Source: a virus. Taken from it: 64,000 nucleotides of DNA. The notes under the pieces are model-generated. The model saw only the letters and a program-made list of their open reading frames with translations. It did no database searches and was not told where the DNA came from. The DNA lies in IMG/VR virus record IMGVR_UViG_3300017991_000003, positions 129,019 to 193,018 of that record. One strand, 5' to 3'. Made by a program: the position numbers and the translations under genes. Positions within the stretch are counted from its first letter, which is position 1. Every line of letters begins with the position of its first letter. This document shows, piece after piece, positions 1 through 64,000 of the stretch.

Positions 1-512
1 TCGGGGTTGGCCGGCCGTGCCGGCGGGACCTTCCAGCCCAAGTTGGTGAAGGGTAGCAGCCTGTCGGCCACCTCCCAGTTCCAGATGCGGGCGTACCGGT
101 CAGACGTCCACGAACGCAGCGTCAGGACGTCCTCCCCGTCCTGGTGGAAGAGGAGCTGCTTGACGGGTTCGTCGTCGACGTCCTGGGCTTGGAGGTTGTA
201 GTTGAGGTTCTGCGCGGCCATGGAAGTCGGCAGCCGGCGCATGTAGTCGGCAGGAACCCGCATGGATCGGCACAACTGCCCAAAGGCGTAGTGCGTCATC
301 ATCGCGGGCTGCCCGTTGGCGCCGACTAGGCGTAGGTCACGCTGGCCTTCGTCGCCCACCTCCCGCACACGCAGGACGCTGGGACGAGCAGCTGATTCGA
401 TAGCACGCTCGGCGTGCTCGTAGGCGGCGACGCGCGCTTCTTGAATGGTCCAGAAGCGCTCATCGTCAGGGCGGGTGAGCCATTGGCTCGCCGCGGTCAT
501 GATCTCGGTCAT
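1..512 (-). CDS. hypothetical protein, runs off the left edge of the window (C-terminus not in window)
   Basis: Reverse-complement translation from ATG at 510-512 gives an open frame to position 1 (MTEIMTAASQWLTRPDDERFW...HYAFGQLCRSMRVPADYMRRLP...). GC3-rich codons. Faint resemblance to DUF932-type mobile-element proteins, unverified. Confidence 0.5.
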   Translation of the reverse strand, partial: MTEIMTAASQWLTRPDDERFWTIQEARVAAYEHAERAIESAARPSVLRVREVGDEGQRDLRLVGANGQPAMMTHYAFGQLCRSMRVPADYMRRLPTSMAAQNLNYNLQAQDVDDEPVKQLLFHQDGEDVLTLRSWTSDRYARIWNWEVADRLLPFTNLGWKVPPARPANP

Positions 513-524
513 ATTGTCCGTGGG

Positions 525-1055
525 TTAGATATCACAAGGACCCCAGTACAGCCGCTTGCGACGACGTGTTGAGAGGCCTGGGGGCGGTCGCAGTGTGGGG
601 TCTTGCTGTAGCGCGTCGTACATTAGGTCTTGTACCTGCTCGCCTAGCTTGATTTCTGTGACCCCGTTCCTGGAGCAGAAGAAACCAGAAGCGCCCTGCT
701 CGTAGGTTTTCAGGACTGCGGTGTAGCGCACCGCGATGAAGGTCACGACATCCGGAAGATCAAAAGTCTTCAGGAAGTCGTGGATGAGTTGAGCGGCAAA
801 CTGAGCTACGCCGTGTTGATCACCGTCGATACGTAGCCAGACATGTTGTGGGAGTGGCCTCTTGTCTTGATCGAGCATGGTAGGCTCAATAGTGATGATC
901 AGGTCTTGCTGCGGCGTGCCCGCTCTTGGAGTCGCGCTGACGGAGTGCCTTTGATCTGTGCCGGGCCGCCATTGAGCGATCTGTTGCTGCCACCACTGAA
1001 CGTGCGCTGGCGCTGGGGCGGGTACGGAGGTGCAGAGCTGTGTGTACCTATTCAT
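525..1055 (-). CDS. hypothetical protein (176 aa)
   Basis: Complete ORF in the track; stop/start overlap with the upstream gene at 1048-1055; same strand as neighbours. Confidence 0.5.
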   Translation of the reverse strand: MNRYTQLCTSVPAPAPAHVQWWQQQIAQWRPGTDQRHSVSATPRAGTPQQDLIITIEPTMLDQDKRPLPQHVWLRIDGDQHGVAQFAAQLIHDFLKTFDLPDVVTFIAVRYTAVLKTYEQGASGFFCSRNGVTEIKLGEQVQDLMYDALQQDPTLRPPPGLSTRRRKRLYWGPCDI

Positions 1056-1500
1056 TGACCTGCTGCTGCTGTTGCCGGGCCTGCTCGCGTTGATTCAGGA
1101 TGTACCGAACCCCGGCATCGCCTAGCTCGTGGATGCTCTTGAACTCGACCCCTTCTCTGCTGATGAGGGCGACGGACGCTACCTGCTCATTGAGTGCCGG
1201 CTTAGAGCACCATCCCACGACGATCACGTACCTGACGTCGTTGCGGTTGAAGTACTCTAGAAACTCGCTGACCTTGTTGGCGGCGGGCTCTAGCTCCGAG
1301 CCCTGGTCGTCACAGTAGAACCACACCTGTTGCGTCTCGATCTCGAAGTCGAACCGCCACTCGTCATCGATGTCGTAGTCCACCGCGTCGGCGTGCTCGG
1401 CGTGCTCAGCCTGCTGTGCCTTTACGTCGTACCACCAGTCGAGCTCCTCTTGATCGGTTACGGGGATCTCGAAGGAGAACTGGGAATAGTACTCAGCCAT
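1048..1500 (-). CDS. hypothetical acidic protein (150 aa)
   Basis: Complete ORF; Asp/Glu-rich; overlaps neighbours by 8 nt on both sides, consistent with translational coupling. Confidence 0.5.
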   Translation of the reverse strand: MAEYYSQFSFEIPVTDQEELDWWYDVKAQQAEHAEHADAVDYDIDDEWRFDFEIETQQVWFYCDDQGSELEPAANKVSEFLEYFNRNDVRYVIVVGWCSKPALNEQVASVALISREGVEFKSIHELGDAGVRYILNQREQARQQQQQVNE

Positions 1501-1777
1501 CAGCCGGCGCCTCCTCGGGCTTGTTCTTCTCGAGGAAGTCCTCGACGTACTCGTTGATGATGGTCATGGCCGACGCGGTGTCACCGGTGTCCTTGATGAG
1601 ATCGCTTGCCTTGAAGAGCACGTTGATCGGGCCCATGGCGTCGATCTTGTCGCGCGCCTCCATGAGCTCGCAGATCCAATCCACGATCTGGTCGTGGCGT
1701 TGGCGGACGATGGTGGTGCACCCGAGGATCTCGGAGAGGCGCTTCTCGACTTCGGCTTTGTGCTTGCTGTTGGTCAT
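1493..1777 (-). CDS. hypothetical protein (94 aa)
   Basis: Complete ORF; overlaps downstream gene start by 8 nt. Confidence 0.5.
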   Translation of the reverse strand: MTNSKHKAEVEKRLSEILGCTTIVRQRHDQIVDWICELMEARDKIDAMGPINVLFKASDLIKDTGDTASAMTIINEYVEDFLEKNKPEEAPADG

Positions 1778-1779
1778 GA

Positions 1780-1941
1780 CTAATCGGCCTCGGTGACGTC
1801 GACGGCCATGTGTACGGTGAGGGTGGAGGGGTCGTCTCCGCCGAGAATCTCTCGGATGGCCGCTTGCTGGTTCTCGGTCGGGACGAGCGTGACAGCGTCG
1901 TCGGTGTTGTTGAGGATGACGATGGAGTAGATGATTTCCAT
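1780..1941 (-). CDS. small hypothetical protein (53 aa)
   Basis: Internal ATG (MEIIYSIVILNNTDD...) of track ORF 1780..2412, whose N-terminal 157 aa are Arg/Pro-rich read-through of the upstream gene in another frame. Fills the gap between 1777 and 1944. Confidence 0.3.
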   Translation of the reverse strand: MEIIYSIVILNNTDDAVTLVPTENQQAAIREILGGDDPSTLTVHMAVDVTEAD

Positions 1942-1943
1942 GA

Positions 1944-2474
1944 CTACATCTGGATCTTGACGGCGGCGATGAGCCCGGTGAGGACCGGGTCGCCCAGCTG
2001 GGCGGCGTACGTCTCGAGAGCCTCGAGGAGGGACGGCAGCGCGTCCGCGCTCTGGCCGTTGGTAGCGGGAGCGGCCTTGGCCGGCTTGTCGAAGTCGAGC
2101 TGCCCCTGCTTGGCGCCGGCGTAGCGCAGCGGGTCCGCGATGCGGCCGGCGTCCTCGGGCGAGTTGCCCTCGGCCAGGGCCCGCAAGTACGGCCACGCGA
2201 GCCTGTTGCGGTTGCGGTTGCGGTCGATCAGCGTCTGGCCAAGCTCGGTCAGCTTGACGTTGTGGAAGCGCGAGTACTCGATTGCCCCCGTCTTGCGGAT
2301 CTGATCCCGACGCGAGCCGGCGCTGCTCAGTCGGCGGAGCGGGTCGTCGGGGATGGAGAACTGCATGGCGTGGTTGTCCGGCCAGCTTCCGGTCATCTCC
2401 TTGTGGTGCCACATGAAGAGCAGGGCGGTCAGCAGGTTCTGGGTCACGGGCTTGGGCTTGTCTTGAGTGGTCAT
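1944..2474 (-). CDS. hypothetical protein (176 aa)
   Basis: Complete ORF; non-repetitive composition; 4-nt overlap with upstream gene. Confidence 0.5.
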   Translation of the reverse strand: MTTQDKPKPVTQNLLTALLFMWHHKEMTGSWPDNHAMQFSIPDDPLRRLSSAGSRRDQIRKTGAIEYSRFHNVKLTELGQTLIDRNRNRNRLAWPYLRALAEGNSPEDAGRIADPLRYAGAKQGQLDFDKPAKAAPATNGQSADALPSLLEALETYAAQLGDPVLTGLIAAVKIQM

Positions 2475-2809
2475 AGGTGGTCGGGGTTCGGGACGGTGTT
2501 GGTGAGGAGGATGTGCATCCAGGTACGTAGGGACTGCCAGCAGGGGTCGATGTGCTTCCCTTGCTGTCTATCCCACGTCGCCAGGGCGTGGAGCGTGTTC
2601 ATCAGATTCATGGGAGGGCCCGGCAGGTACTCATCATCTTCGAGATGCTTGGGGCGCGCCCCCTCGACTAGGGCGTCGTAGCCCTTCTCGGTCACGAAGG
2701 TGATTTCTTGGAGGGCTACTCCCTCCCAGGTCTCGCCTCCGAAGTCGACCTGGACCGGGATGATCGGCGTACCCGGCTCGAGGTTTTGAAAGGTGAGGCT
2801 CATACCCAC
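2471..2809 (-). CDS. hypothetical protein (112 aa)
   Basis: Complete ORF; coupled by overlaps to both neighbours. Confidence 0.5.
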   Translation of the reverse strand: MGMSLTFQNLEPGTPIIPVQVDFGGETWEGVALQEITFVTEKGYDALVEGARPKHLEDDEYLPGPPMNLMNTLHALATWDRQQGKHIDPCWQSLRTWMHILLTNTVPNPDHL

Positions 2810-3339
2810 TTCTCCTCGATGAGCTTACGGAGGGCCTTCAGGCACATCCGCTGCCGACCGGCGGTCATACGCATCTTCGTGAATCGGTGACTATCGATCA
2901 ACCGATCAACAAGGATCAGGGCGAGGCCCTTGTTCTCGTCGCCCGCTTGAACAGGGATCGACATCTTCTTGGGCTTCTGCGCCTTCTTACGCCCTTTCTT
3001 GAGGGCCTTCACCGCAGCGGGCTCCGAGGCGTAGCGCATGGCGTGCTTGATGACCGGCCACTCGTCCGGGTGAGCTCCGACTTGCTGAGCCAGGCGTTTA
3101 CCAAGCTCGGTCAGCTCGCCACGGTCCCGGCCCACCGTACGCATCAGGCCCATGTTCTTGAGCTCGGCCTTGTAGGTTCCGACGGTCGACGCCTTGAGCA
3201 GCGTCTTACCAGTCCCGCGTGGGAACCGGCGTGTGATCTGAACGCAAGGCCATCGCTTGACCTGCTGCTGGTAGTGGTAGTAGAAGGCTAGCAGGTCCTG
3301 CTGCCGCTTGCTCAGCTCTCGGATTGTTTCGACAAGCAT
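2800..3339 (-). CDS. hypothetical basic protein, possible DNA-binding regulator
   Basis: Complete ORF. N-terminal LSKRQQDLLAFYY resembles the sigma-70 region-4 / LuxR-type HTH pattern; Lys/Arg-rich segment KKGRKKAQKPKK. First gene of the leftward operon. Confidence 0.45.
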   Translation of the reverse strand: MLVETIRELSKRQQDLLAFYYHYQQQVKRWPCVQITRRFPRGTGKTLLKASTVGTYKAELKNMGLMRTVGRDRGELTELGKRLAQQVGAHPDEWPVIKHAMRYASEPAAVKALKKGRKKAQKPKKMSIPVQAGDENKGLALILVDRLIDSHRFTKMRMTAGRQRMCLKALRKLIEEKWV

Positions 3340-3985
3340 GGGTAGGTGGTGGGGTAGAGGTGATCGACATGAGACTTATGCCACAGTCCCTGGTCTAAAA
3401 AGAGAGCCCAACCCGAGGGGGTTGAGCTCTCTGGAAGTGCCCGGGCCCGCCCCTTTCATCGCAGTCCAACGAGTGGGACAAGGGGGATGCCGTAAGGGCC
3501 CGGGCTTGTAGGTGCGGAGCCGTGCCAGGATCACGGCCCCGCGGTGCTGTGGAAGTAGCTTGGCCCCCCAAGGAGGTGGGATGAGCCGCCGTAGCTACGA
3601 TGAGGCTCGCAGTCGGGCATGGTGCTACCCGGCCAACAGCGTGGCGATACGCCGAGACCCGGATCGCCGCCGGATAAGGTGGCCCCCGTCGTGACGTGCT
3701 CAGCTCACGCTCGAGGGGTTGGAAGACCTGCCATCTAGGATCAGTGGGATCCCCATCCCTTTGCACTCCTCGGAGAGTGTGCCGCTCCTGCGGCTGATGT
3801 GATGGCAGGTGGAAGACACCCACAGGTAGCAAGAACCGGCCTGGATGACCTCTTCGTTGCCCTAGGACCGGGGTCAGAGCCTTCCGGGCGCGCCTGTGGG
3901 TGATTGGGAAAGCCGAGCACGTCATCAACGCCGCTTGTGCGTCTGCTTGGTTGGTGGAGACGTGTGACGCTGCTCGGCTTTTGTA

Positions 3986-4072
3986 TGGTGCAGGAAGGGG
4001 GACTCGAACCCCCACGCCCGGGTGGGCACGTGGACCTAAACCACGGGCGTCTACCGATTCCGCCACTCCTGC
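3986..4072 (-). tRNA. tRNA-Leu (anticodon TAG), CCA encoded
   Basis: Reverse complement reads GCAGGAGTGGCGGAATCGGTAGACGCCCGTGGTTTAGGTCCACGTGCCCACCCGGGCGTGGGGGTTCGAGTCCCCCTTCCTGCACCA. 7-bp acceptor stem with one G-U pair, anticodon loop TTTAGGT, long variable arm, T-loop GGGGGTTCGAGTCCCCC. Confidence 0.85.
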
Positions 4073-4146
4073 ATGTAAAGGCATCGATGACCCGTGGGAG
4101 AGTTTCCCCACTCTGTGTTGAGCCCACAGATCATCGATGTGATTGA

Positions 4147-4232
4147 TGGTGCGGGAGGAGGGACTCGAACCCTCACGCCCGAAGGCAGTGGATTTTGAAT
4201 CCACCGTGTCTACCGATTCCAACCACCCCCGC
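4147..4232 (-). tRNA. tRNA-Leu (anticodon CAA), CCA encoded
   Basis: Reverse complement reads GCGGGGGTGGTTGGAATCGGTAGACACGGTGGATTCAAAATCCACTGCCTTCGGGCGTGAGGGTTCGAGTCCCTCCTCCCGCACCA. Anticodon loop TTCAAAA, long variable arm, canonical T-loop. Confidence 0.85.
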
Positions 4233-4446
4233 AGAGGGAGTGCCCCGCCGGCCGGAGCCGACGGGGCGAGTGCCTGTCTTTCCAGACTGTCCGCCCCGTT
4301 CGTATCATGCGCTAGGGGCTCTCGACAGTTCACTACGCCGCCATGCGGACGTCGGTGTTGGCATTTGAAAGCCAGAAGGTACAGACGCCACCGGGCAACT
4401 ATTCTCTGCTCGTAACTATACCCGCGAGCACGTCGGGTTGAAAGGT

Positions 4447-4475
4447 GGGCTGCCGAGGACGCGCCTCGACAGCCC
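4447..4475 (-). terminator. candidate terminator hairpin downstream of the leftward lipoprotein operon
   Basis: Nested inverted repeat GGGCTG-C-CGAGG-acgcg-CCTCG-A-CAGCCC about 12 nt past the stop of gene 4487..5107; no clean U-tract. Confidence 0.3.
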
Positions 4476-4486
4476 GTGGGGGATCA

Positions 4487-5107
4487 TCAGAAGTCGGGAC
4501 GCAGCGTGTCTGCCGCGATCAACGTCAACTCCGGAGCGGACGGAGCTCCGGTCACGACAGCCTGGGGATCCATCTGCGCCACGGAGTGCAGCTCGTGCGT
4601 CTCCATGAGTCTAAGTAGCGCAAAGAATCCGTAGGCGCGCAGCTCGTCCTCTTCTGAGTCGGAGCGCGGCGCGTGCCTGATGAGGGCCCCCGGGACGAGG
4701 TCTGCGTCGGACAGCACCACCCAGTGATCTGTCCAGACAATCGGCTCCAGTTGAGGAACCAGCTGCGAAGCCACCAGGTCGGCTAGCCCTTCACTCAGCG
4801 GGAAGGGACGCTGAGGAGCGCACAGGTGCGTAAGCTCATGTGCGATCACGAAGCGCTGCCGGTACGGCGGCTGATCAAGCCAGTTCGGATGGAGCACGAG
4901 GTAGACCTCGTCCGCGGCATGGGCCACCAGAGCAAGCCTGTCGATCTCACTCGACACGCACACCTGGGGGACCACACCTCGGTCATGCCCGATCATCTGC
5001 ACCACCTGTGGACGCAGTTCATCGAGCAGACCCTCAGCACGCTCGACGGCTGGGTGAGCGCTGGCGCAGGCAGCCAGCGGCAGGCAGGAGATGATCAAGG
5101 ACTTCAC
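4487..5107 (-). CDS. putative lipoprotein with HExxH zinc-metallopeptidase motif
   Basis: GTG start at 5107 (GTGA overlap with upstream stop) gives VKSLIISCLPLAAC with a lipobox-like LAAC; HELTH motif in FVIAHELTHLC. The longer track ORF 4487..5257 has an Arg-rich N-terminus that looks spurious. Confidence 0.55.
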   Translation of the reverse strand: MKSLIISCLPLAACASAHPAVERAEGLLDELRPQVVQMIGHDRGVVPQVCVSSEIDRLALVAHAADEVYLVLHPNWLDQPPYRQRFVIAHELTHLCAPQRPFPLSEGLADLVASQLVPQLEPIVWTDHWVVLSDADLVPGALIRHAPRSDSEEDELRAYGFFALLRLMETHELHSVAQMDPQAVVTGAPSAPELTLIAADTLRPDF

Positions 5108-6006
5108 GGGATCGGAACCCCCTGCTTCTCGATGGTCAGCGGGGTCACGAACCGCTCGCCCTGCGCGTACTGCATCAGGTCGAAGCGGATGCTCTCGAGC
5201 AGTCCCTCGCTGCCGAGGGGTAGGAGGCCGGCGTCGATGACGACCTCGCTGCCCCACAGCGCGGAGCCGGCCCGGGTCTTGGACCAGGCCAGGGCGTGCT
5301 GGCTGCCGTCTTGGTAGCCGAGGCTACCGCTGGCGACCATGTCGGAGCTGTCGTTCAGCGCCCGGATCAGGAGCTTGCCCTGCCCGTGGTCGACGTAGGC
5401 GGTGACGGTGTAGGCCCAGAGAACGTCGTCGATCAGCTGGTTGATGGCCCAGTCCTCGCCGCCTGTGAGGTACCAGGCCTGCACGATGGCGTGGGCCTCG
5501 ACCTCGCTGGCGGCGGTCACCAGGAACTCACCGTAGGCGTCCATGTCGTCCTGGTGGTCGTAGGCGTCCACGGACGTCAAGGAGACCAGGAACTGCTGGA
5601 GCTCGTGGGGCTTGCTGAGATCGATGATCACCTGGTTGCCGCCGAGGGGACCGGACGTGGGTCGGCCGACGAGCTCGAGCTGCTGGGTCGCGTCGGCCAA
5701 GGTGCCTGAGAAGGTGGTGACCACGGAGCCCTCCGGAAGGAGGACCGCCGTACCGGGGGCGTACACCCCGGCGTAGCGGGCGCCGGACTTGGTGATGACC
5801 TCGACCCGGAGGTTGGTCGGGATGTCGGCCGGCACGTCACCTTGGAGGGTGCCGTCACCCTTCTTCTCCAGGCTGGCTTCCCAGCCCGAGAGCTGGACGG
5901 TGATGCCGTCACCCTCTTCGAGGTCGAGGACTTCCTCAGTCGCCGTACAGGCGACGAAGCTGAACATCAGCAGGATGAGGAGGATGAACGTGTGTTGGAT
6001 GCGCAT
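5104..6006 (-). CDS. putative secreted lipoprotein (301 aa)
   Basis: Internal ATG at 6006 gives MRIQHTFILLILLMFSFVACTATEE, a signal-peptide-like hydrophobic stretch ending in a lipobox-like VAC. The upstream 35 aa of the track ORF are not signal-like. Confidence 0.55.
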   Translation of the reverse strand: MRIQHTFILLILLMFSFVACTATEEVLDLEEGDGITVQLSGWEASLEKKGDGTLQGDVPADIPTNLRVEVITKSGARYAGVYAPGTAVLLPEGSVVTTFSGTLADATQQLELVGRPTSGPLGGNQVIIDLSKPHELQQFLVSLTSVDAYDHQDDMDAYGEFLVTAASEVEAHAIVQAWYLTGGEDWAINQLIDDVLWAYTVTAYVDHGQGKLLIRALNDSSDMVASGSLGYQDGSQHALAWSKTRAGSALWGSEVVIDAGLLPLGSEGLLESIRFDLMQYAQGERFVTPLTIEKQGVPIP

Positions 6007-6091
6007 GGCGTCTCCTGTTGGGTTGGGTGGGAACAGTGGAGGCTCGAAGCCTCGGGGTATCAGTAGACTCGTGACACAAACCCGATAAGGT

Positions 6092-6532
6092 TTACAGCGA
6101 ATCCAGGGCATCTAGGGCGTCTGTGAGGCCCTCAGCAGCCTCTTGAGCAGCGTCCGCCTTGGCGCTCTTCTTCCGCTTCTTCCCCTTCTTCTTGTGATGC
6201 AGGGCGGCCAGGCGAGCCCCCTGCTCCCGCTGAGCGTCCGTCACGGACTCCTCGCATAGGGTCTTGTACTCCGCCTCGGTGGGGATGACGCCCTCGGGTC
6301 GCGTCTTGGTGTCCGCGTAGGGGCGGTGGGCCCAGAAGAAGCAGACGTGGTCCGGGCAGTTCTTGATGGCGTCCCGGTAGCCCTCGTTGCCGACACAGGC
6401 TCGGCAGTTGAGGTCGACAGCGGATCGGAGGCTGCTACCGTGATCAGCTTTGACGGCGACGGTGGGGCGGGCGAGGCGGACGTCGTTCTCGACGCAATCG
6501 ATGATGTCAGGCTTGGTGGTCATGTGTGGCAC
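6092..6532 (-). CDS. hypothetical Cys-rich basic protein (146 aa)
   Basis: Complete ORF; six Cys including CRAC and CPDHVC; Lys-rich HHKKKGKKRKKSAK near the C-terminus suggests nucleic-acid binding. Divergent from the rightward operon starting at 6608. Confidence 0.5.
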   Translation of the reverse strand: MPHMTTKPDIIDCVENDVRLARPTVAVKADHGSSLRSAVDLNCRACVGNEGYRDAIKNCPDHVCFFWAHRPYADTKTRPEGVIPTEAEYKTLCEESVTDAQREQGARLAALHHKKKGKKRKKSAKADAAQEAAEGLTDALDALDSL

Positions 6533-6607
6533 TGGCTAGGAGTGTCAGGGTGGGAAAACTGTCTCCATATCTTGACAGAGGGGCGCCGGCTAGGCACGAT
6601 CCCTGGC
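6533..6607. promoter_or_regulatory. divergent intergenic region with inverted repeat CTGTC-N10-GACAG and TTGACA hexamer
   Basis: 75-bp gap between divergent gene starts 6532 (-) and 6608 (+); contains ctgtctccatatcttgacag. Promoter elements not confidently assignable. Confidence 0.3.
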
Positions 6608-7123
6608 ATGGAAACGACAACGACAGAGGCCCGCCCTGAGCTACAGCTTCGGCCGTTGGCCGGGCGGGTGATGATTCGAGTGGACGAGGCCCCCACGATG
6701 AGCGCAGGTACGCGAGGCCGTCAGGTCTATCTACCCGAGAGCGTCCAGAAGGAGGAGAAGGCGAACTACCGGTTCGGTACGGTCGTGGCCCTAGGGGACC
6801 CCGCGCTGCATCCGAAGACCGGCAGGCCGATCCCGTGGGCTGTGCATGTAGGCACCAAGGTCTGCTTCCAGTTCGGGGCTGACCTTACAGGTGAGCGAGA
6901 GCTCCAGTACACAGGAGGCGTGGCCCATGCGGTGTGCTTTGCTGAGGATCTGATTTACGCCATCGAGGATGATTATGAGATTCAGCCGACTCCCGTATGC
7001 CCCAACAGCGTAGGGGTTGCGCTACGCCGCGCTCTGATGAACGACGACTGGCTGACCGAGGAGCAGGTTGACACCCTGAGCCGGCGGCTCGCGTGCACGA
7101 TTGCCGGGGTTGTGCCCGCGTGA
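6608..7123 (+). CDS. GroES-like co-chaperonin (Cpn10 family) with C-terminal extension
   Basis: ATG at 6608; LRPLAGRVMIRVDEAPTMSAG...FGTVVALGDPA...PWAVHVGTKVCF...AEDLIYAIED aligns by eye with GroES (IRPLHDRVIVKR..TKSAGGIVL..GEVLAVGNG..VKVGDIVIF..ESDILAIVE). Confidence 0.6.
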   Translation: METTTTEARPELQLRPLAGRVMIRVDEAPTMSAGTRGRQVYLPESVQKEEKANYRFGTVVALGDPALHPKTGRPIPWAVHVGTKVCFQFGADLTGERELQYTGGVAHAVCFAEDLIYAIEDDYEIQPTPVCPNSVGVALRRALMNDDWLTEEQVDTLSRRLACTIAGVVPA

Positions 7124-7758
7124 GAATCGGCCGCACTTCCGATCTAGCGCCCTGGCCGCTCTTCATCGGCTTCTACACCCCGGAGTACGAGGAAGAGGCC
7201 GGGGAGCTTCGTAAGACCCTGGACGCGTTCGGGCTGCCACACGAGATCGAACCCGTCGAGTCCACGGGTAGCTGGTGGCTCAACACGCAGATCAAGGCTC
7301 AGATCATTTTGCTCAAGCTACGGGATCACCTGGGTCGACCGCTGGTCTACCTGGACTGCGATGCCCGAGTCAGGCAGGCTCCTACCTTGTTCCGCTCCCT
7401 GCATCACCAGTGCGACTTCGCGGCTCACTTCCGACCGGATCGACGATTCGAATGCGGTCGAGAGCTTTTGAGCGGGACGCTGTACTTCAGCGGCTCGCCG
7501 GCTTGCCAGGGCCTGGTACAGGCTTGGATCGATGAGAATGAGCGCCAGGCTGCGATCAAGAGTAGCAACAAGCTCCGCCTCATGGATCAGAGAACCTTGC
7601 AGACGGTCCTGGCTAAGGAGATCGAGGAGTACGGTCTTATGTTCACCGAGCTCCCTGCTACCTACGTTCAGATCTTCGACATCATGCGCGACGCCGGCGA
7701 CCCGGTGATCGAGCATCTCCAGGCCAGCCGCCGATTGAGGAACAAGGTTGGTCACTAG
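7120..7758 (+). CDS. putative glycosyltransferase (nucleotide-diphospho-sugar transferase-like, GT-A fold)
   Basis: GTG at 7120 overlaps the upstream TGA (alternative GTG at 7093). LVYLDCDARV and overall pattern resemble DxD-type sugar transferases; weak. Confidence 0.4.
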   Translation: MRIGRTSDLAPWPLFIGFYTPEYEEEAGELRKTLDAFGLPHEIEPVESTGSWWLNTQIKAQIILLKLRDHLGRPLVYLDCDARVRQAPTLFRSLHHQCDFAAHFRPDRRFECGRELLSGTLYFSGSPACQGLVQAWIDENERQAAIKSSNKLRLMDQRTLQTVLAKEIEEYGLMFTELPATYVQIFDIMRDAGDPVIEHLQASRRLRNKVGH

Positions 7759-7770
7759 ACTCATGACTCA

Positions 7771-8529
7771 ATGAAGCGACTGATCTACCAGGTCTGCGTT
7801 GGCCCGCCTGACCCGCTCTACGACAAGTGCACGCGCACTGTTGCGGCCTACTGCAAGCGCCTCGGCATCGCGTACATCAAGCAGACCGAGCCGGTCCTGA
7901 AGATCCGCCCGAACCCCGCTACGAGCGGGAGAAGCCAGAACGCTGTTGAACGACTAGGGTACCTGCCGATCTTCGAGAAGGAGAACGCACTCGCCCACCT
8001 TGGTGAGTTCGATCAGGTGGCCATTATCGACTCCGATATCTGGATCAGGGAGGAGGCACCCAACATCTTCGAGGAGCTCGAGGAGGGTGTTGACTTCATG
8101 GGGGTGGTCGAGCGAACCGCACCCATCACGCCGCAGTATGATCGGAAGCTCAAGAGCTACGCGCGCGGCCAGTACGGTCGTCCGGACTTCCCCTTCATGA
8201 ACATGGGGCTCATGCTCATGAACAAGAGCCTGCGCCGCTTCTGCCCCGAGCCTCCTCGGGAGTTTCTGGCGCGTCCGGAGTTCCAGGCCTTCGTGGATGG
8301 GCGGGGGGCCTACAAGTGGAGCACGGACCAGACCCTGCTCAACACCTGGTTGACCAGCGATCCCGACATGGTCGTGAAGCCTCTCGACTGGCGGTGGAAC
8401 GCCCTGTACGGGGCGCTGGTGCCCGGGTCGATAGAACAGGCCCACTTCGTTCACTTCTTCCTCAAGAACCACCTGGATAGCCAGGATCCCGACAAGCTCC
8501 TTCAGACACAAGGCCGCAAACGCGTTTAG
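7771..8529 (+). CDS. glycosyltransferase family 8-like protein
   Basis: AIIDSDIWI (DxD), FMNMGLMLMN, STDQTLLNTWL and HFVHFFLK match the order of conserved GT8 motifs. Confidence 0.55.
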   Translation: MKRLIYQVCVGPPDPLYDKCTRTVAAYCKRLGIAYIKQTEPVLKIRPNPATSGRSQNAVERLGYLPIFEKENALAHLGEFDQVAIIDSDIWIREEAPNIFEELEEGVDFMGVVERTAPITPQYDRKLKSYARGQYGRPDFPFMNMGLMLMNKSLRRFCPEPPREFLARPEFQAFVDGRGAYKWSTDQTLLNTWLTSDPDMVVKPLDWRWNALYGALVPGSIEQAHFVHFFLKNHLDSQDPDKLLQTQGRKRV

Positions 8530-8533
8530 CCCC

Positions 8534-9211
8534 ATGAGCAAAGTACCACCCCTATTCATTCACGTACCGAAGACCGGTGGCATGTCCGTGCACCATGGAC
8601 TAGGCCGCCTGATCCGAGAGACGCTGTCTCGAGACAAGCTGAAGTCTCTGGACTACGCGGCGACGATCGAGCAGCACATGCGCTCCAAGGGTGAGCCTAC
8701 TCCGGGGTACCGTCATGCCCGGTGGCGTGACGTCAAGCCGGGGTGGCGGGATAAGGGCCGCTGTTTCACGGTGCTGCGCAATCCGTGGTCCCGTGTGGTC
8801 AGTCGCTACCGGTTCGGACTCAATACCTGGGCGACGCGTCCCTACAACTACACGAACTTCGAGGAGTTTCTTGCGGAGCATGAGGAGTGGGGCCAAGAGC
8901 CGTACTACTGGCACCGCGCCGTGCGGGGCTGGTACCCTGCGGTGGATCACGTGACGGACGGCCAGGGCAACCTCAAGTGCGATGTTCTGCGTACGGAGCA
9001 CCTGGACGATGACATCTGGGCCTACTTCGGGAAGCGGCTACCTCCGCGCCGACGCAACGTCACGCGCGGCGATGCCGTGGACTACAAGACCTTCTACGAC
9101 GATCGAACCATCCAGCTGGTGGCAGACTGGTATGCCGAGGACATTGAGATGTTCGGCTTTGACTTCGACACGCCGGCGACGAAGAACCTGTGGGAGGGCC
9201 TAGGAGCATGA
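8534..9211 (+). CDS. sulfotransferase (PAPS-dependent, carbohydrate sulfotransferase-like)
   Basis: N-terminal LFIHVPKTGGMSV matches the 5'-phosphosulfate-binding motif (PKTGTT-like); TVLRNPWSRVVSRY matches the 3'-phosphate-binding motif (RDPxxRxxS). Confidence 0.65.
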   Translation: MSKVPPLFIHVPKTGGMSVHHGLGRLIRETLSRDKLKSLDYAATIEQHMRSKGEPTPGYRHARWRDVKPGWRDKGRCFTVLRNPWSRVVSRYRFGLNTWATRPYNYTNFEEFLAEHEEWGQEPYYWHRAVRGWYPAVDHVTDGQGNLKCDVLRTEHLDDDIWAYFGKRLPPRRRNVTRGDAVDYKTFYDDRTIQLVADWYAEDIEMFGFDFDTPATKNLWEGLGA

Positions 9212-9765
9212 TGGTTGGCAAGAACCAGGGCAGTCTCCTGGTTGTGCAGCAGATCCCAGAGAACAGCGTGGGTGCCGAGCTCGGCGTCTGGCGCGGGGAC
9301 ACATCAGCCCGCTTCCTAGCTAGCGGTAAGATCAAGCACTTGCACCTGGTGGATGCTTGGAGTCCCGACCCTTACTACGGCATCGAAGGCTACCGAGAGA
9401 AGTACGCCAAGCTGGTCGGATCGGGTGATCTCGACGCCTTTCGCGCCTACTACGACGCGGTCCTAGCCGGTGTCCGCAGGCGGTTTCAAGGCCAGCCCGT
9501 TACGATCCACCAAACCACTGTGCACGAGTTTCTGACTGAGCCCCCGGAGGATCTCGACTGGGTCTACGTGGACGCGAGTCACGAGTACCTCGACGTCCTT
9601 GATGATCTCGAGCGCTGTGCCCGTCACGTGGATCTGATCTTTGGGGATGACTACGGCAACAAGCCAGGGGTGGTTCGCGCTGTCGACGAGTTTGATCGGA
9701 CGCACCCCGAGTGGCACCTCCAGGTCCTGGGCAAGAACCAGTACCGCCTCGATAGGAAGGTCTGA
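9208..9765 (+). CDS. class I SAM-dependent methyltransferase (O-methyltransferase, Methyltransf_24-like)
   Basis: ATG at 9208 overlaps upstream TGA (ATGA). GAELGVWRGDTS glycine-rich motif, VDAW, DLDWVYVDASHEY and GDDY resemble the TylF/MycF-type fold. Confidence 0.55.
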   Translation: MMVGKNQGSLLVVQQIPENSVGAELGVWRGDTSARFLASGKIKHLHLVDAWSPDPYYGIEGYREKYAKLVGSGDLDAFRAYYDAVLAGVRRRFQGQPVTIHQTTVHEFLTEPPEDLDWVYVDASHEYLDVLDDLERCARHVDLIFGDDYGNKPGVVRAVDEFDRTHPEWHLQVLGKNQYRLDRKV

Positions 9766-10271
9766 TGCACCCATCAAGCAAGGCCAATATGAGGGAGGCC
9801 TGGGCACTCGTTCCCGACCCCCACCGCGTCGGGGACGTCCTTGATGTAGGCGGCGGTCGTGGCGGGGAATACCAGGAAATCTGGAAAGGGTGTGCTAGCT
9901 ACCGAACGGCTGACATTGCAGGTGACTGCGACCTCTTGATGCCTGGTGAGTACGAGATTCCACTTCCGGATGATTCGATCGATGTGGTGATTAGCGGCCA
10001 GACACTGGAGCATGTCCGCAACCCTTTCCGCCTCGTCACCGAGATGCGCCGGGTACTGAAGCCCGGTGGCTACGTGGTGATCATCGCCCCGTCCGCGGGC
10101 CCGGCCCATTTCAAGATCGACTGCTGGCGCTTCGTCCGGGATGCGTTCCGGGCCATCGCCCACGAGTGCGATCTAGAGGTTGTTGCCGATTGGATCTATA
10201 CCGGGGACTCTGGCCGAGGTCCTAACAAGCAGTGGAACGATCACACCTTCGTGGGGAGGAAGCCCGAGTGA
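9765..10271 (+). CDS. class I SAM-dependent methyltransferase (Methyltransf_11-like)
   Basis: VLDVGGGRG (motif I), DVVISGQTLEHV and LKPGGYVVI (motif III-like); 1-nt overlap with upstream stop. Confidence 0.6.
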   Translation: MHPSSKANMREAWALVPDPHRVGDVLDVGGGRGGEYQEIWKGCASYRTADIAGDCDLLMPGEYEIPLPDDSIDVVISGQTLEHVRNPFRLVTEMRRVLKPGGYVVIIAPSAGPAHFKIDCWRFVRDAFRAIAHECDLEVVADWIYTGDSGRGPNKQWNDHTFVGRKPE

Positions 10272-10969
10272 ATGCGTATGCCATCACGCTCTTCGGTAAC
10301 GAGACCAGCACCCAGAGCGTTGACAAGCTCTTTGAGTCCCATGTGGCGCTTGAGCAGCATTTCGATCTGATCCGCTTCCCGGCCATCACTCCTGACCAGA
10401 ACCAGGAGATCATGGCGGAGGAGCGCCTGGTGTGGACCTATCCCTGGGAAAACAACCGGCTGGATGGGATCACTGGCTTGAAGCTGCATCCCTACGCCAC
10501 ACGTGATCGGGGTGCGCGGATCGCCTGCTTCCTATCGCACTACCACCTCTGGAAGCTGGCCTGCGAGACTGGGGAGTGGGTGATGATCCTGGAGGACGAC
10601 ACGGTATTCACCAAGCACCTAGACCTAGACAGCCTGCCTTACCGTGAGTGGAGCGCCGTCGGCATCAACAACCCACTAGGGGCGACGCGTCGAGCGCCTG
10701 TGTTCCACGACAAGGTCGTGGCGCAGCGTCCGACTCCGATCATCGAGACCCCGTGGGTTGATGATGAAGTCAGGACCCCGCAGGGGCTGGCCGGCCACAG
10801 TGCCTACATGATCAGCCCTGAGCTGGCTAAGGACCTGATCCATCGAGCCCGTCATGCGGGTTGCTGGCCTAACGACGCATTGATGTGCAAGCAGCTGTAC
10901 CCTGGGAAGCTCGGGGTCACAACCGAGTTCTACACCCGAGTCCAGCAGACCCCGAGTACTCTGGCATGA
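10268..10969 (+). CDS. glycosyltransferase family 25-like protein
   Basis: GTG at 10268 (GTGA overlap). AYAITLFGNETS, IACFLSHYHLWKLA and VMILEDDTVF match GT25 (LPS/LOS glycosyltransferase) signature order. Confidence 0.55.
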   Translation: MNAYAITLFGNETSTQSVDKLFESHVALEQHFDLIRFPAITPDQNQEIMAEERLVWTYPWENNRLDGITGLKLHPYATRDRGARIACFLSHYHLWKLACETGEWVMILEDDTVFTKHLDLDSLPYREWSAVGINNPLGATRRAPVFHDKVVAQRPTPIIETPWVDDEVRTPQGLAGHSAYMISPELAKDLIHRARHAGCWPNDALMCKQLYPGKLGVTTEFYTRVQQTPSTLA

Positions 10970-11628
10970 AGGCGCGCGTCATCACCCTGATCCACAACAA
11001 GCGATCTGTTCAGGTAGCGAATCGGTGCATTGAGAGCGCTGCAAGGTTCGGCGTTGAGGTTGATATCTTCCCGGCCATCAGGGCGGCGGATAACCCCAAG
11101 GCCCTGATGTTCGAGCGGAAGTTCTCGATGAAGGGGTTTGAGGACAATGAGTACTCGCGTCTTGAGCCGTGCCTGGCTACGTTCCTCTCCCACTCTCGCC
11201 TATGGGAGCTTGCGGTGCTGCTAAAGGAGGCAGTCCTGATCCTCGAGCACGACGCTGTGTTCCAGGCTCCGCTCCCGGAGATGATCGAGGAGCGGGTGAA
11301 GATGCTCTGCAATCTGGGCAAACCGAGCTTCGGCTCCTTCAAGACCCCGAAAGAGGGGCTAGGCCCGTTCGTGTCCAAGCCCGGCGGCTATCTAGGCGGC
11401 GCCCACGCGTACCTGGTCCAGCCTGAGGCCGCTGAGGTGATGTTGGAGAAGGCCAAGACAGAGGCGGAGCCGGCCGATGTGTTCATCCAGAAGAAGCGCT
11501 TCCCCTGGATGACTGAGTACTACCCGTGGCCGGTGATCTGCGATGACTCCTTCTCCACCATCCAGAAGCCCGCAGGTTGCACGGCCAAGCACAACAAGGT
11601 CGAGATCATCGATCAGGATGAATCGTGA
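10966..11628 (+). CDS. glycosyltransferase family 25-like protein (second copy, divergent)
   Basis: ATG at 10966 (ATGA overlap). MKARVITLIHNKRS, ATFLSHSRLWELA and VLILEHDAVF mirror the GT25 pattern of the adjacent gene. Confidence 0.55.
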   Translation: MKARVITLIHNKRSVQVANRCIESAARFGVEVDIFPAIRAADNPKALMFERKFSMKGFEDNEYSRLEPCLATFLSHSRLWELAVLLKEAVLILEHDAVFQAPLPEMIEERVKMLCNLGKPSFGSFKTPKEGLGPFVSKPGGYLGGAHAYLVQPEAAEVMLEKAKTEAEPADVFIQKKRFPWMTEYYPWPVICDDSFSTIQKPAGCTAKHNKVEIIDQDES

Positions 11629-11861
11629 GGCTGCTAAGTCGCGCCTACTGGGCGGAGGTCGTCGAGTGCGACTACTGCCCTAATCCTGAAGAACCGCCCG
11701 CGCTTGTTTGTGGTGTCTGCGGCGATACGGGGAAAGCCCCGCGATGGCGTCGGGCTTGGCGCGATGTCTTCCGGTGTAGTGCTCTGGTGGGCCATCCTGA
11801 TAGGAGCCCTGCTTGTGGGGGCGTTGGCTCAGTAAAAACAACGCGTTGTTTTGTCGGGTAG
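11625..11861 (+). CDS. small Cys-rich protein, possible zinc ribbon
   Basis: GTG start overlapping upstream stop; CDYC...CGVC pair of CxxC motifs; last gene of the rightward operon. Confidence 0.35.
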   Translation: MRLLSRAYWAEVVECDYCPNPEEPPALVCGVCGDTGKAPRWRRAWRDVFRCSALVGHPDRSPACGGVGSVKTTRCFVG

Positions 11862-11884
11862 GTAGCTAAAACAACGTGTTGTTA
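11835..11884. terminator. pair of AT-rich palindromes between convergent operons (candidate bidirectional terminator or operator)
   Basis: Perfect palindrome AAAACAACGCGTTGTTTT (11835-11852) and near-copy AAAACAACGTGTTGTT (11868-11883), conspicuously AT-rich in a GC-rich genome; sit between the 3' ends of the plus operon and the minus gene 11922..12179. Confidence 0.4.
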
Positions 11885-11921
11885 GGCACCCCAGCGCCCG
11901 AGGGCGCCGGGGGCCTGGTTC

Positions 11922-12179
11922 TCAGGGGCGGAGCCGCAGCCCCCGAGAGGTGACCAGCACCTTACGGTGCGGGACCTTGGGGAGCTTCGGCAGGGGCGGG
12001 AGGTCGACGTCGGTGTCGACGACCGCCTCCACCAGGGACTCGCCGTCCGCCCCGCTGATGTGGAGGCGGCGGTGCTCGCTGTTCTCGGTCACGTGGACCG
12101 AGCCCAGCGGGGTTTTGACCTTGGCGATGGTTCGCTCGGGGGCGATCCACGCCAAGATCTCGTCGAAGAACCCCATCAC
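11922..12179 (-). CDS. hypothetical protein (85 aa)
   Basis: Complete ORF, last gene of the leftward operon, coupled to the upstream gene by a 4-nt overlap. Confidence 0.45.
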   Translation of the reverse strand: MMGFFDEILAWIAPERTIAKVKTPLGSVHVTENSEHRRLHISGADGESLVEAVVDTDVDLPPLPKLPKVPHRKVLVTSRGLRLRP

Positions 12180-12358
12180 TTGCAGAGCAGCGGGTTCTTC
12201 CCCCGCTGCTTGATGCGGCGCACCCTCGCGCGGAGGGTGTGCTCGATGGAGAGGGGCTGCCCGCGGAGGCGGGAGGTGACGGCGATGTCTAGGCCGCGCA
12301 TGGGGGAGATCTTCCCCCGGCGGACCTTGAGCATCACCTGGCGACTGAGATTGCTCAT
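12176..12358 (-). CDS. small basic hypothetical protein (60 aa)
   Basis: Complete ORF; Arg/Lys-rich; 4-nt overlaps on both sides. Confidence 0.4.
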   Translation of the reverse strand: MSNLSRQVMLKVRRGKISPMRGLDIAVTSRLRGQPLSIEHTLRARVRRIKQRGKNPLLCK

Positions 12359-12555
12359 GTGGTCAGGTGGTCGGCGAAGGCCCAGGTGACGGCCTCCGCG
12401 AAGTTGGGGGTGAGGGTGGCGTAGCCCGTCTCTACGTGGGAGACGTGGGACTGACTGAACCCGATACGCGCAGCGAACTGCGCTTGGGACAGGCCCAGCC
12501 CCTTCCTGATCCAGCGGACCAGGCGGGGGCTGAGCTCGACGGTGGTGGCGATCAC
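12355..12555 (-). CDS. helix-turn-helix transcriptional regulator (XRE/Cro-CI family)
   Basis: LGLSQAQFAARIGFSQSHVSHVETG is a classic HTH_3 motif; 66 aa. Confidence 0.6.
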   Translation of the reverse strand: MIATTVELSPRLVRWIRKGLGLSQAQFAARIGFSQSHVSHVETGYATLTPNFAEAVTWAFADHLTT

Positions 12556-12839
12556 GACGCCTCCTCCGCGTCCGCCCAGGCTCGGGCGATCTGACGCATG
12601 GGAGCCCTCTGGGAGAGGGGCCGGACGGTCACGAGAGTGATGAGACGCTTGTGGCCGATCGTGATGAGCGGCTGCTCGTAGCCGCCCCGCGAGGCGGCCT
12701 CACGCACCTTCTTTTTGAAGGTGGTGAGCTGCGGGCTGTGAGCAGGCAGGCCGATCAGGGATTGACCTACTTCCTCGAACACCTCGCAGATGACCTCGGG
12801 CATGAGGGGCCGCAGCGGTTCTCGCATGGGGTTCTTCAT
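12552..12839 (-). CDS. hypothetical protein (95 aa)
   Basis: Internal ATG (MKNPMREPLRPLMPEVICEVFEE...) of track ORF 12552..13226; ATGA overlap with the stop of the upstream gene. The upstream 129 aa of the track ORF are Arg/His/Pro-rich read-through. Confidence 0.45.
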   Translation of the reverse strand: MKNPMREPLRPLMPEVICEVFEEVGQSLIGLPAHSPQLTTFKKKVREAASRGGYEQPLITIGHKRLITLVTVRPLSQRAPMRQIARAWADAEEAS

Positions 12840-13180
12840 CGGATCTCGAACCCCAGCTTTTCGGCGAGTTCGACCGTGGCGGTGCGGCTCGTGTGGTGGC
12901 GGGAGAACGCCACCTCGCCGGTGGCGAGGTCCACGTACCAGCGGTTGCCGCCGCCAATGCCGTAGATCGTCACGTGACCGGACTGGCCACGCATACGCAG
13001 GGCGTGGCCCCACGTGTATTGAGAGGACTCGGGGTCCTCGATGGAGTCCATCTGGCTCAGGAGCCAGGCGACCCCGTTTGCGTCGCGGCGCTCCTCGTCG
13101 TAGGTCGACGAGAAGCCCTCGACTTCTGCCATGTCGATGAGCGTCTCGGCGCTCATGATACGACCGGTCAGGGTGGTCAT
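12836..13180 (-). CDS. hypothetical protein (114 aa)
   Basis: Complete ORF, non-repetitive composition; first gene of the leftward operon, directly preceded by the 42-bp repeat. Confidence 0.5.
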   Translation of the reverse strand: MTTLTGRIMSAETLIDMAEVEGFSSTYDEERRDANGVAWLLSQMDSIEDPESSQYTWGHALRMRGQSGHVTIYGIGGGNRWYVDLATGEVAFSRHHTSRTATVELAEKLGFEIR

Positions 13181-13183
13181 GGT

Positions 13184-13225
13184 GTTGGGTGGTGAGGGTG
13201 TCTCCGGGTAGACATCCCCGGATCA
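13184..13225 (-). promoter_or_regulatory. 42-bp conserved upstream element, copy 1 (identical to 14851-14892)
   Basis: GTTGGGTGGTGAGGGTGTCTCCGGGTAGACATCCCCGGATCA, 3 nt upstream of the start codon at 13180. In gene sense it contains hairpin TCCGGG-gatgtcta-CCCGGA and a C-rich tract CACCCTCACCACCCAAC before ATG. Confidence 0.6.
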
Positions 13226-13339
13226 TTAGACTTATGCCCTAACCTCTCCCCCTCCTGGCGCTTTTGGTCCATACTGGGGGCACAACTTGACGCCCTTCGG
13301 GGCCGTCTCCCACGGATAACACAACTCCAGGAGAAGAGC

Positions 13340-14044
13340 ATGCTGCTCAACAACTTCAGCGTCCGCGTGCCTGAGGGACGCGAGCACCACCAGTACGTGG
13401 AGCTCCAGCACGACACCAAGTACAGCCTCGTCCTCGCCAACAAGAACACCGAGGACTGCGACGCCCGGGTAGAGATCGATGGGCAGGCTGTTGGGACCTG
13501 GCGGATCAAGGCCAAGTCCACGGTCCGGCTCGAGAGGCCGGTTGACTCGGAGGGTAGGTTTACCTTCTACAAACAAGGCACCGAGGAGGCGAGCAAGGCT
13601 CAGCTCGAGGCAGTCGGCGAGGACAAGCTCGGCCTGGTCTGCGTGTGGTTCACCCCGGCTAAGCGACAGCAGGTACCGCAGTGGATCAGTACCCCGCAGT
13701 GGGGCAGTCACTACCCGTCGCCTACGCCCCCGCCGATCCCCTTGGATTACCAAGTCGACTGCAACACGATCCAGACGGCTTTCTTCTGCGCGAGCTCTGC
13801 GGATATGCCTTCGATGAGCCAGAAGAGCGTGGGCTCGATCACGCGAGAGGCGCGCCTTATGTCTTCAGGAGGCACGGGCCTCTCGGGTAAGAGCACACAG
13901 CAGTTCGTTGAGGCTCAAGAGCTCGACCTAGACATGGATCGACAGACCTTCATCGCCCTGCGCCTCGTGTGCGTGGAGAAGGAGGAGTCGGACATCCGTC
14001 CTCTGGTGCAGCGAGCCACCCCTGTACCGCCGCCCCTGAAGTGA
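13340..14044 (+). CDS. hypothetical protein (234 aa), stand-alone rightward gene
   Basis: Complete ORF with GGAG 10 nt before ATG; flanked by leftward operons on both sides; Pro-rich segment PSPTPPPIPLDY. Confidence 0.5.
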   Translation: MLLNNFSVRVPEGREHHQYVELQHDTKYSLVLANKNTEDCDARVEIDGQAVGTWRIKAKSTVRLERPVDSEGRFTFYKQGTEEASKAQLEAVGEDKLGLVCVWFTPAKRQQVPQWISTPQWGSHYPSPTPPPIPLDYQVDCNTIQTAFFCASSADMPSMSQKSVGSITREARLMSSGGTGLSGKSTQQFVEAQELDLDMDRQTFIALRLVCVEKEESDIRPLVQRATPVPPPLK

Positions 14045-14058
14045 GGCAAAAAAGAAGG

Positions 14059-14081
14059 CTGGCACTGGCTCCCAGTGTCAG
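14059..14081 (-). repeat. inverted-repeat element copy E (CTGACACTGG-gag-CCAGTGCCA in minus orientation), terminator-like
   Basis: Plus strand reads ctggcactggctcccagtgtcag; on the minus strand it is followed by CCTTCTTTTTT (U-tract). Lies about 16 nt beyond the stop of gene 14097..14465 and shortly after the stop of plus gene 13340..14044. Confidence 0.5.
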
Positions 14082-14096
14082 TCTTCTTCTCGCGGC

Positions 14097-14465
14097 TCAC
14101 TCGGAGACGGCTCCAGCGGCTCGCATGGCCAGCGAGTGCAGGTAGTCGTACCGGTCCTTGAAGACATCGAAGGCCACAGTGCGGAGCTCGGCCTGGACCC
14201 AGGTGGCGTACTCGACCGGCGGTTCTTTCTGGATCAGCTCTTCAACGATCTCCCGAGGGAGGTAGGCGATGATCCAGTTCATGTCGTCCACGCGTCCCCC
14301 AGATCCCGGAGGTCCGAAGCCCAGCTGGTGCACAGCGTACTGAGCGCTTTCGATGAAGTCCTCGGGAACGTCGAAGTCGTCTCGCCGGCCAGCAGCGAGC
14401 ACCATGGCGGCCCAAGCCGCGTGGATACCTTGCCGGTACCCGCGCAGGTATTCGTCTTTAGTCAT
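14097..14465 (-). CDS. hypothetical protein (122 aa)
   Basis: Complete ORF; 8-nt overlap with upstream gene. Confidence 0.5.
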   Translation of the reverse strand: MTKDEYLRGYRQGIHAAWAAMVLAAGRRDDFDVPEDFIESAQYAVHQLGFGPPGSGGRVDDMNWIIAYLPREIVEELIQKEPPVEYATWVQAELRTVAFDVFKDRYDYLHSLAMRAAGAVSE

Positions 14466-14850
14466 GGTTAGGAGGGGTTTGGCAGGTCTGGTAGATGCGG
14501 GCCATCTGGTCGAGCGCCGTCAACCGGATGGTGATGATCTTGCGGGCCACGTTTGCGACGGTCGCGCCACTGCCCTGCCGCATCGACAGCTTGTGCGGCC
14601 GGGTCTGAAGGAGCTCAACGAGGTCCGTGTGAGCGAGGCGCTCGCGGAGGTCGGTGACGTACTCCGTGAGGAAGCCCTGAAGCTCCCCCGGCGGGTTGGC
14701 GGTCAGGACTGCCTTGGCCCTCGTGGGCGCGGTCCCGTCGAGCTGGCTCTGGAGGCGATCCCCGAAGGGAATCTGGGAGACCAGCTCGGCCCAGAGCCAG
14801 TCCCGGGCCAGGACCGCTGCCTGGCTGTAGATCTTGTCGGCGTGCTTCAT
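14458..14850 (-). CDS. hypothetical protein (130 aa)
   Basis: Complete ORF; start codon immediately adjacent to the second copy of the 42-bp element. Confidence 0.5.
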   Translation of the reverse strand: MKHADKIYSQAAVLARDWLWAELVSQIPFGDRLQSQLDGTAPTRAKAVLTANPPGELQGFLTEYVTDLRERLAHTDLVELLQTRPHKLSMRQGSGATVANVARKIITIRLTALDQMARIYQTCQTPPNHD

Positions 14851-14892
14851 GTTGGGTGGTGAGGGTGTCTCCGGGTAGACATCCCCGGATCA
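14851..14892 (-). promoter_or_regulatory. 42-bp conserved upstream element, copy 2
   Basis: Exact 42/42 match to 13184-13225, abutting the ATG at 14850. Similarity continues weakly for about 13 more nt (aaggactcatgac vs ttagacttatgcc). Confidence 0.6.
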
Positions 14893-15032
14893 AAGGACTC
14901 ATGACAGACCCAAGAGATGGGTTTGGCCCGCTAGTCCCTGGCACACATCCCGGCCTAGGCCCTAGACTTAGGACGAACCCTAAGGGCTCTTTCTGGGCCC
15001 CAAGTCCCCTTCTAACCGGATCCTGAGACACC

Positions 15033-15302
15033 ATGGACGCCGCCACTCTGTTCGAATCCCAGCTCCGCGAGAGCCTGGAGCGCCACAACACCCCCTCCAT
15101 CATGGACAAGATCGCCGCTTTCCACGCGGAGCAGGGCGATCTCGTCGAAGACGTTGTTGAGGAGCTCCCCCTGGAAGACCGACTCGCCAAGGTCGCTGAG
15201 GCCATCTCTGCTCGCCTGAACAGCGAGCCCGAGGAGCCCGAGGAGCCCGGGGAGGTCGAGGAGACCCCCGAGCAGAGCCTGCTCGAGCGCCTCCGCGGCT
15301 AG
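15033..15302 (+). CDS. small acidic hypothetical protein (89 aa)
   Basis: Complete ORF; Glu/Asp-rich with EPEEPEEPGEVEE; first gene of the rightward structural operon. Confidence 0.45.
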   Translation: MDAATLFESQLRESLERHNTPSIMDKIAAFHAEQGDLVEDVVEELPLEDRLAKVAEAISARLNSEPEEPEEPGEVEETPEQSLLERLRG

Positions 15303-15306
15303 ACCG

Positions 15307-15711
15307 GTGGATCTGGGGGTCGTTCAGGTCTCTGATCAAGTCCTGACCCCGGGCCTGGGGGACGCTCCGGTCCGGGTGTCAGGTCTTCGTGCCCTCGTAC
15401 AGCAGGCGGTCATCGAGCTCATCTCGAACCCCCTGCCGGAGCGAGGGCGCGGGGCTGGGCTAGCTCAGCTCGTTGCAGCCCTGCCTCCCCAGAACCAGGC
15501 ACAAGCTCGTGGCACCTTTGCGCAGGCCGTGAGCTCCGCCAAGACGCACATCTTGGCCAACCAGCGCTACGCTTCCAACCTCACCGCGAACGAGCGGCTG
15601 CAAGACATGACCCTGCTTCGGGCCGAGCTCAATGGGCTCGTCTGGGAGATCGACATCAGGATCACCAACGTAGCCGGCGAGTCCGCCACCTTTGCCCTGC
15701 CGGTCAGCTGA
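15307..15711 (+). CDS. hypothetical protein (134 aa)
   Basis: GTG start 4 nt after upstream stop; 1-nt overlap with the next gene. Confidence 0.45.
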   Translation: MDLGVVQVSDQVLTPGLGDAPVRVSGLRALVQQAVIELISNPLPERGRGAGLAQLVAALPPQNQAQARGTFAQAVSSAKTHILANQRYASNLTANERLQDMTLLRAELNGLVWEIDIRITNVAGESATFALPVS

Positions 15712-16778
15712 TGACGTCCCACAAGAGTACCCACAAGGACAAACTACCCGGCGGACTTGCGGACAAGATGCGAGATGCCGTCTTCGCGGCCTCCGCCCTC
15801 AAGGCGGGAACCAAGGTGGAGATGGAGCATACTGATGATCCGCAGCTAGCCAAGGAGGTAGCTAAGGACCATCTCGCCGAGGATCCGCAGTACTACAAGA
15901 AGCTGCGGAAGATGGAGAAGAAGGCCGGTGGCTACGCCACCGGCTCGGTTGAGGTCGCCTCGCAGGTAGGTCGTAGGGTCTTGCCCGCCTGGAGCCGGTC
16001 GAAGAAGATTCCCGCGGGAGCGAAGCGTGCCGCAGGTATGGTTAGGCAGCAGCCGTTCGCCCCTGGTGGGAAAAACAGCCTGATCCCCGCTTCGTCGACG
16101 ACTCGCAAGCCGCTCCCGACCTTCACCTCGACATCCAAGCCGATGAGCATGGCCAAGGCCGCGATGCTGCAAGGCATGGTGAACACGCTGGCTAAAGAGG
16201 CGGGGTGGGTGGATAAGCTCAAAGGCGGAGCCAAGAAGGCTCCCGGTGTGATCGCCCGAGAGGGCGCAGGCATCGCAACGTGGGGAGTCGGGGAAGGGGT
16301 GGCCAACAAGCTCATTCCCCGGTGGAAGCCCCCGACCCCGCGCGTGAAAGTGGCTGGGGTTGATAAGGAGGCCATCCTTCAGGCCTTGCTATGGGCGCCG
16401 GCCCTGTATGAAGGGGCCAAGGCCGCCGGCCGCGTAGCGGCTAAACCGTTCAAATCCCTCAAGCGTGGGCTAGCCCCGAAGAGCCCCAAGATCCAAGGAC
16501 CGCACCCTGAAGTGCGCGCTGCGAACACCCCTGAGGTGGCTAAGGTCGCGGTATGGGGGACGCTCGCCCGTGTGGCTACTAAGCTGGCCCCTCGATTGGC
16601 TAAGGTGGCTCCGAAGACGAGTGCCCGTCTAGCGACGGCTACGCCGCAATCTACCAAGGCGCTCGCAGGACGCGCCGGTAAGGCGGCTGCTAGGGATGCG
16701 GCGCTGGGAGCCGGTACGATGGGCGCAGCTAACGCGGCAAGCCACGTGGCCCGACCGAAACGCCCTAACCCTCTGTAG
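15711..16778 (+). CDS. Lys/Ala-rich basic protein (355 aa), possible internal virion or DNA-associated protein
   Basis: Complete ORF; repeated AKxxxK segments; conserved-looking N-terminal block KVEMEHTDDPQLAKEVAKDHLAEDPQYYKKL. Confidence 0.5.
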   Translation: MTSHKSTHKDKLPGGLADKMRDAVFAASALKAGTKVEMEHTDDPQLAKEVAKDHLAEDPQYYKKLRKMEKKAGGYATGSVEVASQVGRRVLPAWSRSKKIPAGAKRAAGMVRQQPFAPGGKNSLIPASSTTRKPLPTFTSTSKPMSMAKAAMLQGMVNTLAKEAGWVDKLKGGAKKAPGVIAREGAGIATWGVGEGVANKLIPRWKPPTPRVKVAGVDKEAILQALLWAPALYEGAKAAGRVAAKPFKSLKRGLAPKSPKIQGPHPEVRAANTPEVAKVAVWGTLARVATKLAPRLAKVAPKTSARLATATPQSTKALAGRAGKAAARDAALGAGTMGAANAASHVARPKRPNPL

Positions 16779-16787
16779 GGATTAGAG

Positions 16788-19700
16788 ATGGCTGAGTTCA
16801 AGGACTGCCAGAGCCCGAGCCCCCTGACCGGGCGGATCGGCCCCGATCTGATCGAAGAGGTTGGCGGGGTCTCTCTGGCAGGTGTGTTGGCAGGCACGGA
16901 GACGCTGCCGGTTGGTGCAATCCCTGTCACAGCCCCGCTTTATGACAGTCCGAGCCCTACAGGTACGGCTATTGGACTGCGGTTGGATTCGAGCCTGACG
17001 GTTGATGCCCAGGGCCGGCTCAGTATTGCTGGAGCCCCATCGCCCGCGGCCCACGCCTCGAGCCACGAGCCTGGCGGGTCTGATCCGATCACCCCTGCTG
17101 CCTTTGACGGGCTTATCACCCCGCCGGTCGCCACGACGGTTGTCCTTGGCGGTGTCAAGGACGGTGACGGCGTCTCGATCGCCGGTGACGGCACCCTGAC
17201 CCTCGATCTGGCCGCCGCCAGTGGCCTCGAGATCAGCGGCGGGACCCTGAGACTGGCACTGGGTACCGGTGTCAGCTTCAGCGGCAACGATCTGGTCCTG
17301 GACGAGGCCACGGACTCCACGCTGGGCGGCATCATCGCCGGCACGGGTCTATCAGTCAGCTCGGGTACGGCGAGCCTCAACGCCCCCCAAGTCACGGGAG
17401 CCTCCCTAGCGGGCAGCACTCTGGTCTGGGATACCAGCCCGAGTGCCCAGAGTCCCAGCCCTGCTCTGAGGCTTCCGGCGAGCTTCACGTACACCAAGGC
17501 GATCCCGCAGTCGCAGCTGCCGACCGCGGCCTACGGCAGCCCGGGCAGCTCGAGCCCCAGCCCGCAGCTCGGCCTTGTCCGCATCTATGGCCCGAGCGAG
17601 GGCCTGACGCTTAGCGATGGGCTCCTGTCGCTGGCGACTCCGATCAGCACGGATCACCTACCCACCGCTACTGGTCTAGGTGGGCGAGGCATCGTCCGCG
17701 CGGGCCTACTTGACGGTACGGGCGTCTACGTCTCCAACAGTACGACCGGCCAGCTGGCGATCCTGATTGACGCCACGTCGGACACGTTGGCGTTGTCGTC
17801 GAGCGGGATCAAGGTCAAGTCCAATCGCTTCCTGGCGCTGACTGGCACCGGTAACCTCCCCAGCCCCGCGGCGAGCCCGAGCCCGGGGACTGACGGCTGG
17901 ATGACCGGGTCGGTTCGATTCACCAACGACCTGGGTGAGCCTGCGATCCGCACCGGTAACCAGCGGATCCGCTACGAGTTCGGGGCCAGCCCGTCTCCCG
18001 GGGCGATCCTGGCATCGGCTGATCTAAGCGATCTACTAACGTACCAGGAGATCAGCACACTCATCTCCCAGGCTGAGCTTGGTGTCGAGGTTTGGACTCC
18101 TGGGCGACCTGTGCAGGCAGAGCCGGGTACGAGCCTAGGTGCGTTGGCGGAGCTCTCGGCCGGGGATCGGTTCCTTACGAGCACGTCGTCCAACACCAAC
18201 CCCGGCGGTGACTGGAATGCGCACAACTGCGTGTTCGCGGTCTGGACGGAAACGGCTCCCGATACCTTTACCTGGGTCTATGAGACCCCCACGGTCAACA
18301 CCTGGTTCACAGACGACGTAACTGGGGACACGTGGGCTGTTGTTGTCGGCTCCCCCTCCCCGAAGTCGCCCTCACCGAACCCGTCGCGAGAGGCTTTCCG
18401 GTATCGCGCTCGTCAAGATGACACAGCATCGACGGCCCGAGCTGGTCGCGTGCGTGTCCCGACGACCAGTGGCCTCGTCATGGACGGCGAGGATATTCGG
18501 CTATCCCTCGCCTCGGACATCGGGGTCAGTACGGGCCTGCGTCTGATCACCCGAGCTCGCAACAACGCGCTAGCTCTCGATCTCAGCCGGTCCCAAGGGA
18601 TCTTGGAGCTCAACTCCGACGGGCGCCTTCAGGTTGCCGCGTCCTCGATCCAGGCCACGGAGATCGCGGACAACACCATCGTCCTCGACAACCTGGCCGC
18701 GGATCAGGTGACAGGCGGTACCAAAGACTTCATCGCCACGCAGTACGACGGGCTATCCGTCCGGCTGGTGGGGGACTCGGAAGACTTCCGCGTCACTGGG
18801 GCGCCTGTCAGCACGGCTACGACCATTCTGATCCACACCGAGGACGGTATCGGTGTGGCGGAGGAGTCGATCAACACTGACGCTCTCTCGGACGAGGCGG
18901 TTAGCTACAGCAAACTCCTGATGCCCACGGCCTCCGGTCTGGAGGACAACGGGCAGGACAAGGTCCGGGTCAAGCTCCAGACCCGCAGCGGCCTCGAGCG
19001 AACGGTGGATGGCCTGGCGGTCAACATCCATGACGTGGTGGACGATGCCACGATTGAGCTCGACACATCCACGGGCGGCTTGCGCGTCAAGACAGGTAGC
19101 CTGACGTCGTCGTACTTCGCGTCGGGCCTGGCGATCTCGGCCTCGGTCCTCACGCTGGGAGCCCCTATGCTCTCGTCGAGCGGGCTCCTGACCTTCTGCT
19201 ACCAGAGCCCTCTGGTCCTGACCGGCAGCCCCGGCTGCTTGACGATCGGCGAAGGCTTGATCAGCTCGCCGTATCTCGGCACCGGGTCGGTCAGCTACGC
19301 CAAGCTCAAGCTGGCGAGCCCCTCCGGCATCACGCAGACGGCCGGCGGTATCAAGGTCGACATCTCGACGGGTCTCGCCTTCAGCGGCAACCAGATCGTG
19401 GTCGACCAGGTGCCGGCAGACGCGATGGCACTGGATGCGGATTCGGCGTTGTACGCCGCTAGCCCGACCAGTCCGCTGACGCAGCTGGAGCTGAGCATCC
19501 GGGTCAGCAGCCCGTTCACGCAGACGGGTGGTACGCTGGATCTAGCGGACGAGGGTGTTCAGGTGAGTCACCTGGATCGCTCCAAGCTGCGCGGTAGCTT
19601 CCTGGCCAGCGGCCTCGAGGCCGGCCTAGGTACCCAGACCAGTCCCTTCGACTCTTGGGTCACGAGCCCGGCGTTCTACACCGGCTCGGACGCCCCGGGT

Positions 19701-20576
19701 ATGCGGGTGGCTACGCGGACGCGATCCGATCACGACTACCTGGATGCGGCGGGTCAGGGACAAGGCACGTTCGAGCCCTATAGCTTGACGCTGCTTCAAC
19801 TTGGTGGCACGCCCTCGGGCAGCGACTACCAGAACCGACTGGCCCCGACGCTCAACAGCATCGGTCTTCCGCACCTAGCCCTCGGCAACGAGACCCTGGC
19901 CCCCACGGACTCCGATCGGCTGCCGACTGGTTTCGGTAGCTACAAGGCGCTGGTCCAGAGCGGGAAGCTGCCCACGAGCCCGGTGACGAGCCGCGGCTGG
20001 GCAGTGGCTAACCTGTCGGAGAACATCCCAGCTGTCCGAGTCGGTCCGGGCCTCAGCATCACGGCTGCGGGCTTCGTGGTTCCGAGCGATGTCCAGGCGG
20101 ATCAGATCCTCCTGGGCACCACGTCTCGCGAGACCAGTCCGCGCGGGGTCTCGAGTCTTGCGCTTGTGCGTGACGGGGGATTGAGCAGCCCGGTCACGGA
20201 TGGGGCGCTGGCGCTCGGCTACGACGTATCGGACTTCGAGGTCACCTCGGCGCTTGGCCTTGGCCGACGTCAGGCGTACCAAGAGGAGTACACGGGCGCC
20301 TCGGTTCCCGCAGCGGCGAGCGGGTACTACACCTTCGCTCTGACGCTGGGGAGCTCGCAAGGCCTTGTGCCCGGCACGGTGTCGGTCCACGTCAACGGCC
20401 TACGTCTCGAAAGCCCCTTCTTCAGCTACACCAGCCCCTCGATCACCTCGAAGGAGGTGTACCTCAACGAGTCGGCAAGCCCTGGCCCCAACCTGGCCTA
20501 CACGTTGAGCCAGTCTACTAGCCCGGACGTTCTTGACCGGGTTGTCATTCGCTATCGAACCCGTCCGACCTCATGA
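16788..20576 (+). CDS. large fibrous structural protein (1262 aa) with recurring SPSP motifs
   Basis: Uninterrupted 3.8-kb ORF with Ser/Thr/Gly/Ala/Leu-rich fibre-like repeats (GTLTLDLAAASGLEISGGTLRLALGTG...) and at least eight S-P-S-P motifs with varying codons. Confidence 0.6.
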   Translation: MAEFKDCQSPSPLTGRIGPDLIEEVGGVSLAGVLAGTETLPVGAIPVTAPLYDSPSPTGTAIGLRLDSSLTVDAQGRLSIAGAPSPAAHASSHEPGGSDPITPAAFDGLITPPVATTVVLGGVKDGDGVSIAGDGTLTLDLAAASGLEISGGTLRLALGTGVSFSGNDLVLDEATDSTLGGIIAGTGLSVSSGTASLNAPQVTGASLAGSTLVWDTSPSAQSPSPALRLPASFTYTKAIPQSQLPTAAYGSPGSSSPSPQLGLVRIYGPSEGLTLSDGLLSLATPISTDHLPTATGLGGRGIVRAGLLDGTGVYVSNSTTGQLAILIDATSDTLALSSSGIKVKSNRFLALTGTGNLPSPAASPSPGTDGWMTGSVRFTNDLGEPAIRTGNQRIRYEFGASPSPGAILASADLSDLLTYQEISTLISQAELGVEVWTPGRPVQAEPGTSLGALAELSAGDRFLTSTSSNTNPGGDWNAHNCVFAVWTETAPDTFTWVYETPTVNTWFTDDVTGDTWAVVVGSPSPKSPSPNPSREAFRYRARQDDTASTARAGRVRVPTTSGLVMDGEDIRLSLASDIGVSTGLRLITRARNNALALDLSRSQGILELNSDGRLQVAASSIQATEIADNTIVLDNLAADQVTGGTKDFIATQYDGLSVRLVGDSEDFRVTGAPVSTATTILIHTEDGIGVAEESINTDALSDEAVSYSKLLMPTASGLEDNGQDKVRVKLQTRSGLERTVDGLAVNIHDVVDDATIELDTSTGGLRVKTGSLTSSYFASGLAISASVLTLGAPMLSSSGLLTFCYQSPLVLTGSPGCLTIGEGLISSPYLGTGSVSYAKLKLASPSGITQTAGGIKVDISTGLAFSGNQIVVDQVPADAMALDADSALYAASPTSPLTQLELSIRVSSPFTQTGGTLDLADEGVQVSHLDRSKLRGSFLASGLEAGLGTQTSPFDSWVTSPAFYTGSDAPGMRVATRTRSDHDYLDAAGQGQGTFEPYSLTLLQLGGTPSGSDYQNRLAPTLNSIGLPHLALGNETLAPTDSDRLPTGFGSYKALVQSGKLPTSPVTSRGWAVANLSENIPAVRVGPGLSITAAGFVVPSDVQADQILLGTTSRETSPRGVSSLALVRDGGLSSPVTDGALALGYDVSDFEVTSALGLGRRQAYQEEYTGASVPAAASGYYTFALTLGSSQGLVPGTVSVHVNGLRLESPFFSYTSPSITSKEVYLNESASPGPNLAYTLSQSTSPDVLDRVVIRYRTRPTS

Positions 20577-21112
20577 CTCTCAAGCGCGTCACTTGGGTAG
20601 GTGATCGTCACCGCCCCCGTCCTCGCTACCGCGGTTTCCGTCGCGGCGTCCCTCAGCTAGTGACCAAAGAGGTTGCTGATCTCATGATTCGGGATCACGG
20701 TCCTGATGTGATCGTGGCTGATCGACTAACTAAGGTGGCTGAGCATGTGGGCGTTGATGTCGAGCGTCGCGAGTTTGAGCAGACTACCCGCGGCGAGGGC
20801 GATGAGCGTCCGCGGTGGCGCGGTCCTGAGGCTAACGCTCCCGCGTACCGAGGCACCCCATCGCACCGGATCAACTTCTCGTGGTCGGCTCGAGGAGCTA
20901 CCTTTCGGCCTGTGCAATACCGAGTGTACCGCGGGACAAGCCTGGATAACCTCCAGCTCCTGACCACGCAGGACGCTGACTCAGCTCGAGTGAGCGTTGA
21001 TACCACAGTCGCGGGCCGCACGACGTACTACTACGGTGTGTCCTATGTCGACAACCGCGGCTTCGAGAGCGAGATCACGATCGCTGGATCAGCCACCACA
21101 CCCACTTTCTGA
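20573..21112 (+). CDS. hypothetical protein (179 aa), paralog A with FN3/Ig-like C-terminus
   Basis: ATGA overlap with upstream stop. Shares KRVTWVGDR, DLMIRD..VIVADRLTKVAEHVG, RWRGP, YRVYRGT and TYYYGVSYVDNRGFESE with the next gene. Confidence 0.5.
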   Translation: MTLKRVTWVGDRHRPRPRYRGFRRGVPQLVTKEVADLMIRDHGPDVIVADRLTKVAEHVGVDVERREFEQTTRGEGDERPRWRGPEANAPAYRGTPSHRINFSWSARGATFRPVQYRVYRGTSLDNLQLLTTQDADSARVSVDTTVAGRTTYYYGVSYVDNRGFESEITIAGSATTPTF

Positions 21113-21131
21113 CCTCTAACCCCACAGACTC

Positions 21132-21674
21132 ATGACGACCTCTATTCGAAAGCGGGTGAGCTGGTTCGGTGACCGGACCACGCGCATCCCCAAGCATCGC
21201 GGGCTTCACCCGAGCGGTACTCCGACGGAGATGCCTGAAGATGATGCCAACGACCTGATCCGAGACTATCCCAGTCACCTCGTGGTGGCTGACCCGATCA
21301 CGTTGGTTGCGGAGCACATCGGTGAAGAGGTGGACCGGAAGGAGTTCTACGACGCTGGATACCGCTCCTACGGTACGCAGCCTGTGAAGTGGAAAGGCCC
21401 TGCGGTGACCTCGGTCACGCCGACGGCCAGCCCGGCTACGTCGCCTACGATCGTGTGGGACGCGATGCCCGCTCGGTTTGCTCCTCAGAGCTATCAGCTG
21501 TACCGAGGTACCGCGGCAGCGCCGAAAACGACGCTGGTGGGCTCGACTACCCTCCTGACGCTCAGCGAGGCCCCGCCGGCTCAAGGCACCTACATCTACA
21601 GCGTGACCTACACGGATCCCCACGGGTATGAGAGCGACGTCGGTACGTCGGTGTCTCACTACTCGTCTCCGTGA
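21132..21674 (+). CDS. hypothetical protein (180 aa), paralog B
   Basis: KRVSWFGDR, DLIRD..LVVADPITLVAEHIG, KWKGP, YQLYRGT and TYIYSVTYTDPHGYESD; clear tandem duplicate of 20573..21112. Confidence 0.5.
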   Translation: MTTSIRKRVSWFGDRTTRIPKHRGLHPSGTPTEMPEDDANDLIRDYPSHLVVADPITLVAEHIGEEVDRKEFYDAGYRSYGTQPVKWKGPAVTSVTPTASPATSPTIVWDAMPARFAPQSYQLYRGTAAAPKTTLVGSTTLLTLSEAPPAQGTYIYSVTYTDPHGYESDVGTSVSHYSSP

Positions 21675-21697
21675 TACGATCCCACTAACGACACGTC

Positions 21698-22720
21698 ATG
21701 GTCCACATCAAACAGGTTCGTGGGGTCCCCAGCTATCTGAGCTTGGCGACCCCGCTCACCCCGCAGGGTGACACGGTGACCCAGGTCATCACTGGGCAGA
21801 AGACGTGGACCACGAGCGCGAGCACTAACGACCGTAGCGCGCTGGCCGCTAGTGTCCCCGGACGCTTCGACTCGAACGGTACGGACGAGGCTGCTGCGGC
21901 GTTGTTCGGGGCCTCAAGCGGTATCTTCCGCTCGACGCTCGGGTTCTGGGGTAACAGCGAGGCCAATGGCATGCTGTCCTGGGCGCCGATCGCCACCCCG
22001 GTCAATCAGGACTTCGGCCGGTTCATGATCACCAACAGCCGCACGGCTACTGGTGATGCTTGGGACCCCGCGACTAATGGTGGTGCGGATACCGGCGTCA
22101 GCGGCTTGGTGCAGTACTACGCGGAGTTCCCGGCGCTGCGGCAGTCCGTGCCTGTGGCTTCGCCATCTGACTACGCAGATGAGACGGGGCTACCGGCGCC
22201 TCCTCTTACTTTCGGCCACCTCAAGCTGTTCGCTCGTCAGGGCAACCCAGCCTACGGGTATGAGGCAAGCCCTGGGCGGGAGTTCGGGCTTAGCTACCTG
22301 TCCTACAGCGTTCCTTCGGGATCGATCGAAGAAGACATCGCGACATATCAGCGCGCTGATGTGCGGTACGGGGCGGCTCAGGTATCGCACATCCATGTGG
22401 ACACGTGGAGCCCGTCGACCACGATCTACCCCTTCGTGGCTCCGGGAGACGTTCGCATCACGCAGCTTGCTCTCATCGGGTCAGCAACCGTAGCCACATC
22501 TACCCTATCTGGCTACAACCACGCGCAGGTGAGTCCGGGCTACCTCTTCTCCGCAAGCCCTGTGTCGGCTATTGGCGCCGGCTCCCCGGTGAGCTACTCG
22601 CCTGATCAGTACCGAACGATGGCCCAGGGGGATTGGCTCAGCCTTAGCTGGGCCGGCTCCTCGAGCCCCCTCACCAACCTGACGATCAGCGTCTCCTATA
22701 ACCCCATCTATCCGAGCTGA
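21698..22720 (+). CDS. hypothetical structural protein (340 aa)
   Basis: Complete ORF; Ser/Thr/Gly-rich; within the structural operon. Confidence 0.5.
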   Translation: MVHIKQVRGVPSYLSLATPLTPQGDTVTQVITGQKTWTTSASTNDRSALAASVPGRFDSNGTDEAAAALFGASSGIFRSTLGFWGNSEANGMLSWAPIATPVNQDFGRFMITNSRTATGDAWDPATNGGADTGVSGLVQYYAEFPALRQSVPVASPSDYADETGLPAPPLTFGHLKLFARQGNPAYGYEASPGREFGLSYLSYSVPSGSIEEDIATYQRADVRYGAAQVSHIHVDTWSPSTTIYPFVAPGDVRITQLALIGSATVATSTLSGYNHAQVSPGYLFSASPVSAIGAGSPVSYSPDQYRTMAQGDWLSLSWAGSSSPLTNLTISVSYNPIYPS

Positions 22721-22722
22721 CT

Positions 22723-25011
22723 ATGTCGAAGAACCCCCTGAACCTGGGTAAGCACGCGGCACACTACGGTCAGATCGAAATGATCGACGGGGCCTACCTG
22801 CTGAAAGGCACCGCCACCACGTACATGGTCCTGTACGGTGCCGGCACTGCGCTGGATCGGGGTCAGGTGACTGTGCTGGACGCTATTTCCGGTTACGCAG
22901 TGATCGACCGAGCTCTGGTAGGGGTACGCGGGGCTGGTAAGCTCAAGCCCGCAGCGCCGGTCGCGGCGATAAGCCATGAGGTCAAGGTGAGCGCTAAAGG
23001 CCCCATCCTGTCGACCTTGTATGAGGATGTCATTGACGGCATCACCCGCCGCCGGGAGCACGCCTACTGGGTTGAGGGTAACTGCGTGCATGTGCTGATC
23101 TCTCAGCAGGGCGCGGGATCAACCGAGTATGAGTCCAACTACTCAGGGGTCTACGGCGGTCGCTTTGATGATGAGCTCGCCGCGGATCTGGTGGAGATGA
23201 CGGGCACGCTGACGGTCCCCACTGTGTCGGCGATGATCAAGGAGTCGGGAGAGCCCGAGAAGCCGCGGTTCTTCTCGCACATGATGGACCTTGGCTGGTC
23301 ACACGCTTCGGCGTTTGATCTGCCTAACCCAGCTGTGGTCGAGGATCCACACGCCTGGACGTACTCTACTGCGGGTAAGTACAAGAAGAACACCGCTGGA
23401 GCCCTGCAAGGGCCTCTTCAAGAGATGCTGCTGGGGTCCGCGTCGTATGACATCGTCGACTGCTTGGTCCACCCAGCACAGTCCGCTCCCCGTATTCCCA
23501 AGCGATCACTACAGCCTTGGACGCTCTTGACCAGTCGCGGCGAGTCGTGGGATCACTTCGAGAAGTACCTCGAGTGGCGTGCGGAGATGGGTATGACCAG
23601 TGGGGTGATCTACCCCATGTTCTGGTGGCAGGAGATCAACTACCCTCCGAGCGTGGTTCAGGCCAACGGCCAGCACTGGTATCCCGCCGGCGATCACGAG
23701 GGTTTCGCCAGCTTCTGCGCTATGGCCCGTGCGCTTGGCTTCGACGTCGGCGGCTACACCTTGTGGGGCATTCAGAAGGAGACTGTCCCTAACTACAACC
23801 CAGGTGATCGGGTACTCGAGAGCAGCGGTGCCCCGCGCCCGTCGGTGTGGGAGTCCAATGTGTGGCTTAGTCGGGAAGAGCAGACGCAGAAGTACATGGA
23901 CCTGTACCTGCCTAAGCTTCGAGATGAGTACCACTGGAGCATGATCTTCTACGACGTGGAGACCTACGCAGATCCCACGCACGGCAACGGGGATCACGTG
24001 GACATGACGGCCGGCAGCCTGTGCGGAACGCTGGCTGGCTGCATCGCTGCGCGTCGAGAATGGATGCAGTACGGACAGGACGTCCTAGGCCCGGACGCGT
24101 TTGCTCATGGCGAAGGTAGTCGAGGCGGCTACCTAAATGATCAGGAGTACCTGTGGGCCGGTGTGATGACTGGCTTGAACAAGTCGATCAACACCAACAG
24201 CGGTAAGGAGGAGATCCAGACCACCGACCCTGATCGCACGATGCTCAGCTGGCCTATGGCTCTTGAGTACGTGTGGGCCGTGGAGAACCAGGTGTTCGCT
24301 CATACGCCTAACTTCCCAGGACGCACCTTCTCCCCCAACGACGCGAGTCTCCAAGACCCCGGAGTCGGCGGCCTCTTCCCATTCAGTGTGAAGATGGTGG
24401 ATGCGCTACGAGCTGTGAACTTGATGCACGGCCGTATGGGTGCTCTTCCGATCAATGGACAAGGGCACGAGGCTTTCCTGTCAAAGCGCGAGCAGGTCAA
24501 GGAGTACTACATCGCCTCGGCGATCTCAGCCTTCACGCGTGACCTCAGCGTCCCCACGATCCACTACCACAGCGACGAGCACGGCTATGAGACCTTCTCG
24601 CAGCGCTACGCTCGTACAGGTCTAGACGGCTTCCGCCGTACACGTGTACGCCTGGTCTTCGAGTCAGGTCTCGAGGTCTATGTGAGCCTGGACAAGCAGC
24701 CGTGGGTTCTGCCTGACCGGTTTGGTGTGACGATCGAGGAGTTCGGCTACTTCTGCTTTGGGTCGGTCAACAACACGCTGGTGGTGGGCGGTAGTTGCTC
24801 CGCTCCCGTCACAGGCAACAAGCGGGTTGACTTCGTCATGATCCCCGGCGTGCTCACGGCGGTGGATGGTCGCGGTGAGGTGACGAACTTCCTCGGCATG
24901 CCCGTGCCCGGAGGCCGGCTAGTGGTGCGCGACTACAAGAGGCAGTTCGTGATCAATGAGGGCACTGACGGGGTGCTGCACAAGTCGCTGACTACCTCGC
25001 ACGGGTTCTAG
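22723..25011 (+). CDS. large hypothetical protein (762 aa), possibly enzymatic (glycosidase-like) structural protein
   Basis: Complete ORF. Aromatic-rich central region (GVIYPMFWWQEINYPP, GGYTLWGIQKE, HWSMIFYDVETY) unlike the fibrous neighbours; function unverified. Confidence 0.5.
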   Translation: MSKNPLNLGKHAAHYGQIEMIDGAYLLKGTATTYMVLYGAGTALDRGQVTVLDAISGYAVIDRALVGVRGAGKLKPAAPVAAISHEVKVSAKGPILSTLYEDVIDGITRRREHAYWVEGNCVHVLISQQGAGSTEYESNYSGVYGGRFDDELAADLVEMTGTLTVPTVSAMIKESGEPEKPRFFSHMMDLGWSHASAFDLPNPAVVEDPHAWTYSTAGKYKKNTAGALQGPLQEMLLGSASYDIVDCLVHPAQSAPRIPKRSLQPWTLLTSRGESWDHFEKYLEWRAEMGMTSGVIYPMFWWQEINYPPSVVQANGQHWYPAGDHEGFASFCAMARALGFDVGGYTLWGIQKETVPNYNPGDRVLESSGAPRPSVWESNVWLSREEQTQKYMDLYLPKLRDEYHWSMIFYDVETYADPTHGNGDHVDMTAGSLCGTLAGCIAARREWMQYGQDVLGPDAFAHGEGSRGGYLNDQEYLWAGVMTGLNKSINTNSGKEEIQTTDPDRTMLSWPMALEYVWAVENQVFAHTPNFPGRTFSPNDASLQDPGVGGLFPFSVKMVDALRAVNLMHGRMGALPINGQGHEAFLSKREQVKEYYIASAISAFTRDLSVPTIHYHSDEHGYETFSQRYARTGLDGFRRTRVRLVFESGLEVYVSLDKQPWVLPDRFGVTIEEFGYFCFGSVNNTLVVGGSCSAPVTGNKRVDFVMIPGVLTAVDGRGEVTNFLGMPVPGGRLVVRDYKRQFVINEGTDGVLHKSLTTSHGF

Positions 25012-25013
25012 CT

Positions 25014-25035
25014 AAAAAAGAGCCCCGAAGGGCTC
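25014..25035 (-). terminator. intrinsic terminator (hairpin plus U-tract on the minus strand), possibly bidirectional
   Basis: Plus strand AAAAAAGAGCCCCGAAGGGCTC; on the minus strand GAGCCCTTCGGGGCTC is followed by TTTTTT. About 20 nt beyond the stop of leftward gene 25057..25560 and a few nt after the stop of plus gene 22723..25011. Confidence 0.55.
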
Positions 25036-25056
25036 CTAGACCTTGTTCGGGCCTAA

Positions 25057-25560
25057 CTAGGGCGAGCTCTCGTTGATGCGTAGCTGGGCTACGATCGGCC
25101 AGTACAGGCAGTTCGAGACGCTGTTGTAGACGACATACGAGATGTGATCTCGAGGCTCAGCTCGTCGATTGACGCTCTGCGCAATGAAGCGAGCTTGTCG
25201 GCAGTCTGCACGCTGTAGCGCGGGAAGCAGCCAACCAGCAGGCTCTGTGCGGGATCCCTCTTTCCGTGGGACGCGTCCGGCTTCGATCGTGGCGACGACC
25301 GTACCTGTTCGACGACCTGTCTTGGACGAGGGTCGCCAAACCACCTGATCCCCTACCGCGAAGTCCGCGTAGCCACGCAAGGCTGGGAGGATCGGAACAG
25401 GTTGAAGGTACCAATACACGGTGGCGTCTGTGGCGTAGCGCGGGTTCGTTTCGTAGTAGCGCTTCTTGGCCATGTCCAGGCGGCGGATGGCCGCGGCCTC
25501 TGAGTACAGAACGACACCGATGGGGGTGTCGTTCTGCATCAGAACGTATGCGAGCTTCAT
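25057..25560 (-). CDS. hypothetical protein (167 aa), paralog of 25956..26513
   Basis: Complete ORF. Shares VGDQVVWRPSSKTGRRTGTVVATIEAGRVP and RDHISYVVYNSVSNCLYWPIVAQLR with VGSRVTWKSSSSGYTTQKTGQVVAIVPAGVRP and RNHVSYLVLVGNHLYWPRVSALR. Confidence 0.5.
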   Translation of the reverse strand: MKLAYVLMQNDTPIGVVLYSEAAAIRRLDMAKKRYYETNPRYATDATVYWYLQPVPILPALRGYADFAVGDQVVWRPSSKTGRRTGTVVATIEAGRVPRKEGSRTEPAGWLLPALQRADCRQARFIAQSVNRRAEPRDHISYVVYNSVSNCLYWPIVAQLRINESSP

Positions 25561-25712
25561 CCTTGATCAGCGTCGCAGTTGGTGCACAGCTTGACCGGAG
25601 CGGTCTTGCAGCCGTCGTCGACCGCAGCGTCCTCCTCTACGTGCCCGCAGTACAGGCACTTGAAGACGAGGACCTCGTAGTGGTCTTCCGTTCGGATGGT
25701 GTCGAGGTACAT
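25557..25712 (-). CDS. small zinc-ribbon-like protein (51 aa)
   Basis: Hand-translated, below the track's size cutoff: MYLDTIRTEDHYEVLVFKCLYCGHVEEDAAVDDGCKTAPVKLCTNCDADQG with CxxC...C...CxxC. Stop overlaps the ATG of the downstream gene (ATGA). GC3-rich. Confidence 0.4.
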   Translation of the reverse strand: MYLDTIRTEDHYEVLVFKCLYCGHVEEDAAVDDGCKTAPVKLCTNCDADQG

Positions 25713-25735
25713 GGGTGGTGTCAAGGGATGGGCGG

Positions 25736-25966
25736 TCAGAGGGAGTACCGACTCGGCCGGCCGCAGTGCTTGCAGTACATCTGGCTGTACAGCCGGAACT
25801 TGAGCATGACGAGCTCGCCTGAGTCACCGGGCCGCGGCATCTCCGCCCCGGAGGGTTGGATGCCTTCGTCGGCCTTACAAGTCCAACTGTGGTTGCCGAA
25901 CAGACAGCCAAGGGCGACTCCTAGGCGTTTGATGCGCGCCCAGAGCCTGGTGAGCCTAGCAGACAC
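25736..25966 (-). CDS. small Cys-containing hypothetical protein (76 aa)
   Basis: Track ORF with C...C...CxxC (YCKHCG); overlaps the upstream gene end by 11 nt; true start uncertain. Confidence 0.3.
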   Translation of the reverse strand: MSARLTRLWARIKRLGVALGCLFGNHSWTCKADEGIQPSGAEMPRPGDSGELVMLKFRLYSQMYCKHCGRPSRYSL

Positions 25967-26513
25967 GATCGACCTCCTTCATGTAGGGCTCCTTGTGAGT
26001 GTGCCGGCCGGTCATGGTCTGGCAGTCGATGAGGCGAGCAGGCCTGAGAGCCGATACACGCGGCCAGTACAGGTGGTTACCGACGAGGACGAGGTAGGAC
26101 ACGTGATTGCGTCCGTACCCGCCTCCGAGCTTGGCAGTGCTGTAGCGATCGAGGCCCAATCTCTTGAGCTTGTCGTTCAGCAGCCCGCCGTGAGAGCACT
26201 GACCACGTGTCGGACGCACGCCTGCCGGGACGATCGCAACGACCTGTCCGGTCTTCTGAGTGGTGTAACCACTTGAGGAACTCTTCCAGGTCACCCTGGA
26301 CCCGACGATGAAGTCAGACTGCAACTCCTCTGTGTGCTGCTTAGCCAGAAGGAGGAGCTTCTCGACACCGCGCGGAGCGTGCTTCTTGAGGAACTCATCG
26401 AGCTCTCGTAGGTGTATCGTCTCGGTCGCGCAACCAGTAGCTGCGATCGTGAGGCGGGGAGGCAAGATCACATCGTCTTGGATGTGAACTTGGTCAGTGA
26501 AGTGGTGCTCCAT
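25956..26513 (-). CDS. hypothetical protein (about 185 aa), paralog of 25057..25560
   Basis: Internal ATG (MEHHFTDQVHIQ...) of track ORF 25956..26888, with GGAGG about 11 nt upstream. The N-terminal 125 aa of the track ORF are Arg-rich read-through. Confidence 0.5.
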   Translation of the reverse strand: MEHHFTDQVHIQDDVILPPRLTIAATGCATETIHLRELDEFLKKHAPRGVEKLLLLAKQHTEELQSDFIVGSRVTWKSSSSGYTTQKTGQVVAIVPAGVRPTRGQCSHGGLLNDKLKRLGLDRYSTAKLGGGYGRNHVSYLVLVGNHLYWPRVSALRPARLIDCQTMTGRHTHKEPYMKEVDRVC

Positions 26514-27127
26514 CAGAAGCCTCCGAACAGGGAGTTGGCATTGTCGATCCGCAGCGCCGCGGCCACGGTTTCGAAGCCTCCGGAGAACTCGCTTAGGGCG
26601 CGAGCGATCAAGGCATCGGCATCGGCGGCAGTCATGGGGCTGTTGAGATCCCGACAGATAAACACGCCAAAGAAACCACCGCCATCCTCGAAACTGGAGA
26701 ACGTCAGCCGCGTGACGCCGCTGATGTTGTTGTAGGTGACCAAGGCGCGCTCCCGCTGGGACTCGGTCAGCAGCGGGTTGAGGGGGCGGGCGGCCATCAG
26801 GAGCAGTCGGGGCACCTCGTTCTCTACCTGAGGCTCGTCGATCGCGCCGCTGAGGAAGAAGAGGGTGCCTTCGACTCGTTCGGTCCACCCGAAGGCGGTG
26901 CTCTGGTCTTCTCCCTCGGTGATGGGGATGACGGCCTCGCGGTGCTTGAAGGCTTTCGAGATCTCGCGAGCGTTGGCCTTGGTCGTGAAGTCCTCGTTGT
27001 AGTAGTAGGTGTCCTTCTCAGCCGGCACGACTGCCAGCTGACCTTGGAGAGGCGACTTCTGGTCGGAGGACAGGCAGGTGATGAAGAGCGAGGCGACGAG
27101 CGTCAGTGCGAGGTTGGTGTATTTCAT
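26513..27127 (-). CDS. putative secreted lipoprotein (204 aa)
   Basis: N-terminus MKYTNLALTLVASLFITCLSSDQ is signal-peptide-like with a possible lipobox Cys. Confidence 0.5.
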   Translation of the reverse strand: MKYTNLALTLVASLFITCLSSDQKSPLQGQLAVVPAEKDTYYYNEDFTTKANAREISKAFKHREAVIPITEGEDQSTAFGWTERVEGTLFFLSGAIDEPQVENEVPRLLLMAARPLNPLLTESQRERALVTYNNISGVTRLTFSSFEDGGGFFGVFICRDLNSPMTAADADALIARALSEFSGGFETVAAALRIDNANSLFGGF

Positions 27128-27168
27128 GGTTGGGTAGTGTTGTTAGGCGTTGGGGTTTACTGTGTGGG

Positions 27169-27354
27169 TCACGGCCTCACCCCACGGATCTTGTAGTAGG
27201 CCAAGGCGCAGGCCCCGAGGGGCCATAGCGCGACGGCACTGAAGGTCGGGGTGCCCTTCATCCGGGCACGGTCACAGGTCTTGGCGAGGGCCAGGAGTTC
27301 GTGGGAGACGACGGCTCCAAGGGCGTAGAGGGTGGTGAGGGCGAGGTAGATCAC
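27169..27354 (-). CDS. small membrane protein (61 aa, two predicted TM helices), holin-like topology
   Basis: GTG start overlapping upstream stop (GTGA): VIYLALTTLYALGAVVSHELLALAKTCDRARMKGTPTFSAVALWPLGACALAYYKIRGVRP. The longer track ORF 27169..27600 has an implausible Arg/Pro-rich N-terminus. Confidence 0.35.
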   Translation of the reverse strand: MIYLALTTLYALGAVVSHELLALAKTCDRARMKGTPTFSAVALWPLGACALAYYKIRGVRP

Positions 27355-27743
27355 GGCTTGTCCTCCGGTGCGGGTGTAGGTGGGGCGGGGATGGGGAGGT
27401 AGCCGACGTACCAGGAGTCGTCCGCGTTGAAGTACTCTCCGTAGCGACAGGTAGATGTCCATTCGGTTCCGTCCCACCGGGCGACAACACAGGCCAGGGA
27501 GTCGCGCTCGCATAGCAAGACCTCGCGCCCGTCCCGAGGCGCACTCTCCATGTCCCGCCACTCGGTAGCCTCGGCAAGCTGGCGGCGGGCCTCGCGCCAC
27601 ATCTTCATCGCGGCCCTCCGGCGCTCTTGGTCGTGCTGGGCGTCGGCCTCCAGGTCGGCCACTAGGGCCAGGAGGGCACCGCGGCGCCCCGTGAACATGG
27701 TGGCCTTGGCCAGCAGCGCCCGCGCCTCGTCGAGCCTACTCAT
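27351..27743 (-). CDS. hypothetical protein (about 130 aa)
   Basis: Track ORF 27351..27788; start taken at MSRLDEARALL (alternative ATG at 27788); Trp-rich C-terminal half. Confidence 0.4.
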   Translation of the reverse strand: MSRLDEARALLAKATMFTGRRGALLALVADLEADAQHDQERRRAAMKMWREARRQLAEATEWRDMESAPRDGREVLLCERDSLACVVARWDGTEWTSTCRYGEYFNADDSWYVGYLPIPAPPTPAPEDKP

Positions 27744-28395
27744 CGCTTCCTCCCAGGCCAGCGGCCCGTGCGGCGGCGCGGGCTTCAAAGAGACTGTTGT
27801 AGTGGATGTGGGGTTCGTCGAGCCACCGCTCGACCTTGCCGAACAGCTCCTCCCCCGCCGCGACCTTGGCCCTCAGGGCGGCCCAGGCTTCACGCGGGTT
27901 GGCGTTGGGGCACAGGTCTTCGTGCATCACGGAGTCGCAGCCGTCCAAGCAGTCAGGCCCCTCGTTGATGATGGCGGTCAGCCGTTCGACCTCGGCGCGG
28001 GTTTCGGCAAGCTGCGCGGAGGCTTTGACCGCTTCGTCCCAGCCGCGCTCGGGCTCGGTGTGGGCGAGGGCGGCGTCGATGTCGTCGATCCTCCCGGTGT
28101 CGTCGTCGCAGAAGTCGCACTCGTAGAACTTGGCGAGGAGCCAGCGAACGTCCTCCTCTAGCACCCGGACGCGCTCGGCCAGGGCGTCGCGATCGCGCCA
28201 GAGCCCGGCCAGAGCCTCATTGGAGATCGGGGACTCGACGACCCGCTCGCGCTCGGTGGATTCGCGGGCGATAGCGTCTCGGAGGGCCCGGCGATCCGAC
28301 GCCATCTCGGGCGAGTCCTCGTCGTAGTTGATCGCGGTGCAGATCAGGTTGTCGATGCACTCCTCGACGCTCGGGGTGGAGTGATTAGTGGTCAT
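27736..28395 (-). CDS. hypothetical acidic Cys-containing coiled-coil protein (219 aa)
   Basis: Internal ATG (MTTNHSTPSVEECIDNLICTAIN...) with GGAG about 12 nt upstream; contains CDFC and CLDGC motifs; upstream part of the track ORF is Pro/Ser/Arg-rich read-through. Confidence 0.45.
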   Translation of the reverse strand: MTTNHSTPSVEECIDNLICTAINYDEDSPEMASDRRALRDAIARESTERERVVESPISNEALAGLWRDRDALAERVRVLEEDVRWLLAKFYECDFCDDDTGRIDDIDAALAHTEPERGWDEAVKASAQLAETRAEVERLTAIINEGPDCLDGCDSVMHEDLCPNANPREAWAALRAKVAAGEELFGKVERWLDEPHIHYNSLFEARAAARAAGLGGSDE

Positions 28396-29359
28396 TTTGA
28401 ATCTCCGGGGCGGTGTGGTCAGTACAGAAACGGCTACCCTCAATGGTGTCGGCGTTGCACCGGGGCTCCCCGATAGGGTGGACGGGACACTTGCCCGGGG
28501 CGGCGGGCTCGGTGCGGGCGGCCTCCTCGTCGAGGCGCTCCTCGTCGTCCACGAACTTGCACGACGGGCAGAACGGGCCGGGGTGGTTATGCCCGGCGGT
28601 GAACGGACCAACCGTGTCGTCGCAGGACACGCAAGTCAGGGGCCCATCCGGGGCGGCGGGGCGGTTATCCCACCATGCAGCACCTTTCGGGTTGCCGTGG
28701 CCGCACCCATCCTCCGAGGAGCCGCACTCCTCACAGAAGGTGTCGCCCGGCAGCGGCTGATCATGCAGGTCGCACGGCCCCGCCTCGAACGGTAGGCGTT
28801 TGAAGCGGGTGGCGTTCACCGCCTCGATGGCTCGCTCGGACCACGGGTTGACCTCGGGCTCGGTGCGGGCCAGGGCGGTGTCGAGGCGTTCCCAGAAGTC
28901 CCCAGGCGCGGGGCGGGAAAAGTAGCTCATCTTGGGCGACCGGGAGTGCTGTTTCATCTCGGCACCAAGCGCCTCCAGCGCCCGGATCCGCTCGGCCAGG
29001 GCGTTGCGCTCGGCTTCGAGTTCCCGCTCGCGCTCGGCGGACTCGACGCGGAGTTTGACGTACCCAGCGCCCACCTCTTCGAGCTTGCGTTGGAGGTCGG
29101 CCTCGCGTTCGGCGGACTCCTCGACCTGTACGGCCATGACCTTCACGCAGTCGTTCACGTTGTCGTGCGGGCAGTCGCCGGTCGCGCAGCCGTGCCATTG
29201 GGGCTCGCGCTCGGCGGGCTCGCGGCCAGCACGGATCAGGCGGGCGGCATTGTGGTAGTTAGCCTGGTCCTCCGTGTTGCCTTGTAGGCGCGACTCCTCC
29301 TCTCGGAGCGCCAGGAACTCCAGCGTCCACTCGAGGCTCGGGGTGGGGTGGTTACTCAT
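28385..29359 (-). CDS. hypothetical coiled-coil protein with Cys-rich C-terminal domain (324 aa)
   Basis: Internal ATG (MSNHPTPSLEWTLEFL...) with GGAG upstream; central Glu/Arg/Ala-rich heptad-like region; C-terminal CxxC clusters (FCEECGSSEDGCGHG, CVSCDD, FCPSCK). Confidence 0.45.
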   Translation of the reverse strand: MSNHPTPSLEWTLEFLALREEESRLQGNTEDQANYHNAARLIRAGREPAEREPQWHGCATGDCPHDNVNDCVKVMAVQVEESAEREADLQRKLEEVGAGYVKLRVESAERERELEAERNALAERIRALEALGAEMKQHSRSPKMSYFSRPAPGDFWERLDTALARTEPEVNPWSERAIEAVNATRFKRLPFEAGPCDLHDQPLPGDTFCEECGSSEDGCGHGNPKGAAWWDNRPAAPDGPLTCVSCDDTVGPFTAGHNHPGPFCPSCKFVDDEERLDEEAARTEPAAPGKCPVHPIGEPRCNADTIEGSRFCTDHTAPEIQNDH

Positions 29360-29516
29360 CGGTCTGCTCCGGTGTGTAGGGGTTGTCGGTCGGGTCCTGG
29401 CCGAAGGCGTGGTTCCACCCCAAAGCGTACGCCTCGGCCTTCGCGGCCTGGATCGCGGCGTAGAGGGCGGACTCGGCGGCGTCGCGGTCCCGCATCCTCC
29501 AAGGGCGTGGGTCCAT
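29352..29516 (-). CDS. possible small protein (54 aa)
   Basis: Internal ATG (MDPRPWRMRDRDAAESALYAAIQAAKAEAYALGWNHAF...) of track ORF 29352..29894; fills the gap between flanking genes; weak. Confidence 0.25.
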   Translation of the reverse strand: MDPRPWRMRDRDAAESALYAAIQAAKAEAYALGWNHAFGQDPTDNPYTPEQTDE

Positions 29517-29574
29517 GCAATACTGCGACTGCGCCGAGATGGCCTGGCGGACCTCCTTCTCGCACGGTCGGGGG

Positions 29575-29898
29575 CTATCCACGGGCGGCCTCCTGCGCGG
29601 CCCGACGGACCGCATCCAGCTCCTTCTTCCTGGTTGCCGCCCAGTCCTTCGCTTTGAAGTAGGCGGACTCGGCCACGCGCAGCGCCCGGTCCCACGCCTC
29701 GGCCTCCGTCGGACACCAATCCTCGATCGAGACCGTGGTGAGGTGCTCGGTGGCGCGGCACCGCTCCACGCGGATCTGCTTCGCGGTCCGCTTGAGGACG
29801 GGGACGACGAAGCACTTGGGTGTCGGGTCGTTGTAGCTCGCGGACCGCACAACGTAGTGGAACTCTTCGTCTTGGTTCGGGGTCGGTTGGTCACTCAT
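29575..29898 (-). CDS. hypothetical protein (107 aa)
   Basis: Internal ATG (MSDQPTPNQDEEFHYVV...) with AGGAGG 8-13 nt upstream; the 5' end (ATGAGTGACCAACCGACCCCGA) is nearly identical to that of gene 28385..29359. Confidence 0.45.
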   Translation of the reverse strand: MSDQPTPNQDEEFHYVVRSASYNDPTPKCFVVPVLKRTAKQIRVERCRATEHLTTVSIEDWCPTEAEAWDRALRVAESAYFKAKDWAATRKKELDAVRRAAQEAARG

Positions 29899-29935
29899 CG
29901 GTCTTGTCCTCCTTGGGGTCGAGCCAGGGGGCGGC

Positions 29936-30133
29936 TCATTGGAAATCCTCATGCCCCGAGTCGCGGAGCCTCTTGATTTCGCCCTGTGCCCAGTCCAGGC
30001 ACTCACGAGAGTGGGCAATCAGCGCTTCAGCCTTGTGAATCGACTCCCTGTGCTTCTTGACCCATGCTGTGAGGCTGTCACGTATGGATTCGTCGCGCGG
30101 GCGAAGCCCATGGAATCTGTAGAAGGCGATCAT
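29936..30133 (-). CDS. hypothetical protein (65 aa)
   Basis: Complete ORF; 4-nt overlap with upstream gene. Confidence 0.4.
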   Translation of the reverse strand: MIAFYRFHGLRPRDESIRDSLTAWVKKHRESIHKAEALIAHSRECLDWAQGEIKRLRDSGHEDFQ

Positions 30134-30375
30134 CGCGGGCCCTCCTGCTCCAGGTGGGCGTCGATCAGGTCCAGCATTTCCAGGGCATCCTGGAGGGCTT
30201 CCTCCTTAGAGTAGCGCCACTCCCTCTCCCCGCTGTAGGAGAGGAAACCCTGCCAGAACCCGCCGGCCATGCGGTCGAGGCGGTCTCGGCGGACTTCTTT
30301 CGGAGATTGAGGGGCCGGCAGGACCCCCTCGGCGACGAGGTTCCTCACGACAAACTCAATGTCATTGCTATTCAT
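30130..30375 (-). CDS. hypothetical protein (81 aa)
   Basis: Complete ORF; coupled by overlaps on both sides. Confidence 0.4.
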   Translation of the reverse strand: MNSNDIEFVVRNLVAEGVLPAPQSPKEVRRDRLDRMAGGFWQGFLSYSGEREWRYSKEEALQDALEMLDLIDAHLEQEGPR

Positions 30376-30739
30376 CGCTTCCCCCCTGCTCCCCGAGGAG
30401 CGCGGCGAGGCGAGTTGAAACGGTAGCGGTGTGGTTCGTCTTCATTGGATACCCCACGTGGTGCAGGAAGGGTTGCAGCTGGAACAACACCTCCCGGGCC
30501 TCAAGGGCGTAGGCCAGGAGGGCGGGGGCGGCGGCAAGAAGTGCGACGAAAGCGTCCAACTCTTTACGAGGCACATCATGAGGCGCACTACACGACGCCA
30601 TGAACTTGTTCTCCTTCGTGGGCTTGTCTAGCCGCACGGAGTCGCGAAGCGTGTAGATCAGGCGGTCTTCGACAAGGAGTTCGGGTATGTGTCCGGCCAG
30701 TGCGTCCAGGTCGAGCTCGTTGTAGTGGGTGGGGTTCAT
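30368..30739 (-). CDS. hypothetical protein (about 123 aa)
   Basis: Internal ATG (MNPTHYNELDLDALAGH...) of track ORF 30368..30808; the longer form would overlap the upstream regulatory region. Confidence 0.45.
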   Translation of the reverse strand: MNPTHYNELDLDALAGHIPELLVEDRLIYTLRDSVRLDKPTKENKFMASCSAPHDVPRKELDAFVALLAAAPALLAYALEAREVLFQLQPFLHHVGYPMKTNHTATVSTRLAALLGEQGGSDE

Positions 30740-30801
30740 TGTTCGGTCCGTGGTAAGAGAAACAGGCGTCAGTGGACTTATGCCACGGACGCCTGCTCTA
30801 T

Positions 30802-30824
30802 CTGGCACTGGTACCTAGTGTCAG
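30802..30824 (-). repeat. inverted-repeat element copy F (CTGACACTAG-gta-CCAGTGCCA in minus orientation)
   Basis: Plus strand ctggcactggtacctagtgtcag; the TGA stop codon of the HTH gene 30821..31021 is the TGA inside the element. Confidence 0.45.
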
Positions 30825-31021
30825 CCTTCGTACAGCTTCTGGACCGATGTCCCCAGCGCCTTGGCGATCTTGCTCATGGTCGGCCACTTAGGGATGAAGC
30901 GGCTGTGCTCGGCAGCGTTGATGTACTGACGCTCTTTACCTACACGTCGACCCAGCTCAGCTTGGCTCATATTTTTAGCCTCGCGTAGCTGGGCGATTCG
31001 ATCTCCGGGGGAGTCACTCAT
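30821..31021 (-). CDS. helix-turn-helix transcriptional regulator (XRE/Cro-CI family)
   Basis: MSQAELGRRVGKERQYINAAEHSRFIPKWPTMSKIAKALG is a typical HTH_3 motif; 66 aa. Confidence 0.6.
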   Translation of the reverse strand: MSDSPGDRIAQLREAKNMSQAELGRRVGKERQYINAAEHSRFIPKWPTMSKIAKALGTSVQKLYEG

Positions 31022-31025
31022 GGGG

Positions 31026-31883
31026 CTACAGCAGGCTCGAGAACTTCAGTTGATCACCCGCGATGCTGACCGTGGGCTCAACGCCTGTGATCTCTGCGTA
31101 GGCAGAGACCATTCCAGCTAGCTCCATCACAGGTAGTACGTCCTTGTCGTTGTGGACCCAGGCCTGAAGACATAGGCGCCGGGTCCGGTTTTCTCCATGA
31201 ACACCCGCGACCGTGGTCTGAAGGACGATCGACGGGCTTAGGAGGCCTAGATCGGCCAGCTGTCCCAGAATATTGCGAAGGACTCCTGCGAGGTCCTTCT
31301 CCTCCGTGTTGGCAGGTTCCGCAGTATCGGGATCTTCCGCCTCGGTGTCCCACGAGCTGAGAGCGTCAAGCGTGTCCTCAGCGGCCAGAGGCTCGTCATC
31401 CTCGTCATCAGCCGGACCCAGGTCTGGGACAGGCCGGCGATCGCCAAGCTCGTTGAGCCACAACCACGTTGTGGCGTAGGCAATAAGGACCCCCGTGTGG
31501 AACGGATGCTCCTCGAGCCTGCCGATCGTGTCTGCGATGCCGGGGAAGGCCTCGATCATTGCCTGAGCCAGCGGAGTCGAGGTCTCGGAGTGGCTTAGCT
31601 GATCATCGGCCTCGGCTTGATCACTGAGGGTAGGGCCTTCGACGCCGAGGCTACCGAAGGGGTTATCTCCAAACTCGGCCTCGAGGGCGCCGTGAATGTG
31701 TTGGAAGCCGGCAAGCCGTCCGCGGGTCTCATCATCACCGTCAGGACCGAAGCCCTTGGCAATCTGCCCGAGCAGAGGGAAGTCCTGACTGGTGAGCGAG
31801 ATATCGAGAGAATCGAGCTCGTGCTCGGGATTACGCGGCGGGTCCGCCAGGGCGATGGCGTTGATGAGTGGTTGGATGTCCAT
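31026..31883 (-). CDS. hypothetical acidic protein (285 aa)
   Basis: Complete ORF; strongly Asp/Glu-rich (DDEDDEPLAAEDTLDALSSWDTEAEDPDTAEP); first gene of the leftward module, divergent from the structural module. Confidence 0.5.
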   Translation of the reverse strand: MDIQPLINAIALADPPRNPEHELDSLDISLTSQDFPLLGQIAKGFGPDGDDETRGRLAGFQHIHGALEAEFGDNPFGSLGVEGPTLSDQAEADDQLSHSETSTPLAQAMIEAFPGIADTIGRLEEHPFHTGVLIAYATTWLWLNELGDRRPVPDLGPADDEDDEPLAAEDTLDALSSWDTEAEDPDTAEPANTEEKDLAGVLRNILGQLADLGLLSPSIVLQTTVAGVHGENRTRRLCLQAWVHNDKDVLPVMELAGMVSAYAEITGVEPTVSIAGDQLKFSSLL

Positions 31884-31941
31884 GGGCTGGTCTTAGGAGG
31901 AAGGCCTGGCTCGCAGTGCAAGATAGACACCGCTACGAGGC

Positions 31942-34029
31942 TTGTCAACATTCCTATACGACCTTCTAGGCATGGTTCCTGGCCGACTCGGTGTCTATAA
32001 TCCGTTGAGCCTGCGCACCTTAGACCCGGAGCACGCAAACAAGATGGCGGCCGAAACTCCGAATAGGTTCAGTGTCCCAGTTGAGACGCTGATCCTTCAA
32101 CTGCTCGAGGAGCAGCACCCTCAACTACATGTCGCCCCCGGGTCGGCTACCTATGACACCCTCGTCACCCCGATGGCGTTGGTGCTTCAGCCGTTCCGCG
32201 ACTACCTGCGCGTGATTCAGAGGAACCAGAGCCTCAAGAACGCGCAGACCATGCTGCCCGAGGAGCTGGACCGCCTGGCCAGTAACTTCCTGGTCGACCG
32301 TCGCCAAGGTACCAAGGCACTCGGGGTTCAGCGGGTGCTTTTCCCCACGCTCCAGCAGGTGTCCGTGCCGGCTTCCGCGCGCTTCACGGACGACAACGGC
32401 AACAGGTACCAGCCGGTGACCTCGGTTCAGGTGAGCACCACCACCTTGGCTAATAACGTGGTGGCTGCTACCGGGGAGTACTACGTGGATGTCCCGGTCA
32501 TCGCTGAGCAGCCTGGGGAGGGCAGCGCCGCCCTCGCCGGGGCTGTGACCCAGTTCAGCGGTATTCCCGGAGCGGCACGTACGTTCAACGCGTCTGACTA
32601 CTTCCAGGGCTCGGCTGGCGAGAGCAACAGCCAGCTCGTGGCCCGCATCAAGAGCAGTGTGGCTAACCGAGAGCTGGTCAAGGCCGCCTCGATCGAAGCC
32701 CTCCTGCTTGAGACTTTCCCCAGCATCAGGGACCTGGCTGTCCGGGGCTATGGGGATAGTCTGATGACCCGCGATACGGTGGATGTGGTCCTGGCCAGCC
32801 ACAAGCTGTTCGAGCAGAGCTTTGCCCAGAAGGTGAACCTACCTCTGGACTCTGAGGGCGAGGTTCAGTGGATCACGGACGCTGGAGAGGAGATCACGGC
32901 CCCCATCGGCGGGTTCGTGGGCGCTGTCTACGACCTGACGGGTAAGGACTTCAACGCCCTCAACGTCACCTTGGACGGCCAGATCTACGAGGTCGTGAGT
33001 GCCCAGCCGGGCAACAAGCTCCGCTTCCTGAACTCGGACGACCCCGACGCGGTCAACAACGATTACCGCATCACCCGCGTCGAGGAGGTGCCTGTGGCCC
33101 CCGGCGGGGACGCTGTGAAGGTCTTGCGGCTCGATCGAGCGCTCTCTGATACCGCTGAGGTCGACGTCTCCACCAATCTCGACAGCGTGCCGTATACCGT
33201 GATCGGCCGGTTCAATACCAGCCGCTTCCATGTGGGCGGTAAGGTGGATGTCTACGTGGACTCCACAGCTGATATCGAGCAGACGGTCACGGTCAGCAAC
33301 CTACCCGCGGTCAACGACCAGACCCTGGATGTGGGCGAGATCCCGCTGACTCAGAGCTTCATCAACGACAACGGCGCCAACCTTTTCGAAGGTAACACAG
33401 GCTTTACAGCTCCGGTAATCGCTGTGACCAAGGTCGAGCAGCTGGATCCCACCAACAGCAGCGTAGTGATTCGGGAGCTCACCCCTGACGTCCACTACGT
33501 CCAGGTCACCGCAGCGAGCCGCGGCCGCTTCACGCAGGCCACCAACGACGTACTGGTCATCCGAGGTACCGAGGTTGACCCAGTCACCGGCGAGGAGGTC
33601 CCTCTCTTCGTGGGGCAGCGGCTCAAGGTCACCTACATCACCAACCCGGACATTCCTTTGATTCAGGACTTCGTAGATGCCTCGGATCAGAGGGACTTGA
33701 CCAAGGACATTCAGATCCTCACGCCGACCGTGGTGCTCTTGAATCTGGATCTTGAGTACGCAGGTACCTTGCCTGTGGGTGATGTTCAGACGATCATCAG
33801 GGAGTACATCGAATCCAAGGGCCTCGGCGCCTCGGTCTCGGTGAACGAGATCGTCACGGTCCTCTCTTACTTCGGGGTTACGGACGTCACCATGCCGGTA
33901 CGCCTACGCAGCCGACAGGCCACAGGAAGCGGCTCCTTCACTTTCAACGAGAGCGAGGATCGCCTCTCCGTCGACAGCAACTCGGTGTTCGTGCCTGACT
34001 CGGGCCTGAACATCACCAAGGTCGGGTAA
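31942..34029 (+). CDS. structural protein (695 aa), possibly baseplate or tail component
   Basis: Complete ORF at the head of the long rightward structural operon; beta-rich composition; no specific motif verified. Confidence 0.5.
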   Translation: MSTFLYDLLGMVPGRLGVYNPLSLRTLDPEHANKMAAETPNRFSVPVETLILQLLEEQHPQLHVAPGSATYDTLVTPMALVLQPFRDYLRVIQRNQSLKNAQTMLPEELDRLASNFLVDRRQGTKALGVQRVLFPTLQQVSVPASARFTDDNGNRYQPVTSVQVSTTTLANNVVAATGEYYVDVPVIAEQPGEGSAALAGAVTQFSGIPGAARTFNASDYFQGSAGESNSQLVARIKSSVANRELVKAASIEALLLETFPSIRDLAVRGYGDSLMTRDTVDVVLASHKLFEQSFAQKVNLPLDSEGEVQWITDAGEEITAPIGGFVGAVYDLTGKDFNALNVTLDGQIYEVVSAQPGNKLRFLNSDDPDAVNNDYRITRVEEVPVAPGGDAVKVLRLDRALSDTAEVDVSTNLDSVPYTVIGRFNTSRFHVGGKVDVYVDSTADIEQTVTVSNLPAVNDQTLDVGEIPLTQSFINDNGANLFEGNTGFTAPVIAVTKVEQLDPTNSSVVIRELTPDVHYVQVTAASRGRFTQATNDVLVIRGTEVDPVTGEEVPLFVGQRLKVTYITNPDIPLIQDFVDASDQRDLTKDIQILTPTVVLLNLDLEYAGTLPVGDVQTIIREYIESKGLGASVSVNEIVTVLSYFGVTDVTMPVRLRSRQATGSGSFTFNESEDRLSVDSNSVFVPDSGLNITKVG

Positions 34030-34035
34030 CCCTAC

Positions 34036-37000
34036 ATGACTTCGGACAAGGTCTTTCAGTCGGACTCGCTCTTCGACTACCTCCCCAGCTACTGGAAGAG
34101 CTCGTTCGGCGACCGCCCGGTCCTCGAGACGGTCTACGAGGCCCTCGTGCGGTCCATGGACGTGGACTGGGTGCGCCTATTCGCTGCTAACGACACGCGC
34201 GAGCTCGCCACCACTCCTGTCACCACCACCCACACGCTAGTCCACCAGCCTCTGGGCAGCTGGACGAGCCTAGAGGTGGCTCACGGTCACTACCATACGT
34301 GGCTGGACTGGCCGGCGGCCACTGGGAGCCCCGAGACCTATGTGATTCGACTGGAGGACCACGTCCTCACGCGTCCGCGGCTGTTCTTCGACGGCCGGGC
34401 CATCCCCAGCTTCCTCTATCGCCTGGATACGAGCCACTGGTCTAGTGGCGGCTCGGTGGTCTACGGCACCACCATCACGTTCGACAAGGCTCAGCTCGAT
34501 TCCTTCCTCGACGGTAGCTATCTGAGCCTGCAAGGCCAGTCAGGCGAGAATACGAGCCAGGAGTGGACCCCTGCTGATGTCATCGAGCGGCTCGGGATCC
34601 TCGCCTACAGGGATCAGCGCCCCTTCACGGGGTCTGGAGACGCCTCCACCACCGCGTTTGAGTTCACGATCGGAGGGTCCGCGGCTGTCGTAGAGGCTTT
34701 TGACGCAATGGCTTACGTCGAGAGCATCGACGTCACAAGCCGTGTCACGGTCGCCGCCGTTACAGGCGGTTTCAGCATCACTCCCAAGCCCGCAGGCGGC
34801 TTTGGGGCCGGGATGCTGCTTCAAGCCACGTTTGACGACGACTCCCAGCAGCTCGTTGAGCTCGACAGCGGTACCGGTTCTGTGACACTACGAACCAGTG
34901 CCAGCTCCGTGACTGGGGTTCGGCTCTTCGTGAACATCCCCCTGGGGGAGCAGCACTACACCGTCACCTCGAGCGCTGTTGAGCTGCTCGGTGGCGCTGT
35001 GTTCCCTGGCGGTACGATCCTCAGAGTCAAGGACGCCAAGGGCATCCAGTCCAAGACGCTCACCGAGCCGCGCTCCCGGGTCACCTTTGACCGGGACATC
35101 GACACCAACAGCGCTCAGGTCCTCTACCAGGGCACCGATGTGCTCGCCACCGAGGTCTCGACCAGCGGCATCACCTTCGAGCGCCCCCTCAATAGCGGCG
35201 CCCGATGGCGTGTGGATGCTCCTGTGGTGGTGGATCACGACCACGCCCTCTACCGCACAGCTACGGACGGTACGGCCAACATCGCTATCCCCACGGCCCG
35301 CCCGCTGACACTGGCAGGCAGTGCCACAGATGAGGATTACCCCATCCTCCTGTTCGTGGACGGCGTGCTTCAGGACCCGAGCACCTACAGTCCCAGCTCC
35401 ACGGTCAACCTGGTCCTCCAGTCGCCGCTCCCCTCGGGAATCCCAGTGGATGTGTGGTACGTGGACCAGGAGGAGCCGGCTGAGCACCTGCACAGCGAGC
35501 TCAGTGATGTGGTCCCCCTCTCGGTCCCCGAGCAGTACAGCGTCAGCTACAGTCAGGCTGAGACCTTCGACGACACCACCTGGCCCCTCACGGTCTTCAG
35601 GGACGGCTTCCTGGAGAACGACCCTGACCAGATCCGCACGGTCGACGGCCAGTTCCTTCAGTTCACTGACGCGCTGACCCCGGGCATCAGGGTGGCGGCC
35701 GACGGTCTGCGCACAGAGTTCCGGTACGCCCACACCATCCCCCATAGGGAGGACCTGGACTACGGCTACCGTGGGGACATCCAGGAGATCGGCACGCTCC
35801 AGGACGGGGTGATGAGCCCCAGCTCGGTCAAGAGCCCGGACACCGGCTTCAGCCTCACCCCAGCGGCCAGCCCGGCTGAGACAGCTACCCTCAAGGCGTC
35901 CATCACCTGGGACGAGGCGTGGCTAACCGGTGTGAAGGTGGATGAGCACCTGCTCGAGACCACCTGGGGTGATCCTGTGGGTATCAAGCGACCGGTCAGC
36001 TCGACCCGCTACCGCAACCTGCTCATGGCTGTGTACGCAGCCTACCGCGGCCCCAGCTTCGTCGACAGCCTCGTCAACGTCAGCTCTATCCTCCTAGGCT
36101 CGGCCTTCCTACCCACCGCTGGCGTGAGTGGGGGCATCACGCGCTCCTCCACCGGCGTCCAAGTCCTCATCGAGCCCACGGACCCCAAGGAGAGCCCGTA
36201 CACCGTTGACCTGCTCCCTGGTGAGGAGCATCGCATCCTGCCGGCTCCCCGTGAGATGTCTCGGCTCCGCGCGGTCAACAGCCTCGCCACTGTTAGTGAC
36301 CGTAGTCTGGACGACATCCCCTGGCTCGCCTTCATGGCCCAGGACGTGGCTGAGGACTACTCGTACGCCAAGCGGCTGGATGTCAGGAGCTCGAGCAGCT
36401 TCAGCAGCATCCCGGCCGGCTACGACAAGACCACCGGCCACCTCACCGACTACAGCGTCAACTACAACGACCAAGAGGTGTGGGTCGGTGATCTCATCAA
36501 GCTGACACTGGTTGCCAGTGCCAGTCCCACGTCTATCATTCAAACCTACACGAGTGATGGCACGTCTCCTCAACAGGTGCAGCGGCTCGTCTACGACTCG
36601 AGCCAACCGACAGCCCGCCTCAGGGCGCATGTCGCCTCACCGGCGGTAAGTACTTACAAACCCGGCCATTACGTCAATCTAGAGGGTGCTGGGAGCCCCT
36701 GGGACACCCTCACCGGCGAGTACTACCAGCTCACCAACGTCAGCCCCGGCTACGCAGCTAGCACTACCAGGCTCACGGCTGAGTGGATCAGCAGTCACGC
36801 TGCTCCCACCATCACGGCTGTCGACTACACGGCGTCTCCTTATCCCGAGCTCCAAGGCTACAACCTCAGCCAGAGCACGAGCACGCCTGACTTCCAGTCC
36901 TACACGCAGTTCACCACGGTGCAGGAGGTCCTCGGGGATCACACCATCCGGGTGAGCTTCGACGCTACCAGTGAGGTCACCGGCTACGGCGATGAGACTT

Positions 37001-40000
37001 ACGGTGAGCTAGGCTTCGGCGGTGGGGTGCTGGACCCTGTGCCCTCGGCCTACACCATCTGGAGCCGGCGCACCCGCCAGCTAGACACCTACCTATCCCT
37101 GGACCAGGCGCTCGATGAGAGCGTGGCCCTGGTCCCTGGTGAGACGGTCCAGATCCTCAACGAGGAGCTCAGCGCTCTCCTGTCCACCCACGTCTTCGCC
37201 ATGGAGCTAGCGTGGGATCGGATGACGGACCGGGAGACCCTGGAGGACCTCAAGGTCGTCATCGACCGCATCCGGCCTGCTGAGACGCGCGCCCTGGTCT
37301 ACACCGAGGGCTTCCCGACCCTCAGCCTGGAGATGACTGGCTCGCTCATCGGAGGCAGCCCCGACATCACCGAGACCCTGGCCGACTCGCTCTTCCTGGA
37401 GGAGAGCTGGATGGGCACGGGGTCGACCGCACTGCTCACCCCGGAGCTCAACTACCTCTACCGCCCCTGGCAGCACCGCTTCGGTCCTCGCCTCGAGTCC
37501 CAGCTCAAAGAGCCGCCGGCAAGTCCTGTGGTGGGTGGCTTCTACGCCGTGGCTCCCGTAGGCCAGGCCAGCCATCTTGGCGTGTGGGCCAGTGTGTACG
37601 GATCCAAAGGCCTGGAGGGCCAGGTCCTCCGCCGCGGGTCCCCGGATGAGTGGTTGGTTGACAGCGGCTTCAGTCCCGCTCCGGGGTGGGCGCTCGATTT
37701 CAGCTCGGGTGTGCGCCGGCTCAACTCCGGCCCCTTCACCCACAACGAGGGCAGCCCGCTCACCATGCGGGCCCTGGTCTACGTCCCCAGTGGTAGCTAC
37801 AGCGAGGCAGGCACGGTCTATGTGGGCCAAGCGAGCCCCATGCTGCCCTTCGGCTTCGAGGTCCAGAGCCCTGGCCTGACCCTGGCGCCCTTCTTCCAAG
37901 TCCACAGCAGTGAGACCAAGGCACTGGGTAGCCCCACCAACTACTACGACCGCTGGCTGGATCTGGTGGGCGTGTACCGAGAGGGTGCGGCCAGCTACTG
38001 GTACACCGACCTGTACCTGGATGGGACGCTGATCGCCACGAGCAGCCCCACGGGCGCCGCGTCTCTGACACTGGCTCCCAGTGCCACATTCAGCCTCACG
38101 CTGGGTGGCACGACCCAGTCGACCCCCACCCAGAGCCCCAGCTTCAAGGGCTACCTGGACGAGTACCGCCTGTACCTGGGTACCGAGCTCTCGAGCCCCG
38201 AGATCACGACCCTGTACAACGCCGGCTCCCCTGTGATGCCCTCGATCGGGGTCACGGACGCTGGTAGCCCCATCGCACCGGCCGGGATCACCGCCTGGTA
38301 CGTGGGCCAGGAGCATGATCCGGCTACGGTCATCGATCTGAGCGGTAATGGGTACAACGCTAGCCGCCAGACGGCCACGCTGGGCGACGAGAACCAGGAC
38401 TGGCGGGTGGCCGGGTACCTTCAGACCCGCTACCGCCTCTTCGGCGACACCTACGAGATCAAGCTGGGCGGCTACTACGTCGACCAGGGCAAGCTCACGA
38501 CCACGCTGCTCGGTACGCCCCCGAGTCTGCTTAGCGACTCGCCTGACTCGCAGACCGCCGCTATCGATGCTGGCGGCCAGCCTCTCCTGATCCCCGGGGT
38601 CTTCGGCTTCAAGGACGTGGTCTACACGAACCAGACCCGCTGGCTGCACTACAAGGACCTCGAAGGCTGGATCATCACCCTGGCTAACCCCCAGGCGCCA
38701 GGCTCGGCTATCTCGGTGGACCAGGAGGGCAACCTAGGCTCCCAGAGCCCCACCACGGCCCTTGCCTCGCCCCTGAGCATCACCGGTAGCCGCCTGACCC
38801 TCACCTGCGCCGCGGGTAGTGGTGGTGCTGTGACCCAGCTGGAGCTCGATGGTAGCCCGCTGCTGGTCAACACCCTCAAGGGCCAGCTGACCCAGTGGTC
38901 CTGCCGCTACCTGGGCAGGGGCTTCGAGCGTACTGTGAGCGAGGCCGGCAAGATCAGCCGCCCCGTGGCTCAGCCGTCCAACTCCGACTTCATCTCCAAG
39001 GAGTCCGGGGACACGGCGATCCGCACGGCGAGCTACCTCGGCAACATCCAGGGCACGATGACCTACGACGGGACGCTCTACGACTCGAGCGCCACCCGCC
39101 TGGACAAGCTCATGGAGGTCGGCTTCAACGCCAACCCCAACGTGATCCGCGTCGACGCCATCTTCGATCGGGATCAGAGCACCAAGGACGGCTCCTGGTA
39201 CAGCCAGTTCACCATGAGCCTGGTCCCGGAGCTCAACGTGGCCTGGCTCTACCAGCCTGGGGTCGACTCCGTGCCGCTCCCCGCCGTGTTCAACGGCGAC
39301 GTGAACTACCAGACCAACTGGGTGGGTGGTGCGATCTACACCAACGCGGCCCAGGACAAGGCTGTGGGCGTGTTCCACCGCCGGCCGAACACGGATACGG
39401 GCTGGTTCCAGTCCCAGGTGCTCCCGGCCCCTGCGTCGGCTGTTTCCAAGAGCAGCCCGGGCAGCACGTCGTATTCGGTGCTCAACGATCAGGAGTTCCT
39501 GGGTGATTACCCCGGCGCGGCTGACAGCATCTGGCGCACGGAGCGCTACATCGTGTCCGGTACGCTCACAGAGGTCGTCGGGGGGTTCAACCAGCTCGCC
39601 TATGAGCTGGAAGGCATTGAGCCCATCGTTACGGGGCCCGAATCGGCCACCTACATCGAGTTCACAAGCCTCCCGGACCCTCTGACGCTCGGCGACACCT
39701 TCTCGGTGACCGCTCAGGCCTTTGGTCCGGGCGGGTTGATCGACCCGAACTTCGATCGGCAGGCCTATCTGACCCTCCTGACGCCTGGTGGCACGCTCAC
39801 GGGCACCACTACGGGTACGTTCGCCTCCGGTGAGGTCACGTTCAGTGGTCTCGAGGTCTCCCCGGGCGGTACCTGGTTCCTCCAGGTCGACTCGGGCGGC
39901 CTAGCGCCAGGCCAGGCAGCCATCCAGGTCAACAACCCCGCTCCGTACGCCTCGAACCCCACGGCTTGGGCCATCAGCCCGGCCCAGGTGCCTCTCACGC

Positions 40001-43000
40001 TGTACGGTACGGACTTCCTGGACACCTCGTTCGTGGTCTACTCGAACTGGGGCGGTACTCCGAGCCCCTATCCGTCGACGCTGACCTACGTGAGCCCGGG
40101 TGAGGTGCAGTTCACGCCTCCCCAGGAGATCCTGGACAGCTACCCGAACACGCTGACGCTCTCGGTCCACAACCCCGGGCCTGGTGGCGGCTCTACGGGT
40201 GAGCTCCCGCTTACGATCGGCAGCCCCGGCGTACCGAGCCCGGTTGTCCCGAGCCCCGTGGCCGACTTGCTGCTGTTCACGGCCCCGCCTAGCCTGCCCA
40301 TCACCCCGCGCGTGGGTGAGAACACGCTGATTGGCGGTTATGCGGCGGACTCCACGCTGTCTCTGGCGCTGGATGTGGACGCTACGGGCGCCGTGACGGT
40401 CAGCCCGAGCGCCCAGCCGGCGGGTTCGAGCATCGGCGGCACCCTGACCCAGTCCCTGGGCGCCTCGATCCCCGGTTACGTGTTCTTCCCGAACCTAACC
40501 TTTGATACCGCAGGCACTTACACGCTCAACCTGGTCCACGAGAGCCCCGCGGTCATCGCCCAGACGCCGTTGGCGCTCAACCTGAGCGTCCTGAACCCGG
40601 TCCCGACGCTCACTAGCATCGACCCGGACAACATCGACCAGGGTGCGCAGACCCTGACGCTACGGGCGCTGGGCTCGAACTTCGTGAGCGGTGACTCCAG
40701 CATCTACTGGAACGGTCTCCAGCGGACCACGACCTATGTGAGCCCAGGTGAGCTACGTACTACGCTGACCGCGGCGGACTTCCTGGTGCCCCAGGTGGTG
40801 GGTGTGAAGGTCAACACGGCCCAAGGCGGTGGTGACTCGAGCACGATCCCCTTCACCATCAACGGCGCGCCTGGCTCTGGCCTCACTGAGGAGGACCTGA
40901 GCCCCACGATCATCGTCCTGAGCCCCTCGGCGTACCAGCGGGTGCTGCCCACGCAGGGTCCTGTGATCACTACCGAGGAAGGTGTGTCCCTGCACCGGGC
41001 CTTGGAGCAGACTGGCCTCGCTACGGCAGGCACTCCTATCCACGCCTACGACGGATCGGTGGGCGCTATCGAGGTCGTCGAGGTCCGAGCCGGTGCCTAC
41101 AAGGCGATGGCCACCGGTGACGACGTCTTCAAGAGCGACAAGAACCGCAACGTGGCGGTCCCGCACGCGCCTGATTCCGACCACCCGCTCATCATCCGAG
41201 CGGCCAAGTGGTCCGCGGCTCGTGCCCCTGAGCCGGACATGGTGGGTGATCCTGAGCCGTACGTGCTCGTGGCCCGTTTCCCTGACTTCGGTAGCGAGGA
41301 CGTGATCTTCCACGACCGGTCGCTCGAGAGCAGTCATTGGCACTGGTACGACCCGATCCTGTTCCTGGGTAGCCGGGGCGGGATGCTGATCGCCGACAAC
41401 AAGATCTACGGCGCCAACGACCCCACCATCCCGTGGCTGGGCTGGCACATGTACCGGCCGAAGGTCCTGGGCCGCTACGACCACCGGGTGTACCGCCTGG
41501 ATTCGGATCGCTGGATCGTGGGCCCGGGCCCTGACACAGCCTCGATCACCCAGTACGACACCACGGGCGTCGAGATCAGCCCCAAGTCCTGGGACCTCGA
41601 TGACCTGCACCGGGCTCGCTTCGGCAAGCGCCTGACCAGCTCCAACGGCATCACGTCGGGCTTCGCTTCGCTGACCTCGGTGCCTGCGGGCCAGATCACG
41701 GCCACCCACGTGGGCGTGTTCGGCAACGATGCGGACACGCTCTACCGCGTGGGCGTGGCTAGCACGGCCGGCGGCCTGATCCAGACCGATCTGGGTCTCC
41801 TGAGCGTCTTCTCGTCTGATGCGGCCCTGACGACTAGCGACTTCATCGCCTCGGCGCCCTTCGATCCCATCACGAGCCCCAACCAGTACGCCAGCCCTCC
41901 GTCCCTGAGCTACAGCATGGACGTGACCTGGCAGTCCAGCAGTACGTTTGATGCTGTGCCCGGGGCCGGGGGTACGATCCAGTTCTACGACCGCAAGGAT
42001 GACGAGACCCTGTCGCCCAGCACGCTGCTCACCGCGGGCGGTACGGTCAACGTGCCCCTCGAGCAGGGCATCGGCGCCGCTTTCATGGCCTTCACGGGCC
42101 GTGGCTGCTACGTCCTCAAGACCACGGTCAAGGACGAGTGGGGCAACCCGGTCCCCGACCCGGAGGACCCGGATAAAGATCTGACTCGGAACAGCATTAT
42201 CCAGGTCACGAACCACGGGATGAGCGACAGCCCGACGAGCCTGGAGGTGGTCTATGACCTGCCTGATCAGGAGATGCTGTGGTTCTCCAACATCACCTGG
42301 GCCGCAGGGCAGAACATCGGCTTCATGGGCCCGTTCAGCCTGCTGCTGGAGGCGCGCACGAGCTCGGGCGCCCTCTCGATGGAGGTGGACGGTACGGTCC
42401 AGGTTCTGATCGACAGCTTCGAGACCGTGGAGGGCACCGCCATCGGCACGCCCTTCCTCTCCTCGAACGAGATCACGCACATCATGCGCGGCGGGGTCTG
42501 CCACATCCGGGACCTGCACCCCTACATCACGAGCATCAACCCCGAGTCCTTCCAGGCGTTCCTGGATCAGAACTCGGCCTCCAACTACGCGATCCTCACC
42601 CTCACCCTCACGCCGTTCGGCACGGGCACGGGGCTAGACAGCCAATCTACTACTTACCAGATCGGCGTGTGGCCTCCGGGGGCCCAGCGCGGTGAGAGCC
42701 CGGGCTCGATCCCTGTGCCCTTCTCGGTCTATCCGTGGGGCGCGCGTCTGACGGACAAGGAGTGGCTAGGCCCGAACCTCAACGAGTTCGCGCTCACTCT
42801 GGCGCCCTCGGACACGATCCAGGGCATGGAGAGTGGTGCACCGGTCAACGCCAAGGTCAAGACGGCTATCGGCCTGCCCTTCTGGGCCGGCTGGCCGGGC
42901 TCGCCTGGGCACCCCAACTACCGCCCGGGTTACGAGAACATCTGGCCCAAGCCCGAGCACACGCCTGGGCTCGAGTACATCGGCTACCCGACCTTCGACG

Positions 43001-44256
43001 TCCAGCCCAAGTGGGGTCTCGCGCCCTTCTACACGAGCGACTGGATTTTCGACGGCGGTGTGATCATGAACGTGGGCGTCGAGCATGGCGTCTACCTCCA
43101 CAACACGGTCGGCGACACGCGCTTCAGCAACACGATCATCACTCGCGTGGGTCGGACGGCCATCCAGAAGGCCGATCGACGCATCGAGAACCCCTACGAC
43201 CCGGTCCTTGTCGGCACGGGCGGGGACACGGGCGGCCCAGGTCAGGGTCAGGTCATCTACCGCAACGTGCAGGCATCCGAGACGGCGCTGAACGACGGTG
43301 GCGGGTCCTACACCATCGTGGGCCACGGCCCCGACGGGCAGATCACGATGGAGAACTGCTCCATCCGGCAGGGCTTCGACGACCAGCTTGCCGCTCACCG
43401 CTACATCAGCGGCAACGGCATGTTCGGCACCATGTTGACGGTCTGGGGCGGCTGGTTCCCGGGCTACTCGGACCATAGCTTCTGCCTGACGGGCATGGGC
43501 TATCAGTTCGACGGCCTGCGCCGGTGGCATCCGTTCTTGCGTAAGGCCGACGGTAGTTCGGTGTTCACCAACGACGAGTACCTCACCCACCTGACCAACA
43601 AGTACGACGTGCTGGGTCTTTCGGGCGTGCTTGGGGACTACGGTGGTGTCCCGGTTCCGACACCTCCCCACTACACCAACCTGCTCTACGGCGCCCCGAT
43701 GTTCTCCTACGGGGGCGTGCAGGACCTGGGCCTGACTCTGGGCCAGGAAGCGGCCGGTATTCGCGAGCCCGTCTTCACGGGTACGGACGCGACCTACGGG
43801 ATGGGTAGCCCCACCTACGCGAGCTTCCATCAGACGGGCACGCTCACGATCACGGGGTGCCTCTTCGAAGCTAACCACCCGAACGCCACGAGCGACGCCG
43901 AGGTTACCTGGTCGCAGCCCCTGCCCAGCCTCAACCCCTACGGCTCGATCTACAAAGGCGGTACCTACAGCTCGGCGCCGGCGCTGCTCGTCAGTGACGT
44001 GCGCATCCTGACCCTCCAGGACAACATCATTCACCAGACGGGCAACCAGGCGATCCAGTTCGACGAAGTGGCCTACGTCTGGGACAGCCCCCAAGCCAAG
44101 GCCACGGGCAAGGCGACGAAGCTCATCACCAAGAACGCCGCTATCTGGCAGATCCTGGGCGGCAACAACGAGCTGATCTCCGCCGCGGTGGTCAAACGCT
44201 ATGGCCAAGACGCTCCGGCGGAACTTGTGAGTCAGCTAACGAGCCCGAGCACCTAA
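34036..44256 (+). CDS. giant fibre/adhesin-like protein (3406 aa) with Ig-like (IPT/TIG-like) and LamG-like segments
   Basis: Single 10.2-kb open frame with GC3-rich codons. Two IPT/TIG-like segments (PTLTSIDPDNIDQGAQTLTLRALGSNF...TYVSPGEL...; APYASNP...TLTYVSPGEV...) and a LamG_3-like signature (SFKGYLDEYRLYLGTELSSPEITTLYNAG). Antisense ORFs inside are artefacts. Confidence 0.65.
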   Translation: MTSDKVFQSDSLFDYLPSYWKSSFGDRPVLETVYEALVRSMDVDWVRLFAANDTRELATTPVTTTHTLVHQPLGSWTSLEVAHGHYHTWLDWPAATGSPETYVIRLEDHVLTRPRLFFDGRAIPSFLYRLDTSHWSSGGSVVYGTTITFDKAQLDSFLDGSYLSLQGQSGENTSQEWTPADVIERLGILAYRDQRPFTGSGDASTTAFEFTIGGSAAVVEAFDAMAYVESIDVTSRVTVAAVTGGFSITPKPAGGFGAGMLLQATFDDDSQQLVELDSGTGSVTLRTSASSVTGVRLFVNIPLGEQHYTVTSSAVELLGGAVFPGGTILRVKDAKGIQSKTLTEPRSRVTFDRDIDTNSAQVLYQGTDVLATEVSTSGITFERPLNSGARWRVDAPVVVDHDHALYRTATDGTANIAIPTARPLTLAGSATDEDYPILLFVDGVLQDPSTYSPSSTVNLVLQSPLPSGIPVDVWYVDQEEPAEHLHSELSDVVPLSVPEQYSVSYSQAETFDDTTWPLTVFRDGFLENDPDQIRTVDGQFLQFTDALTPGIRVAADGLRTEFRYAHTIPHREDLDYGYRGDIQEIGTLQDGVMSPSSVKSPDTGFSLTPAASPAETATLKASITWDEAWLTGVKVDEHLLETTWGDPVGIKRPVSSTRYRNLLMAVYAAYRGPSFVDSLVNVSSILLGSAFLPTAGVSGGITRSSTGVQVLIEPTDPKESPYTVDLLPGEEHRILPAPREMSRLRAVNSLATVSDRSLDDIPWLAFMAQDVAEDYSYAKRLDVRSSSSFSSIPAGYDKTTGHLTDYSVNYNDQEVWVGDLIKLTLVASASPTSIIQTYTSDGTSPQQVQRLVYDSSQPTARLRAHVASPAVSTYKPGHYVNLEGAGSPWDTLTGEYYQLTNVSPGYAASTTRLTAEWISSHAAPTITAVDYTASPYPELQGYNLSQSTSTPDFQSYTQFTTVQEVLGDHTIRVSFDATSEVTGYGDETYGELGFGGGVLDPVPSAYTIWSRRTRQLDTYLSLDQALDESVALVPGETVQILNEELSALLSTHVFAMELAWDRMTDRETLEDLKVVIDRIRPAETRALVYTEGFPTLSLEMTGSLIGGSPDITETLADSLFLEESWMGTGSTALLTPELNYLYRPWQHRFGPRLESQLKEPPASPVVGGFYAVAPVGQASHLGVWASVYGSKGLEGQVLRRGSPDEWLVDSGFSPAPGWALDFSSGVRRLNSGPFTHNEGSPLTMRALVYVPSGSYSEAGTVYVGQASPMLPFGFEVQSPGLTLAPFFQVHSSETKALGSPTNYYDRWLDLVGVYREGAASYWYTDLYLDGTLIATSSPTGAASLTLAPSATFSLTLGGTTQSTPTQSPSFKGYLDEYRLYLGTELSSPEITTLYNAGSPVMPSIGVTDAGSPIAPAGITAWYVGQEHDPATVIDLSGNGYNASRQTATLGDENQDWRVAGYLQTRYRLFGDTYEIKLGGYYVDQGKLTTTLLGTPPSLLSDSPDSQTAAIDAGGQPLLIPGVFGFKDVVYTNQTRWLHYKDLEGWIITLANPQAPGSAISVDQEGNLGSQSPTTALASPLSITGSRLTLTCAAGSGGAVTQLELDGSPLLVNTLKGQLTQWSCRYLGRGFERTVSEAGKISRPVAQPSNSDFISKESGDTAIRTASYLGNIQGTMTYDGTLYDSSATRLDKLMEVGFNANPNVIRVDAIFDRDQSTKDGSWYSQFTMSLVPELNVAWLYQPGVDSVPLPAVFNGDVNYQTNWVGGAIYTNAAQDKAVGVFHRRPNTDTGWFQSQVLPAPASAVSKSSPGSTSYSVLNDQEFLGDYPGAADSIWRTERYIVSGTLTEVVGGFNQLAYELEGIEPIVTGPESATYIEFTSLPDPLTLGDTFSVTAQAFGPGGLIDPNFDRQAYLTLLTPGGTLTGTTTGTFASGEVTFSGLEVSPGGTWFLQVDSGGLAPGQAAIQVNNPAPYASNPTAWAISPAQVPLTLYGTDFLDTSFVVYSNWGGTPSPYPSTLTYVSPGEVQFTPPQEILDSYPNTLTLSVHNPGPGGGSTGELPLTIGSPGVPSPVVPSPVADLLLFTAPPSLPITPRVGENTLIGGYAADSTLSLALDVDATGAVTVSPSAQPAGSSIGGTLTQSLGASIPGYVFFPNLTFDTAGTYTLNLVHESPAVIAQTPLALNLSVLNPVPTLTSIDPDNIDQGAQTLTLRALGSNFVSGDSSIYWNGLQRTTTYVSPGELRTTLTAADFLVPQVVGVKVNTAQGGGDSSTIPFTINGAPGSGLTEEDLSPTIIVLSPSAYQRVLPTQGPVITTEEGVSLHRALEQTGLATAGTPIHAYDGSVGAIEVVEVRAGAYKAMATGDDVFKSDKNRNVAVPHAPDSDHPLIIRAAKWSAARAPEPDMVGDPEPYVLVARFPDFGSEDVIFHDRSLESSHWHWYDPILFLGSRGGMLIADNKIYGANDPTIPWLGWHMYRPKVLGRYDHRVYRLDSDRWIVGPGPDTASITQYDTTGVEISPKSWDLDDLHRARFGKRLTSSNGITSGFASLTSVPAGQITATHVGVFGNDADTLYRVGVASTAGGLIQTDLGLLSVFSSDAALTTSDFIASAPFDPITSPNQYASPPSLSYSMDVTWQSSSTFDAVPGAGGTIQFYDRKDDETLSPSTLLTAGGTVNVPLEQGIGAAFMAFTGRGCYVLKTTVKDEWGNPVPDPEDPDKDLTRNSIIQVTNHGMSDSPTSLEVVYDLPDQEMLWFSNITWAAGQNIGFMGPFSLLLEARTSSGALSMEVDGTVQVLIDSFETVEGTAIGTPFLSSNEITHIMRGGVCHIRDLHPYITSINPESFQAFLDQNSASNYAILTLTLTPFGTGTGLDSQSTTYQIGVWPPGAQRGESPGSIPVPFSVYPWGARLTDKEWLGPNLNEFALTLAPSDTIQGMESGAPVNAKVKTAIGLPFWAGWPGSPGHPNYRPGYENIWPKPEHTPGLEYIGYPTFDVQPKWGLAPFYTSDWIFDGGVIMNVGVEHGVYLHNTVGDTRFSNTIITRVGRTAIQKADRRIENPYDPVLVGTGGDTGGPGQGQVIYRNVQASETALNDGGGSYTIVGHGPDGQITMENCSIRQGFDDQLAAHRYISGNGMFGTMLTVWGGWFPGYSDHSFCLTGMGYQFDGLRRWHPFLRKADGSSVFTNDEYLTHLTNKYDVLGLSGVLGDYGGVPVPTPPHYTNLLYGAPMFSYGGVQDLGLTLGQEAAGIREPVFTGTDATYGMGSPTYASFHQTGTLTITGCLFEANHPNATSDAEVTWSQPLPSLNPYGSIYKGGTYSSAPALLVSDVRILTLQDNIIHQTGNQAIQFDEVAYVWDSPQAKATGKATKLITKNAAIWQILGGNNELISAAVVKRYGQDAPAELVSQLTSPST
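38065..38086 (+). repeat. inverted-repeat element copy A (CTGACACTGG-ctc-CCAGTGCCA) inside the giant CDS
   Basis: In frame within the LamG-like region, encoding SLTLAPSAT; 25 of 28 nt identical to copy B including flanks. Confidence 0.5.
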
Positions 44257-44304
44257 CCTCTGAGTACGGCTTCCCTTACACTAACCCCCGGTAGGCACCA
44301 GTCT

Positions 44305-44326
44305 CTGACACTGGTAGCCAGTGCCA
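44305..44326 (+). repeat. inverted-repeat element copy B (CTGACACTGG-tag-CCAGTGCCA) downstream of the giant ORF
   Basis: Begins 48 nt after the stop at 44254-44256 and about 20 nt before the next start at 44346; 10-bp stem with 3-nt loop. Confidence 0.5.
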
Positions 44327-44345
44327 CACTCCTGAGAACGACCCA

Positions 44346-45785
44346 GTGAAGAAGCTCCGATTCGCCGATGGCCTGAAGCCGCTCACGTCGGACATGGACT
44401 CCATCCATGACCTGACGGAGGATGCGCTGGGTACCGTGATCCAGGCCCTTACCAGCGGCTCCAGCGGTAAGGTGCTGTTCGACAACGTACCGCCGTCCGG
44501 TACGTATGACTCGGGAACCGGTACGATCACGGTCACCGTCCAGGCGCAGTACTATGCGGTGGGTGGTGTGGTGCTTCAGCAGCCCGAGACCGAGATCAGC
44601 GTGGCGGCCGGCACGACAGACATGCAGATCGGCGTCTTCCTCGTGGCGGGGACGGAAGGCACTCAGGCTCTGCGGAACTTCCTCTCGATCGACCCCGATA
44701 CCGCTCAGGTCATCCAGCAAGACCTCAACCATGAGATCTTCGTCTCGGACGCCTCCCGAGTGGTCCTGACAACGGTCTCCGATCTTGTGTCCAGCGTGCC
44801 GGAGCCTACTCTGGCGGCTGACGACAGCGGCTGGGTCCGTGTGGGCACCCTCCGCTTTACCGTGGCTACGGGTGCCATTACGGTGTCGAAGAACACGACC
44901 GACGTGTACACCCTGCCGGGTGGTACGACGGTCCCGGTCGCAGACCATGGTGAGACCCACCTTCCGGATGGCGCTGATCCCCTCCCTGTGAGCGCCTTGA
45001 GTGGCGGAGCTTCGGGTGGTAGCACCGCTGGTCTACTCCCGGAGGGTGGTCTCACCGCTTTGCTAGACGCTGTGCAGTCCGTGCTCCCTGCGGACTCGGC
45101 GCCCTACATCCAGGTCCTGACGACCGGCGACAACTCGGTCGACGGCTCGGACATCGACTCCAAGACGGTCACCCTCGACCTCAAGCTGCACGAGTCGATC
45201 ACCACCAAGGACTCTGGTGGCACAACCAAGCTCGCCGTCAACCACGCCCCGGCCTCTGCGCTGAAAGGCACGAGTGACAGGAGCGCGCGTGAGGACCACA
45301 TCCACCCCCTCGTGGAGTCGGGGTTCATCTTCCAGCAGATCACCCTGGACCTCACCACGGACAAGCTCGGCACGGTTATTCCCTACACGGTGACTGCCGC
45401 GGCTTCCGGTCAGCCCACCGCGACCGTGGCCAAGATCCTCTCGGTCACGGCCATGTGGCAACCACCCAACATCAAGGCGGGTTACGAGAACCGCAGCGTG
45501 GATAGTGGCTGGAACGTCGTGAGCTACGCTGGCTCCCTGGGGACGCTGGGATGCCGCGCCCTTGTGACTGGCAAGAACACCTTCGAGCTCGAGGTCGGCA
45601 CTCTCGGTGCTGCGCACGCCTCAGATGCGGCCATTCAGGCCATCAACGACTCGGACGGCGACGGCTCTGACGCCTGGACCAACCCCATCTACCCCACAAG
45701 CGGCGAGTTCGCCAAGACCGGCAAGATCTTCCTCTTCGTGCTTGCCTTGCGGGCCGGCTCGGTGGTCCTTGAAGACGGTCAGTGA
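44346..45785 (+). CDS. tail-fibre-like structural protein (479 aa)
   Basis: GTG start; Thr/Ser/Gly/Val-rich; follows the giant ORF. Confidence 0.5.
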   Translation: MKKLRFADGLKPLTSDMDSIHDLTEDALGTVIQALTSGSSGKVLFDNVPPSGTYDSGTGTITVTVQAQYYAVGGVVLQQPETEISVAAGTTDMQIGVFLVAGTEGTQALRNFLSIDPDTAQVIQQDLNHEIFVSDASRVVLTTVSDLVSSVPEPTLAADDSGWVRVGTLRFTVATGAITVSKNTTDVYTLPGGTTVPVADHGETHLPDGADPLPVSALSGGASGGSTAGLLPEGGLTALLDAVQSVLPADSAPYIQVLTTGDNSVDGSDIDSKTVTLDLKLHESITTKDSGGTTKLAVNHAPASALKGTSDRSAREDHIHPLVESGFIFQQITLDLTTDKLGTVIPYTVTAAASGQPTATVAKILSVTAMWQPPNIKAGYENRSVDSGWNVVSYAGSLGTLGCRALVTGKNTFELEVGTLGAAHASDAAIQAINDSDGDGSDAWTNPIYPTSGEFAKTGKIFLFVLALRAGSVVLEDGQ

Positions 45786-45786
45786 C

Positions 45787-46086
45787 ATGGACATCTACTG
45801 GTACAAAATCCCGGCCATTGAGAACTGGTTCGGGATGATCCCTAAGAGCGCTGTCCCGCCCTCCATGCTCGATGACGTTATAGACGCCGCTGAGGCTGCT
45901 TTTTCGGCAAATGGGTGGGATATGAGCATCAAGAGTGGGCCGTACTTCTTTGCCATCCCTGCGCCGACGTATGTGGGGATCGGCTACCTAGTCCAGCAGG
46001 CGGATGGGCTAGTGTACGTGGGCTCGGAGTACCCGTTCACACATCTAGAGAGCGCGGCCATCGCTCACGGAGTAGAGACAGTCTGA
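45787..46086 (+). CDS. hypothetical protein (99 aa)
   Basis: Internal ATG (MDIYWYKIPAIENWFG...) 1 nt after the upstream stop; the track's longer form has a Pro/Ser/Thr/Arg-rich N-terminus overlapping the previous gene. Confidence 0.45.
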   Translation: MDIYWYKIPAIENWFGMIPKSAVPPSMLDDVIDAAEAAFSANGWDMSIKSGPYFFAIPAPTYVGIGYLVQQADGLVYVGSEYPFTHLESAAIAHGVETV

Positions 46087-46634
46087 TGGACGCCTCCTCC
46101 AGCATTCAATCGGCCATGACTGGTCGGTTGCGGCTCTACAAGAGCACCGAGCGGCCAACGCTGGACGGTTGGGAGGACCTGGACCTCGTCCTTGACCGAC
46201 CCAACCTCGTGGTGGATACCGCTCAGACGGCCCTTCTGGGCCTTCTTCAGCGTCAGTTCACTGACTACGCCCCGGCGTACATCGTTCTGGGAGCGGGTGG
46301 CGACCTTGAACAGGTCTCGAAACAGGACTTCGGATCTCGCGTTGCCCCTGCGGTCACCGATACGGAGGTCCGAGAAGTCGTCGCCCGTCTTCCTATCCTT
46401 CAAATCACCCCAGACGACTCTGACGACACGAGCTGGGACTACGTGACCATCGCGCGGCCCCACGAGGCCAACACCACAAGCCTCAATGAGCTGGGGCTGG
46501 AGACGGCGAACAACACGCTGATCGCCCACGTGGTCACTGATCCTGACGCCGGCGAGTCCCGCGCCAAGAAGTACGTCAAGAGCAGCCTCGAGTACCTCGT
46601 GGTCCGGTGGACCATGACCTTCACCCTGAGCTAA
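46086..46634 (+). CDS. hypothetical protein (182 aa)
   Basis: Internal ATG (MDASSSIQSAMTGRL...) overlapping the upstream TGA by 1 nt (TGATG). Confidence 0.45.
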   Translation: MDASSSIQSAMTGRLRLYKSTERPTLDGWEDLDLVLDRPNLVVDTAQTALLGLLQRQFTDYAPAYIVLGAGGDLEQVSKQDFGSRVAPAVTDTEVREVVARLPILQITPDDSDDTSWDYVTIARPHEANTTSLNELGLETANNTLIAHVVTDPDAGESRAKKYVKSSLEYLVVRWTMTFTLS

Positions 46635-48976
46635 TGTCCCAGTCGATCTCCACTGCCTATCACGCGCTCGACACGTCGAGGCTCCAGAACACGCGCTTCG
46701 ATGGCGTGGTGCAGCCCGGGGTCTATGAGGGCTACAGAGCGCGCGCCAACTCGGGCCAACAGAACCTGATCGACCTCACGACCGGAGACGATGACGCGAG
46801 CGTCCTTGTTACCTCCGAAGGTGTGCGCGTTGAGGAGAGCGCTACGGTCTTTGCCGCGGTCCAGGTCGATTCGGCCGATCCGAGCCTGACCCGCATCGAT
46901 CTGCTCGTGGCTGAGTACCAGTACACGACGGACACGACGCAGACGCAGACCTACAAGCTCATCAAGGGCAAGAACCAGACGAACCTGAGCGCTGACCCCG
47001 TGCGCCCCACGGTGGAGAGTGACTATCAGGTGGCCCTGGCTTGGATCACGGTCCGTCCCCAGAAGAGCACTGGCGGGGCCATCCAGGCGAAGATCGAGAA
47101 CACCGACATCATCCACGTCCCCAAGGCGGCGTGGGCAGAGGCTCCTTCGGAGCTGTCGGGCCTCAAGCCGGAGATCGATCCCAACGACGCGCGCCGGCTC
47201 TTCGTCCATCAGGGTGTGATGCCCAACGTGGACGGCACCCGGGTCATCCAGTTCCTGGGCGGCTACAGCGACGTCATCGACCCGGACACCCTCGATAACC
47301 TCCAGGAGTACTGGTACACGTTCGGCGTCGATGATCAAGGCGATGTGGAGGTCATCGGCTCGGCGGCCACCCAAGCGGCTCTGCCTGACCTCACCAACAG
47401 CAGCCTGCCTGTGGCTCAGGTGCGGGCGCAGAAGATCGGTGGCCAGATCCAGCTCCAAGAGCTGGTGGACATTCGCTTCTCGTTCAGCCGTCAACTGGCC
47501 CAGGACCAGGAGGGCTACAACTACCGGGACCTTCTGGCCAACTCCGTCTTCCGGTACCTGCGGGTCGACACGTTCACGGACGACTCGCTGCTTGATCTCG
47601 ACTCCGTGGAGCTAGCCACAACTGAAGATGCTAGTGACCTCACGGCTGAGATTGATAGCAGCGACACCAGCCTGACCGTCACGTGGTCAGGAACGACGTC
47701 GGTGCCGTCCGAAGAGGTGGCTATCGTCACCACGAACCTGCTCTCCGGCACTGCGATCTCCAAGATCGAGCACTTCATGCTTGCCGTGGAGGCCGGCTTC
47801 GAGAACCTCGAGTTCCGCTACAGCACGAGCTCGGCTACGAGCGGGTTCAGCACTACGCGGCACAGCCCCGGCGAGATCGTCCGCATCCCGTTCAACGGCG
47901 CGACCAAGCTCTACATCAAGTTCCTGATCCCCGTCTCGGGGTTCAGCTCGGGCGAGGCCAAGATCTTCAGCTACGGCGCCCTGATCAACTTGAGTGGTGG
48001 CGCTGTCAACGCGACGACCCTGGGTGACCTAGGTCTCCTGGCTTTCCCCTACTCGGTCAACAACCTGGTGGCCAACGGCAGCTTCTACTACTGGAGCCGG
48101 CCGCTGTCCGACGGGACCGAGCCTGACCTGACCAGCCAGGATGAGCAGAGCTTCGCGCTCAGCTCCGAAGACGACTATCCGCTGGTGGCCGACGGCTGGC
48201 AGATGACCAAGTTCCCGACCCCTGTGGCCGGTGAGGTGGTCAAGCGCATCATTCGGGACCAGGGCGATAACACCGCTGCTACGGCGATCGAGATCACGAC
48301 CTCGGCCGCTGACGAGGCTGGCGCGGTCAACGTCATGGAGTACCGGATCCCGGTGGGCGCGGAGATGCAGGGGCAGTACCTGACCCTAGCCGCGGCCTTC
48401 GAGACCACGACGCCCCAGTCCCTTGCTGTGGGGCTCGCCATGTACCGGCGCACCTCCAGCGGCCTGACGCTCAAGGAGAAGGACGAGACCTACGCCAAGA
48501 CAACCAGCGGCGAGATCTACGTGCGCTCCAGCTCTGCCATCGGCCCCGACGTGGACCAGATCAGCGTCTACGTGCTCATGATCGCCAGCACGGCCGAGGT
48601 CACGCATAGGCTCTGGGATGTGCGCACGGCGGCTGGTGAGTTCTCGAGCCTCCCGATGCTCAAGGTGGTCGATGCCCCTGACGTCCTGCGCCAGTACTAC
48701 GAGCGTGGGCGCATCTACACGGCGCAGAACGTCACCGAGAACGTCCAGGTAGGCGCCGCGACCCAGTTCGGGGCCACCAAAGCCGAGAGCCTCGGCACCC
48801 TGGTGGGGCGCACGGTGCCTGTGAGTAGCGCCAACCGCTCGACCAACGTCGGCGACCTCATCTACTCGGCGGATCGTCACGGTCTGCTCATCACCGCAAC
48901 CTCGAGCTCTTCGGGCGTGTCCACTGTGGACGCTGATTGGGAGAGCTTCGTCAAGTTCGAGTCCAGCGTCCTATGA
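46634..48976 (+). CDS. tail-fibre-like structural protein (780 aa)
   Basis: ATG at 46634 overlapping upstream TAA (TAATG); large beta-rich protein. Confidence 0.55.
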   Translation: MSQSISTAYHALDTSRLQNTRFDGVVQPGVYEGYRARANSGQQNLIDLTTGDDDASVLVTSEGVRVEESATVFAAVQVDSADPSLTRIDLLVAEYQYTTDTTQTQTYKLIKGKNQTNLSADPVRPTVESDYQVALAWITVRPQKSTGGAIQAKIENTDIIHVPKAAWAEAPSELSGLKPEIDPNDARRLFVHQGVMPNVDGTRVIQFLGGYSDVIDPDTLDNLQEYWYTFGVDDQGDVEVIGSAATQAALPDLTNSSLPVAQVRAQKIGGQIQLQELVDIRFSFSRQLAQDQEGYNYRDLLANSVFRYLRVDTFTDDSLLDLDSVELATTEDASDLTAEIDSSDTSLTVTWSGTTSVPSEEVAIVTTNLLSGTAISKIEHFMLAVEAGFENLEFRYSTSSATSGFSTTRHSPGEIVRIPFNGATKLYIKFLIPVSGFSSGEAKIFSYGALINLSGGAVNATTLGDLGLLAFPYSVNNLVANGSFYYWSRPLSDGTEPDLTSQDEQSFALSSEDDYPLVADGWQMTKFPTPVAGEVVKRIIRDQGDNTAATAIEITTSAADEAGAVNVMEYRIPVGAEMQGQYLTLAAAFETTTPQSLAVGLAMYRRTSSGLTLKEKDETYAKTTSGEIYVRSSSAIGPDVDQISVYVLMIASTAEVTHRLWDVRTAAGEFSSLPMLKVVDAPDVLRQYYERGRIYTAQNVTENVQVGAATQFGATKAESLGTLVGRTVPVSSANRSTNVGDLIYSADRHGLLITATSSSSGVSTVDADWESFVKFESSVL

Positions 48977-49608
48977 GCCAGGTTCAGCCAGTTCGCAGCG
49001 GTACTGTCGTACTAAGCGGCGTCTTCGAGAAGATCACCACGGAGGGTGACAGCTCGAACTTCCTAGGCTCCAACGCGGGCCTCAGCCAACTTTTCCGTGC
49101 CACTGAGGACACTGGGAGCTCGGTCGACCACAGCTACGGCGTGCTGGTCACCGATGTTGACTCGGTTACGGACGGGTATGGCAACACCCTCTACACCTAC
49201 GACTTCACGCTGGACTTCAACTACTTGGTTGGTGCCAAGCAGCTGATCGTGCAGCTCAAGACCACGCCTACGGCCACCCAACCGGTCGCAGGCTTTGTGA
49301 CGCTCCCCTCCAAGGAGCTGATCGACACGGACCCCGCAGCCAATGCTTGGGATCCCTACTACGAGGAGATCGACTCGACCACCGTGCGGGTTCACAACAT
49401 CCTCGACTCGCGCATCATCCTTGCGCTGATTCCGCACACGGCCATCCCGGCTACCAACAAAGAGAAGATCACGGTCCAGAATCAAGGCAACAACGAGGCT
49501 ATCGAGCTCGAGGGTGCTGGTGACGGCGTGATCTTCCGAACGCCTAACGGGAGCCGCTGGTTGTTCCGAATCGATGATTCTGGAACCACTGCCATCGTGC
49601 CCCGGTAA
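48973..49608 (+). CDS. hypothetical structural protein (211 aa)
   Basis: ATG at 48973 (ATGA overlap), MSQVQPVRSGTVVL... Confidence 0.5.
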   Translation: MSQVQPVRSGTVVLSGVFEKITTEGDSSNFLGSNAGLSQLFRATEDTGSSVDHSYGVLVTDVDSVTDGYGNTLYTYDFTLDFNYLVGAKQLIVQLKTTPTATQPVAGFVTLPSKELIDTDPAANAWDPYYEEIDSTTVRVHNILDSRIILALIPHTAIPATNKEKITVQNQGNNEAIELEGAGDGVIFRTPNGSRWLFRIDDSGTTAIVPR

Positions 49609-49611
49609 GTC

Positions 49612-50328
49612 ATGTGCGACGTCATCGCCCCTCTTGGAGTCAGCCTGTTCTTGATGACGGCTGCTTTCATCTATGCTGTTTTTCAGAACAAGAAACTACG
49701 GCAGGCTCCAAGGTGCATATTCCCCTCGTCGGCCTGCCCGCATGACGGTCACAAGAACAAGGTGATGCGTGAGAAGGCCGTGGCCTTCGAGGCCGCTTTC
49801 AACAACGCGGCACACGGCATGGCGGTCGTCGACATCGACGGGAGCTGGGTACGCGTGAACGATGCCCTTATCGACATGCTTGGGTACACGCGAGAGGAGC
49901 TCGTGTCCGGGATGACGTTCCAAGACGTCACGCATCCGGACGATCTCGACAAAGACCTGAAGCTGATGCAAAAGCTCCAGGACGGTCATATTCGGAAGTA
50001 TCACCTGGCCAAGAGGTACATCCGCAAGGACGCTCACGTGATCTACATCATGCTGTCCGTCAGCCTGATCCGTAACCTGAGTGATCATCCGCTGTTCTAT
50101 GTCTCGCAGATTATCGAGCGCACCGCAGACCAGGTGGAGCTCGATCGACTGCGGGAAGAGGCCCGCCGGTGGCGTTCTGAGGCGCTTTTGTGGGAGCAGC
50201 GCCTAGAGTCTACCCGGCAGCGCCATAACGAGGCGTTGGATCGGCTGATCCAGCCCTCGAGTGCTCCCTCCGTCGAAGAGCCGAGCACGTCTCAGCCGTC
50301 CACTAAGCCGCACCAGGATCATGACTAA
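49612..50328 (+). CDS. membrane-anchored PAS-domain protein with C-terminal coiled coil (238 aa)
   Basis: N-terminal hydrophobic helix (APLGVSLFLMTAAFIYAVF); PAS-like core FEAAFNNAAHGMAVVDIDGSWVRVNDALIDMLGYTREELVSGMTFQDVTHPDD...KDAHVIYIMLSVSLI...FYVSQIIERT; 5' region looks lower in GC than neighbours by eye. Confidence 0.6.
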   Translation: MCDVIAPLGVSLFLMTAAFIYAVFQNKKLRQAPRCIFPSSACPHDGHKNKVMREKAVAFEAAFNNAAHGMAVVDIDGSWVRVNDALIDMLGYTREELVSGMTFQDVTHPDDLDKDLKLMQKLQDGHIRKYHLAKRYIRKDAHVIYIMLSVSLIRNLSDHPLFYVSQIIERTADQVELDRLREEARRWRSEALLWEQRLESTRQRHNEALDRLIQPSSAPSVEEPSTSQPSTKPHQDHD

Positions 50329-50743
50329 CGAACCGGCCTCAAGACAACAAGTGGATACGCTGATCAAAGCTGTAGAGGGGCTCGCAGCCAAGGTAGACGC
50401 AAATACCGTGGCCATCGCCGAGCGTGGTTCGGACTTCCGAGCTATGAAGGCGGAGCTTGAGCGTGTGCGCCAGCAGGTGCATGACACCCATCAGTACATC
50501 CACACAGGCAATGGTCGTGAGGCCTTGTCGACGCGGATGCTTGTGGCGGAGCGTGAGTTGGCCGAGCTTGTGGCCAAGGCGCTAGCCAGGGAGCAGCTGG
50601 AGGCTGAGGAGCGCCTCACCAAGGACGCGGAGGCCCGGGCCTACGCCCGCAGCATCCGAATCGCCATCTTGACGAGTGCTGCGGCCCTACTAGGGGTGGG
50701 GATCAACATCGTGTACTTGATGGCGTCCGGGGGCGCGTCGTGA
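50321..50743 (+). CDS. coiled-coil protein with C-terminal transmembrane anchor (140 aa)
   Basis: ATG at 50321 (8-nt overlap with the PAS gene); heptad-like Ala/Glu/Arg-rich region; C-terminal IRIAILTSAAALLGVGINIVYLMASGG. Topology resembles XhlA-type phage membrane proteins, unverified. Confidence 0.45.
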   Translation: MTNEPASRQQVDTLIKAVEGLAAKVDANTVAIAERGSDFRAMKAELERVRQQVHDTHQYIHTGNGREALSTRMLVAERELAELVAKALAREQLEAEERLTKDAEARAYARSIRIAILTSAAALLGVGINIVYLMASGGAS

Positions 50744-51063
50744 TTGAGCACCTGCTAGCTGGCCTACTCGATGGACTCGAGAAGGAGGCCGGCCGTGCGC
50801 CGCGTGCTCCTGAGTACAAGGTCCTCGATAAACATCGAGTTGCCTTGACGCCTGGCGAGCGCGCCTACGTCATGGACAACAAGGCCGTCTGGCACCGCGC
50901 GTGGAAGAACGGCAAGCAGGTGCCCAGTCCTGCTGTCTGGAAGGCTGTCATGCCCGACGGTAAGGTTTGGTACGTGACCAACACGCATCGGGTTATGAAC
51001 GCGCGCCCCACGGTGCGTGGGGCTGTTAGCCGCTACCACAAGTTCATCAAGACCACGGCATGA
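50740..51063 (+). CDS. hypothetical protein (107 aa)
   Basis: GTG start overlapping upstream TGA; Trp/Lys-containing small protein. Confidence 0.4.
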   Translation: MIEHLLAGLLDGLEKEAGRAPRAPEYKVLDKHRVALTPGERAYVMDNKAVWHRAWKNGKQVPSPAVWKAVMPDGKVWYVTNTHRVMNARPTVRGAVSRYHKFIKTTA

Positions 51064-52142
51064 GCCAGCGCTTCGCCACCACCCACCAGGCGGTCAACCT
51101 CCTGCGTAACGGGAGCCTCGAGATGGTCGAGGCCCTGGACAGCGGTGCGCAGAAGCCCCATTTCTGGTCATTCGACGCCCTGATCCACGAGGCGCTTCAA
51201 GATGCGGTCGTGGTAAACACCTTCGAGGTCCTTCAGGAGGATCCTGGACCGGCCCCGGCTAGCCGGTTTCGTGTGGAGCTTGTCACGGGCGAGCCCTCCA
51301 AGCTCTATCAGGACACGACCCGGGACGCCTCGGTCCACGTCCAGGATTTCCCGGTCCCGCTAGCGCCGTCGTTGAAGCCGGCGCTGCCGCAGGGCCACTT
51401 TTCTACCGAGGTCCACGCCCTCCCCAAGGGGGATTACACGCTCTCCTTCGATGTTCGGGCCTACCAAGGCACCGTGTCGATCGATCCAGCTGCTTGGGAC
51501 CTCGTCGGAGCGGTGCAGACGCCGACCTACCCCACTGGCCAGACTTCCGTGACACTGGGAGCTAGTGCCATCTGGCGCCGGATCACCATCCAGTTCTCGG
51601 TCGACTACGCCCTGGGCGGTGTCGGGCTCCAACTAGAGCGCACAACGTCCTCCGGTCTGGCTGTGGTAGAGATCGGCAACGTCATGTTGGCTCAGGGGCA
51701 CTACCGCTACCTTCCGTACACCGGCGACCCGCTCCTCTCGGCCATCCCCAAGGGGGCGATCATCCTCACCATGGGGTCTGTGTGCCCTCCTGGCTTCGAG
51801 GAGATCGGCGAGGATGGTCTTGAGCCTCTGCCTGAGTGGGTGGCTGATGAGCCCAACATCCTGGCACGCAAGGGTAACTACCCGCGCGAGGGCACGGAGC
51901 TAGTGGGAACGACCTCGCATACTGTGGATGCTGTCGAGATCACTCCGGGCACCACGGATGCGCTCGAGTTCTCCGGTCCCGACAGCAAGGTGGTTGATGG
52001 GACTCTCGTCGACACCTCCAAATCCAATCCGGCGACGGACGAGCCCGGCGGGTCTCAGGGCGTCCCGGAGCATGATCACACGATTGAGACGGCAGGTACG
52101 CGGCCGGTGAGCCGCGGCTACCTCCTTTGCCGGCGCATCTGA
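51060..52142 (+). CDS. tail-fibre/receptor-binding-like protein (360 aa), member of a three-gene paralog set
   Basis: N-terminal NLLRNGSLEMVEA; C-terminal AIILTMGSVCPPGFEEIG followed by PEHDHTIE and an ending GYLLCRRI, shared in pattern with 52142..56359 and 56363..57481. Confidence 0.55.
   Translation: MSQRFATTHQAVNLLRNGSLEMVEALDSGAQKPHFWSFDALIHEALQDAVVVNTFEVLQEDPGPAPASRFRVELVTGEPSKLYQDTTRDASVHVQDFPVPLAPSLKPALPQGHFSTEVHALPKGDYTLSFDVRAYQGTVSIDPAAWDLVGAVQTPTYPTGQTSVTLGASAIWRRITIQFSVDYALGGVGLQLERTTSSGLAVVEIGNVMLAQGHYRYLPYTGDPLLSAIPKGAIILTMGSVCPPGFEEIGEDGLEPLPEWVADEPNILARKGNYPREGTELVGTTSHTVDAVEITPGTTDALEFSGPDSKVVDGTLVDTSKSNPATDEPGGSQGVPEHDHTIETAGTRPVSRGYLLCRRI
51549..51570 (+). repeat. inverted-repeat element copy D (degenerate, GTGACACTGG-gag-CTAGTGCCA) inside a CDS
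   Basis: In frame within gene 51060..52142, encoding SVTLGASAI; same phase as copy A. Confidence 0.4.
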
Positions 52143-55100
52143 TGGAAGTGAACACCCTCAACCAGCGCAACGCGCTGAACCTCCTGCGTAACGGCTCCTT
52201 CTCGCAAGGAGTCGCGCACTGGTGGGGGAGCTATCTACGCCACAAGCGCAGCTCCGGAGGCCAGACGCTGGGCTCCAATGCTCCTGAGTATGCTCTGGAG
52301 GTCTTCCAGGCCCAGGACACGAGCTATCCAGACTCGGTGACGCCCGGGGCGCATCAGTGGGTGGATCGCCCGGATCTATTCACCTATCCCAGCCAGCGGC
52401 TGGTGAGCGGCCTGCGCCTCATTCCTTTTACGGATGATCGAGCGCTGCTCCAGGTCGTGCCGGAGCTGACGGCGATGGATGGGGTCGTCCTCGCTGAGCC
52501 GGACGCTGCGGAGATCCCGACCTACTCCGATATCTTCCAGCACCCGTTCGTGCACCTGGAGCCGGATGGGACGCGTGTGAACATCGAGGCGGGTTCGGTC
52601 CTGCCTCTCACGGATACCCGGCGCCCGGAGTCGAGCGGCCTGTACCGTGTGGGCTCCTTCCTGGAGAACCGGAATGGAACCGGTGTGGCGTCGGACTATG
52701 ACCCGTCCAACTACCACGAGTACACCTACCACGGCCTGGAGATCAATCCGCTGAGCGGAGGCTCGTACAAGGCTCTGATGACCCACGAGACGAGCGGCGT
52801 GGTCACGGCCGCCATCACCGCGGAGGCGTCGGGCCTGTACACCGTGGTGACGATCTCGGTCGACAAGGACGTGGTGCGCGGCTTGGATCGCGAGCAGCCT
52901 GGGTACACCCCGGAGCTTGGCTTGGCGGTCGGTGATGTGTTCACCATGACCGAGCCGGTGCTGCGCTCGGGCGTGATCACTCAGGTGGCGATCTCGGACG
53001 ACCAGACGGTCGTGACGCTCATCCCACTCGCTAACTATGGCGACTACGTGGTCACCCCGTTCGTGGAGGACGTGACCCCGGAGGCCTGGTCGATCTACGC
53101 CACGTCGGTCGCTACGGTGCGGCGCACCATGCCGCTGTACGCCTACGACTTCACCCTGGGCTACACCTGCCGGATCAACGACGGCTACTCAGCCCCGGCC
53201 GAGACCTCGATGGTGGCCCGGACTCTTTCGGGCACGGGGACTCTTGTGGGCACAGGCACGGTCGGCGCTGAGATCCCGCGCATCGGCGGCAAGCGCAAGA
53301 TCGTCAACCTCCTAATCGACGAGGACACGGTCGACGGGGCGTGGCAACGCCGGCTCGAACGTCACTTCCGGGAGGCCTCGGCTCCGCTGGAGGGGCGTAT
53401 CGACCTCTCGGTCCTGCCCCCGGCCGGCTCCGAAGACAGCTACCCCACTCCAACCAGCAAGCTGCCTGACTCGGTCTACTGGTACTTCTTCACGGACCTG
53501 GATGGGGAACTTCCGAACCTCAACGATCCGCCGGAGTCGATCGAGGACACGCCGCACTTCCAGATCAACATCCCGGTCGACGAGAACAACCTGCCTCCGG
53601 CTGAGTGGCTGGCCGGCAACAAGGAGTTCACGGTCACGCCCTTCGGCGACACGTCCGAGCTCGAGGAGCAGTTCTCCTGGATCATTCCGCTGCTGCTCGT
53701 TCCTAGCTTCACGGCGCAGGCAGCGCTGCTAGAGGTCCCCGACGAGACCTATCCGGCTCTGCTGAAGCTCTACGTCGCCTGGGATACCGACGAGTTCGGC
53801 GCCTTCCCTAGCGTGGATGGCTTCAACATCGGCTGGAACAGCACAGTGACGGCTACCTGGGGCTTCAACGTCAAGGGTCTGAACGGCTCTGGTGCGCGCG
53901 CTCTGGTCTCGGACGTCTTCATGACCCACGGGGATCAGGCGCAGCGGCTCGAGAAGCTCGATGACACGGCCCTGCCTGTCACAGGCCCGCTCACCGATGA
54001 TGTCTCGATCGATCCCCTGCGCCACGGGGTCGATCTCTTGGAGAACGTGATCCCGCCCGGGGCGGTGGTCCTCTACGCCGGCGGCGGTACCTGCCCTCCG
54101 GGCTTCAAGCGAGTGGAGAGCTTCCCCGACGCCGCTGTAGCGGGAATCGGCTCGGACGCTGATCTGACCCTCACTGACGCAACCGTCGTCTACGACACGG
54201 CCCGTGATCGGACCAAGATCACCTGGACGGGTCGGGAGTTCCCGCTCTATGACGATGACGGGGGTGTGATCCCGATCCCTGAGCTCGCTCTCTCGGTCAG
54301 CAAGCCGATTCCAGGCATCCCGGACTCTCTCCAGGAGGTCAAGTTCACGCCGAGCCAGCAGGTGGTACAGCCGGGCATGGCGGTTCGTGTCCCTGAGTTC
54401 CTCATGGACTCGACGATCACCGAGACCGACCCGCTGTTCTCTTCGGAGACCCTCGGCAAGGCCATGCGCGCTGTAGGTGGCTGGGCGCAGCTGCATCGCC
54501 CCGAGGAGCCACTATTCAGCCGACTCGGTGTCGAGCTGTGGTTCCAGACCCAGAGCAGCATCACGACTTCTGGCGATGAGCGCCTGTCGTGGATCTTCCG
54601 CCAGGCCAAGAAGGTCGGCGATGATGTGATCAGCTGGGGCCTTCTGTACGTCACGTCTGGCACGGACGGGGGCAAGCTCGAGTGGCGTGTCGAGACGGTC
54701 GGCTCCCTGGGTGCCCGCACAGACGTCTATCGCATGACCACGGCGGCCCTTCCGGTTAGCGGATTCGCCGGTGACTGGATGCACATCATCGTGGAGTTCA
54801 GCGCGCCCAACTCCGGTACGGTCGGCGAGCCGGGCCAGGGCGTGACCCCTGATGTGCGCATCACCTTCAGCGATACGGAGGACTCCTACGGCACGCTGAT
54901 CGAGAGCCACAACTTCGGCGTGGTACAGGCAGGGGCTGATCTGGCCAAGGGCGCCGTGCTGCGGCTAGGCCACACCCCCGAGGTAGATGGCGCGCTGGGG
55001 ACGAGCTCCTATACCGACCCGGTGACCGGGAACCTGATCACCCTGGCCGCCAAGCACATCGACAACTTCCGCGTCTTCGATCTCTCTAGTCAGGAGATGA

Positions 55101-56359
55101 CCGAGTCGGAGCGTGTGGCTCTGTGGAATAGCGGGAAGGGTCTGGCCCTGGCACCGGCCGAGCTCCAGAGTCGTCTTGTCACCGAGGTGCGCTTCGATGA
55201 GGGCTACGGCTCCACGGCTGTGGACTCGGCCCCGGTCAACTGGACAGAGCCCGTCCAGCTGCAAGGCGCCGCCTCGTGGACTACGGGTCACGTGCTGGCC
55301 TTGGGCGGCTCAGACTTCGGGACGGACGACTACCGCGCGCCCTTCGAGGACAAGGCGCGTAGCTACCTCGTCACCAAGGTCGAGTCGATTCTGGTCGAGG
55401 CCGAGGGCGCCTTCGCCAGCGGCATCCCCTACAACCCCTCGGCCAACCCGGTTGGTAACGGGCTCGGGGACGTGCTGTACCCCTTCTCGGTGTCTGAAGA
55501 CGATCTGATGGAGGGGGATAAGACCATCATGCCGCTCGGCCCGGGCCTCACAGGCCAGTCGGCCACCTTCGATGGTGGGGCGGTGCTTTCTGGGCAGTTC
55601 TGGAACGGCACGTCGAGCGGAGGGCTGTTCTCGACGATCACGATGCGGAACTTCGGATCGCAGCCGTCAGATTGGAACCCGCAGGTGGGCGACGTCTACT
55701 TCCTCCAGTGGGAGAGCTCAGACAACCCCGGCCTGGCCCTCGGATGGTTCCCGGCACGTCTGACCGACATCACGATCGAGACGGGTATCCCGGTGTACCG
55801 CTACTACACCTTCCAGCGGTATGACGGGCGCAAGATCCAGCTGACCCCGGCCGAGTACCAGCAGCTCAGTTACGAGGACGCGTTGTCCGGGGACAAGGGC
55901 ACGATCACGGTCCGCCCGGTCAAGCTCTTTGGCGACGGGGAGCAGGTTGTGGCATCGGAGACCGGTGCCATCACTCCGCAGGCTGTGACCATCTCGGAGA
56001 CCTTCTACAACTCGACGCGCTACTGGGTGGTACGCCGGCTGAGCAACAACCTCGAGCTCGAGGTCAAGGGCGACCTATCCATCCCCACCGGTCAGACTGA
56101 GATCCATGTCGAGGCCACGGGCTATCTGCGCTACGATGATCCTGAGGACAAGATGGACTACGGCGCAGGCGGACACAGTCACCGGGTGGGTGGCGCTCTC
56201 ACGGCTACCGACGATTTGATCCCCAGGATCTCCGAGACCGGTTCCCTGGCGTCCGAGCCCTATCAGGCTGTGGCGCAGGATCACGACCATGGGTTCCAGA
56301 GCGTCTTCCGGTTCCCGCTGCCCAAGTTCCGCCTATTCACGGCCTGCCAGAAGCTCTAG
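52142..56359 (+). CDS. giant tail-fibre/adhesin-like protein (1405 aa) with LamG-like signature
   Basis: ATG at 52142 (TGATG overlap). N-terminal NLLRNGSFSQGVAHWW; LamG_3-like signature (HIDNFRVFDLSSQEMTESERVALWNSG); C-terminal VVLYAGGGTCPPGFKRV, GGHSHRV, QDHDHGF, ending FTACQKL. Confidence 0.6.
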   Translation: MEVNTLNQRNALNLLRNGSFSQGVAHWWGSYLRHKRSSGGQTLGSNAPEYALEVFQAQDTSYPDSVTPGAHQWVDRPDLFTYPSQRLVSGLRLIPFTDDRALLQVVPELTAMDGVVLAEPDAAEIPTYSDIFQHPFVHLEPDGTRVNIEAGSVLPLTDTRRPESSGLYRVGSFLENRNGTGVASDYDPSNYHEYTYHGLEINPLSGGSYKALMTHETSGVVTAAITAEASGLYTVVTISVDKDVVRGLDREQPGYTPELGLAVGDVFTMTEPVLRSGVITQVAISDDQTVVTLIPLANYGDYVVTPFVEDVTPEAWSIYATSVATVRRTMPLYAYDFTLGYTCRINDGYSAPAETSMVARTLSGTGTLVGTGTVGAEIPRIGGKRKIVNLLIDEDTVDGAWQRRLERHFREASAPLEGRIDLSVLPPAGSEDSYPTPTSKLPDSVYWYFFTDLDGELPNLNDPPESIEDTPHFQINIPVDENNLPPAEWLAGNKEFTVTPFGDTSELEEQFSWIIPLLLVPSFTAQAALLEVPDETYPALLKLYVAWDTDEFGAFPSVDGFNIGWNSTVTATWGFNVKGLNGSGARALVSDVFMTHGDQAQRLEKLDDTALPVTGPLTDDVSIDPLRHGVDLLENVIPPGAVVLYAGGGTCPPGFKRVESFPDAAVAGIGSDADLTLTDATVVYDTARDRTKITWTGREFPLYDDDGGVIPIPELALSVSKPIPGIPDSLQEVKFTPSQQVVQPGMAVRVPEFLMDSTITETDPLFSSETLGKAMRAVGGWAQLHRPEEPLFSRLGVELWFQTQSSITTSGDERLSWIFRQAKKVGDDVISWGLLYVTSGTDGGKLEWRVETVGSLGARTDVYRMTTAALPVSGFAGDWMHIIVEFSAPNSGTVGEPGQGVTPDVRITFSDTEDSYGTLIESHNFGVVQAGADLAKGAVLRLGHTPEVDGALGTSSYTDPVTGNLITLAAKHIDNFRVFDLSSQEMTESERVALWNSGKGLALAPAELQSRLVTEVRFDEGYGSTAVDSAPVNWTEPVQLQGAASWTTGHVLALGGSDFGTDDYRAPFEDKARSYLVTKVESILVEAEGAFASGIPYNPSANPVGNGLGDVLYPFSVSEDDLMEGDKTIMPLGPGLTGQSATFDGGAVLSGQFWNGTSSGGLFSTITMRNFGSQPSDWNPQVGDVYFLQWESSDNPGLALGWFPARLTDITIETGIPVYRYYTFQRYDGRKIQLTPAEYQQLSYEDALSGDKGTITVRPVKLFGDGEQVVASETGAITPQAVTISETFYNSTRYWVVRRLSNNLELEVKGDLSIPTGQTEIHVEATGYLRYDDPEDKMDYGAGGHSHRVGGALTATDDLIPRISETGSLASEPYQAVAQDHDHGFQSVFRFPLPKFRLFTACQKL

Positions 56360-56362
56360 GTC

Positions 56363-57481
56363 ATGGCGACTCCAGACGTACCCACGTACCACAACCTCGC
56401 TGCCAGCAGCCGTAGCCGGCTGAATCTGGTGAGCAACGGGGGCTTCACGGCCTACTCCGGGGGGTTGGGCGTCGTGGAGGACACGTTGGCGCTTCGTAAG
56501 GGCGGGGATGCCGAGGTCGTGCGGCAGGATCTGATCGACAAGCGGCTCTACCAGGACGTGAGTGCCTCGTTCTCGGTCCCTGCGGAGGCTGGTGGAGAGA
56601 ACATCCTGGGCCATTGGGACATCTACGGCACCGATGGCGCTCTCGAGGTCGCCCCTGTCGACGACCAGACCGACCAGGTGATCCCTTCGCAGGACGGAGG
56701 CAACCTGATGCGGGTTTCCTTCACGTCCGCGGGCACGATCACCATGGATCAGCGGCTCGAGGACACCGCTCCGCTGCGTGGACAGATCCTGAGCGTCACG
56801 TACACGGGTCGCAGCTTCACTCAATCCGTGCTGGTCGACGCCCAGGTGGTCGTTGACGGCGAGGTGGTCTCCAATCTACAGCAGCAGTCCAAGACCTTCG
56901 GTGCCCGGCGCCGGCCGCTCTTCACAGCGACCATTCCGAGCACTGCCAAGGAGGTCCTGATCCGCTTCGAGCTCTCTGGAGGGCCTGGAAGCGCGGTTGG
57001 ATTCGCTGGAATCGCCGTTTTCCTGGGGGATACGGGCCCGACGGCGGCCTACACCCCTAGCGTGGCTGATCTCACAGTGTCCTCGGGCACGGTGATCCTG
57101 TGGAGTGGTGAGACCTGCCCGGCGGGGTACCGTACCCTGCCTGGGAGCACGGAACGCATGGCCTTGCTCACGGGGGGACCGGCAAACTTTATGTCGGCCG
57201 GGGGCGAGGCCACCTTCACCGGTGGTCAGGACACCCATGATCACCACCCTGATGGGGCCGCAGATACTCTGGAAGCCCCTTTGACAAGCGCACACGACAC
57301 CGACACGCCGATCCCCTTCGAGAAGCAGACCGCGGTCCACGGTGTGGAGTTCGGATCTCAGGATCAGTACCCCGGTGAGAAGCCCGTGTACGCTCTAGGC
57401 GTCGAGCACACCCACAAGACGCGCTCGGACATGACGTCGATCCCACCCTGCTTCCCGGTGCGCTACTGCGTCAAGATCTGA
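56363..57481 (+). CDS. tail-fibre/receptor-binding-like protein (372 aa), paralog set member
   Basis: N-terminal SRLNLVSNGGFTAYSG; C-terminal VILWSGETCPAGYRTLPG, DTHDHHPDG, EHTHKT, ending VRYCVKI. Confidence 0.55.
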   Translation: MATPDVPTYHNLAASSRSRLNLVSNGGFTAYSGGLGVVEDTLALRKGGDAEVVRQDLIDKRLYQDVSASFSVPAEAGGENILGHWDIYGTDGALEVAPVDDQTDQVIPSQDGGNLMRVSFTSAGTITMDQRLEDTAPLRGQILSVTYTGRSFTQSVLVDAQVVVDGEVVSNLQQQSKTFGARRRPLFTATIPSTAKEVLIRFELSGGPGSAVGFAGIAVFLGDTGPTAAYTPSVADLTVSSGTVILWSGETCPAGYRTLPGSTERMALLTGGPANFMSAGGEATFTGGQDTHDHHPDGAADTLEAPLTSAHDTDTPIPFEKQTAVHGVEFGSQDQYPGEKPVYALGVEHTHKTRSDMTSIPPCFPVRYCVKI

Positions 57482-57750
57482 TGGCCCGTCCTGCTGTAAC
57501 CCTCTACTACCAGAGCAACTGCGGTTTCTGCCCAGATGCGATTGAGGGGTGTGCGGGCCTCGTAGAAGCCCTGGGTGCTCCTATCCTTATTCGTAAGCCG
57601 ACTTTGCAGGAAATGAAGTCCGGGCAGATCCCTGGCTATCCCGCCCTGTTCGTGCCGGCTGGGGTCCGAGGCCTCACCCGCCCCTATCTCCTGGTAGGTG
57701 CGGCCCTCCCCGACCTCCTTGACCAGTTGCTGAGCTCCACGGATGGCTGA
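57481..57750 (+). CDS. glutaredoxin/thioredoxin-fold protein (89 aa)
   Basis: VTLYYQSNCGFCPDAIEG has a CxxC active-site motif at the position expected after beta-strand 1; 1-nt overlap upstream and 8-nt overlap downstream. Confidence 0.5.
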   Translation: MARPAVTLYYQSNCGFCPDAIEGCAGLVEALGAPILIRKPTLQEMKSGQIPGYPALFVPAGVRGLTRPYLLVGAALPDLLDQLLSSTDG

Positions 57751-60700
57751 CCTCCGGATTCTCACCGAACTCCTTCCCCTGGCCTTCGCCGGCGAGGCGT
57801 ACTCTGTGCGCCTTCAGGCGCGGGGCGGGACCGCTCCGTACACCTGGTCGGTTCAGTCGGGCACCCTGTTCACCGGGATGTCGCTGGATTCGAGCACTGG
57901 AGAGCTCACCGCGGCTGCCAGCGCGCTACTAGGTACCGAGGTAGGGGATCGTACGATCACGTTCCGCGTCACGGACAGCCTAGCGGCTACGCATGACCTC
58001 GAGGTGACGCTGACGCTGCGCCCGGCGAACTACCGCCGAGCCACGGCGCTCATGCTGGACCCGCGCCTGGAGCGCATGCTGTCCATCTGGGATGTCGGCG
58101 TGGCCACCCGCGCTCAGATCACGGCACACTTCGCCCAAGGGCCGAAGTTCACCAGCATCACGCCGGCGGGGACATTCAAAGAGGACGTCTGCGTTCACTA
58201 CGCGGACCAGATCTGCTACGGCCAGACTCCCGCCAGCCCCGCGAGCCCCGGTGCGAGCCCCGGCCAGACGGTCTGGGACAAGATCCAAGAGCTCGATGGC
58301 GGCGGTAAGGTCCTCGCCGAGCCCAAGATCATCACGGTCAGCGCCTACAGCTCGACCGAGATCAATACGAGCCCGCAAGAGGTGGTGGGTTTTGGGCCTG
58401 ACGACGATCTCTTGGGCGAGGGCCTGGGTGTGCGCGTCGTCGGTATGGACGAGGGTCCGGTCTACGGTAGCCCTGAGAACACGCTGGGCTATTTCGCCCT
58501 GGGCCAGCGCTTCACGCTTCCGGCTGAGGCGAGCCCCTCGAGCGTCACCCTGTACCTCAACCGGTTCAGCAGCCCCGCCAGTCCGGGTAACCTGACCGTC
58601 GGCCTGTCGCTGGCGAGCCCGGGTAACATCCAGATCCCCGCTGGTTCGTCCTACGCTGCGTTCGGCGACGGCTCCGCGGTGGTGGCCTCCGGTACGCTGA
58701 GCCTTGCGACGGTCTCGAGCGACGCCTCCCGAACCAGCTGGACCTCGGCGCACGCCTACGACATCCCCCTCACGCTTCAGAGCCCTTTCACGGGTCTGGA
58801 TGCGAACCGCAACTACTACCTGACGATCGCTGCTGACTTCGCCGGCAGCCCGTTCCTGGAGATTGCGGCCAGTGTGGACGACGTGACGAGCCTTGTGGCG
58901 GGCAGCGAGGCCATCGCCCTCACCACGGCCTTCGCCACCTCGAGCCCGTACTACAGCCCCACCTCGGCGGCGAGTCCTGCCCTCAAGGCGCCCTTCGAGC
59001 TTGCTACTAGCCCGCAAAACGTGACCGGGTTGGCCTTCGGTCTCAACGCTGGCTGGACCGGTGCGACTGTCGGCATCGTCACGCTTGCCGAGGTGGATCC
59101 CTACTCCGGGAGCCCGGCGACCAACGACCGGTACTGGGTGGGTGAATCCACGGCCACGGCCGCCGATGTGCGGGCCATGGCCTTCCAGTTGATCGACGGC
59201 TACGACCGCACCGGCTCGAGCCCGGTCCTGGACAAGACCAACTTCAACGAGTACGTCGATGCGTACGGCAACCAAGCCAGCATCGTCGAGGCTCAAACCA
59301 CCGCAGGGGCTGAGATCAACCCCAGCGGCGGTGGACAGACAGACGCCGACGGCTTTCTCTCGTCCGGTGGCGCGAAGCTCAGGGTCCAACTTCTTCCCAA
59401 CTCTCGCGGTACTGTTCCTGAGCTTCCCTTCCGAGTGCTTGCGGGAAGCCGTCGGCTGCTTTCCAACCTAGGCGCGGACAGCCTGATCCGCACCGCCAAC
59501 AAGACCGGCTCGACCGATGCTGAGGTCCTGGCGGCGCTGAACCTCACGAGCGCTTCCAACCCGCTTCTCAGTCTCAGCCAGACGCTCAAGCCTGACTCCT
59601 CGGGCAACCTGGAGCTCACGGTCAACAGCGGTGCGTTGGCGTGGAACCTGAACCCCGGCTCCTACACGGCTGAGCTTCAGTTCAACGCCCAGCTCCGGGC
59701 GGCGGCTCTTGGAAGCCCCTCCGGCTCGGTCGACTTCGACAGCAACGGTGTTCTGACTCTGGACGCGGCGGACAGCACGATCACGCTGACACCGGTTCCC
59801 GGTTCCAACAAGATCCAGATCGCTGCCCAGGTCGGCATCACGACCCTCAACACCGTCGACCCCGACGGCTCGGGCAACCTGACCCTGGTGGCGGACGAGG
59901 ACTCGAGCCACGCAGGCCAGACCTTCATCACGGTCTCGGCTGGCTCGGCCCCCAACACCGTCGAGATCGGCACCGCCATTCCGGACGCCACGACCAGCCT
60001 CGCTGGTCTGCTCTCCACCACGGACAAGCAACGCCTGGACGCGCTGTACGCTGGTAGCGACGACGTGACGACGGCAGGCACTGGTGCGCTGGCTGGTGGT
60101 CATGCCCACGAGGCCACTGCGCTCAACCTGGGCCGCACGCTGACCGGCTATTCGACGCTCCTGAGCTCGATGAACATCGCCGATGCGCTCGAGGCCCTGA
60201 ACATGGTGCTCTACGCCCAGTTCAGCCCGGCGTCCGAGGCTCCGAACCTCGCCACGGCGACCACGAGCTTCTCGGCCTTTGCTACCGGCTACCTAGCGGA
60301 CGACTCGAGCACCATCGACTACTCGAGCCCCGGCTACGCGGCTGGTGATCTAGTCACCACGCTGGTCGAGAGCACCGCTGCGACGGTCTTCACGGTCACC
60401 AGCGCCCCCTTCGGTAACCCGGGCAACTCCGGTACGGTCAAGGCCCAGCTCTATGACAGCCCCGGCGCTACGAGCCCTTGGGTCACGCTAGACACCATCG
60501 ATCTGGACCAGACCTACTCGAACTCCCTGTCGGCGATCGGAGGCAGCCCGCCGAACTACACGTCGGTGGCGAGCCACATGCAGGCCAACCCGCTCAACGA
60601 GGCGGGCAGCCCGACCACCAAGATCAGCTTCCAGGCGGTCTCCTATAGTGGCCTGAGCACGGCCGGCGCCCCTGTCTTCCAGCTCCAGGTCAAGACGACC

Positions 60701-62281
60701 CCGGTGCTGTCGGACATGCAGAACGCGCTTGGCTACAACCAGGTGCGCCTGTTCCAGGACACCGGTGCGACGACCCATGCCTCGACCGCGGTCACGCTGG
60801 TCAAGGACAACTACCAGGGTGTGAGCGATCCGATCATCAACCAGTCGGACCTCGTACCGCTCTCGAGCGTCACTCCCGTGTGGGTCAGTGGTGTGCCGCA
60901 CTACGCCGCGGCGACCGATCCGGCTTTCCGCGTGGATGCGGACAGCTTGTTCGACATCGCGTACATCCAGCAGCCTGTGCGGGTCTGGGATACGGCGGAC
61001 AGCCCGACCGAGATCACGTTCAACTACTACGATGCGGCTGCTGCCAGCCCGTCGGACGCTACCTGGATCCCGAGCCCCTCGACGCCCTTCCGTCTGGGTG
61101 TCGTGGGTGAGCCGTATGCGGTGACCGCTGAGGACATGACCTTCCTGGTCGGTACCGATGAGGTCTCGAGCCGGCTCCTGACCCTGGAAGTCTCCGATCC
61201 GCACGGCGTCCAAGCCTCCCAGGCCTTCGCCTACTTCGATGCGGCGTCCAGCCCGGGCCGCCTGATGCACTTGGGTCGTGGCGGCCTCTCGAGCGGCAAC
61301 CTGACGACCGAGTACTTCACCAACGAGAAGTACCGCCTGGACATCAATGACTACGCCGGGGTCGACTTCGCAAGCCCCGTGGCTAGCCCGAGCTTCACGT
61401 CGATCACCGTCCAGCCCTCTGGCAACGGCACGACCGATGCGGACACCTACGGCTGGCCCAACGAGTACGCGCTGACCACCTTCTCGGCCACGAACACCTG
61501 GAACGCGACGACCGGTAGCCCCAGCGCCGAGTTCCGAAGCGGTGTGAGTGTGACCTACGCGGCTGGTACTCTCAGCAGCCTGCCTGCTGCGGTGACCGAC
61601 TTGGGTCTTGTGCACCCTGGCTACTGCTCGCTCTACAACTTCGACGAGAACCTGTACGCCCCGGCGGCTGCGAGTCCCTACAACACGTACGCGGCCCACA
61701 GCAGCCCGCTGGGCTACTACGACGCTTACAGCGCGCAGGGCTCGGTGGTCTACCACCGCCTCTTCCAGAGCTCGACGGCCACCAACCAAGGGCGTCTCAG
61801 GATCTACGGCTACAAGCGCGGTACGGCCAGCCCGACGCCGACGGTCCTCTCCTATGAGAACGTCGGCAGTCCGATCACGCTGAGCGACTTCACGGGATCC
61901 TTCCTCAATGTCGGCCCGGCTTCGAGCCCGACCCCGACGATGAGCGGTATCAGCCTTGAGGTCAAGTTCCCGAGCGCCACCAAGACGCCCAAGGACAACC
62001 CTGGCGCGACTGGCTGGCTCGACATGCTGACGACCCCCGGCTCGAGCCTCTACGCGCTCGGCGAGGACGGCTACGGGTGCGCTGACACCTCGGTCCACAG
62101 CCCCGGCATGGTCCAGGGCGCTGGCTACGTGGATGTCTACTGGCGCTCCGGCTCCTTCACCACCGGCCTGAGCAGCAACCAGGCGGTGGTTCGTGTGGGC
62201 ATCCACGACAAGGAGTGGGTGATCACCAACATGCAGATGCTCAACCAGAGCACGGACACCCCCTGGACCAACGGCGCCTGA
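57743..62281 (+). CDS. giant fibre/adhesin-like protein (1512 aa)
   Basis: Single 4.5-kb open frame; Ser/Thr/Ala/Gly/Pro-rich with many ASP/SPxSP motifs; antisense ORFs inside are artefacts. Confidence 0.6.
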   Translation: MADLRILTELLPLAFAGEAYSVRLQARGGTAPYTWSVQSGTLFTGMSLDSSTGELTAAASALLGTEVGDRTITFRVTDSLAATHDLEVTLTLRPANYRRATALMLDPRLERMLSIWDVGVATRAQITAHFAQGPKFTSITPAGTFKEDVCVHYADQICYGQTPASPASPGASPGQTVWDKIQELDGGGKVLAEPKIITVSAYSSTEINTSPQEVVGFGPDDDLLGEGLGVRVVGMDEGPVYGSPENTLGYFALGQRFTLPAEASPSSVTLYLNRFSSPASPGNLTVGLSLASPGNIQIPAGSSYAAFGDGSAVVASGTLSLATVSSDASRTSWTSAHAYDIPLTLQSPFTGLDANRNYYLTIAADFAGSPFLEIAASVDDVTSLVAGSEAIALTTAFATSSPYYSPTSAASPALKAPFELATSPQNVTGLAFGLNAGWTGATVGIVTLAEVDPYSGSPATNDRYWVGESTATAADVRAMAFQLIDGYDRTGSSPVLDKTNFNEYVDAYGNQASIVEAQTTAGAEINPSGGGQTDADGFLSSGGAKLRVQLLPNSRGTVPELPFRVLAGSRRLLSNLGADSLIRTANKTGSTDAEVLAALNLTSASNPLLSLSQTLKPDSSGNLELTVNSGALAWNLNPGSYTAELQFNAQLRAAALGSPSGSVDFDSNGVLTLDAADSTITLTPVPGSNKIQIAAQVGITTLNTVDPDGSGNLTLVADEDSSHAGQTFITVSAGSAPNTVEIGTAIPDATTSLAGLLSTTDKQRLDALYAGSDDVTTAGTGALAGGHAHEATALNLGRTLTGYSTLLSSMNIADALEALNMVLYAQFSPASEAPNLATATTSFSAFATGYLADDSSTIDYSSPGYAAGDLVTTLVESTAATVFTVTSAPFGNPGNSGTVKAQLYDSPGATSPWVTLDTIDLDQTYSNSLSAIGGSPPNYTSVASHMQANPLNEAGSPTTKISFQAVSYSGLSTAGAPVFQLQVKTTPVLSDMQNALGYNQVRLFQDTGATTHASTAVTLVKDNYQGVSDPIINQSDLVPLSSVTPVWVSGVPHYAAATDPAFRVDADSLFDIAYIQQPVRVWDTADSPTEITFNYYDAAAASPSDATWIPSPSTPFRLGVVGEPYAVTAEDMTFLVGTDEVSSRLLTLEVSDPHGVQASQAFAYFDAASSPGRLMHLGRGGLSSGNLTTEYFTNEKYRLDINDYAGVDFASPVASPSFTSITVQPSGNGTTDADTYGWPNEYALTTFSATNTWNATTGSPSAEFRSGVSVTYAAGTLSSLPAAVTDLGLVHPGYCSLYNFDENLYAPAAASPYNTYAAHSSPLGYYDAYSAQGSVVYHRLFQSSTATNQGRLRIYGYKRGTASPTPTVLSYENVGSPITLSDFTGSFLNVGPASSPTPTMSGISLEVKFPSATKTPKDNPGATGWLDMLTTPGSSLYALGEDGYGCADTSVHSPGMVQGAGYVDVYWRSGSFTTGLSSNQAVVRVGIHDKEWVITNMQMLNQSTDTPWTNGA

Positions 62282-62284
62282 TCA

Positions 62285-62306
62285 CTGACACTGCTGGCCA
62301 GTGCCA
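62285..62306 (+). repeat. inverted-repeat element copy C (CTGACACTGc-tgg-CCAGTGCCA) immediately after the 1512-aa ORF
   Basis: Begins 3 nt after the TGA at 62279-62281. Read in the upstream gene's frame, the post-stop sequence encodes SLTLLASASYQPS then TGA. Confidence 0.5.
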
Positions 62307-62349
62307 GCTATCAACCCTCTTGATATCCTCCGGATATACCGAAAACGCT

Positions 62350-62580
62350 ATGAAACACGTTGATCAACTCCTCTTCGGCTTCGTCGACGGTCTGGAGAAG
62401 CTAGCTCTAGATGAAGACGGCGGCTCCGACACCATGATGCCTCCCTCGACCAAGACCATGGGCGAGGAGAAGGAGTCCAAGCTCAAGCGCAAGAAGCGCA
62501 AGCAAGAGGACGAGATGAAGGGCAAGCAGACCAAGGAGACCGAGGTCGAGGACGAGGAGGAGCGTGGCGACGATGACTGA
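62350..62580 (+). CDS. small highly charged Lys/Glu-rich protein (76 aa)
   Basis: Internal ATG (MKHVDQLLFGFVDGLEKL...) of track ORF 62215..62580; preceded by palindrome ATATCC-tcc-GGATAT. Confidence 0.45.
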   Translation: MKHVDQLLFGFVDGLEKLALDEDGGSDTMMPPSTKTMGEEKESKLKRKKRKQEDEMKGKQTKETEVEDEEERGDDD

Positions 62581-63010
62581 TCACGACAAGCAGAAGGCCA
62601 AGAAAGACGCCTATCGAGGTGCCGCAGGCGCCGTTGGTGGGGCAGGCCTAGCCGCCGCGAGCTGGAAGGGTCTTTCCAAGCTGTACGAGAGCGGGCGGGT
62701 CGGGAAAACCATGCAGCGCGGTATGCGGGGCTTCTCCCCAAAGAAGCGGAGAGCCGCGATGGCCGCTGTGATGACTGCTGGGGCTGTGGACGGTACTCGG
62801 TGGGCTGCTCGTCAAGCGGCCAAGGACAGCGAGAAGACCGCTGCCCTACTCGAAGGCTTCCTCTCCAAGCTGGCCGAGGCCGTGGGGGAGGAGGAGACGA
62901 CTGAGTCCGTGACCGAAGGCGCTCCTACTACGCCAGAGCCTGAGAAGGCCAAGCCGAGTGAGGATCCCGCCGCGCTCGAGAAGCTGAAGAAGCAGAAGAA
63001 GGCCAAGTAA
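62573..63010 (+). CDS. Lys/Ala-rich basic protein (145 aa)
   Basis: ATG at 62573 (alternative GTG at 62564); C-terminal KKQKKAK; composition similar to 15711..16778. Confidence 0.45.
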   Translation: MTDHDKQKAKKDAYRGAAGAVGGAGLAAASWKGLSKLYESGRVGKTMQRGMRGFSPKKRRAAMAAVMTAGAVDGTRWAARQAAKDSEKTAALLEGFLSKLAEAVGEEETTESVTEGAPTTPEPEKAKPSEDPAALEKLKKQKKAK

Positions 63011-63023
63011 CCTTTCATAACCC

Positions 63024-63953
63024 ATGGCCCTGTCCGACCTTACGCTTGAGTCCTATGTCACGAGCCTCATCAAGAGGGCTCAGGGGCAGGGGCATACCTC
63101 GGAGTCTTTCGGGCTCTACGAGGACCCTGCTCCGCGGGGTGGTGCTGGGTCGACGATCCCGAGTCACCCGGTCCTGCACGCCAACCAGATCATCGGCGAG
63201 ACCCTGGTTCTTCCCCCGCCGGATCTGGGGCACCTGGGCGACAACGGGACCATCAAGCAGTTCGGCAACCAGTTCGTGACGACGCCCTGCGTCTGCCTGT
63301 CCCTGACAGAGCTGACGACGGTGGGGGACAGCCGGGCATGGCTGGCTCTAGACGGTACGGACTTCACCACGGATGAGCTGTGGGCGCTCAAGGACCCGGG
63401 CGTGGGGTTCCTCGATGCGTGGGTCAACGGTGATGTCGACCCCTCCACGGTCGCCAACGCCAACGGGGAGACCTACAAGGCGCGGTTCTGGTGGGGGGAT
63501 CCTGAGCCCATCAATGAGATCGACTTCGCGGTCCACCCCAGCAAGCCCTTCTGGGATCCCAGCACGGGCATCTTGGTCTGGGCCAAGGGCAGCCCCTACG
63601 ATTCGATCATCGCCCCGGGCTCGACCCTGTGGTTCTCGGGGTACCTCTACACGGGCTCGACGGTCAAGGATCTCCTGAACGCCGCTGGGGGTACGGGAAA
63701 CCCCTGGACGCGCGTGATCGGCTGCATCAACGGCGGCACAGCCGGCGTAGGCATCCAAGGTACGGGTGTGACCTACGACCTCTCGACCGAGGTCATCAAC
63801 ACGTCCACGGCGCTGGTGTTCCAAAACGGCCTTTTGCTCAAGCCGACGGCCGACTACACCTTCCCGACCACCACCTCCATTCGTTTTACCCAGACTCGGC
63901 GTCTGCTGGCGGGCAACGACGAGATCCAGATCCAGTACGAGGTGGCGTCCTGA
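63024..63953 (+). CDS. hypothetical structural protein (309 aa)
   Basis: Complete ORF; Gly/Thr/Trp-rich beta-type composition; last complete gene in the window. Confidence 0.5.
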   Translation: MALSDLTLESYVTSLIKRAQGQGHTSESFGLYEDPAPRGGAGSTIPSHPVLHANQIIGETLVLPPPDLGHLGDNGTIKQFGNQFVTTPCVCLSLTELTTVGDSRAWLALDGTDFTTDELWALKDPGVGFLDAWVNGDVDPSTVANANGETYKARFWWGDPEPINEIDFAVHPSKPFWDPSTGILVWAKGSPYDSIIAPGSTLWFSGYLYTGSTVKDLLNAAGGTGNPWTRVIGCINGGTAGVGIQGTGVTYDLSTEVINTSTALVFQNGLLLKPTADYTFPTTTSIRFTQTRRLLAGNDEIQIQYEVAS

Positions 63954-64000
63954 CCCCGTAGGGGGCCAGTACACTCTCATTGAGGGCCCAAGGACATGAC

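Follow-up and report, generated by a model that had tools for sequence, protein, structure and literature searches.

The window, a 64-kb stretch of a phage genome of ~193 kb, contains on its forward strand an open reading frame (16788..20576, +) for a 1262-aa fibre protein, of which the codon-position GC content (0.62/0.55/0.79) is as for a real gene and for which relatives were recovered. It directly follows the gene of a DUF5661 protein (15711..16778, +; syntenic in four lineages), and the gene order around it is kept in the five lineages in which the fibre was found; a related 183-kb contig in IMG/VR is classed as viral. Nearby genes encode proteins of 340 aa (21698..22720, +), 3406 aa (34036..44256, +) and 1512 aa (57743..62281, +), the giant 3406-aa protein directly after a homologue of a baseplate wedge subunit (31942..34029, +; phrog_6, E 1.4e-17). 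Since this homologue, 11 kb downstream of the fibre gene, anchors the region, the latter can be regarded as a tailed-phage structural module.

The fibre protein and its family

The five lineages were found among ~5.8 billion protein clusters and metagenome contigs. The 1262-aa protein gave no match in Pfam, PHROG, PDB or a phage database, and the same resources revealed no homology to an annotated tail-fibre family; in hmmscan against Pfam-A no family was returned at E ≤ 0.01, the link to PF11133 being transitive only. By these searches, it defines a new family. The segment with known relatives spans residues ~112-200 (17121..17387, +), where profile search and BLASTP identified two repeats of the phi29 head-fibre type (PPVATTVVLGGVKDGDGVSIAGDGTLTL ... 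EATDSTLGGIIAGTGLSVSSGTASL; pattern 'PxATxxxLGGVKxGxGhxhxxDGTLSh'). More than 200 proteins found by the profile search have only this segment in common with the fibre; the proteins sharing it match PF11133 (Phage_head_fibr; E 1e-34 to 1e-57), and identity between the segment and the repeats of one PF11133-positive protein, P0009, is 45% (E 2e-14, BLASTP). For the remaining ~1150 residues, no relatives are known. The likeness to the phi29 head fibre gp8.5 and to PF11133 fibres in general ('LPxATxxxLGGVKxGxG...DGTLSV') is one of repeats, of which those fibres carry up to ~19 and the protein described here only two; the protein itself is below Pfam detection.

At the opposite end, residues ~1160-1262 (20265..20573, +) are predicted by AF2 and Foldseek to form an Ig-like/CnaB-like beta-sandwich. 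The AF2 model reaches a pLDDT of ~80 for these C-terminal ~100 residues only, and Foldseek relates them to RrgB pilin domains at E~1e-3, the fold matches being generic Ig-like sandwiches; a monomer model of residues 1-600 has a pLDDT of 33, and both models are too poor for judging the exposure of Ser-Pro (SP) sites. The protein can be called repeat-rich, as in the initial annotation, in a weak sense, since it has six 'SGL...G..L.L' motifs (0.6 expected) besides the two repeats of the phi29 type, but no internal repeats were found by BLASTP. The term fibre-like is better borne out, by the phi29-type repeats, the Ig-like C-terminus and the conserved structural block near the baseplate wedge gene. 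The product is very probably a virion fibre of aquatic tailed phages with genomes of ~180-195 kb, which form an uncultured clade, and is probably trimeric; the N-terminal part with the two repeats would be followed by a long beta-rich shaft and by the Ig-like domain at the distal end.

Ser-Pro pairs in the fibre and in its neighbours

The eight SPSP motifs to which attention had initially been drawn are all present in a real open reading frame, with flanks exactly as quoted. Counting overlaps, they lie at residues 9, 54, 222, 256, 363, 401, 522 and 527, i.e. all within the first 530 residues, against a mean of 0.08 and a maximum of 3 in 20,000 composition-preserving shuffles. S11 and P12 of the first site (residues 9-12; 16812..16823, +) are invariant in four lineages, with TPVT in the distant lineage; the second (residues 54-57; 16947..16958, +) is unchanged in four lineages, and the distant one has a deletion there; the first SP of the third (residues 222-225; 17451..17462, +) and the second SP of the sixth (residues 401-404; 17988..17999, +) are invariant in 5/5 lineages, and PSP of the fourth (residues 256-259; 17553..17564, +) in four; the fifth (residues 363-366; 17874..17885, +) falls in an indel-variable segment, and the seventh and eighth (18351..18377, +; in GSPSPKSPSPNPS, residues 521-533) are part of a lineage-specific insertion. 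The five lineages have 8, 6, 3, 2 and 0 copies of SPSP: the robust unit is the SP dipeptide, SPSP being a lineage-variable subset in which two SP copies are adjacent. The proposed Ser/Pro-rich linkers were not recovered: most SP sites are isolated dipeptides within ordinary, partly conserved sequence, and the 36 sites span the whole length of the protein, in which the longest low-complexity run is GSPSPKSPSPNPS, with 13 residues, and nothing like a PT/PS box, in which P, S and T dominate tens of contiguous residues between domains, is found.

The 36 SP pairs of the fibre compare with 10.1 expected (P 2e-10), and an excess is also observed in the 340-aa protein (8 versus 3.4; its orthologues 12 versus 3.5 and 9 versus 2.9), in the 3406-aa protein (53 versus 22.6), which has a weak TIG/IPT match, and in the 1512-aa protein (37 versus 10.6). 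In the fibre and these three large proteins, SP pairs are about three to four times as frequent as by chance or in comparable phage fibres, with a pooled z of 12.8, and the four are mutually non-homologous by BLASTP and hhalign. The recurrence of similar motifs in the 1512-aa and 3406-aa proteins, claimed earlier, holds for SP and SPxSP (e.g. ASPASPGASPG in the former, and SPGVPSPVVPSP), but not for SPSP, which is absent from both. The excess is Ser-specific: TP (39 versus 44 expected) and AP (42 versus 41 expected) are flat, DP is depleted (1 versus 5.1 expected) and neither Thr nor Asp nor Asn is enriched before Pro. Neither the fold nor GC content accounts for it: the SP ratio is 0.66 for 147 fibres that carry the same phi29-type repeat (none above 1.5; 0.6 in a high-GC-like subset), and T4 gp34-37 fibres lack the excess.

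At the DNA level, AGCCC reaches 5.1 per kb in frame 0, in the SP-rich genes only, and the motifs of the fibre gene draw on five Ser codons (AGC, AGT, TCC, TCG, TCT) and three Pro codons (CCC, CCG, CCT). Among the 18 SP sites that four homologues share without change, synonymous differences are common, and in 5/18 the serine codon passes from the AGY to the TCN family or back; it is, therefore, the protein sequence that is conserved, as first suggested from codon variation, and, the excess being frame-specific, the signal is not a DNA motif. The SP count is 27-36 versus 8-10 expected in 5/5 lineages, at 38-62% identity; half of the sites of the fibre (18/36) are invariant in four lineages and six in five, and 14/28 sites of the distant lineage align exactly to SP sites of the other clade at 38-41% identity. 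Ser is invariant at 53% of the sites where it precedes Pro versus 19% of other Ser (Fisher p 2e-4). Preferred flanks are A/G at -1, G/S at +2 and hydrophobic residues at -2 and +4, and the four SP sites of the C-terminal sandwich are all in predicted inter-strand loops. Judged by these counts and alignments, the fibre and three unrelated large proteins have been under selection, as proteins, for a high density of SP, and the excess has the look of a selected signal for recognition or modification.

The upstream glycan cassette

The ‘glycan operon’ of the initial annotation exists and holds more than had been described: it lies within a few kb of the fibre block, on the upstream side, and comprises four glycosyltransferase-like genes, two methyltransferases and one sulfotransferase. 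The L010 orthologue (46% identity) of its first gene (7093..7758, +) matches the Nucleotide-diphospho-sugar transferase family PF03407. The second (7771..8529, +), the most conserved member of the cassette (48-71% identity, T4-like phages included), shows DxD and GT8-like motifs by eye only, with no match in PDB and Pfam searches; L010 has a GT8-like gene. The sulfotransferase (8534..9211, +; Sulfotransfer_2) precedes two SAM methyltransferases, Methyltransf_24 then Methyltransf_11 (9190..10271, +), of which an orthologue in L010 also matches the rhamnosyl O-methyltransferase/CmcI family. Two GT25 glycosyltransferases follow (10232..11628, +; 10232-10969 and 10966-11628), matching PF01755 with 49.1 and 38.4 bits (cutoff 24; E 8e-13 and 2e-9), and their 954 relatives at E ≤ 1e-10 are all tagged PF01755. 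The second GT25 gene probably starts at ATG 10966, overlapping the stop codon of the first (ATGA). Both deep lineages also keep a Cpn10-domain protein (6326-7123) immediately ahead of the cassette.

None of the eight cassette proteins has a TM-like segment (maximum 19-residue Kyte-Doolittle mean ≤1.3), and Pfam revealed no Gtr-type, Wzx/Wzy or acyltransferase membrane components in the cassette. The enzymes are predicted to be soluble; soluble LPS-core-type glycosyltransferases would be compatible with the same data. The cassette accompanies every fibre lineage having context, with no cassette-less case among the five lineages, and in L010 it is contiguous and co-directional with the fibre block.

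T4-like phage contigs with the same cassette, marine and freshwater, number in the hundreds; in at least 80 IMG/VR T4-like loci and in L018 and L020-L022 it is found among early/small non-structural genes, and T4-like contigs with cassette homologues (43-50% identity) carry gp32, RNaseH, PhoH and T4_baseplate markers. The 10-kb flanks of these loci contain no fibre gene and no large or SP-rich ORF. The cassette is an independent mobile module, with no fibre-side gene travelling with it, and its adjacency to the fibre is weak evidence because it lies far from fibre genes in many T4-like phages. In cyanophages, a GT25-like segment occurs inside a gene annotated as 2OG-Fe(II) oxygenase.

Possible meaning of the Ser-Pro signal

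It is hardly credible that composition, codon-pair bias or cryptic paralogy has produced the excess as an artefact without function. Ser before Pro is, indeed, AGY-coded in 84% of cases versus 48% elsewhere, and SP-rich genes generally favour AGY ahead of codons starting with C, as this explanation would have it, but the observed counts were never approached in composition-preserving shuffles, the excess is frame-specific while conserved sites change serine codon family, high-GC-like controls remain at a ratio of 0.6, homology among the four proteins is not detectable and five lineages with 38-62% identity all show the excess, which together largely rule it out. A quite conceivable alternative, and the main rival to Ser O-glycosylation, is a structural one, in which, within the fibre architecture of this clade, S-P-[G/S] would cap short beta-strands or turn the chain tightly from one to the next, SPSP being a double turn or short hinge, with the serines unmodified and the cassette acting elsewhere, e.g. 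on host LPS/O-antigen against superinfection. Pro-Gly is a classic type II turn, and the small residue at -1, G/S at +2 and hydrophobic/aromatic residues at -2 and +4/+5 fit such an arrangement, as do the loop positions of 4/4 SP sites in the confidently modelled sandwich, the invariance of 18/36 sites in four lineages and six in five, and the resemblance of many sites of the 3406-aa protein, with its weak TIG match, to the 'h-x-V-S-P-x' first-strand motifs of Ig/TIG-like domains. The genomic independence of cassette and fibres in T4-like phages points the same way, and the literature takes such clusters as LPS modification (PMC7029224). A structural turn, however, leaves unexplained the convergence on SP of four non-homologous proteins, from which the 147 repeat-sharing fibres and the T4 fibres differ; turn-forming Thr, Asp and Asn are not enriched before Pro (DP 1 versus 5.1), and SP also occurs within lineage-specific insertions such as GSPSPKSPSPNPS.

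The Ser-specific convergence of unrelated proteins would also suit another trans-acting factor, encoded elsewhere in the ~193-kb genome, of which the window covers 64 kb, or by the host: a proline-directed kinase, a prolyl hydroxylase with Hyp-glycosylation as the next step, or a prolyl isomerase or assembly chaperone with Ser-Pro bonds as its target. The conserved Cpn10-domain protein (6326-7123) and the GT25-like segment in the cyanophage gene annotated as 2OG-Fe(II) oxygenase may be read in its favour. We consider it improbable, since no kinase, 2OG oxygenase/P4H or PPIase was found in the window or in syntenic loci, relaxed thresholds included, and, in the chaperone version, a dipeptide signal would be without precedent.

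We infer, tentatively and as the most likely reading, that the SP serines are O-modified by a trans-acting enzyme, with O-glycosylation by the cassette as the best candidate; a shared trans-acting factor is favoured because four non-homologous proteins converge on SP. Ser-Pro would be the recognition element of the enzyme modifying the serine, and the candidate set would be the soluble cassette (GT-A/GT8-like, two GT25, sugar O-methyltransferases and sulfotransferase), acting in the host cytoplasm, so that exposed fibres would gain a glycan coat before or during assembly. The Ser-specific and clade-restricted nature of the excess, and the presence in every relative of a soluble cassette lacking membrane O-antigen components, count for O-glycosylation; the mobility of the cassette, the turn-like flanks and the positional conservation of about half of the sites, as in structural residues, count against it.

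O-glycosylated linkers rich in Pro, Thr and Ser are found in the PT boxes of actinobacterial cellulases and in mucin-type and extensin Ser-Pro/Hyp modules. The fibre shares with them Ser adjoining Pro and short SPSP/SPxSP clusters, but its SP sites are mostly isolated, with a longest run of 13 residues, half of them are positionally conserved and no prolyl hydroxylase was found. Protein-acting enzymes of the GT25 type exist (e.g. collagen galactosyltransferase); to our knowledge, GT25 enzymes are known for LPS and hydroxylysine, not serine, and we know of no documented bacterial or phage O-glycosyltransferase using a bare Ser-Pro sequon. The 2023 study of Freeman et al. in Cell Host Microbe is said to have found mycobacteriophage glycosylation by mass spectrometry on capsid and tail-tube subunits, whereas the candidate acceptors here are fibres; no Ser-Pro sequon has, as far as we know, been described there. 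Both systems have several soluble phage glycosyltransferases and exposed virion proteins as proposed acceptors, but the enzyme families (here GT25, GT8-like, sulfotransferase and O-methyltransferases) differ. Phage-encoded glycosyltransferases of mycobacteriophages glycosylate virion proteins, according to a statement in PMC12582341 (citing Freeman 2023). Glycosyltransferase clusters of this kind are read by default as host O-antigen/O-chain modification (PMC7029224), and the ‘LPS-related’ clusters of pelagimyophages and cyanomyophages considered there are among the systems closest to the cassette, homologues of which (43-50% identity) lie in T4-like aquatic phages among early/small genes rather than a few kb upstream of a fibre block; that role is itself inferred and would leave the SP signal unexplained.

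It is rather doubtful that Ser-Pro is the sequon of an undescribed cytoplasmic protein O-glycosylation system of large aquatic phages, in which the cassette would add a methylated, possibly sulfated fibre glycan, and that virion glycosylation, not host LPS remodelling, would be the general role of the cassette in the ocean virome. If the SP signal is purely structural, it would be a clean, clade-specific and convergent dipeptide signature in fibre proteins, of limited general interest. If the sites are modified, they would provide the first sequon of phage virion glycosylation that can be read from sequence and the first case of such glycosylation on fibres, the organelles of host recognition. 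The glycosyltransferase/methyltransferase/sulfotransferase cassette, which many uncultured T4-like aquatic phages carry and to which remodelling of host LPS is at present ascribed by assumption, would gain a new role, and virion glycoproteins would become predictable from metagenomes by way of the readable sequon.

The Ser-Pro dipeptide in the fibre and in three other proteins

The ORF at 16788-20576 (+) is genuine: it encodes 1262 aa with a third-position GC of 0.79, typical of the genes of the window, and its N-terminus is conserved, the pattern MAxFxxC being common to all homologues. The eight SPSP motifs reported in the initial annotation are present (overlaps counted), with the quoted flanks at each and, as also stated there, with codons that differ from site to site. 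They are found at residues 9, 54, 222, 256, 363, 401, 522 and 527, i.e. all within the first 530 residues, and 20,000 composition-preserving shuffles yield a mean of 0.08 and a maximum of 3. The underlying signal is the Ser-Pro (SP) dipeptide, which occurs 36 times against 10.1 expected from composition (Poisson P 2e-10; z 8.1) and is the sole strongly deviating dipeptide of the protein, TP (6 versus 8.2 expected) and AP (9 versus 8.1 expected) being flat. Weak preferences are seen in the flanks of SP, namely for A/G at -1, G/S at +2 and Y/A/V at -2, and against bulky aliphatic residues at -1.

Three other proteins of the window share the excess: the 3406-aa giant protein (34036-44256; SP 53 versus 22.6 expected, P 4e-8), a 1512-aa protein (57743-62281; 37 versus 10.6, P 2e-10) and a 340-aa protein encoded two genes downstream of the fibre (21698-22720; 8 versus 3.4). 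Pooled, the four SP-rich proteins contain 134 SP versus 46.6 expected (z 12.8). The earlier remark that similar motifs recur in the 1512-aa and 3406-aa proteins was, thus, right in spirit but imprecise, since SPxSP and ASP clusters are found in both, as in the 340-aa protein, but SPSP is absent from all three. The remaining approximately 50 proteins of the window have 26 SP versus 47.9 expected (ratio 0.54). Among them, a 1410-aa protein (52127-56359), around which SP-rich proteins are encoded, is the opposite extreme to these neighbours, with no SP against 7.0 expected (P 9e-4).

A control set was obtained by searching the profile of the fibre family against 1.84 billion representative proteins, which gave 236 matches, nearly all sharing just residues approximately 107-210 of the target. 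In 147 of these matched fibre proteins, SP is found 274 times versus 417 expected (ratio 0.66, with none of the 147 above 1.5) and TP is neutral (503 versus 498 expected); the subset with high-GC-like composition has an SP ratio of approximately 0.6. No SP excess was found in T4 gp34-37. These fibres rule out a general fibre property as the cause, and the shuffles, together with the high-GC-like controls, rule out composition or high GC. As the control fibres stand at 0.66, the 0.54 of the other window proteins is close to an ordinary baseline, and a special avoidance of SP in them was rejected, the 1410-aa protein being the only outlier. A DNA-level motif or codon artefact is ruled out on two counts. 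AGCCC reaches 5.1 per kb only in frame 0 of SP-rich genes, other frames and other genes having 0.2-1.1 per kb; and at the 18 SP sites that are invariant across four homologues, third codon positions vary freely, with 5 of the 18 moving between AGY and TCN serine codons. Cryptic paralogy was also ruled out, no homology among the four SP-rich proteins being detected by BLASTP or hhalign (probabilities of 1% or less), and a low-complexity linker reading of the sites was rejected. As for codon usage, Ser before Pro is AGC/AGT in 84% of cases in the four SP-rich genes versus 48% elsewhere, AGY being generally preferred in these genes ahead of C-starting codons; the preference before Pro may reflect codon-pair bias or a trace of GGC-CCN (Gly-Pro) origin.

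Conservation, identity and neighbourhood of the fibre

A database of 5.8 billion clusters yields just four that match the fibre over its whole length, at 56-62% identity; a fifth lineage at 38-41% identity (protein P0005; loci L010, L015 and L016), plus fragments, emerged from a profile search and metagenome scan. Every lineage has 27-36 SP versus 8-10 expected, and the fragments are SP-rich too (P0006, 13 versus 2.9 expected; P0011, 6 versus 1.5), with SPSP counts dropping across the lineages as 8, 6, 3, 2 and 0. Orthologues of the 340-aa protein are likewise SP-rich (12 versus 3.5 expected in L010; 9 versus 2.9 in L001). Across the four closer lineages, 53% of the serines that precede Pro are invariant, compared with 19% of other serines (Fisher p 2e-4), and Pro is equally conserved with or without a preceding Ser. 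From the alignments, conservation of SP sites is above average with some turnover, because 14 of the 28 sites of the distant lineage align exactly with an SP of the other clade and 19 of 28 do so within three columns, nine being private. Some SP sites are held in lineage-specific insertions, such as GSPSPKSPSPNPS. The invariant C804 and C817 (window 19197-19238, residues 804-817) bracket two invariant SP sites in CYQSPLVLTGSPGCL, and could form a disulfide or a metal site in the shaft.

The target has no match in Pfam, PHROGs, NCBIfam, a PDB sequence search, phage megablast and tblastn, or an IMG/VR scan with the fibre. Residues approximately 112-200 consist of two copies of the repeat PxATxxxLGGVKxGxG...DGTLSL, 45% identical to the repeats of the relative P0009, and proteins sharing this segment match the phi29 head fibre family of Pfam (PF11133, E 1e-34 to 1e-57). 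In phi29 gp8.5 the repeat builds a trimeric supercoiled fibre. The motif SGL...G..L.L occurs six times versus 0.6 expected, and no longer internal repeats were found by BLASTP. AF2 gave no usable model for residues 1-600 (pLDDT 33); of residues 940-1262, the last approximately 100 alone are confident (pLDDT approximately 80), modelled as a beta-sandwich similar to the Ig-like/CnaB domains of pilins (RrgB, E~1e-3), with its four SP sites all in loops. The protein is fibre-like, is a new family borrowing a known repeat module, and is very probably a virion fibre of an uncultured tailed phage of approximately 180-195 kb from aquatic samples.

The order of a 134-aa protein, the fibre, one or more proteins of approximately 180 aa and an SP-rich protein of approximately 340-400 aa is conserved in all lineages, with a DUF5661 protein between the 134-aa protein and the fibre in the four closer ones. 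Further downstream are found a baseplate wedge homologue (phrog_6, E 1.4e-17) and, then, the giant protein of 3400-3636 aa across lineages; a related 183-kb contig is classed as a viral genome in IMG/VR. Directly downstream of the fibre, 20573-21112 and 21132-21674 encode tandem paralogues of 179 and 180 aa (34% identity, E 3e-31), of which other lineages have a single copy of approximately 180-195 aa; the paralogues may be fibre assembly or attachment proteins. The 3406-aa ORF, which directly follows the baseplate wedge gene and measures 3449-3636 aa in relatives, has a weak TIG/IPT match as its sole hit, and many of its SP sites lie in h-x-V-S-P-x contexts similar to the first strand in Ig-like domains. 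Unusually for a phage, a 238-aa protein (49612-50328) encoded amid large structural-looking genes has a clear PAS domain (E 8e-11).

The glycan cassette and its distribution

The glycan operon proposed upstream is borne out by the gene assignments: the phage carries, at 7093-11628, a soluble glycan cassette of several enzymes, with no TM-like hydrophobic segment in any of its proteins. It comprises a protein with an L010 orthologue that is a nucleotide-diphospho-sugar transferase (PF03407), a Sulfotransfer_2 enzyme, two methyltransferases, one with an L010 orthologue that matches the rhamnosyl O-methyltransferase/CmcI family, and two GT25 enzymes, the genes of which appear translationally coupled through an ATGA overlap at 10966. 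The most conserved member, a 252-aa protein (7771-8529), has no match in Pfam or in a PDB profile search; motifs recognized by eye only, namely an invariant D-S-D-I-W-I-R DxD motif together with NMGLMxMN and HFVHFFLK, suggest that it represents an unrecognised family of GT-A/GT8-like glycosyltransferases. Immediately upstream of the cassette, both deep lineages encode a Cpn10/GroES-like domain protein (window 6326-7123; L010 2532-3020), of which the window copy has 265 aa and an extra N-terminal extension of approximately 100 residues.

The cassette is found in every fibre-bearing lineage. In L010 it adjoins the fibre block and is read in the same direction; in the window three small minus-strand genes lie between the two. 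The cassette is, however, an independent module, with 954 relatives of its GT25 at E<=1e-10, and its core, i.e. the 252-aa protein, the sulfotransferase and both GT25 genes, is carried at 41-50% amino-acid identity by T4-like contigs of 30-39% GC with the markers gp32, RNaseH, PhoH and T4_baseplate. The module is mobile and common to the 63%-GC fibre clade and hundreds of such aquatic phage contigs (L018, L020-L022, L023-L102), in which PMM or HAD+NTP_transferase sugar-nucleotide genes are sometimes found nearby; the cassette is carried by no cultured phage. When SP-richness is compared with cassette presence, L018 contributes no fibre, ending ahead of any fibre gene; in L020-L022 and in 80 IMG/VR loci retrieved through the T4-like GT25, the cassette lies among small genes with no fibre gene within 10 kb, and the 80 loci have two ORFs of at least 700 aa within that distance, neither SP-rich. 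The cassette belongs to the already known, functionally uncharacterised glycosyltransferase clusters of aquatic phages, which in pelagimyophages have been read, itself by inference, as modifying the host O-chain to prevent superinfection (PMC7029224). Weak GT25-like matches (26-28% identity) in Synechococcus phages S-8S55 and S-8S53 (OQ504983.1 29517-29834; OQ504982.1 17112-17444) lie within genes that carry a 2OG-Fe(II) oxygenase annotation, which hints that cyanophages may have fusions of hydroxylase and glycosyltransferase similar to enzymes that modify collagen.

What the Ser-Pro sites may be for

The SP excess is real, Ser-specific and expressed at the protein level. It is conserved within this clade, is confined to it and is convergent among unrelated proteins; an artefact is essentially excluded. 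We infer that the excess is connected with the cassette, the enzymes of which would O-glycosylate the Ser of Ser-Pro. This reading is tentatively ranked first, since the cassette is the sole visible candidate, virion glycosylation by phage-encoded enzymes has a precedent (Freeman et al. 2023, as cited in PMC12582341) and protein-acting GT25-type enzymes exist; adjacency, the sole contextual argument for such a function, is weakened by the distribution of the cassette. The main rival, possible although somewhat doubtful, is that S-P-G/S serves purely as a structural turn or strand cap, a reading with which the flanking preferences, the location in loops and the positional conservation of the sites all agree, but which accounts neither for use of the motif by the proteins of this clade alone nor for Thr, Asp and Asn being unused before Pro (DP 1 versus 5.1 expected). 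Another trans factor, for example a kinase, hydroxylase, isomerase or chaperone, is unlikely, none having been found within the 64-kb window; prolyl hydroxylation with Hyp-glycosylation was rejected, as the cassette has no 2OG oxygenase even at E<=1.

To our knowledge, a Ser-Pro signature on phage fibres is undescribed so far; a literature search returned nothing on it, absence from the searched library being no proof. The statistical signal is striking and, because one dipeptide is convergently enriched in unrelated proteins of one genome, its most economical explanation is a common trans-acting factor that recognises Ser-Pro.

Follow-up and report, generated by a model that had tools for sequence, protein, structure and literature searches.

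The window analysed here, a 64,000-nucleotide stretch of viral DNA taken at its full length, holds one uninterrupted reading frame of 10.2 kb. Is a frame of this length a real gene and, if so, what would a product of more than 3400 residues do for a phage? A preliminary description had read it as a carbohydrate-binding fibre or decoration protein with Ig-like and LamG-like segments. The features on which our answer draws are collected in Table 1.

Table 1. Features of the giant gene and its surroundings; nucleotide positions are those of the window.
Feature	Residues	Position	Strand	Evidence or remark
Upstream gene, gp6/J-like baseplate wedge subunit		31942..34029	+	phrog_6, E 1.4e-17, 64.6 bits
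Giant ORF	3406 aa	34036..44256 (including stop codon)	+	ATG start
N-terminal conserved block	1-830	34036..36525	+	36-58% identity across five orthologues, many invariant residues
Tandem pair of ~85-aa modules	~375-566	35158..35733	+	hhalign of residues 375-471 against 455-553, probability 92% (family sub-profiles)
Dispensable segment	~831-950	36526..36885	+	missing from the 4168- and 4231-aa orthologues (family alignment)
LamG/concanavalin-A-like lectin domain	1239-1390	37750..38205	+	Laminin_G_3 (PF13385), 38.0 bits, E 2.2e-9
Conserved block	~1400-1870	38233..39645	+	collinear in all orthologues; 18-38% identity in the distant three, 40-56% in P0001
Two ~200-aa [Ig-like + TIG/IPT] units	1883-2073 and 2093-2285	39682..40890	+	hhalign 97.3% between units
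Predicted beta-helix, N-terminal cap and first rungs	~2290-2530	40903..41625	+	
Predicted Ig-like beta-sandwich inserts in beta-helix	~2625-2880	41908..42675	+	AF2 model residues ~345-600, all-beta, pLDDT 55-85
Predicted beta-helix core	~2950-3130	42883..43425	+	high pLDDT, conserved polar motif
Predicted beta-helix, C-terminal rungs and C-terminal end	~3265-3406	43828..44253	+	AF2 residues 985-1126, pLDDT mostly 65-92
TGACACTG-N5-CAGTGCCA motif copy		44306..44326	+	between giant stop and start of next gene
Next conserved gene of the module	479 aa	44346..45785	+	~470-479-aa orthologue follows the giant gene in each lineage for which context could be read
1405-aa ORF	1405 aa	52142..56359	+	gene caller; 1410 aa if from upstream TTG
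1512-aa ORF	1512 aa	57743..62281	+	called ORF

The giant reading frame is a conserved gene

Spurious long reading frames are common in high-GC DNA, and antisense frames of up to 588 residues overlap the giant gene. The frame might thus be an artefact, produced by misassembly, by a frameshift-hidden fusion of several genes or by chance in GC-rich DNA. We give this explanation a very small chance indeed, and it is effectively refuted by four observations. The same protein is found in independent assemblies, on contigs of the ENA assemblies ERZ27256796 and ERZ27256773 that match the window with 100% nucleotide identity over 22 kb each, which settles the question of misassembly that the preliminary description had raised. 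Orthologues occur in five further lineages (3435, 3440, 3636, 4168 and 4231 aa), each as a single uninterrupted frame, collinear with the window protein and 31-55% identical to it; the single unbroken 3406-aa frame described earlier is therefore sound. The GC content at the three codon positions (0.61/0.50/0.85) is a clear coding signature, and a stop-free run of 3406 codons has a chance probability of about 1e-40, given the base composition of the window. Comparison with the 55%-identical orthologue gives a pN of 0.31 and a saturated pS of 0.72, so that dN/dS is at most about 0.17 over the whole length and dN is far below dS: the gene is under purifying selection. The downstream part of the gene cluster, with the 1512-aa ORF and its neighbours, is also present in JGI 3300018080.

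The phages that carry this conserved gene are large and belong to an uncultured lineage with contigs of 149-183 kb. Differences in length within the family (3406 to 4231 aa) are confined to a few insertion points, one of which lies in the Ig+TIG spacer. Among INPHARED phages there was no match by megablast of 14 kb or by tblastn of giant residues 1-1000 or of the J-like protein encoded upstream. GTDB genome contigs contained no relative of the giant protein and hence no prophage or host clue. Nothing matched it in PHROGs, either at full length or in ten segments, or in a PDB sequence search with the whole protein or a five-giant profile, and NCBIfam gave no match on key giant segments and neighbouring proteins. 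Word-indexed searches with residues 1-900, residues 2301-3406 and a five-sequence N-terminal alignment returned 8000 candidates each, none of them significant; these searches are uninformative on absence, as an exhaustive HMMER search did find homologues. By sequence comparison, the protein is without detectable relatives in cultured phages, PHROGs and GTDB genomes.

Gene context

The gp6/J-like gene upstream is 695 codons long when read from its TTG, and its orthologues, encoded ahead of the giant in each lineage that could be read, have 661-666 aa; its true start is probably ~34 codons further in, giving a protein of ~661 aa. A PDB sequence search found no match for this protein or its profile. 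Its stop codon lies 6 nt from the giant ATG in the window, and the giant gene starts 4-120 nt after it in all five lineages with readable context (P0001 could not be read), the spacing being 4-6 nt in four of them and, in L007, ~120 nt. One gene order (J-like, giant, ~470 aa, ~185 aa, ~780 aa, ~200 aa) is common to the window, IMGVR_UViG_3300008255_000132, Ga0535670_0000061 and Ga0099849_1000001, and the P0002 contig also keeps the J-like and giant pair. The genes 3' of the giant form a conserved + strand module, one member of which has a weak tail-fibre PHROG match. Gene context thus points to the tail baseplate, and the position directly after the gp6/J-like gene, common to all lineages with readable context, makes a head or decoration role unlikely. 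Of the role first proposed, the multidomain, carbohydrate-binding, fibre-like part is supported by the Ig/TIG and LamG content, and the decoration part is unlikely in this gene context.

The motif TGACACTG-N5-CAGTGCCA is over-represented in the window (11 copies against 0.00 expected). Besides the copy listed in Table 1, four lie inside the giant ORF, at 34883, 35306, 36503 and 38066, all in one codon phase.

The two other large ORFs, which had been placed after the giant one, both exist on its strand but do not follow it directly, nine called genes coming before the 1405-aa ORF. The LamG signature attributed to the 1405-aa protein could not be recovered: Pfam on 400-aa segments gave no match, an HMM built from the LamG region of the giant family did not list the protein at E<=10, a relaxed motif regular expression found nothing and BLASTP against the giant showed no similarity. 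BLASTP likewise showed the giant to have no paralogue among the cluster's other large ORFs, and a PDB sequence search gave no match for the 1405-aa and 1512-aa proteins.

N-terminal region

Residues 1-830 are the best-conserved part of the giant family and have no match in Pfam, PHROG or the PDB; there is a sub-threshold DUF4183 match at residues 431-471, within the tandem modules. An AF2 model of residues 1-1190 from a five-sequence alignment had a pLDDT of 40 and was unusable. On the basis of synteny, we propose that residues 1-830 may be the baseplate-anchoring region. T4 gp7, P2 gpI and Mu gp48 are encoded at the same position, directly 3' of the gp6/J-like wedge gene. In the T4 wedge, gp6 binds to gp7, a monomer of 119 kDa with three domains; each baseplate has six copies of gp7 (PMC3004832). 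The giant is also large and multi-domain, and residues 1-830 together with the block 951-1190 would be about the size of gp7. We detected no homology to gp7 in the N-terminal region (hhalign with the family profile, probability 0.1%), and no Pfam match to Tail_P2_I or DUF2313 anywhere in the giant at E<=5.

That nothing in sequence or structure ties the N-terminus to known baseplate proteins would suit a protein located elsewhere: a fibre of the neck, whiskers or head, a head decoration, or a depolymerase that is soluble or released and is encoded beside the wedge gene by coincidence. Phage heads and necks often bear Ig-like domains, and the small homologue P0008, related to the C-terminal part of the giant (see below), looks like a gene standing alone, outside any recognisable tail module. 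We nevertheless consider a location away from the baseplate quite unlikely, given the tight J-like/giant pairing, the conserved 3' module with its weak tail-fibre match and the conservation of the N-terminal part above all others, as expected if it is held by virion contacts. A place at the baseplate is the reading that we carry forward.

Lectin, Ig-like and TIG modules

The LamG segment that the preliminary description had recognised from the string SFKGYLDEYRLYLGTELSSPEITTLYNAG (residues 1369-1397) is confirmed, with a score above the Laminin_G_3 gathering cut-off of 27.6 bits; the match was obtained on a 400-aa segment, covers profile positions 16-150 of 151 and was missed in the full-length scan. 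The block that follows, residues ~1400-1870, has no match in Pfam, PHROG or the PDB.

Two homologous TIG units are indeed present, as had been suggested, but TYVSPGE, which occurs at residues 2017 and 2233, lies in the middle of each module and not at its end. The TIG-like halves (residues 1960-2066 and 2180-2280) align with an hhalign probability of 98.4% (E 6e-15). The Pfam TIG/IPT match (PF01833) is marginal in the window protein (21.5 bits at residues 2190-2274 in the segment scan, for a cut-off of 20.9, and 19.4 bits at full length) and clear in the orthologue P0002 (52.4 bits, two stretches). P0002 and P0003 have ~380-395 extra residues at the Ig+TIG region, and the copy number of the [Ig-like + TIG] unit appears to vary between lineages. 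BLASTP within the giant protein showed no strong internal repeats, the duplications being visible by profile comparison only.

These domains also bear on what the length of the protein means. N4-like phages have virion RNA polymerases of ~3400-3500 aa (PMC11445570), so that to call the ORF exceptional for a phage was an overstatement: its size is unusual and not unique. The near-identical length (the DEV enzyme is given there as 3398 aa, in a range of 3398-3500 aa) raised the N4-like polymerase as a candidate for the giant itself. That the giant is such a polymerase, or another ejected internal protein, is suggested by size only and strikes us as close to inconceivable: there is no polymerase match in Pfam, PHROGs or the PDB, the domains are of the extracellular type (LamG, TIG and beta-helix), the gene lies 3' of a baseplate wedge gene and the contigs are of 149-183 kb, not ~72 kb. 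The candidate was rejected on domain content and gene context.

C-terminal beta-helix and its polar motif

With moderate confidence, the C-terminal ~1100 residues are modelled as an interrupted right-handed beta-helix of the depolymerase type. The AF2 model of residues 2281-3406 has a pTM of 0.64, with 247 residues at a pLDDT of at least 90 and about 35% below 50, and it matches solved beta-helix proteins of the pectin-lyase fold (right-handed parallel beta-helix). A pectate-lyase-like beta-helix, named in the preliminary description as something to check, is thus predicted at the C-terminus; that such a module is the largest functional one of the giant had gone unrecognised. For the beta-sandwich inserts, Foldseek gave weak matches to proteins with Ig-like domains in tandem. 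Pfam scans (full length and segments) showed no triple-beta-helix, coiled-coil or intramolecular-chaperone family, and no transmembrane segment, signal peptide, secretion or anchoring motif was found in the protein. Its composition, rich in Thr/Gly/Ser and poor in Lys/Cys, is that of extracellular beta-rich proteins.

The core carries the motif K2992-W2993 ... E3016-H3017-x-x-Y3020-x-H3022-N3023 ... G3039-R3040-T-x-x-Q3044 ... R3048. An exhaustive HMMER search found 33 small proteins that match the giant only at the beta-helix core and have the motif KWG..EHxxYxHN..GRTxxQ..R in common with it, its columns being near-invariant across giants and small homologues. Some of these small proteins match Pfam Beta_helix or Chondroitinase_B, there being no other Pfam match in the beta-helix region, and one sits on a phage-like 46-kb contig. 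The motif is a candidate substrate groove or active site.

The beta-helix is a fold that polysaccharide lyases, hydrolases, epimerases and phage tailspike depolymerases have in common. Against the PDB, the core profile matched the polysaccharide lyase RbmB (VPS lyase; 9ozd, E 8.5e-5, chain residues 103-205). The proposed catalytic residue of RbmB is K227, acting with E253 and R231 (PMC12993940). All three lie outside the aligned stretch (the chain numbering may be offset from that of the paper), and the E-H and G-R-T positions of the family align to E-Q and G-D-A in RbmB; membership of the RbmB-type VPS lyases was rejected, as the proposed catalytic residues do not coincide with the family motif. 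PL6 enzymes, among them chondroitinase B and AlyGC, are recognised by a catalytic Lys/Arg pair and Ca2+-binding Asn/Glu/Glu. A mixed profile (A4) matched PL6 enzymes with an E of 2.9e-8 over the N-terminal cap only, the signal coming from the small homologues, and a giant-only cap profile (residues 2285-2535) had no PDB relative.

The helix might be non-catalytic. With place and architecture unchanged, the giant would then act purely as an adhesin or structural fibre, its LamG, Ig and beta-helix surfaces binding host glycans or proteins. Known catalytic residues are unmatched, the giant-only cap profile has no lyase match and arrays of Ig and LamG domains are typical of adhesins. Against this, E3016, H3017, Y3020, H3022, N3023, R3040, Q3044 and R3048 are nearly invariant from the giants to small proteins of ~30% identity and are spaced about one helix turn apart, as in an active site or a specific sugar groove, and the nearest relatives in sequence and fold are mostly lyases, epimerases and depolymerases. 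We regard a non-catalytic helix as a real but rather unlikely alternative.

With a DGR-type variable region in mind, we also looked for a long near-identical direct repeat pair touching the giant C-terminus and found none; no reverse transcriptase was seen among the scanned proteins of the window and its neighbourhood, which cover part of the ORFs.

Proposed function

We think it fairly probable that the giant is a virion tail protein, a baseplate-anchored single-chain arm that would bind host surface polysaccharide and probably degrade it; its anchoring, enzymatic activity and oligomeric state are what we infer from sequence and model. The N-terminal ~830-1100 residues would dock the protein at the baseplate periphery beside the gp6/J-like wedge protein, a proposal made because the gene adjacency is conserved and the N-terminal part is the best conserved. 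The LamG domain, the ~470-aa block and the variable [Ig-like + TIG] units, which are present as domains, may serve as an extended spacer of weak glycan affinity that keeps the distal module off the baseplate. The C-terminal beta-helix would then recognise capsule, EPS or O-antigen and probably cleave it, letting the baseplate reach the cell surface; catalysis is suggested because a polar motif conserved across the family lies on adjacent rungs.

A bolder version, which we offer as speculative and would not expect to hold in full, is a new build of the baseplate periphery: one monomeric chain of 3.4-4.2 kaa per wedge that would unite a gp7-type component, a fibre-like spacer and a receptor-degrading enzyme, the last founding a KWG..EHxxYxHN..GRTxxQ..R lyase/hydrolase family among uncultured phages. 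In T4 and other myoviruses, the roles of wedge, spacer and enzyme are spread over five or more proteins. If the arm proposed above holds, a baseplate can have its entire host-recognition periphery in one vertically inherited giant polypeptide, in contrast to the usual fibres and spikes, which are exchangeable. Together with its small stand-alone homologues, the C-terminal module defines a beta-helix family that is uncharacterised and has a clear candidate for its active site; the family could yield new polysaccharide-degrading enzymes, and the giant gene is a strong candidate host-range determinant for this group of large uncultured phages.

Comparison with known systems

Relative to T4 gp7, the giant is longer by ~2300 residues, among them its lectin, Ig and beta-helix modules; in T4, such modules reside on other proteins (gp10, gp11, gp12 and the fibres). 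The tailspike and tail-fibre depolymerases (for example CBA120 TSP2, Klebsiella KP32gp38, Acinetobacter tailspikes and Geobacillus virus E2 ORF18) are trimers of 500-1300 aa, whereas the giant has 3406 aa and its Ig and LamG domains, arranged like beads on a string, suggest an arm that is monomeric. Unlike theirs, its helix is broken by beta-sandwich inserts (~250 aa) and by two long loops of low model confidence; no protein of a cultured phage is detectably similar to it in sequence, and its C-terminal module shows vertical conservation between lineages and does not have the look of a freely exchanged part.

Among beta-helix lyases and epimerases, the comparison extends to the Paenibacillus alginate lyase 6kfn, the AlgE-type epimerase/lyase 8ja4, RbmB and PL6. 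The giant family has a motif of its own and does not demonstrably conserve the known catalytic residues, and it is the small homologues, not the cap region of the giant itself, that carry the resemblance to PL6 (alginate lyases and chondroitinase B).

The giant bacterial adhesins, with Ig/TIG, LamG and beta-helix parts, are similar in their beads-on-a-string modules, variable Ig-type repeats and Thr/Ser/Gly-rich, Cys-poor composition. The giant differs from them in being phage-encoded beside a baseplate gene, in lacking a signal peptide, transmembrane segment or secretion/anchoring motif, and in consisting mostly of unique sequence, with few repeats. Receptor-binding proteins that are large and modular and include beta-helix depolymerase domains are already well known, and the giant opens no new category of biology; it is a familiar type of protein in a large new form, and as a system it is not of a new kind.

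The giant gene and its relatives

The giant gene is a single ATG-started frame of 3406 codons in the ORF listing of the window (residue numbers refer to its product), and given the composition of the window (64% G+C, 0.027 stops per codon) the chance of an open stretch this long is ∼1e-40. Its G+C content by codon position (0.61/0.50/0.85) is what real genes in GC-rich genomes normally show. As is common in DNA of high G+C, the window also has numerous ORFs, the longest of 588 aa, that overlap others or run antisense. A protein identical to the giant is found on three metagenomic contigs; ENA assemblies ERZ27256796 (39.9 kb) and ERZ27256773 (174.7 kb) show 100% identity to the window over ∼22 kb each, and the downstream portion of the gene cluster, with the 1512-aa ORF and the genes around it, is found again in JGI metagenome 3300018080.

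Scanning IMG/VR with the upstream protein identified IMGVR_UViG_3300008255_000132, which encodes an uninterrupted orthologue of 3435 aa (54.7% full-length identity) and shares the gene order of the window; Ga0210043_1000064 is the same phage (99.98% nucleotide identity). An exhaustive HMMER search with residues 2301–3406 against 1.84 billion representatives returned further giants of 3440, 3636, 4168 and 4231 aa, all collinear with the query over their entire length, with ∼36–40% identity across the first ∼830 aa and 25–32% beyond. The family comprises six distinct lineages, all metagenomic; every member with a source name is labelled ‘hypothetical protein’, and none was found in the INPHARED phage collection or among the GTDB species-representative genomes. 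Against the 55%-identical orthologue there are 0.31 non-synonymous and 0.72 synonymous (saturated) differences per site; dN/dS is at most ∼0.17, with no segment free of constraint. Because the relatives are uninterrupted and collinear and the gene is constrained, the artefact and gene-fusion readings are excluded; we give an artefactual long ORF hardly any credence and regard the gene as virtually certain to be real. The single uninterrupted ORF of the preliminary description is upheld by the ORF listing, the G+C pattern, the ENA assemblies and the relatives, the identical contigs in two assemblies and the intact orthologues speaking directly against misassembly.

Domain organization

Full-length scans of the giant were nearly blank, and the domain map comes from scans of 400-aa segments and comparison of family profiles. 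Residues 1–830 are the best-conserved block, with more than 100 residues invariant among five sequences, and include a tandem pair of ∼85-aa modules (375–566; hhalign 92%); neither the segment scans nor the family profile allowed a fold to be assigned to this block, and its AF2 model has a pLDDT of 40. Residues ∼831–950 are dispensable, being missing from the two largest orthologues. They are followed by a conserved, partly helical region (951–1190), a Laminin_G_3 domain (1239–1390; 38 bits, above the curated cut-off), a further conserved block (∼1400–1870) and two copies of a ∼200-aa unit (1883–2285; hhalign 97%), each consisting of an Ig-like and a TIG half. The two TIG halves match each other (hhalign 98.4%), and Pfam TIG scores 21.5 bits in the giant and 52 bits in P0002, an orthologue on a short contig. 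The orthologues differ in size at a small number of insertion points, of which one is in the Ig–TIG region, where the two largest carry ∼380–395 extra residues, approximately the length of two more units. The giant has no transmembrane segment; Thr, Gly and Ser are abundant in its sequence and Lys and Cys scarce. We hold these domain assignments with high confidence. The Ig/TIG modules and LamG-like segment that had been proposed were both recovered, as were the motifs quoted for them: TYVSPGE at residues 2017 and 2233 and the LamG-like string at 1369–1397.

The AF2 model of the C-terminal ∼1100 residues, from a 37-sequence alignment of giants and small homologues, has a pTM of 0.64 and is confident at model residues 1–250, 670–850 and 985–1126. 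These segments are stacked β-rungs, in keeping with the pectate-lyase-like β-helix previously listed as a fold to check for, and are interrupted by an all-β insert (model residues ∼345–600, pLDDT 55–85) and by low-confidence loops. Foldseek with this model missed the interrupted helix and gave weak matches to the inserted Ig-like sandwiches only. In the exhaustive HMMER search 33 small proteins of ∼150–1050 aa matched only residues ∼2985–3130; some match Pfam Beta_helix or Chondroitinase_B, and one is encoded on a 46-kb contig of tiny unannotated ORFs that looks like a phage. The β-helix fold assignment is solid.

Lys2992, Trp2993, Glu3016, His3017, Tyr3020, His3022, Asn3023, Gly3039, Arg3040, Gln3044 and Arg3048 are near-invariant in a 22-sequence alignment. 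The spacing from Glu3016-His3017 to Arg3040 is 23–24 residues, about one turn of the β-helix fold, so these residues should stack on one face, a predicted geometry that fits a substrate groove or active site. The core profile matches the Vibrio cholerae VPS lyase RbmB (E 8.5e-5) and a mixed profile matches PL6 alginate lyases (E 2.9e-8). It is the small proteins that carry the PL6 signal, in their N-terminal cap; profiling the cap region of the giants themselves (residues 2285–2535) gave no PDB match. The proposed catalytic residues of RbmB (Lys227, Arg231 and Glu253; PMC12993940) fall beyond the stretch aligned to the core profile. Judged from the alignment, the family's own polar motif is a good active-site candidate.

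Genomic context and proposed role

The gene directly upstream matches PHROG 6 ‘baseplate wedge subunit’ (gp6/J family, E 1.4e-17), and its stop codon lies 6 nt before the ATG of the giant. As called, it starts at TTG and encodes 695 aa; its orthologues have 661–666 aa and align from about residue 34–35 (MAAETPNRF...), and the called ORF is probably over-extended. The order J-like gene (661–666 aa), giant, ∼470–479 aa, ∼182–186 aa, ∼780 aa and ∼197–218 aa is common to the window, the 55%-identical relative, Ga0535670_0000061 (148.9 kb) and Ga0099849_1000001 (183 kb), the last of which has a few additional small genes; the J-like and giant pair is also found on the P0002 contig. In T4 the gene in this position, following gene 6, is gene 7. 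A tail or baseplate location of the giant is likely; apart from the PHROG 6 protein its neighbours belong to no recognisable family, and a location elsewhere on or off the particle seems improbable to us.

The small genes upstream of the J-like gene, one of them for an HTH protein, form a divergently transcribed block. Downstream, the plus-strand cluster runs on with proteins of 1405, 1512 and, past the window end, 1724 aa, and contains a 360-aa protein with a weak tail-fibre PHROG match; this phage apparently encodes several large host-interaction proteins. As first described, the 1405- and 1512-aa ORFs do follow the giant on the same strand, but 8–13 kb downstream; nine genes separate the giant from the 1405-aa ORF, and the LamG signature attributed to the 1405-aa protein was not borne out, no LamG similarity being found in it. 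In the middle of the putative tail-fibre cluster is a 238-aa PAS protein (PF00989, E 8e-11), for which tblastn found no counterpart in the 55%-identical relative; a sensory domain inside a structural module is unusual.

The overall picture that we favour, with moderate confidence, is of a baseplate-fixed, glycan-binding and probably depolymerising arm. The N-terminal block would anchor the giant at the rim of the baseplate, next to the gp6-like protein, the lectin and Ig modules would form an extended arm making low-affinity glycan contacts, and the β-helix would recognise, and probably depolymerise, host capsule, EPS or O-antigen; removal of the polysaccharide would let the baseplate reach the envelope. 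The C-terminal module is compatible with a lyase, a hydrolase or a mere binder. Actual catalysis by the predicted β-helix appears to us an even chance, and a non-catalytic adhesin, with the model otherwise the same, is possible though rather unlikely. T4 gp7 is a 119-kDa monomer that is present in six copies per baseplate and contacts gp6 (PMC3004832). As no triple-β-helix, coiled-coil or chaperone-type family was detected in the giant and its composition is of the adhesin type, a monomeric arm, by analogy with gp7, may be no less likely than the classical trimeric spike. The reading as an N4-type virion RNA polymerase is prompted only by the near-identical length (3398 aa in phage DEV; PMC11445570); domain content, context and genome size all contradict it, and we consider it vanishingly improbable.

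Other features of the window

A 21-nt oriented near-palindrome, TGACACTG-N5-CAGTGCCA, has 11 copies in the window with at most one mismatch (0.00 expected). Seven point in the same direction as the genes around them; at 14060 the motif stands between convergent genes, and at 17254 it is antisense to the ORF containing it. Those at 6527, 14060, 30803, 44306 and 62286 follow stops or precede starts. Four copies occur within 4.1 kb of the start of the giant and another within the 360-aa ORF; these five share one codon phase and encode (L/V)-T-L-x-x-S-A, and the one at residues 823–829 falls where the conserved N-terminal block ends. A strong terminator-like hairpin with a U-tract is formed by the 14060 copy alone. 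The related phages lack the motif, which may be an operator, a promoter or a processing site specific to this lineage.

A run of sugar- or modification-type genes, with families taken from precomputed Pfam calls on a matching contig, could modify phage DNA, virion proteins or host glycans. Two tRNA-Leu genes might be useful for host assignment. The two copies of a 54-nt direct repeat (93% identical) are each close to the ATG of a minus-strand ORF, the upstream copy 7–60 nt before the ATG at 13226 and the downstream copy adjoining and following that at 14850; they resemble a leader or promoter region common to both ORFs. A DUF5661 protein is encoded directly 5′ of a conserved 1262-aa protein with orthologues of ∼1200–1229 aa in relatives, a pair that may be another tail module.

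Coordinates of the features discussed (window positions unless stated)
Feature	Position	Strand	Remark
tRNA-Leu	3986–4072	-	Anticodon TAG; ARAGORN and Rfam
tRNA-Leu	4147–4232	-	Anticodon CAA; ARAGORN and Rfam
Sugar/modification-type genes	∼7771–11628	+	Two Glyco_transf_25, two methyltransferases, faint sulfotransferase match
Direct repeat	13183–13236 and 14850–14903
DUF5661 protein, 355 aa	15711–16778	+	E 4e-12
J-like gene	31942–34029
Giant	34036–44256	+
PAS protein	49612–50328	+
1405-aa ORF	52142–56359	+	No family match
1512-aa ORF	57743–62281	+	He_PIG Ig domain at N-terminus, no other family match
1724-aa ORF	Beyond window end, locus L011 17189–22363	Same as giant	No family match
Near-palindrome	6527, 14060, 17254, 30803	-
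Near-palindrome	34883, 35306, 36503, 38066, 44306, 51550, 62286	+

Comparison with known systems

The giant would resemble depolymerase-bearing receptor-binding proteins in function and is like gp7-type wedge proteins in gene position. No sequence homology to gp7, gpI or gp48 could be shown, and on profile matches its membership of the PL6 or RbmB family is not established. Relatives among cultured phages are wholly absent, which is itself unusual, as are the scale (3.4–4.2 kaa in one chain), the interrupted helix and the vertical conservation of the whole architecture, distal module included.

Follow-up and report, generated by a model that had tools for sequence, protein, structure and literature searches.

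Few sensory domains have been described from phages. VqmA, a soluble transcription factor of the PAS-HTH type which binds the autoinducer DPO, is encoded by a temperate plasmid-like phage within its regulatory region. The VqmA-Phage protein of vibriophage VP882, the one PAS example studied in depth and described in one account as a phage-encoded PAS receptor timing lysis (PMC8284805), showed that phages can follow host signals for the lysis decision. The phage PAS protein analysed here (P0001) has the PAS fold in common with VqmA. It lacks, however, a DNA-binding domain, is membrane-anchored and is encoded in a presumably late structural operon. Its architecture, a membrane PAS protein without output domain accompanied by a small membrane partner (P0016), is unusual for a phage, and its function we infer. 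Both genes lie in the window, that is the whole stretch of 64,000 nt that was analysed.

The short LOV/PAS proteins (PpSB1/PpSB2-LOV, W619_1-LOV and Meiothermus MrLOVe) are built in a similar way, as they likewise consist of an N-cap, a PAS core and a J-alpha helix without an effector. Short LOV structures (PDB 5luv, 7a6p and 9vf7) are the best Foldseek matches of the phage protein with E about 7e-9 and target TM-scores of 0.71-0.85, and the phmmer match to 5luv extends over core and helix alike. The sequence identity to the short LOV proteins is, however, only 18-22%, and the phage protein adds a membrane anchor, a cysteine-containing linker and a dedicated membrane partner. The LOV motif GXNCRFLQ with the photoactive cysteine (NCRFLQ) is absent: DCRFLQ of 5luv aligns to GMTFQD, which contains neither the cysteine nor the arginine, and the orthologue from a second phage lineage (L003) reads GGMTFQD. 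Since the adduct-forming cysteine motif is absent, the protein is not a LOV domain and its identity as a LOV photoreceptor is ruled out. Judged from these alignments the signal is not blue light perceived via a LOV cysteine.

By sequence the closest relatives are cellular PAS domains located directly upstream of HisKA, HisKA_3 or LuxR-type modules. These kinase-proximal PAS_3/'S-box' domains (e.g. P0004-P0009) are 47-53% identical over the core and have FQDVTHPDD and KRYIRKDG in common with the phage protein. The latter, however, stops after the linker helix without DHp H-box, HATPase_c or HTH. It carries a one-residue insertion (SGM/GGM), E-KRY...W has become A/P-KRY...Y/H, and an N-terminal TM anchor like that of the phage protein was not seen in 21 bacterial relatives examined. 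There are 95,315 relatives; among the matches listed only residues ~50-190 align, and in a representative search residues 1-49 and 190-238 were unique. The PAS gene thus appears to derive from bacterial sensor proteins, of which it copies the kinase-proximal PAS domain together with the signalling helix. Because the core is 38-54% identical to bacterial sensor proteins from at least ten phyla, neither a donor nor a target or host can be named.

Viral proteins with the PAS fold exist as well. In BFVD there are 23 viral matches at E ≤ 1e-3, some of them short 'PAS domain' proteins of uncultured Caudovirales such as A0A6J5KZZ3 (169 aa) and A0A345MNJ9 (182 aa), and the histidine kinases of phages and giant viruses, e.g. 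of Agrobacterium phage Atu_ph07, also have this fold. The viral structure matches have E values of 8e-10 to 1.5e-8 (TM-score 0.60/0.82 for A0A6J5KZZ3), and at 15-17% identity the comparison with the BFVD proteins is one of fold alone. A tblastn search of 50,697 phage records with the PAS protein and with the baseplate, 780-aa, 360-aa and 1405-aa proteins of the window gave no match, and a motif-seeded scan of IMG/VR returned one further contig with the PAS gene. The claim that such domains are rare in phages therefore holds for the sequence searches but has to be softened in view of the BFVD matches.

Two further groups are related by architecture. Aer-type receptors are membrane-anchored and use a cytoplasmic PAS domain to report the redox or energy state of the cell. 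The phage protein resembles them in its membrane anchoring and in its predicted cytoplasmic PAS domain. Aer, however, comprises an N-terminal FAD-PAS domain, a membrane hairpin, a HAMP domain and an MCP signalling domain, and such outputs are absent from the phage protein. The T4 holin T, the antiholins RI/RIII and the class II holins are late bitopic membrane proteins whose soluble part is of considerable size and whose genes come directly after tail-fibre genes, and the T4 proteins T, RI and RIII regulate lysis timing via their soluble domains. The T4 holin gene t follows the tail-fibre genes 37/38, and the T7 holin gene 17.5 follows the fibre gene 17. In contrast to this, the phage pair has no sequence or profile similarity to these proteins and no linked endolysin, and the soluble domain is predicted to be cytoplasmic in the PAS protein whereas it is periplasmic in T.

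The PAS protein and its membrane partner

Table 1. Coordinates of the gene pair, its sequence features and the borders of the slot within the window.
Feature	Position	Strand	Basis
P0001, membrane-anchored effector-less PAS protein, 238 aa	49612..50328	+	ORF, ATG start
N-terminal TM anchor of P0001, about residues 5-25, predicted N-out/C-in	49624..49686	+	Kyte-Doolittle, charge, AlphaFold
Juxtamembrane Cys motif P-R-C-x-[FY]-P-x-S-x(0-1)-C, residues 32-42	49708..49737	+	Orthologue alignment
N-cap (A'-alpha) helix, residues 44-65	49741..49806	+	AlphaFold; aligns with short LOV N-cap helices
PAS core, residues 66-170	49807..50121	+	Pfam PAS/PAS_3/PAS_9; five modelled strands
Long C-terminal (J-alpha-like) helix, residues 171-213	50122..50250	+	AlphaFold pLDDT 93-97
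Pro/Ser/Thr-rich tail, residues 214-238	50251..50325	+	pLDDT 51-58; non-conserved
P0016, tail-anchored helical membrane protein, 140 aa	50321..50743	+	ORF; ATGACTAA overlap with PAS gene
C-terminal TM anchor of P0016, residues 112-139	50654..50737	+	Kyte-Doolittle mean 1.99
Invariant Y-I-H-T-G-N-G-R-E loop of P0016, residues 59-67	50495..50521	+	Alignment of two partner orthologues
Upstream slot border, conserved 211-aa all-beta structural gene	48973..49608	+	
Downstream slot border, conserved 107-aa soluble gene	50740..51063	+	Four closest lineages
Outer downstream border, 360-aa fibre-like gene	51060..52142	+	All lineages

The original prediction described a single-pass membrane protein with a PAS core and a C-terminal coiled coil, followed by a tail-anchored membrane protein. 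Its reading frame, start codon and length agree with our analysis, and on two other contigs independent gene callers placed start and stop identically. From the N- to the C-terminus the protein consists of a TM anchor, a cysteine-containing linker, an N-cap helix, the PAS core and a long J-alpha helix. AlphaFold models the whole protein with a pLDDT of 83 and residues 50-213 with a pLDDT above 93.

The single membrane pass is supported by one Kyte-Doolittle segment within residues 1-25 (19-residue mean 2.04) and by a helix modelled at residues 9-30. The L003 orthologue has a hydrophobic N-terminus in the equivalent place, although the anchor is only 27% identical. Four Lys/Arg residues lie on the C-terminal flank of the segment and none on the N-terminal flank, which predicts a cytoplasmic location of the PAS domain. 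According to one statement in the literature (PMC4822843), a Pfam-type PAS domain also points to an intracellular location. The juxtamembrane cysteine motif is kept in both phage orthologues within a poorly conserved linker. A soluble isoform initiated at Met52 is unlikely, because the orthologue has no internal Met ahead of the PAS domain and the gene starts 2-3 nt past the upstream stop codon in both lineages.

P0001 is a genuine member of the PAS fold superfamily. Residues 59-167 score above the gathering cut-off with PF00989 (42.4 bits, cut-off 22.6) and PAS_9 (37.9, cut-off 27), and further matches above the cut-off are PAS_3 (37.8, cut-off 25.6) and PAS_8 (27.8, cut-off 21.8). The modelled strands (residues 69-73, 78-82, 129-137, 143-154 and 160-169) are flanked by helices. 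Foldseek with the model gave 632 matches in the PDB (E ≤ 1e-3); the best among the matches listed are all PAS/LOV domains. The claimed coiled coil fared less well. There is a single long helix with the conserved pattern RWRS..A..WE.R.E..R.RH...LD.L, and crude a/d scoring flags residues 171-204 as coiled coil, but the 3.5-residue periodicity of this helix is not significant (z ≤ 1.3).

Neither kinase, DNA-binding, holin, spanin nor defence signatures were found in P0001, and HisKA, HisKA_3 and HATPase_c gave no Pfam match at E ≤ 1. The protein ends about 25 residues past the linker helix, where the DHp domain of its homologues starts. A truncated or mis-called histidine kinase is ruled out by the conserved stop codon, the equally short length in two lineages and the unrelated downstream gene. 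Haem-binding PAS domains of the FixL/DosP type have a proximal histidine on the F-alpha helix, and the sequence alignment revealed no conserved candidate for it: H126 is the only histidine near the F-alpha helix and is an alanine in the orthologue; H108 is part of THPDD, a general PAS_3 motif. As P0001 shows no signature of a cofactor or ligand, its PAS domain may serve for dimerisation alone.

The partner is indeed tail-anchored, with a TM segment that ends one residue ahead of the C-terminus and has a positive N-flank. The protein is at most a putative coiled coil, with one window at z = 4.1 in the periodicity test, and the N-terminus (MTNEPASRQQ) contains neither a signal peptide nor a lipobox cysteine. 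L003 has a 50% identical orthologue in the equivalent position; beyond this lineage no homologue was found among 5.8 billion proteins. P0016 is thus predicted to be a lineage-specific tail-anchored protein with a cytoplasmic soluble part. The pair does not look like a two-component spanin, as both soluble domains are predicted to be cytoplasmic and P0016 has no signal peptide or lipobox. Gene order and the overlapping stop and start codons are identical in both lineages, and the comparison shows a conserved pairing and, judged from these overlaps, translational coupling of the two genes.

The slot in the structural module

The source is an uncultured tailed phage of ~190 kb which belongs to a deep-branching family without cultured members. 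A megablast search with 7 kb gave no match in the 50,697 phage records, and sequence and profile searches of the PDB with the flanking proteins gave nothing. The setting within a structural module, as originally described, is supported by a match to the baseplate wedge family phrog_6 at 31942..34029 (E = 1.4e-17) and by a weak tail-fibre PHROG match of the 360-aa gene (E = 0.0046). In the alignment of its orthologues the latter has invariant LPYTGDP, CPPGF and HxH motifs.

Seven related lineages were compared at this junction. The cassette is present in the window and in the contigs L003-L008, which are clonal. In the L003 lineage the PAS protein is 51% and the partner 50% identical, and the flanking genes are 55-79% identical; the two cassette genes thus evolve equally fast, and faster than their surroundings. 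The identity of the PAS orthologues amounts to 59% in the core and 51% in the J-alpha helix, with 8-35% elsewhere (8% in the tail, residues 214-238). The two phage proteins are reciprocal best matches with 160 bits, compared to 109-119 bits for the best bacterial match, and they probably have a single origin and are under constraint.

Other relatives share the flanks but carry different genes or none at the junction, and the cassette is accordingly accessory. In L010/L011 the slot is occupied by a protein of ~114 aa with two TM segments and a charged C-tail, resembling a class II holin in these features, whose reading frame has a coding-like GC3. The occupant in L012 is 156 aa long and has one TM segment plus a coiled coil, L014 and L015 contain unrelated soluble genes, and the junction of L013 is empty. 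The slot is not tied to one function, because in more distant relatives it is empty or filled with soluble genes. The 107-aa border gene is 69% identical in L003 and present in L010/L011 and L012 but absent from L013. Within the structural half of the window the PAS protein and P0016 are the only clear small membrane proteins.

A low local GC content had been noted, and this is correct. With a GC content of 0.582 the PAS gene is fourth from the bottom among 59 genes. The GC content falls to 0.55 at two 300-nt minima, which are within the lowest 0.2% of windows. The dip is set by codon positions 1 and 2 (GC2 = 0.372). In contrast, GC3 is ordinary (0.753, z = -0.47), and in synonymous codon usage the gene takes rank 16 among the 59, which shows that the codon usage of the cassette is native. 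The L003 orthologue has no dip, as its GC content is 0.606 compared to 0.57-0.58 in the adjoining genes. The PAS gene follows a 3-nt gap, and the downstream overlaps are 8 nt (PAS gene with partner gene) and 4 nt. No promoter or terminator brackets the cassette: Within 14 kb the scan, which covered sigma-70-type consensus sequences only, returned two promoter-like and four terminator-like signals compared to 2.4 and 5.1 expected by chance. As there is neither intergenic space nor a promoter or terminator signal above chance, late expression is to be presumed.

The original prediction had been staked on a PAS-family match together with a deviating composition. The first is solid, but GC3 and codon usage are the same as those of the neighbours. 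The further claim of a horizontally acquired moron is not borne out by the ordinary GC3 and codon usage, the missing promoter and terminator and the strongly diverged orthologue. A recent acquisition is ruled out by the GC3 and codon usage, the syntenic orthologue with 51% identity and the missing dip in L003, and since the orthologues are only ~51% identical the PAS gene is old in the lineage. Like a moron, the cassette is variably present between conserved flanks, but it has no promoter and terminator of its own. We conclude that the two genes form an accessory cassette at a hotspot of insertion and are neither a classical nor a recent moron. The hotspot lies within the tail-fibre operon, and hotspots of this kind are sites at which phages exchange accessory functions.

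Possible roles of the gene pair

From architecture and position an influence on lysis timing, as had been proposed, is plausible. Our preferred reading is tentative and could easily be wrong: The pair may be a late inner-membrane PAS adaptor with its partner, acting on a late membrane event which is most probably lysis timing. Both proteins would be made late alongside the fibres and inserted into the inner membrane. The PAS module would then dimerise via its N-cap and J-alpha helices, as in the short LOV/PAS proteins. A ligand- or redox-dependent change, or the mere accumulation of the protein, could be relayed by the J-alpha helix to the membrane partner. In this way the pair would act on a late step at the membrane, lysis timing in a holin/antiholin-like manner being the most probable one, and not on virion assembly. 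The membrane theme of the slot, with small membrane proteins also in L010/L011 and L012, is consistent with such an adaptor. If true, this would be a different viral route by which a cytoplasmic cue is coupled to a late membrane event. At present the pair is a well-defined candidate and not a discovery.

The search for lysis functions gave little. Pfam and PHROGs revealed no homology to holin, antiholin, spanin or lysis families in the PAS protein, in P0016 or in the other slot occupants, and for the pair no holin family appeared at E ≤ 1 (Pfam) or E ≤ 0.1 (PHROGs). The matches of the pair and the slot occupants to lysis profiles are sub-threshold and at the level of TM segments only, and in BFVD a holin appears for the PAS protein only at E = 0.14. 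No endolysin, lysozyme, amidase or lysis peptidase was found among the ORFs scanned in the window and 8 kb beyond, the window comprising 64 of ~193 kb. We know of no holin with a single N-out/C-in TM segment and a large cytoplasmic domain. A more specific form of the adaptor reading, in which the pair is a sensor-gated lysis clock, a holin/antiholin-like membrane complex whose cytoplasmic PAS domain reads the energy, redox or metabolite state of the infected cell and brings lysis forward or delays it, is decidedly unlikely. It would mean that a lytic phage couples its lysis timing directly, at the protein level, to the physiology of the host, and the membrane proteins in the slot of the other lineages would be interchangeable 'timer' modules.

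Alternatively, the PAS module could be a means to jam a host sensor. The kinase-less PAS domain and its helix, anchored in the membrane, would enter dead-end heterodimers with a PAS-containing sensor kinase or a chemoreceptor of the host and silence or hijack a response late in infection. P0001 in effect corresponds to the sensory part of a histidine kinase that stops immediately ahead of the DHp H-box, and as it has no output domain it must act via protein-protein contacts; an interaction which tracks the host would agree with how fast the pair evolves. On a public contig the PAS segment is fused in frame to a chemoreceptor (P0180), and if this fusion is real the module is compatible with host receptors; it probably arose, however, as a chimera during assembly, at a shared k-mer that codes for IAAIQQA. 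We consider such a decoy unlikely. The nearest cellular PAS domains reach no more than 38-54% identity and come from at least ten phyla, expression alongside late structural genes would be an odd timing for a takeover of the host, and the dedicated conserved partner gene is left unexplained. Tail-linked membrane protein or lipoprotein genes for exclusion are known from T5 (llp), T1/phi80 (cor) and HK97 (gp15). For P22, SieA is described in one report as an inner-membrane exclusion protein (PMC10883804). The pair is also accessory, fast-evolving, membrane-located and placed in a hotspot beside receptor-binding-type genes, so that an inner-membrane complex which blocks the entry of DNA from rival phages or counters a membrane-associated defence of the host comes to mind, a kind of role that tail-linked accessory genes often have. 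This is somewhat less likely again. PADLOC-DB gave no match for the PAS proteins and none that is significant overall, the matches of P0016 being weak and of coiled-coil type (JetC, E = 0.0018; SAVED-type, E = 0.0054). To our knowledge no exclusion protein contains a PAS domain, and an independent promoter for prophage or early expression is missing.

The remaining explanations do without sensing or without function. That the PAS domain is the dimerisation scaffold of a membrane-associated fibre or baseplate factor would agree with a gene which is embedded among, and translationally coupled to, fibre and baseplate genes and with the lack of a cofactor motif. Such an assembly helper is nonetheless improbable: Close relatives whose flanking structural proteins are 70-76% identical lack the cassette, which is thus dispensable, the PAS core is more conserved than a mere scaffold would need, and we know of no membrane-bound tail-fibre assembly in tailed phages. 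The two genes are the fastest-evolving coding sequences of the block and are missing from relatives, as would be expected for a decaying hitch-hiker without present function. This we regard as highly improbable, because both ORFs are intact in two lineages which are only ~50% identical, the AlphaFold fold is confident, and the conservation follows the domain structure (PAS 59%, tail 8%) with the translational coupling kept.

The PAS protein and its membrane partner

The PAS gene is a genuine open reading frame with an ATG start; in two other assemblies of this phage it was predicted identically by independent gene finders. The HMM search proposed as a check on the original prediction is positive: residues 59-167 match four Pfam families above their gathering scores, namely PAS (42.4 bits versus 22.6), PAS_9 (37.9 versus 27), PAS_3 (37.8 versus 25.6) and PAS_8 (27.8 versus 21.8). 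The AlphaFold2 model (alignment of 15 homologues; mean pLDDT 83, above 93 for residues 50-213) consists of a helix (residues 9-30), a disordered linker, an N-cap helix (44-65), a five-stranded PAS core, a single unbroken J-alpha helix (171-213) and a disordered Pro/Ser-rich tail. The sole hydrophobic membrane segment is N-terminal (mean hydropathy 2.04 over 19 residues). Thus, the observation of a single-pass membrane PAS protein is confirmed. Because Lys/Arg residues are found only on the C-terminal flank of this segment (four versus none on the N-terminal side), the positive-inside rule predicts a cytoplasmic PAS domain. Such a location fits PMC4822843, where Pfam-type PAS domains are in general intracellular and extracytoplasmic sensors are Cache domains. 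The C-terminal coiled coil also claimed holds only in part and is the least secure element of the description. The long helix is modelled confidently and a crude a/d scoring flags residues 171-204, but a permutation test finds no significant 3.5-residue periodicity within residues 171-213. No output domain was found in the protein.

The next gene overlaps the PAS gene by 8 nt (ATGACTAA). Its product has a lone hydrophobic segment at residues 112-139, so that it is predicted to be tail-anchored, as had been proposed, with a cytoplasmic N-terminal domain. For the partner's coiled coil, 3.5-residue periodicity is significant in one window only (permutation test).

The surrounding open reading frames are dense, mostly in one orientation and almost without profile matches; among them are ORFs of 3406, 1405 and 1512 aa. 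The baseplate-wedge match, a weak tail-fibre PHROG match of the 360-aa gene and a relative listed as viral in IMG/VR are evidence for a tailed-phage structural block, and the position among structural genes therefore stands. A lysis enzyme could be recognised neither in the window nor in the 8 kb beyond its right end. A tblastn search of 50,697 deposited phage genomes gave no match to any of the tested proteins, so that cultured members of this phage family are absent from that collection.

A GC dip in the PAS gene had also been read as consistent with a horizontally acquired moron. The GC content of the gene is indeed low (0.582, fourth lowest among 59 genes), and two 300-nt minima of 0.55 belong to the lowest 0.2% of windows. 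The deficit, however, sits at codon position 2 (GC2 = 0.372) and reflects amino-acid composition. Foreign codon statistics are not found: GC3 is 0.753 (z = -0.47) and takes rank 20 of 59, the gene is 16th of 59 in how well its synonymous codons fit those of the other genes, and the orthologous gene of lineage L003 is not GC-poor (0.606 versus 0.57-0.58 for its neighbours). No sigma-70-like promoters or intrinsic terminators were detected above chance across 44-58 kb, and the genes around the cassette are separated by 3-nt gaps or overlap. By composition and transcription signals the gene is thus not a recent or autonomous moron, although it is accessory; the original interpretation is borne out in part.

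Features of the window and of related lineages (window positions unless a lineage is named)
Feature	Position	Strand	Remarks
Two adjacent tRNA-Leu genes	3986-4072 and 4147-4232	-	anticodons TAG and CAA
Group of modification-type genes	7771-11628	+	
Sulfotransferase-like gene	8534-9211	+	phrog_3347
DNA and SAM methyltransferase-like genes	9190-9765, 9765-10271	+	
Family-25 glycosyltransferase	10232-10969	+	'LPS biosynthesis'
355-aa protein	15711-16778	+	DUF5661, E=4.3e-12; directly 5' of a 1262-aa ORF without matches
Baseplate-wedge gene	31942-34029		phrog_6, E=1.4e-17
3406-aa ORF	34036-44256	+	immediately 3' of the baseplate-wedge gene
Imperfect 25-nt direct repeat	49542-49566 and 51104-51128		76% identity
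PAS gene	49612-50328	+	238 aa
Juxtamembrane Cys motif	49708-49737		PAS protein residues 32-42
Partner gene	50321-50743	+	140 aa
Fibre-like paralogues	51060-52142 and 52142-56359	+	
Two-TM slot occupant	L010:13001-13345	+	about 114 aa; identical in L011
Single-TM slot occupant	L012:6676-7146	+	156 aa
Tail-anchored coiled-coil protein	L015:11550-12026	+	158 aa; directly 3' of the fibre-like gene
Phage side of fusion junction	L003:10130-10150		

An old pair at a variable junction

The exact PAS protein is present on a 193-kb contig. In a second lineage (L003-L008) a 217-aa orthologue occupies the same position, and its neighbours on either side follow in the same order. Between the window and L003, protein identity is 75-79% for the 479-aa, 182-aa and 780-aa genes, 63% for the 211-aa gene, 69% for the 107-aa gene and 56-66% for the 360-aa, 1405-aa and 372-aa genes; it is 51% for the PAS protein and 50% for the partner. 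The two PAS orthologues are mutual best matches (160 bits, where the top bacterial sequences reach 109-119 bits) and have a one-residue insertion in common. Their identity varies by domain: 59% in the PAS core, 51% in the J-alpha helix, 35% in the Cys linker, 28% in the N-cap helix, 27% in the TM segment and 8% in the tail. These comparisons show that the pair goes back to a single, old acquisition and evolves under constraint.

The junction has other contents in further lineages, which we order by the identity of their 780-aa protein to that of the window. In L010/L011 (73%) the only coding-like frame within about 400 bp codes for a protein that resembles a class II holin: it has two TM segments and ends in a charged C-tail. 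The one gene at this place in L012 (70%) encodes a product with one TM segment and a coiled coil at its C-terminus. No significant family match was obtained for either occupant. The junction is empty in L013 (48%), where a 218-aa gene adjoins the fibre-like gene, and holds unrelated soluble genes in L014 (39%) and L015 (42%), in the latter including an SNF2 helicase and a pentapeptide-repeat protein. Thus, the PAS/partner pair is dispensable and the junction is an insertion hotspot; in the closest lineages every cargo protein is small and belongs to the inner membrane. Since the 780-aa protein of L010, which lacks the PAS gene, is as near to that of L003 (76%) as is that of the window (75%), the cassette has been lost, replaced or exchanged among close relatives.

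The variable cassette as a whole (the genes for the PAS protein and for 140 and 107 aa) lies between the two copies of the 25-nt repeat (GC(C/G)TAACGGGAGCC...), each of which codes for an N-G-S motif within a flanking structural gene. The repeat may be a chance similarity or a substrate for recombination. The 158-aa protein of L015 has the layout of the partner without sequence similarity, and its TM region reaches a sub-threshold 19.2 bits against Phage_r1t_holin (cut-off 26.9).

Relatives and possible function

The nearest cellular sequences are 47-53% identical over the PAS core. Their PAS domains directly precede HisKA or HisKA_3 kinase cores or LuxR-type HTH domains, and the end of the phage protein coincides with the start of their DHp domain. 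An exhaustive HMMER scan returned 95,315 relatives; among the matches listed, only residues ~50-190 are aligned, so that anchor, Cys linker and distal helix appear unique to the phage proteins in this set. The TM-PAS-helix layout occurs in none of 21 bacterial relatives examined, which are large multidomain or short soluble proteins. A genome scan found PAS domains of 38-54% identity in Bacteroidota, Thermoleophilia/Gaiellales, Planctomycetota, Cyanobacteria, Nitrospirota, Proteobacteria, Verrucomicrobiota, Acidobacteriota, Chloroflexota and Myxococcota; from a similarity spread over these ten groups neither donor nor host can be inferred.

The best structural matches are short LOV/PAS proteins (5luv, 9vf7, 7a6p), which are effector-less and consist of N-cap helix, PAS core and J-alpha helix. 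Next in rank, with 15-25% identity, come PAS domains that bind FAD, haem or ligands. A LOV photoreceptor is ruled out because the LOV motif NCRFLQ aligns to GMTFQD, and the two phage orthologues have no F-alpha helix His in common. Among viruses, tblastn found this PAS subtype in no deposited phage, and a motif-seeded IMG/VR scan gave one contig, a 488-kb element with a full kinase and response regulators. BFVD contains 23 viral proteins with a matching fold (E<=1e-3), including short 'PAS domain' proteins of uncultured Caudovirales (169-205 aa), phage histidine kinases (e.g. of Agrobacterium phage Atu_ph07) and giant-virus kinases. To our knowledge, VqmA of phage VP882 (PMC8284805), a soluble PAS-HTH receptor, is the only functionally studied phage PAS protein. 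The architecture is a new variation on known short PAS proteins and phage-encoded PAS sensors, in a phage family without cultured members.

The function of the PAS protein, possibly sensory, rests entirely on inference. We suggest that it dimerises like short PAS proteins and that the J-alpha helix could signal or bind to the partner at the inner membrane face. The conserved juxtamembrane motif P-R-C-x-[FY]-P-x-S-x-C would in a dimer put four cysteines at this face, a possible metal or redox site. The partner is conserved, translationally coupled and co-evolving with the PAS protein, and the pair lies inside a late-type structural operon without transcription signals of its own. As its output we tentatively favour regulation of a membrane event late in infection, in the first place the timing of lysis, because of predicted late co-expression, membrane location, rapid evolution, the holin-like alternative occupants of the same slot and the order in T4 and T7, where holin genes follow the fibre genes. 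Against lysis control count the topology, atypical for a holin, the non-membrane cargo of the slot in distant relatives and two negative results: no homology to any lysis family and no linked endolysin were found. A text search returned no literature joining 'PAS domain', 'holin' and 'lysis timing'.

It is doubtful that the protein serves as a decoy which heterodimerises with host PAS sensors. Superinfection exclusion or counter-defence finds no support from PADLOC and is less probable, an assembly helper without sensing is quite improbable, and we hardly believe in a decaying passenger.

Further observations

A 748-aa ORF (P0180) on a public 4266-bp contig falls into the 90%-identity cluster of the 217-aa orthologue. 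Here a complete-looking methyl-accepting chemotaxis protein (MCP; residues 1-574) is fused in frame to phage PAS residues 44-217 (...EEIGGQ/IAAIQQAKAF...), with the IAAIQQA-coding stretch in common. Since IAAIQ, a motif widespread in MCPs, is encoded by the phage DNA at the junction (ATCGCCGCGATCCAGCAGGCC) with codons typical of high GC, the most economical reading is that the ORF is probably an assembly chimera at a common k-mer. If real, it would have arisen by recombination between phage and host and would give a hint of the host.

The 3406-aa ORF has no PHROG match and only a sub-threshold TIG/IPT Pfam match; its orthologues in related lineages have 3449 and 4231 aa, and that of L003 is 57% identical over the C-terminal 1560 aa. 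The fibre-like paralogues, with orthologues in L003, L010, L013, L014 and L015, have in common an N-terminal motif NL(L/F)RNG(S/G)(F/L), an internal LPYTGDP...CPPGF block, HxH motifs and a conserved C-terminal end (...F-C-[KR]-[KR]-[ILV]). They have no match in the PDB, in deposited phages or in PHROGs (beyond E=0.005).

Glycosyltransferase family 25 is matched by a second ORF among those scanned, and these enzymes hint at a Gram-negative host. Pfam matches among 26 window ORFs include HTH_3/HTH_31 (E=4.7e-10) and Peptidase_M78 (ImmA/IrrE-like domain, E=2.3e-4), a combination typical of a repressor/anti-repressor switch; the phage may therefore be temperate or carry a stress-responsive regulator.
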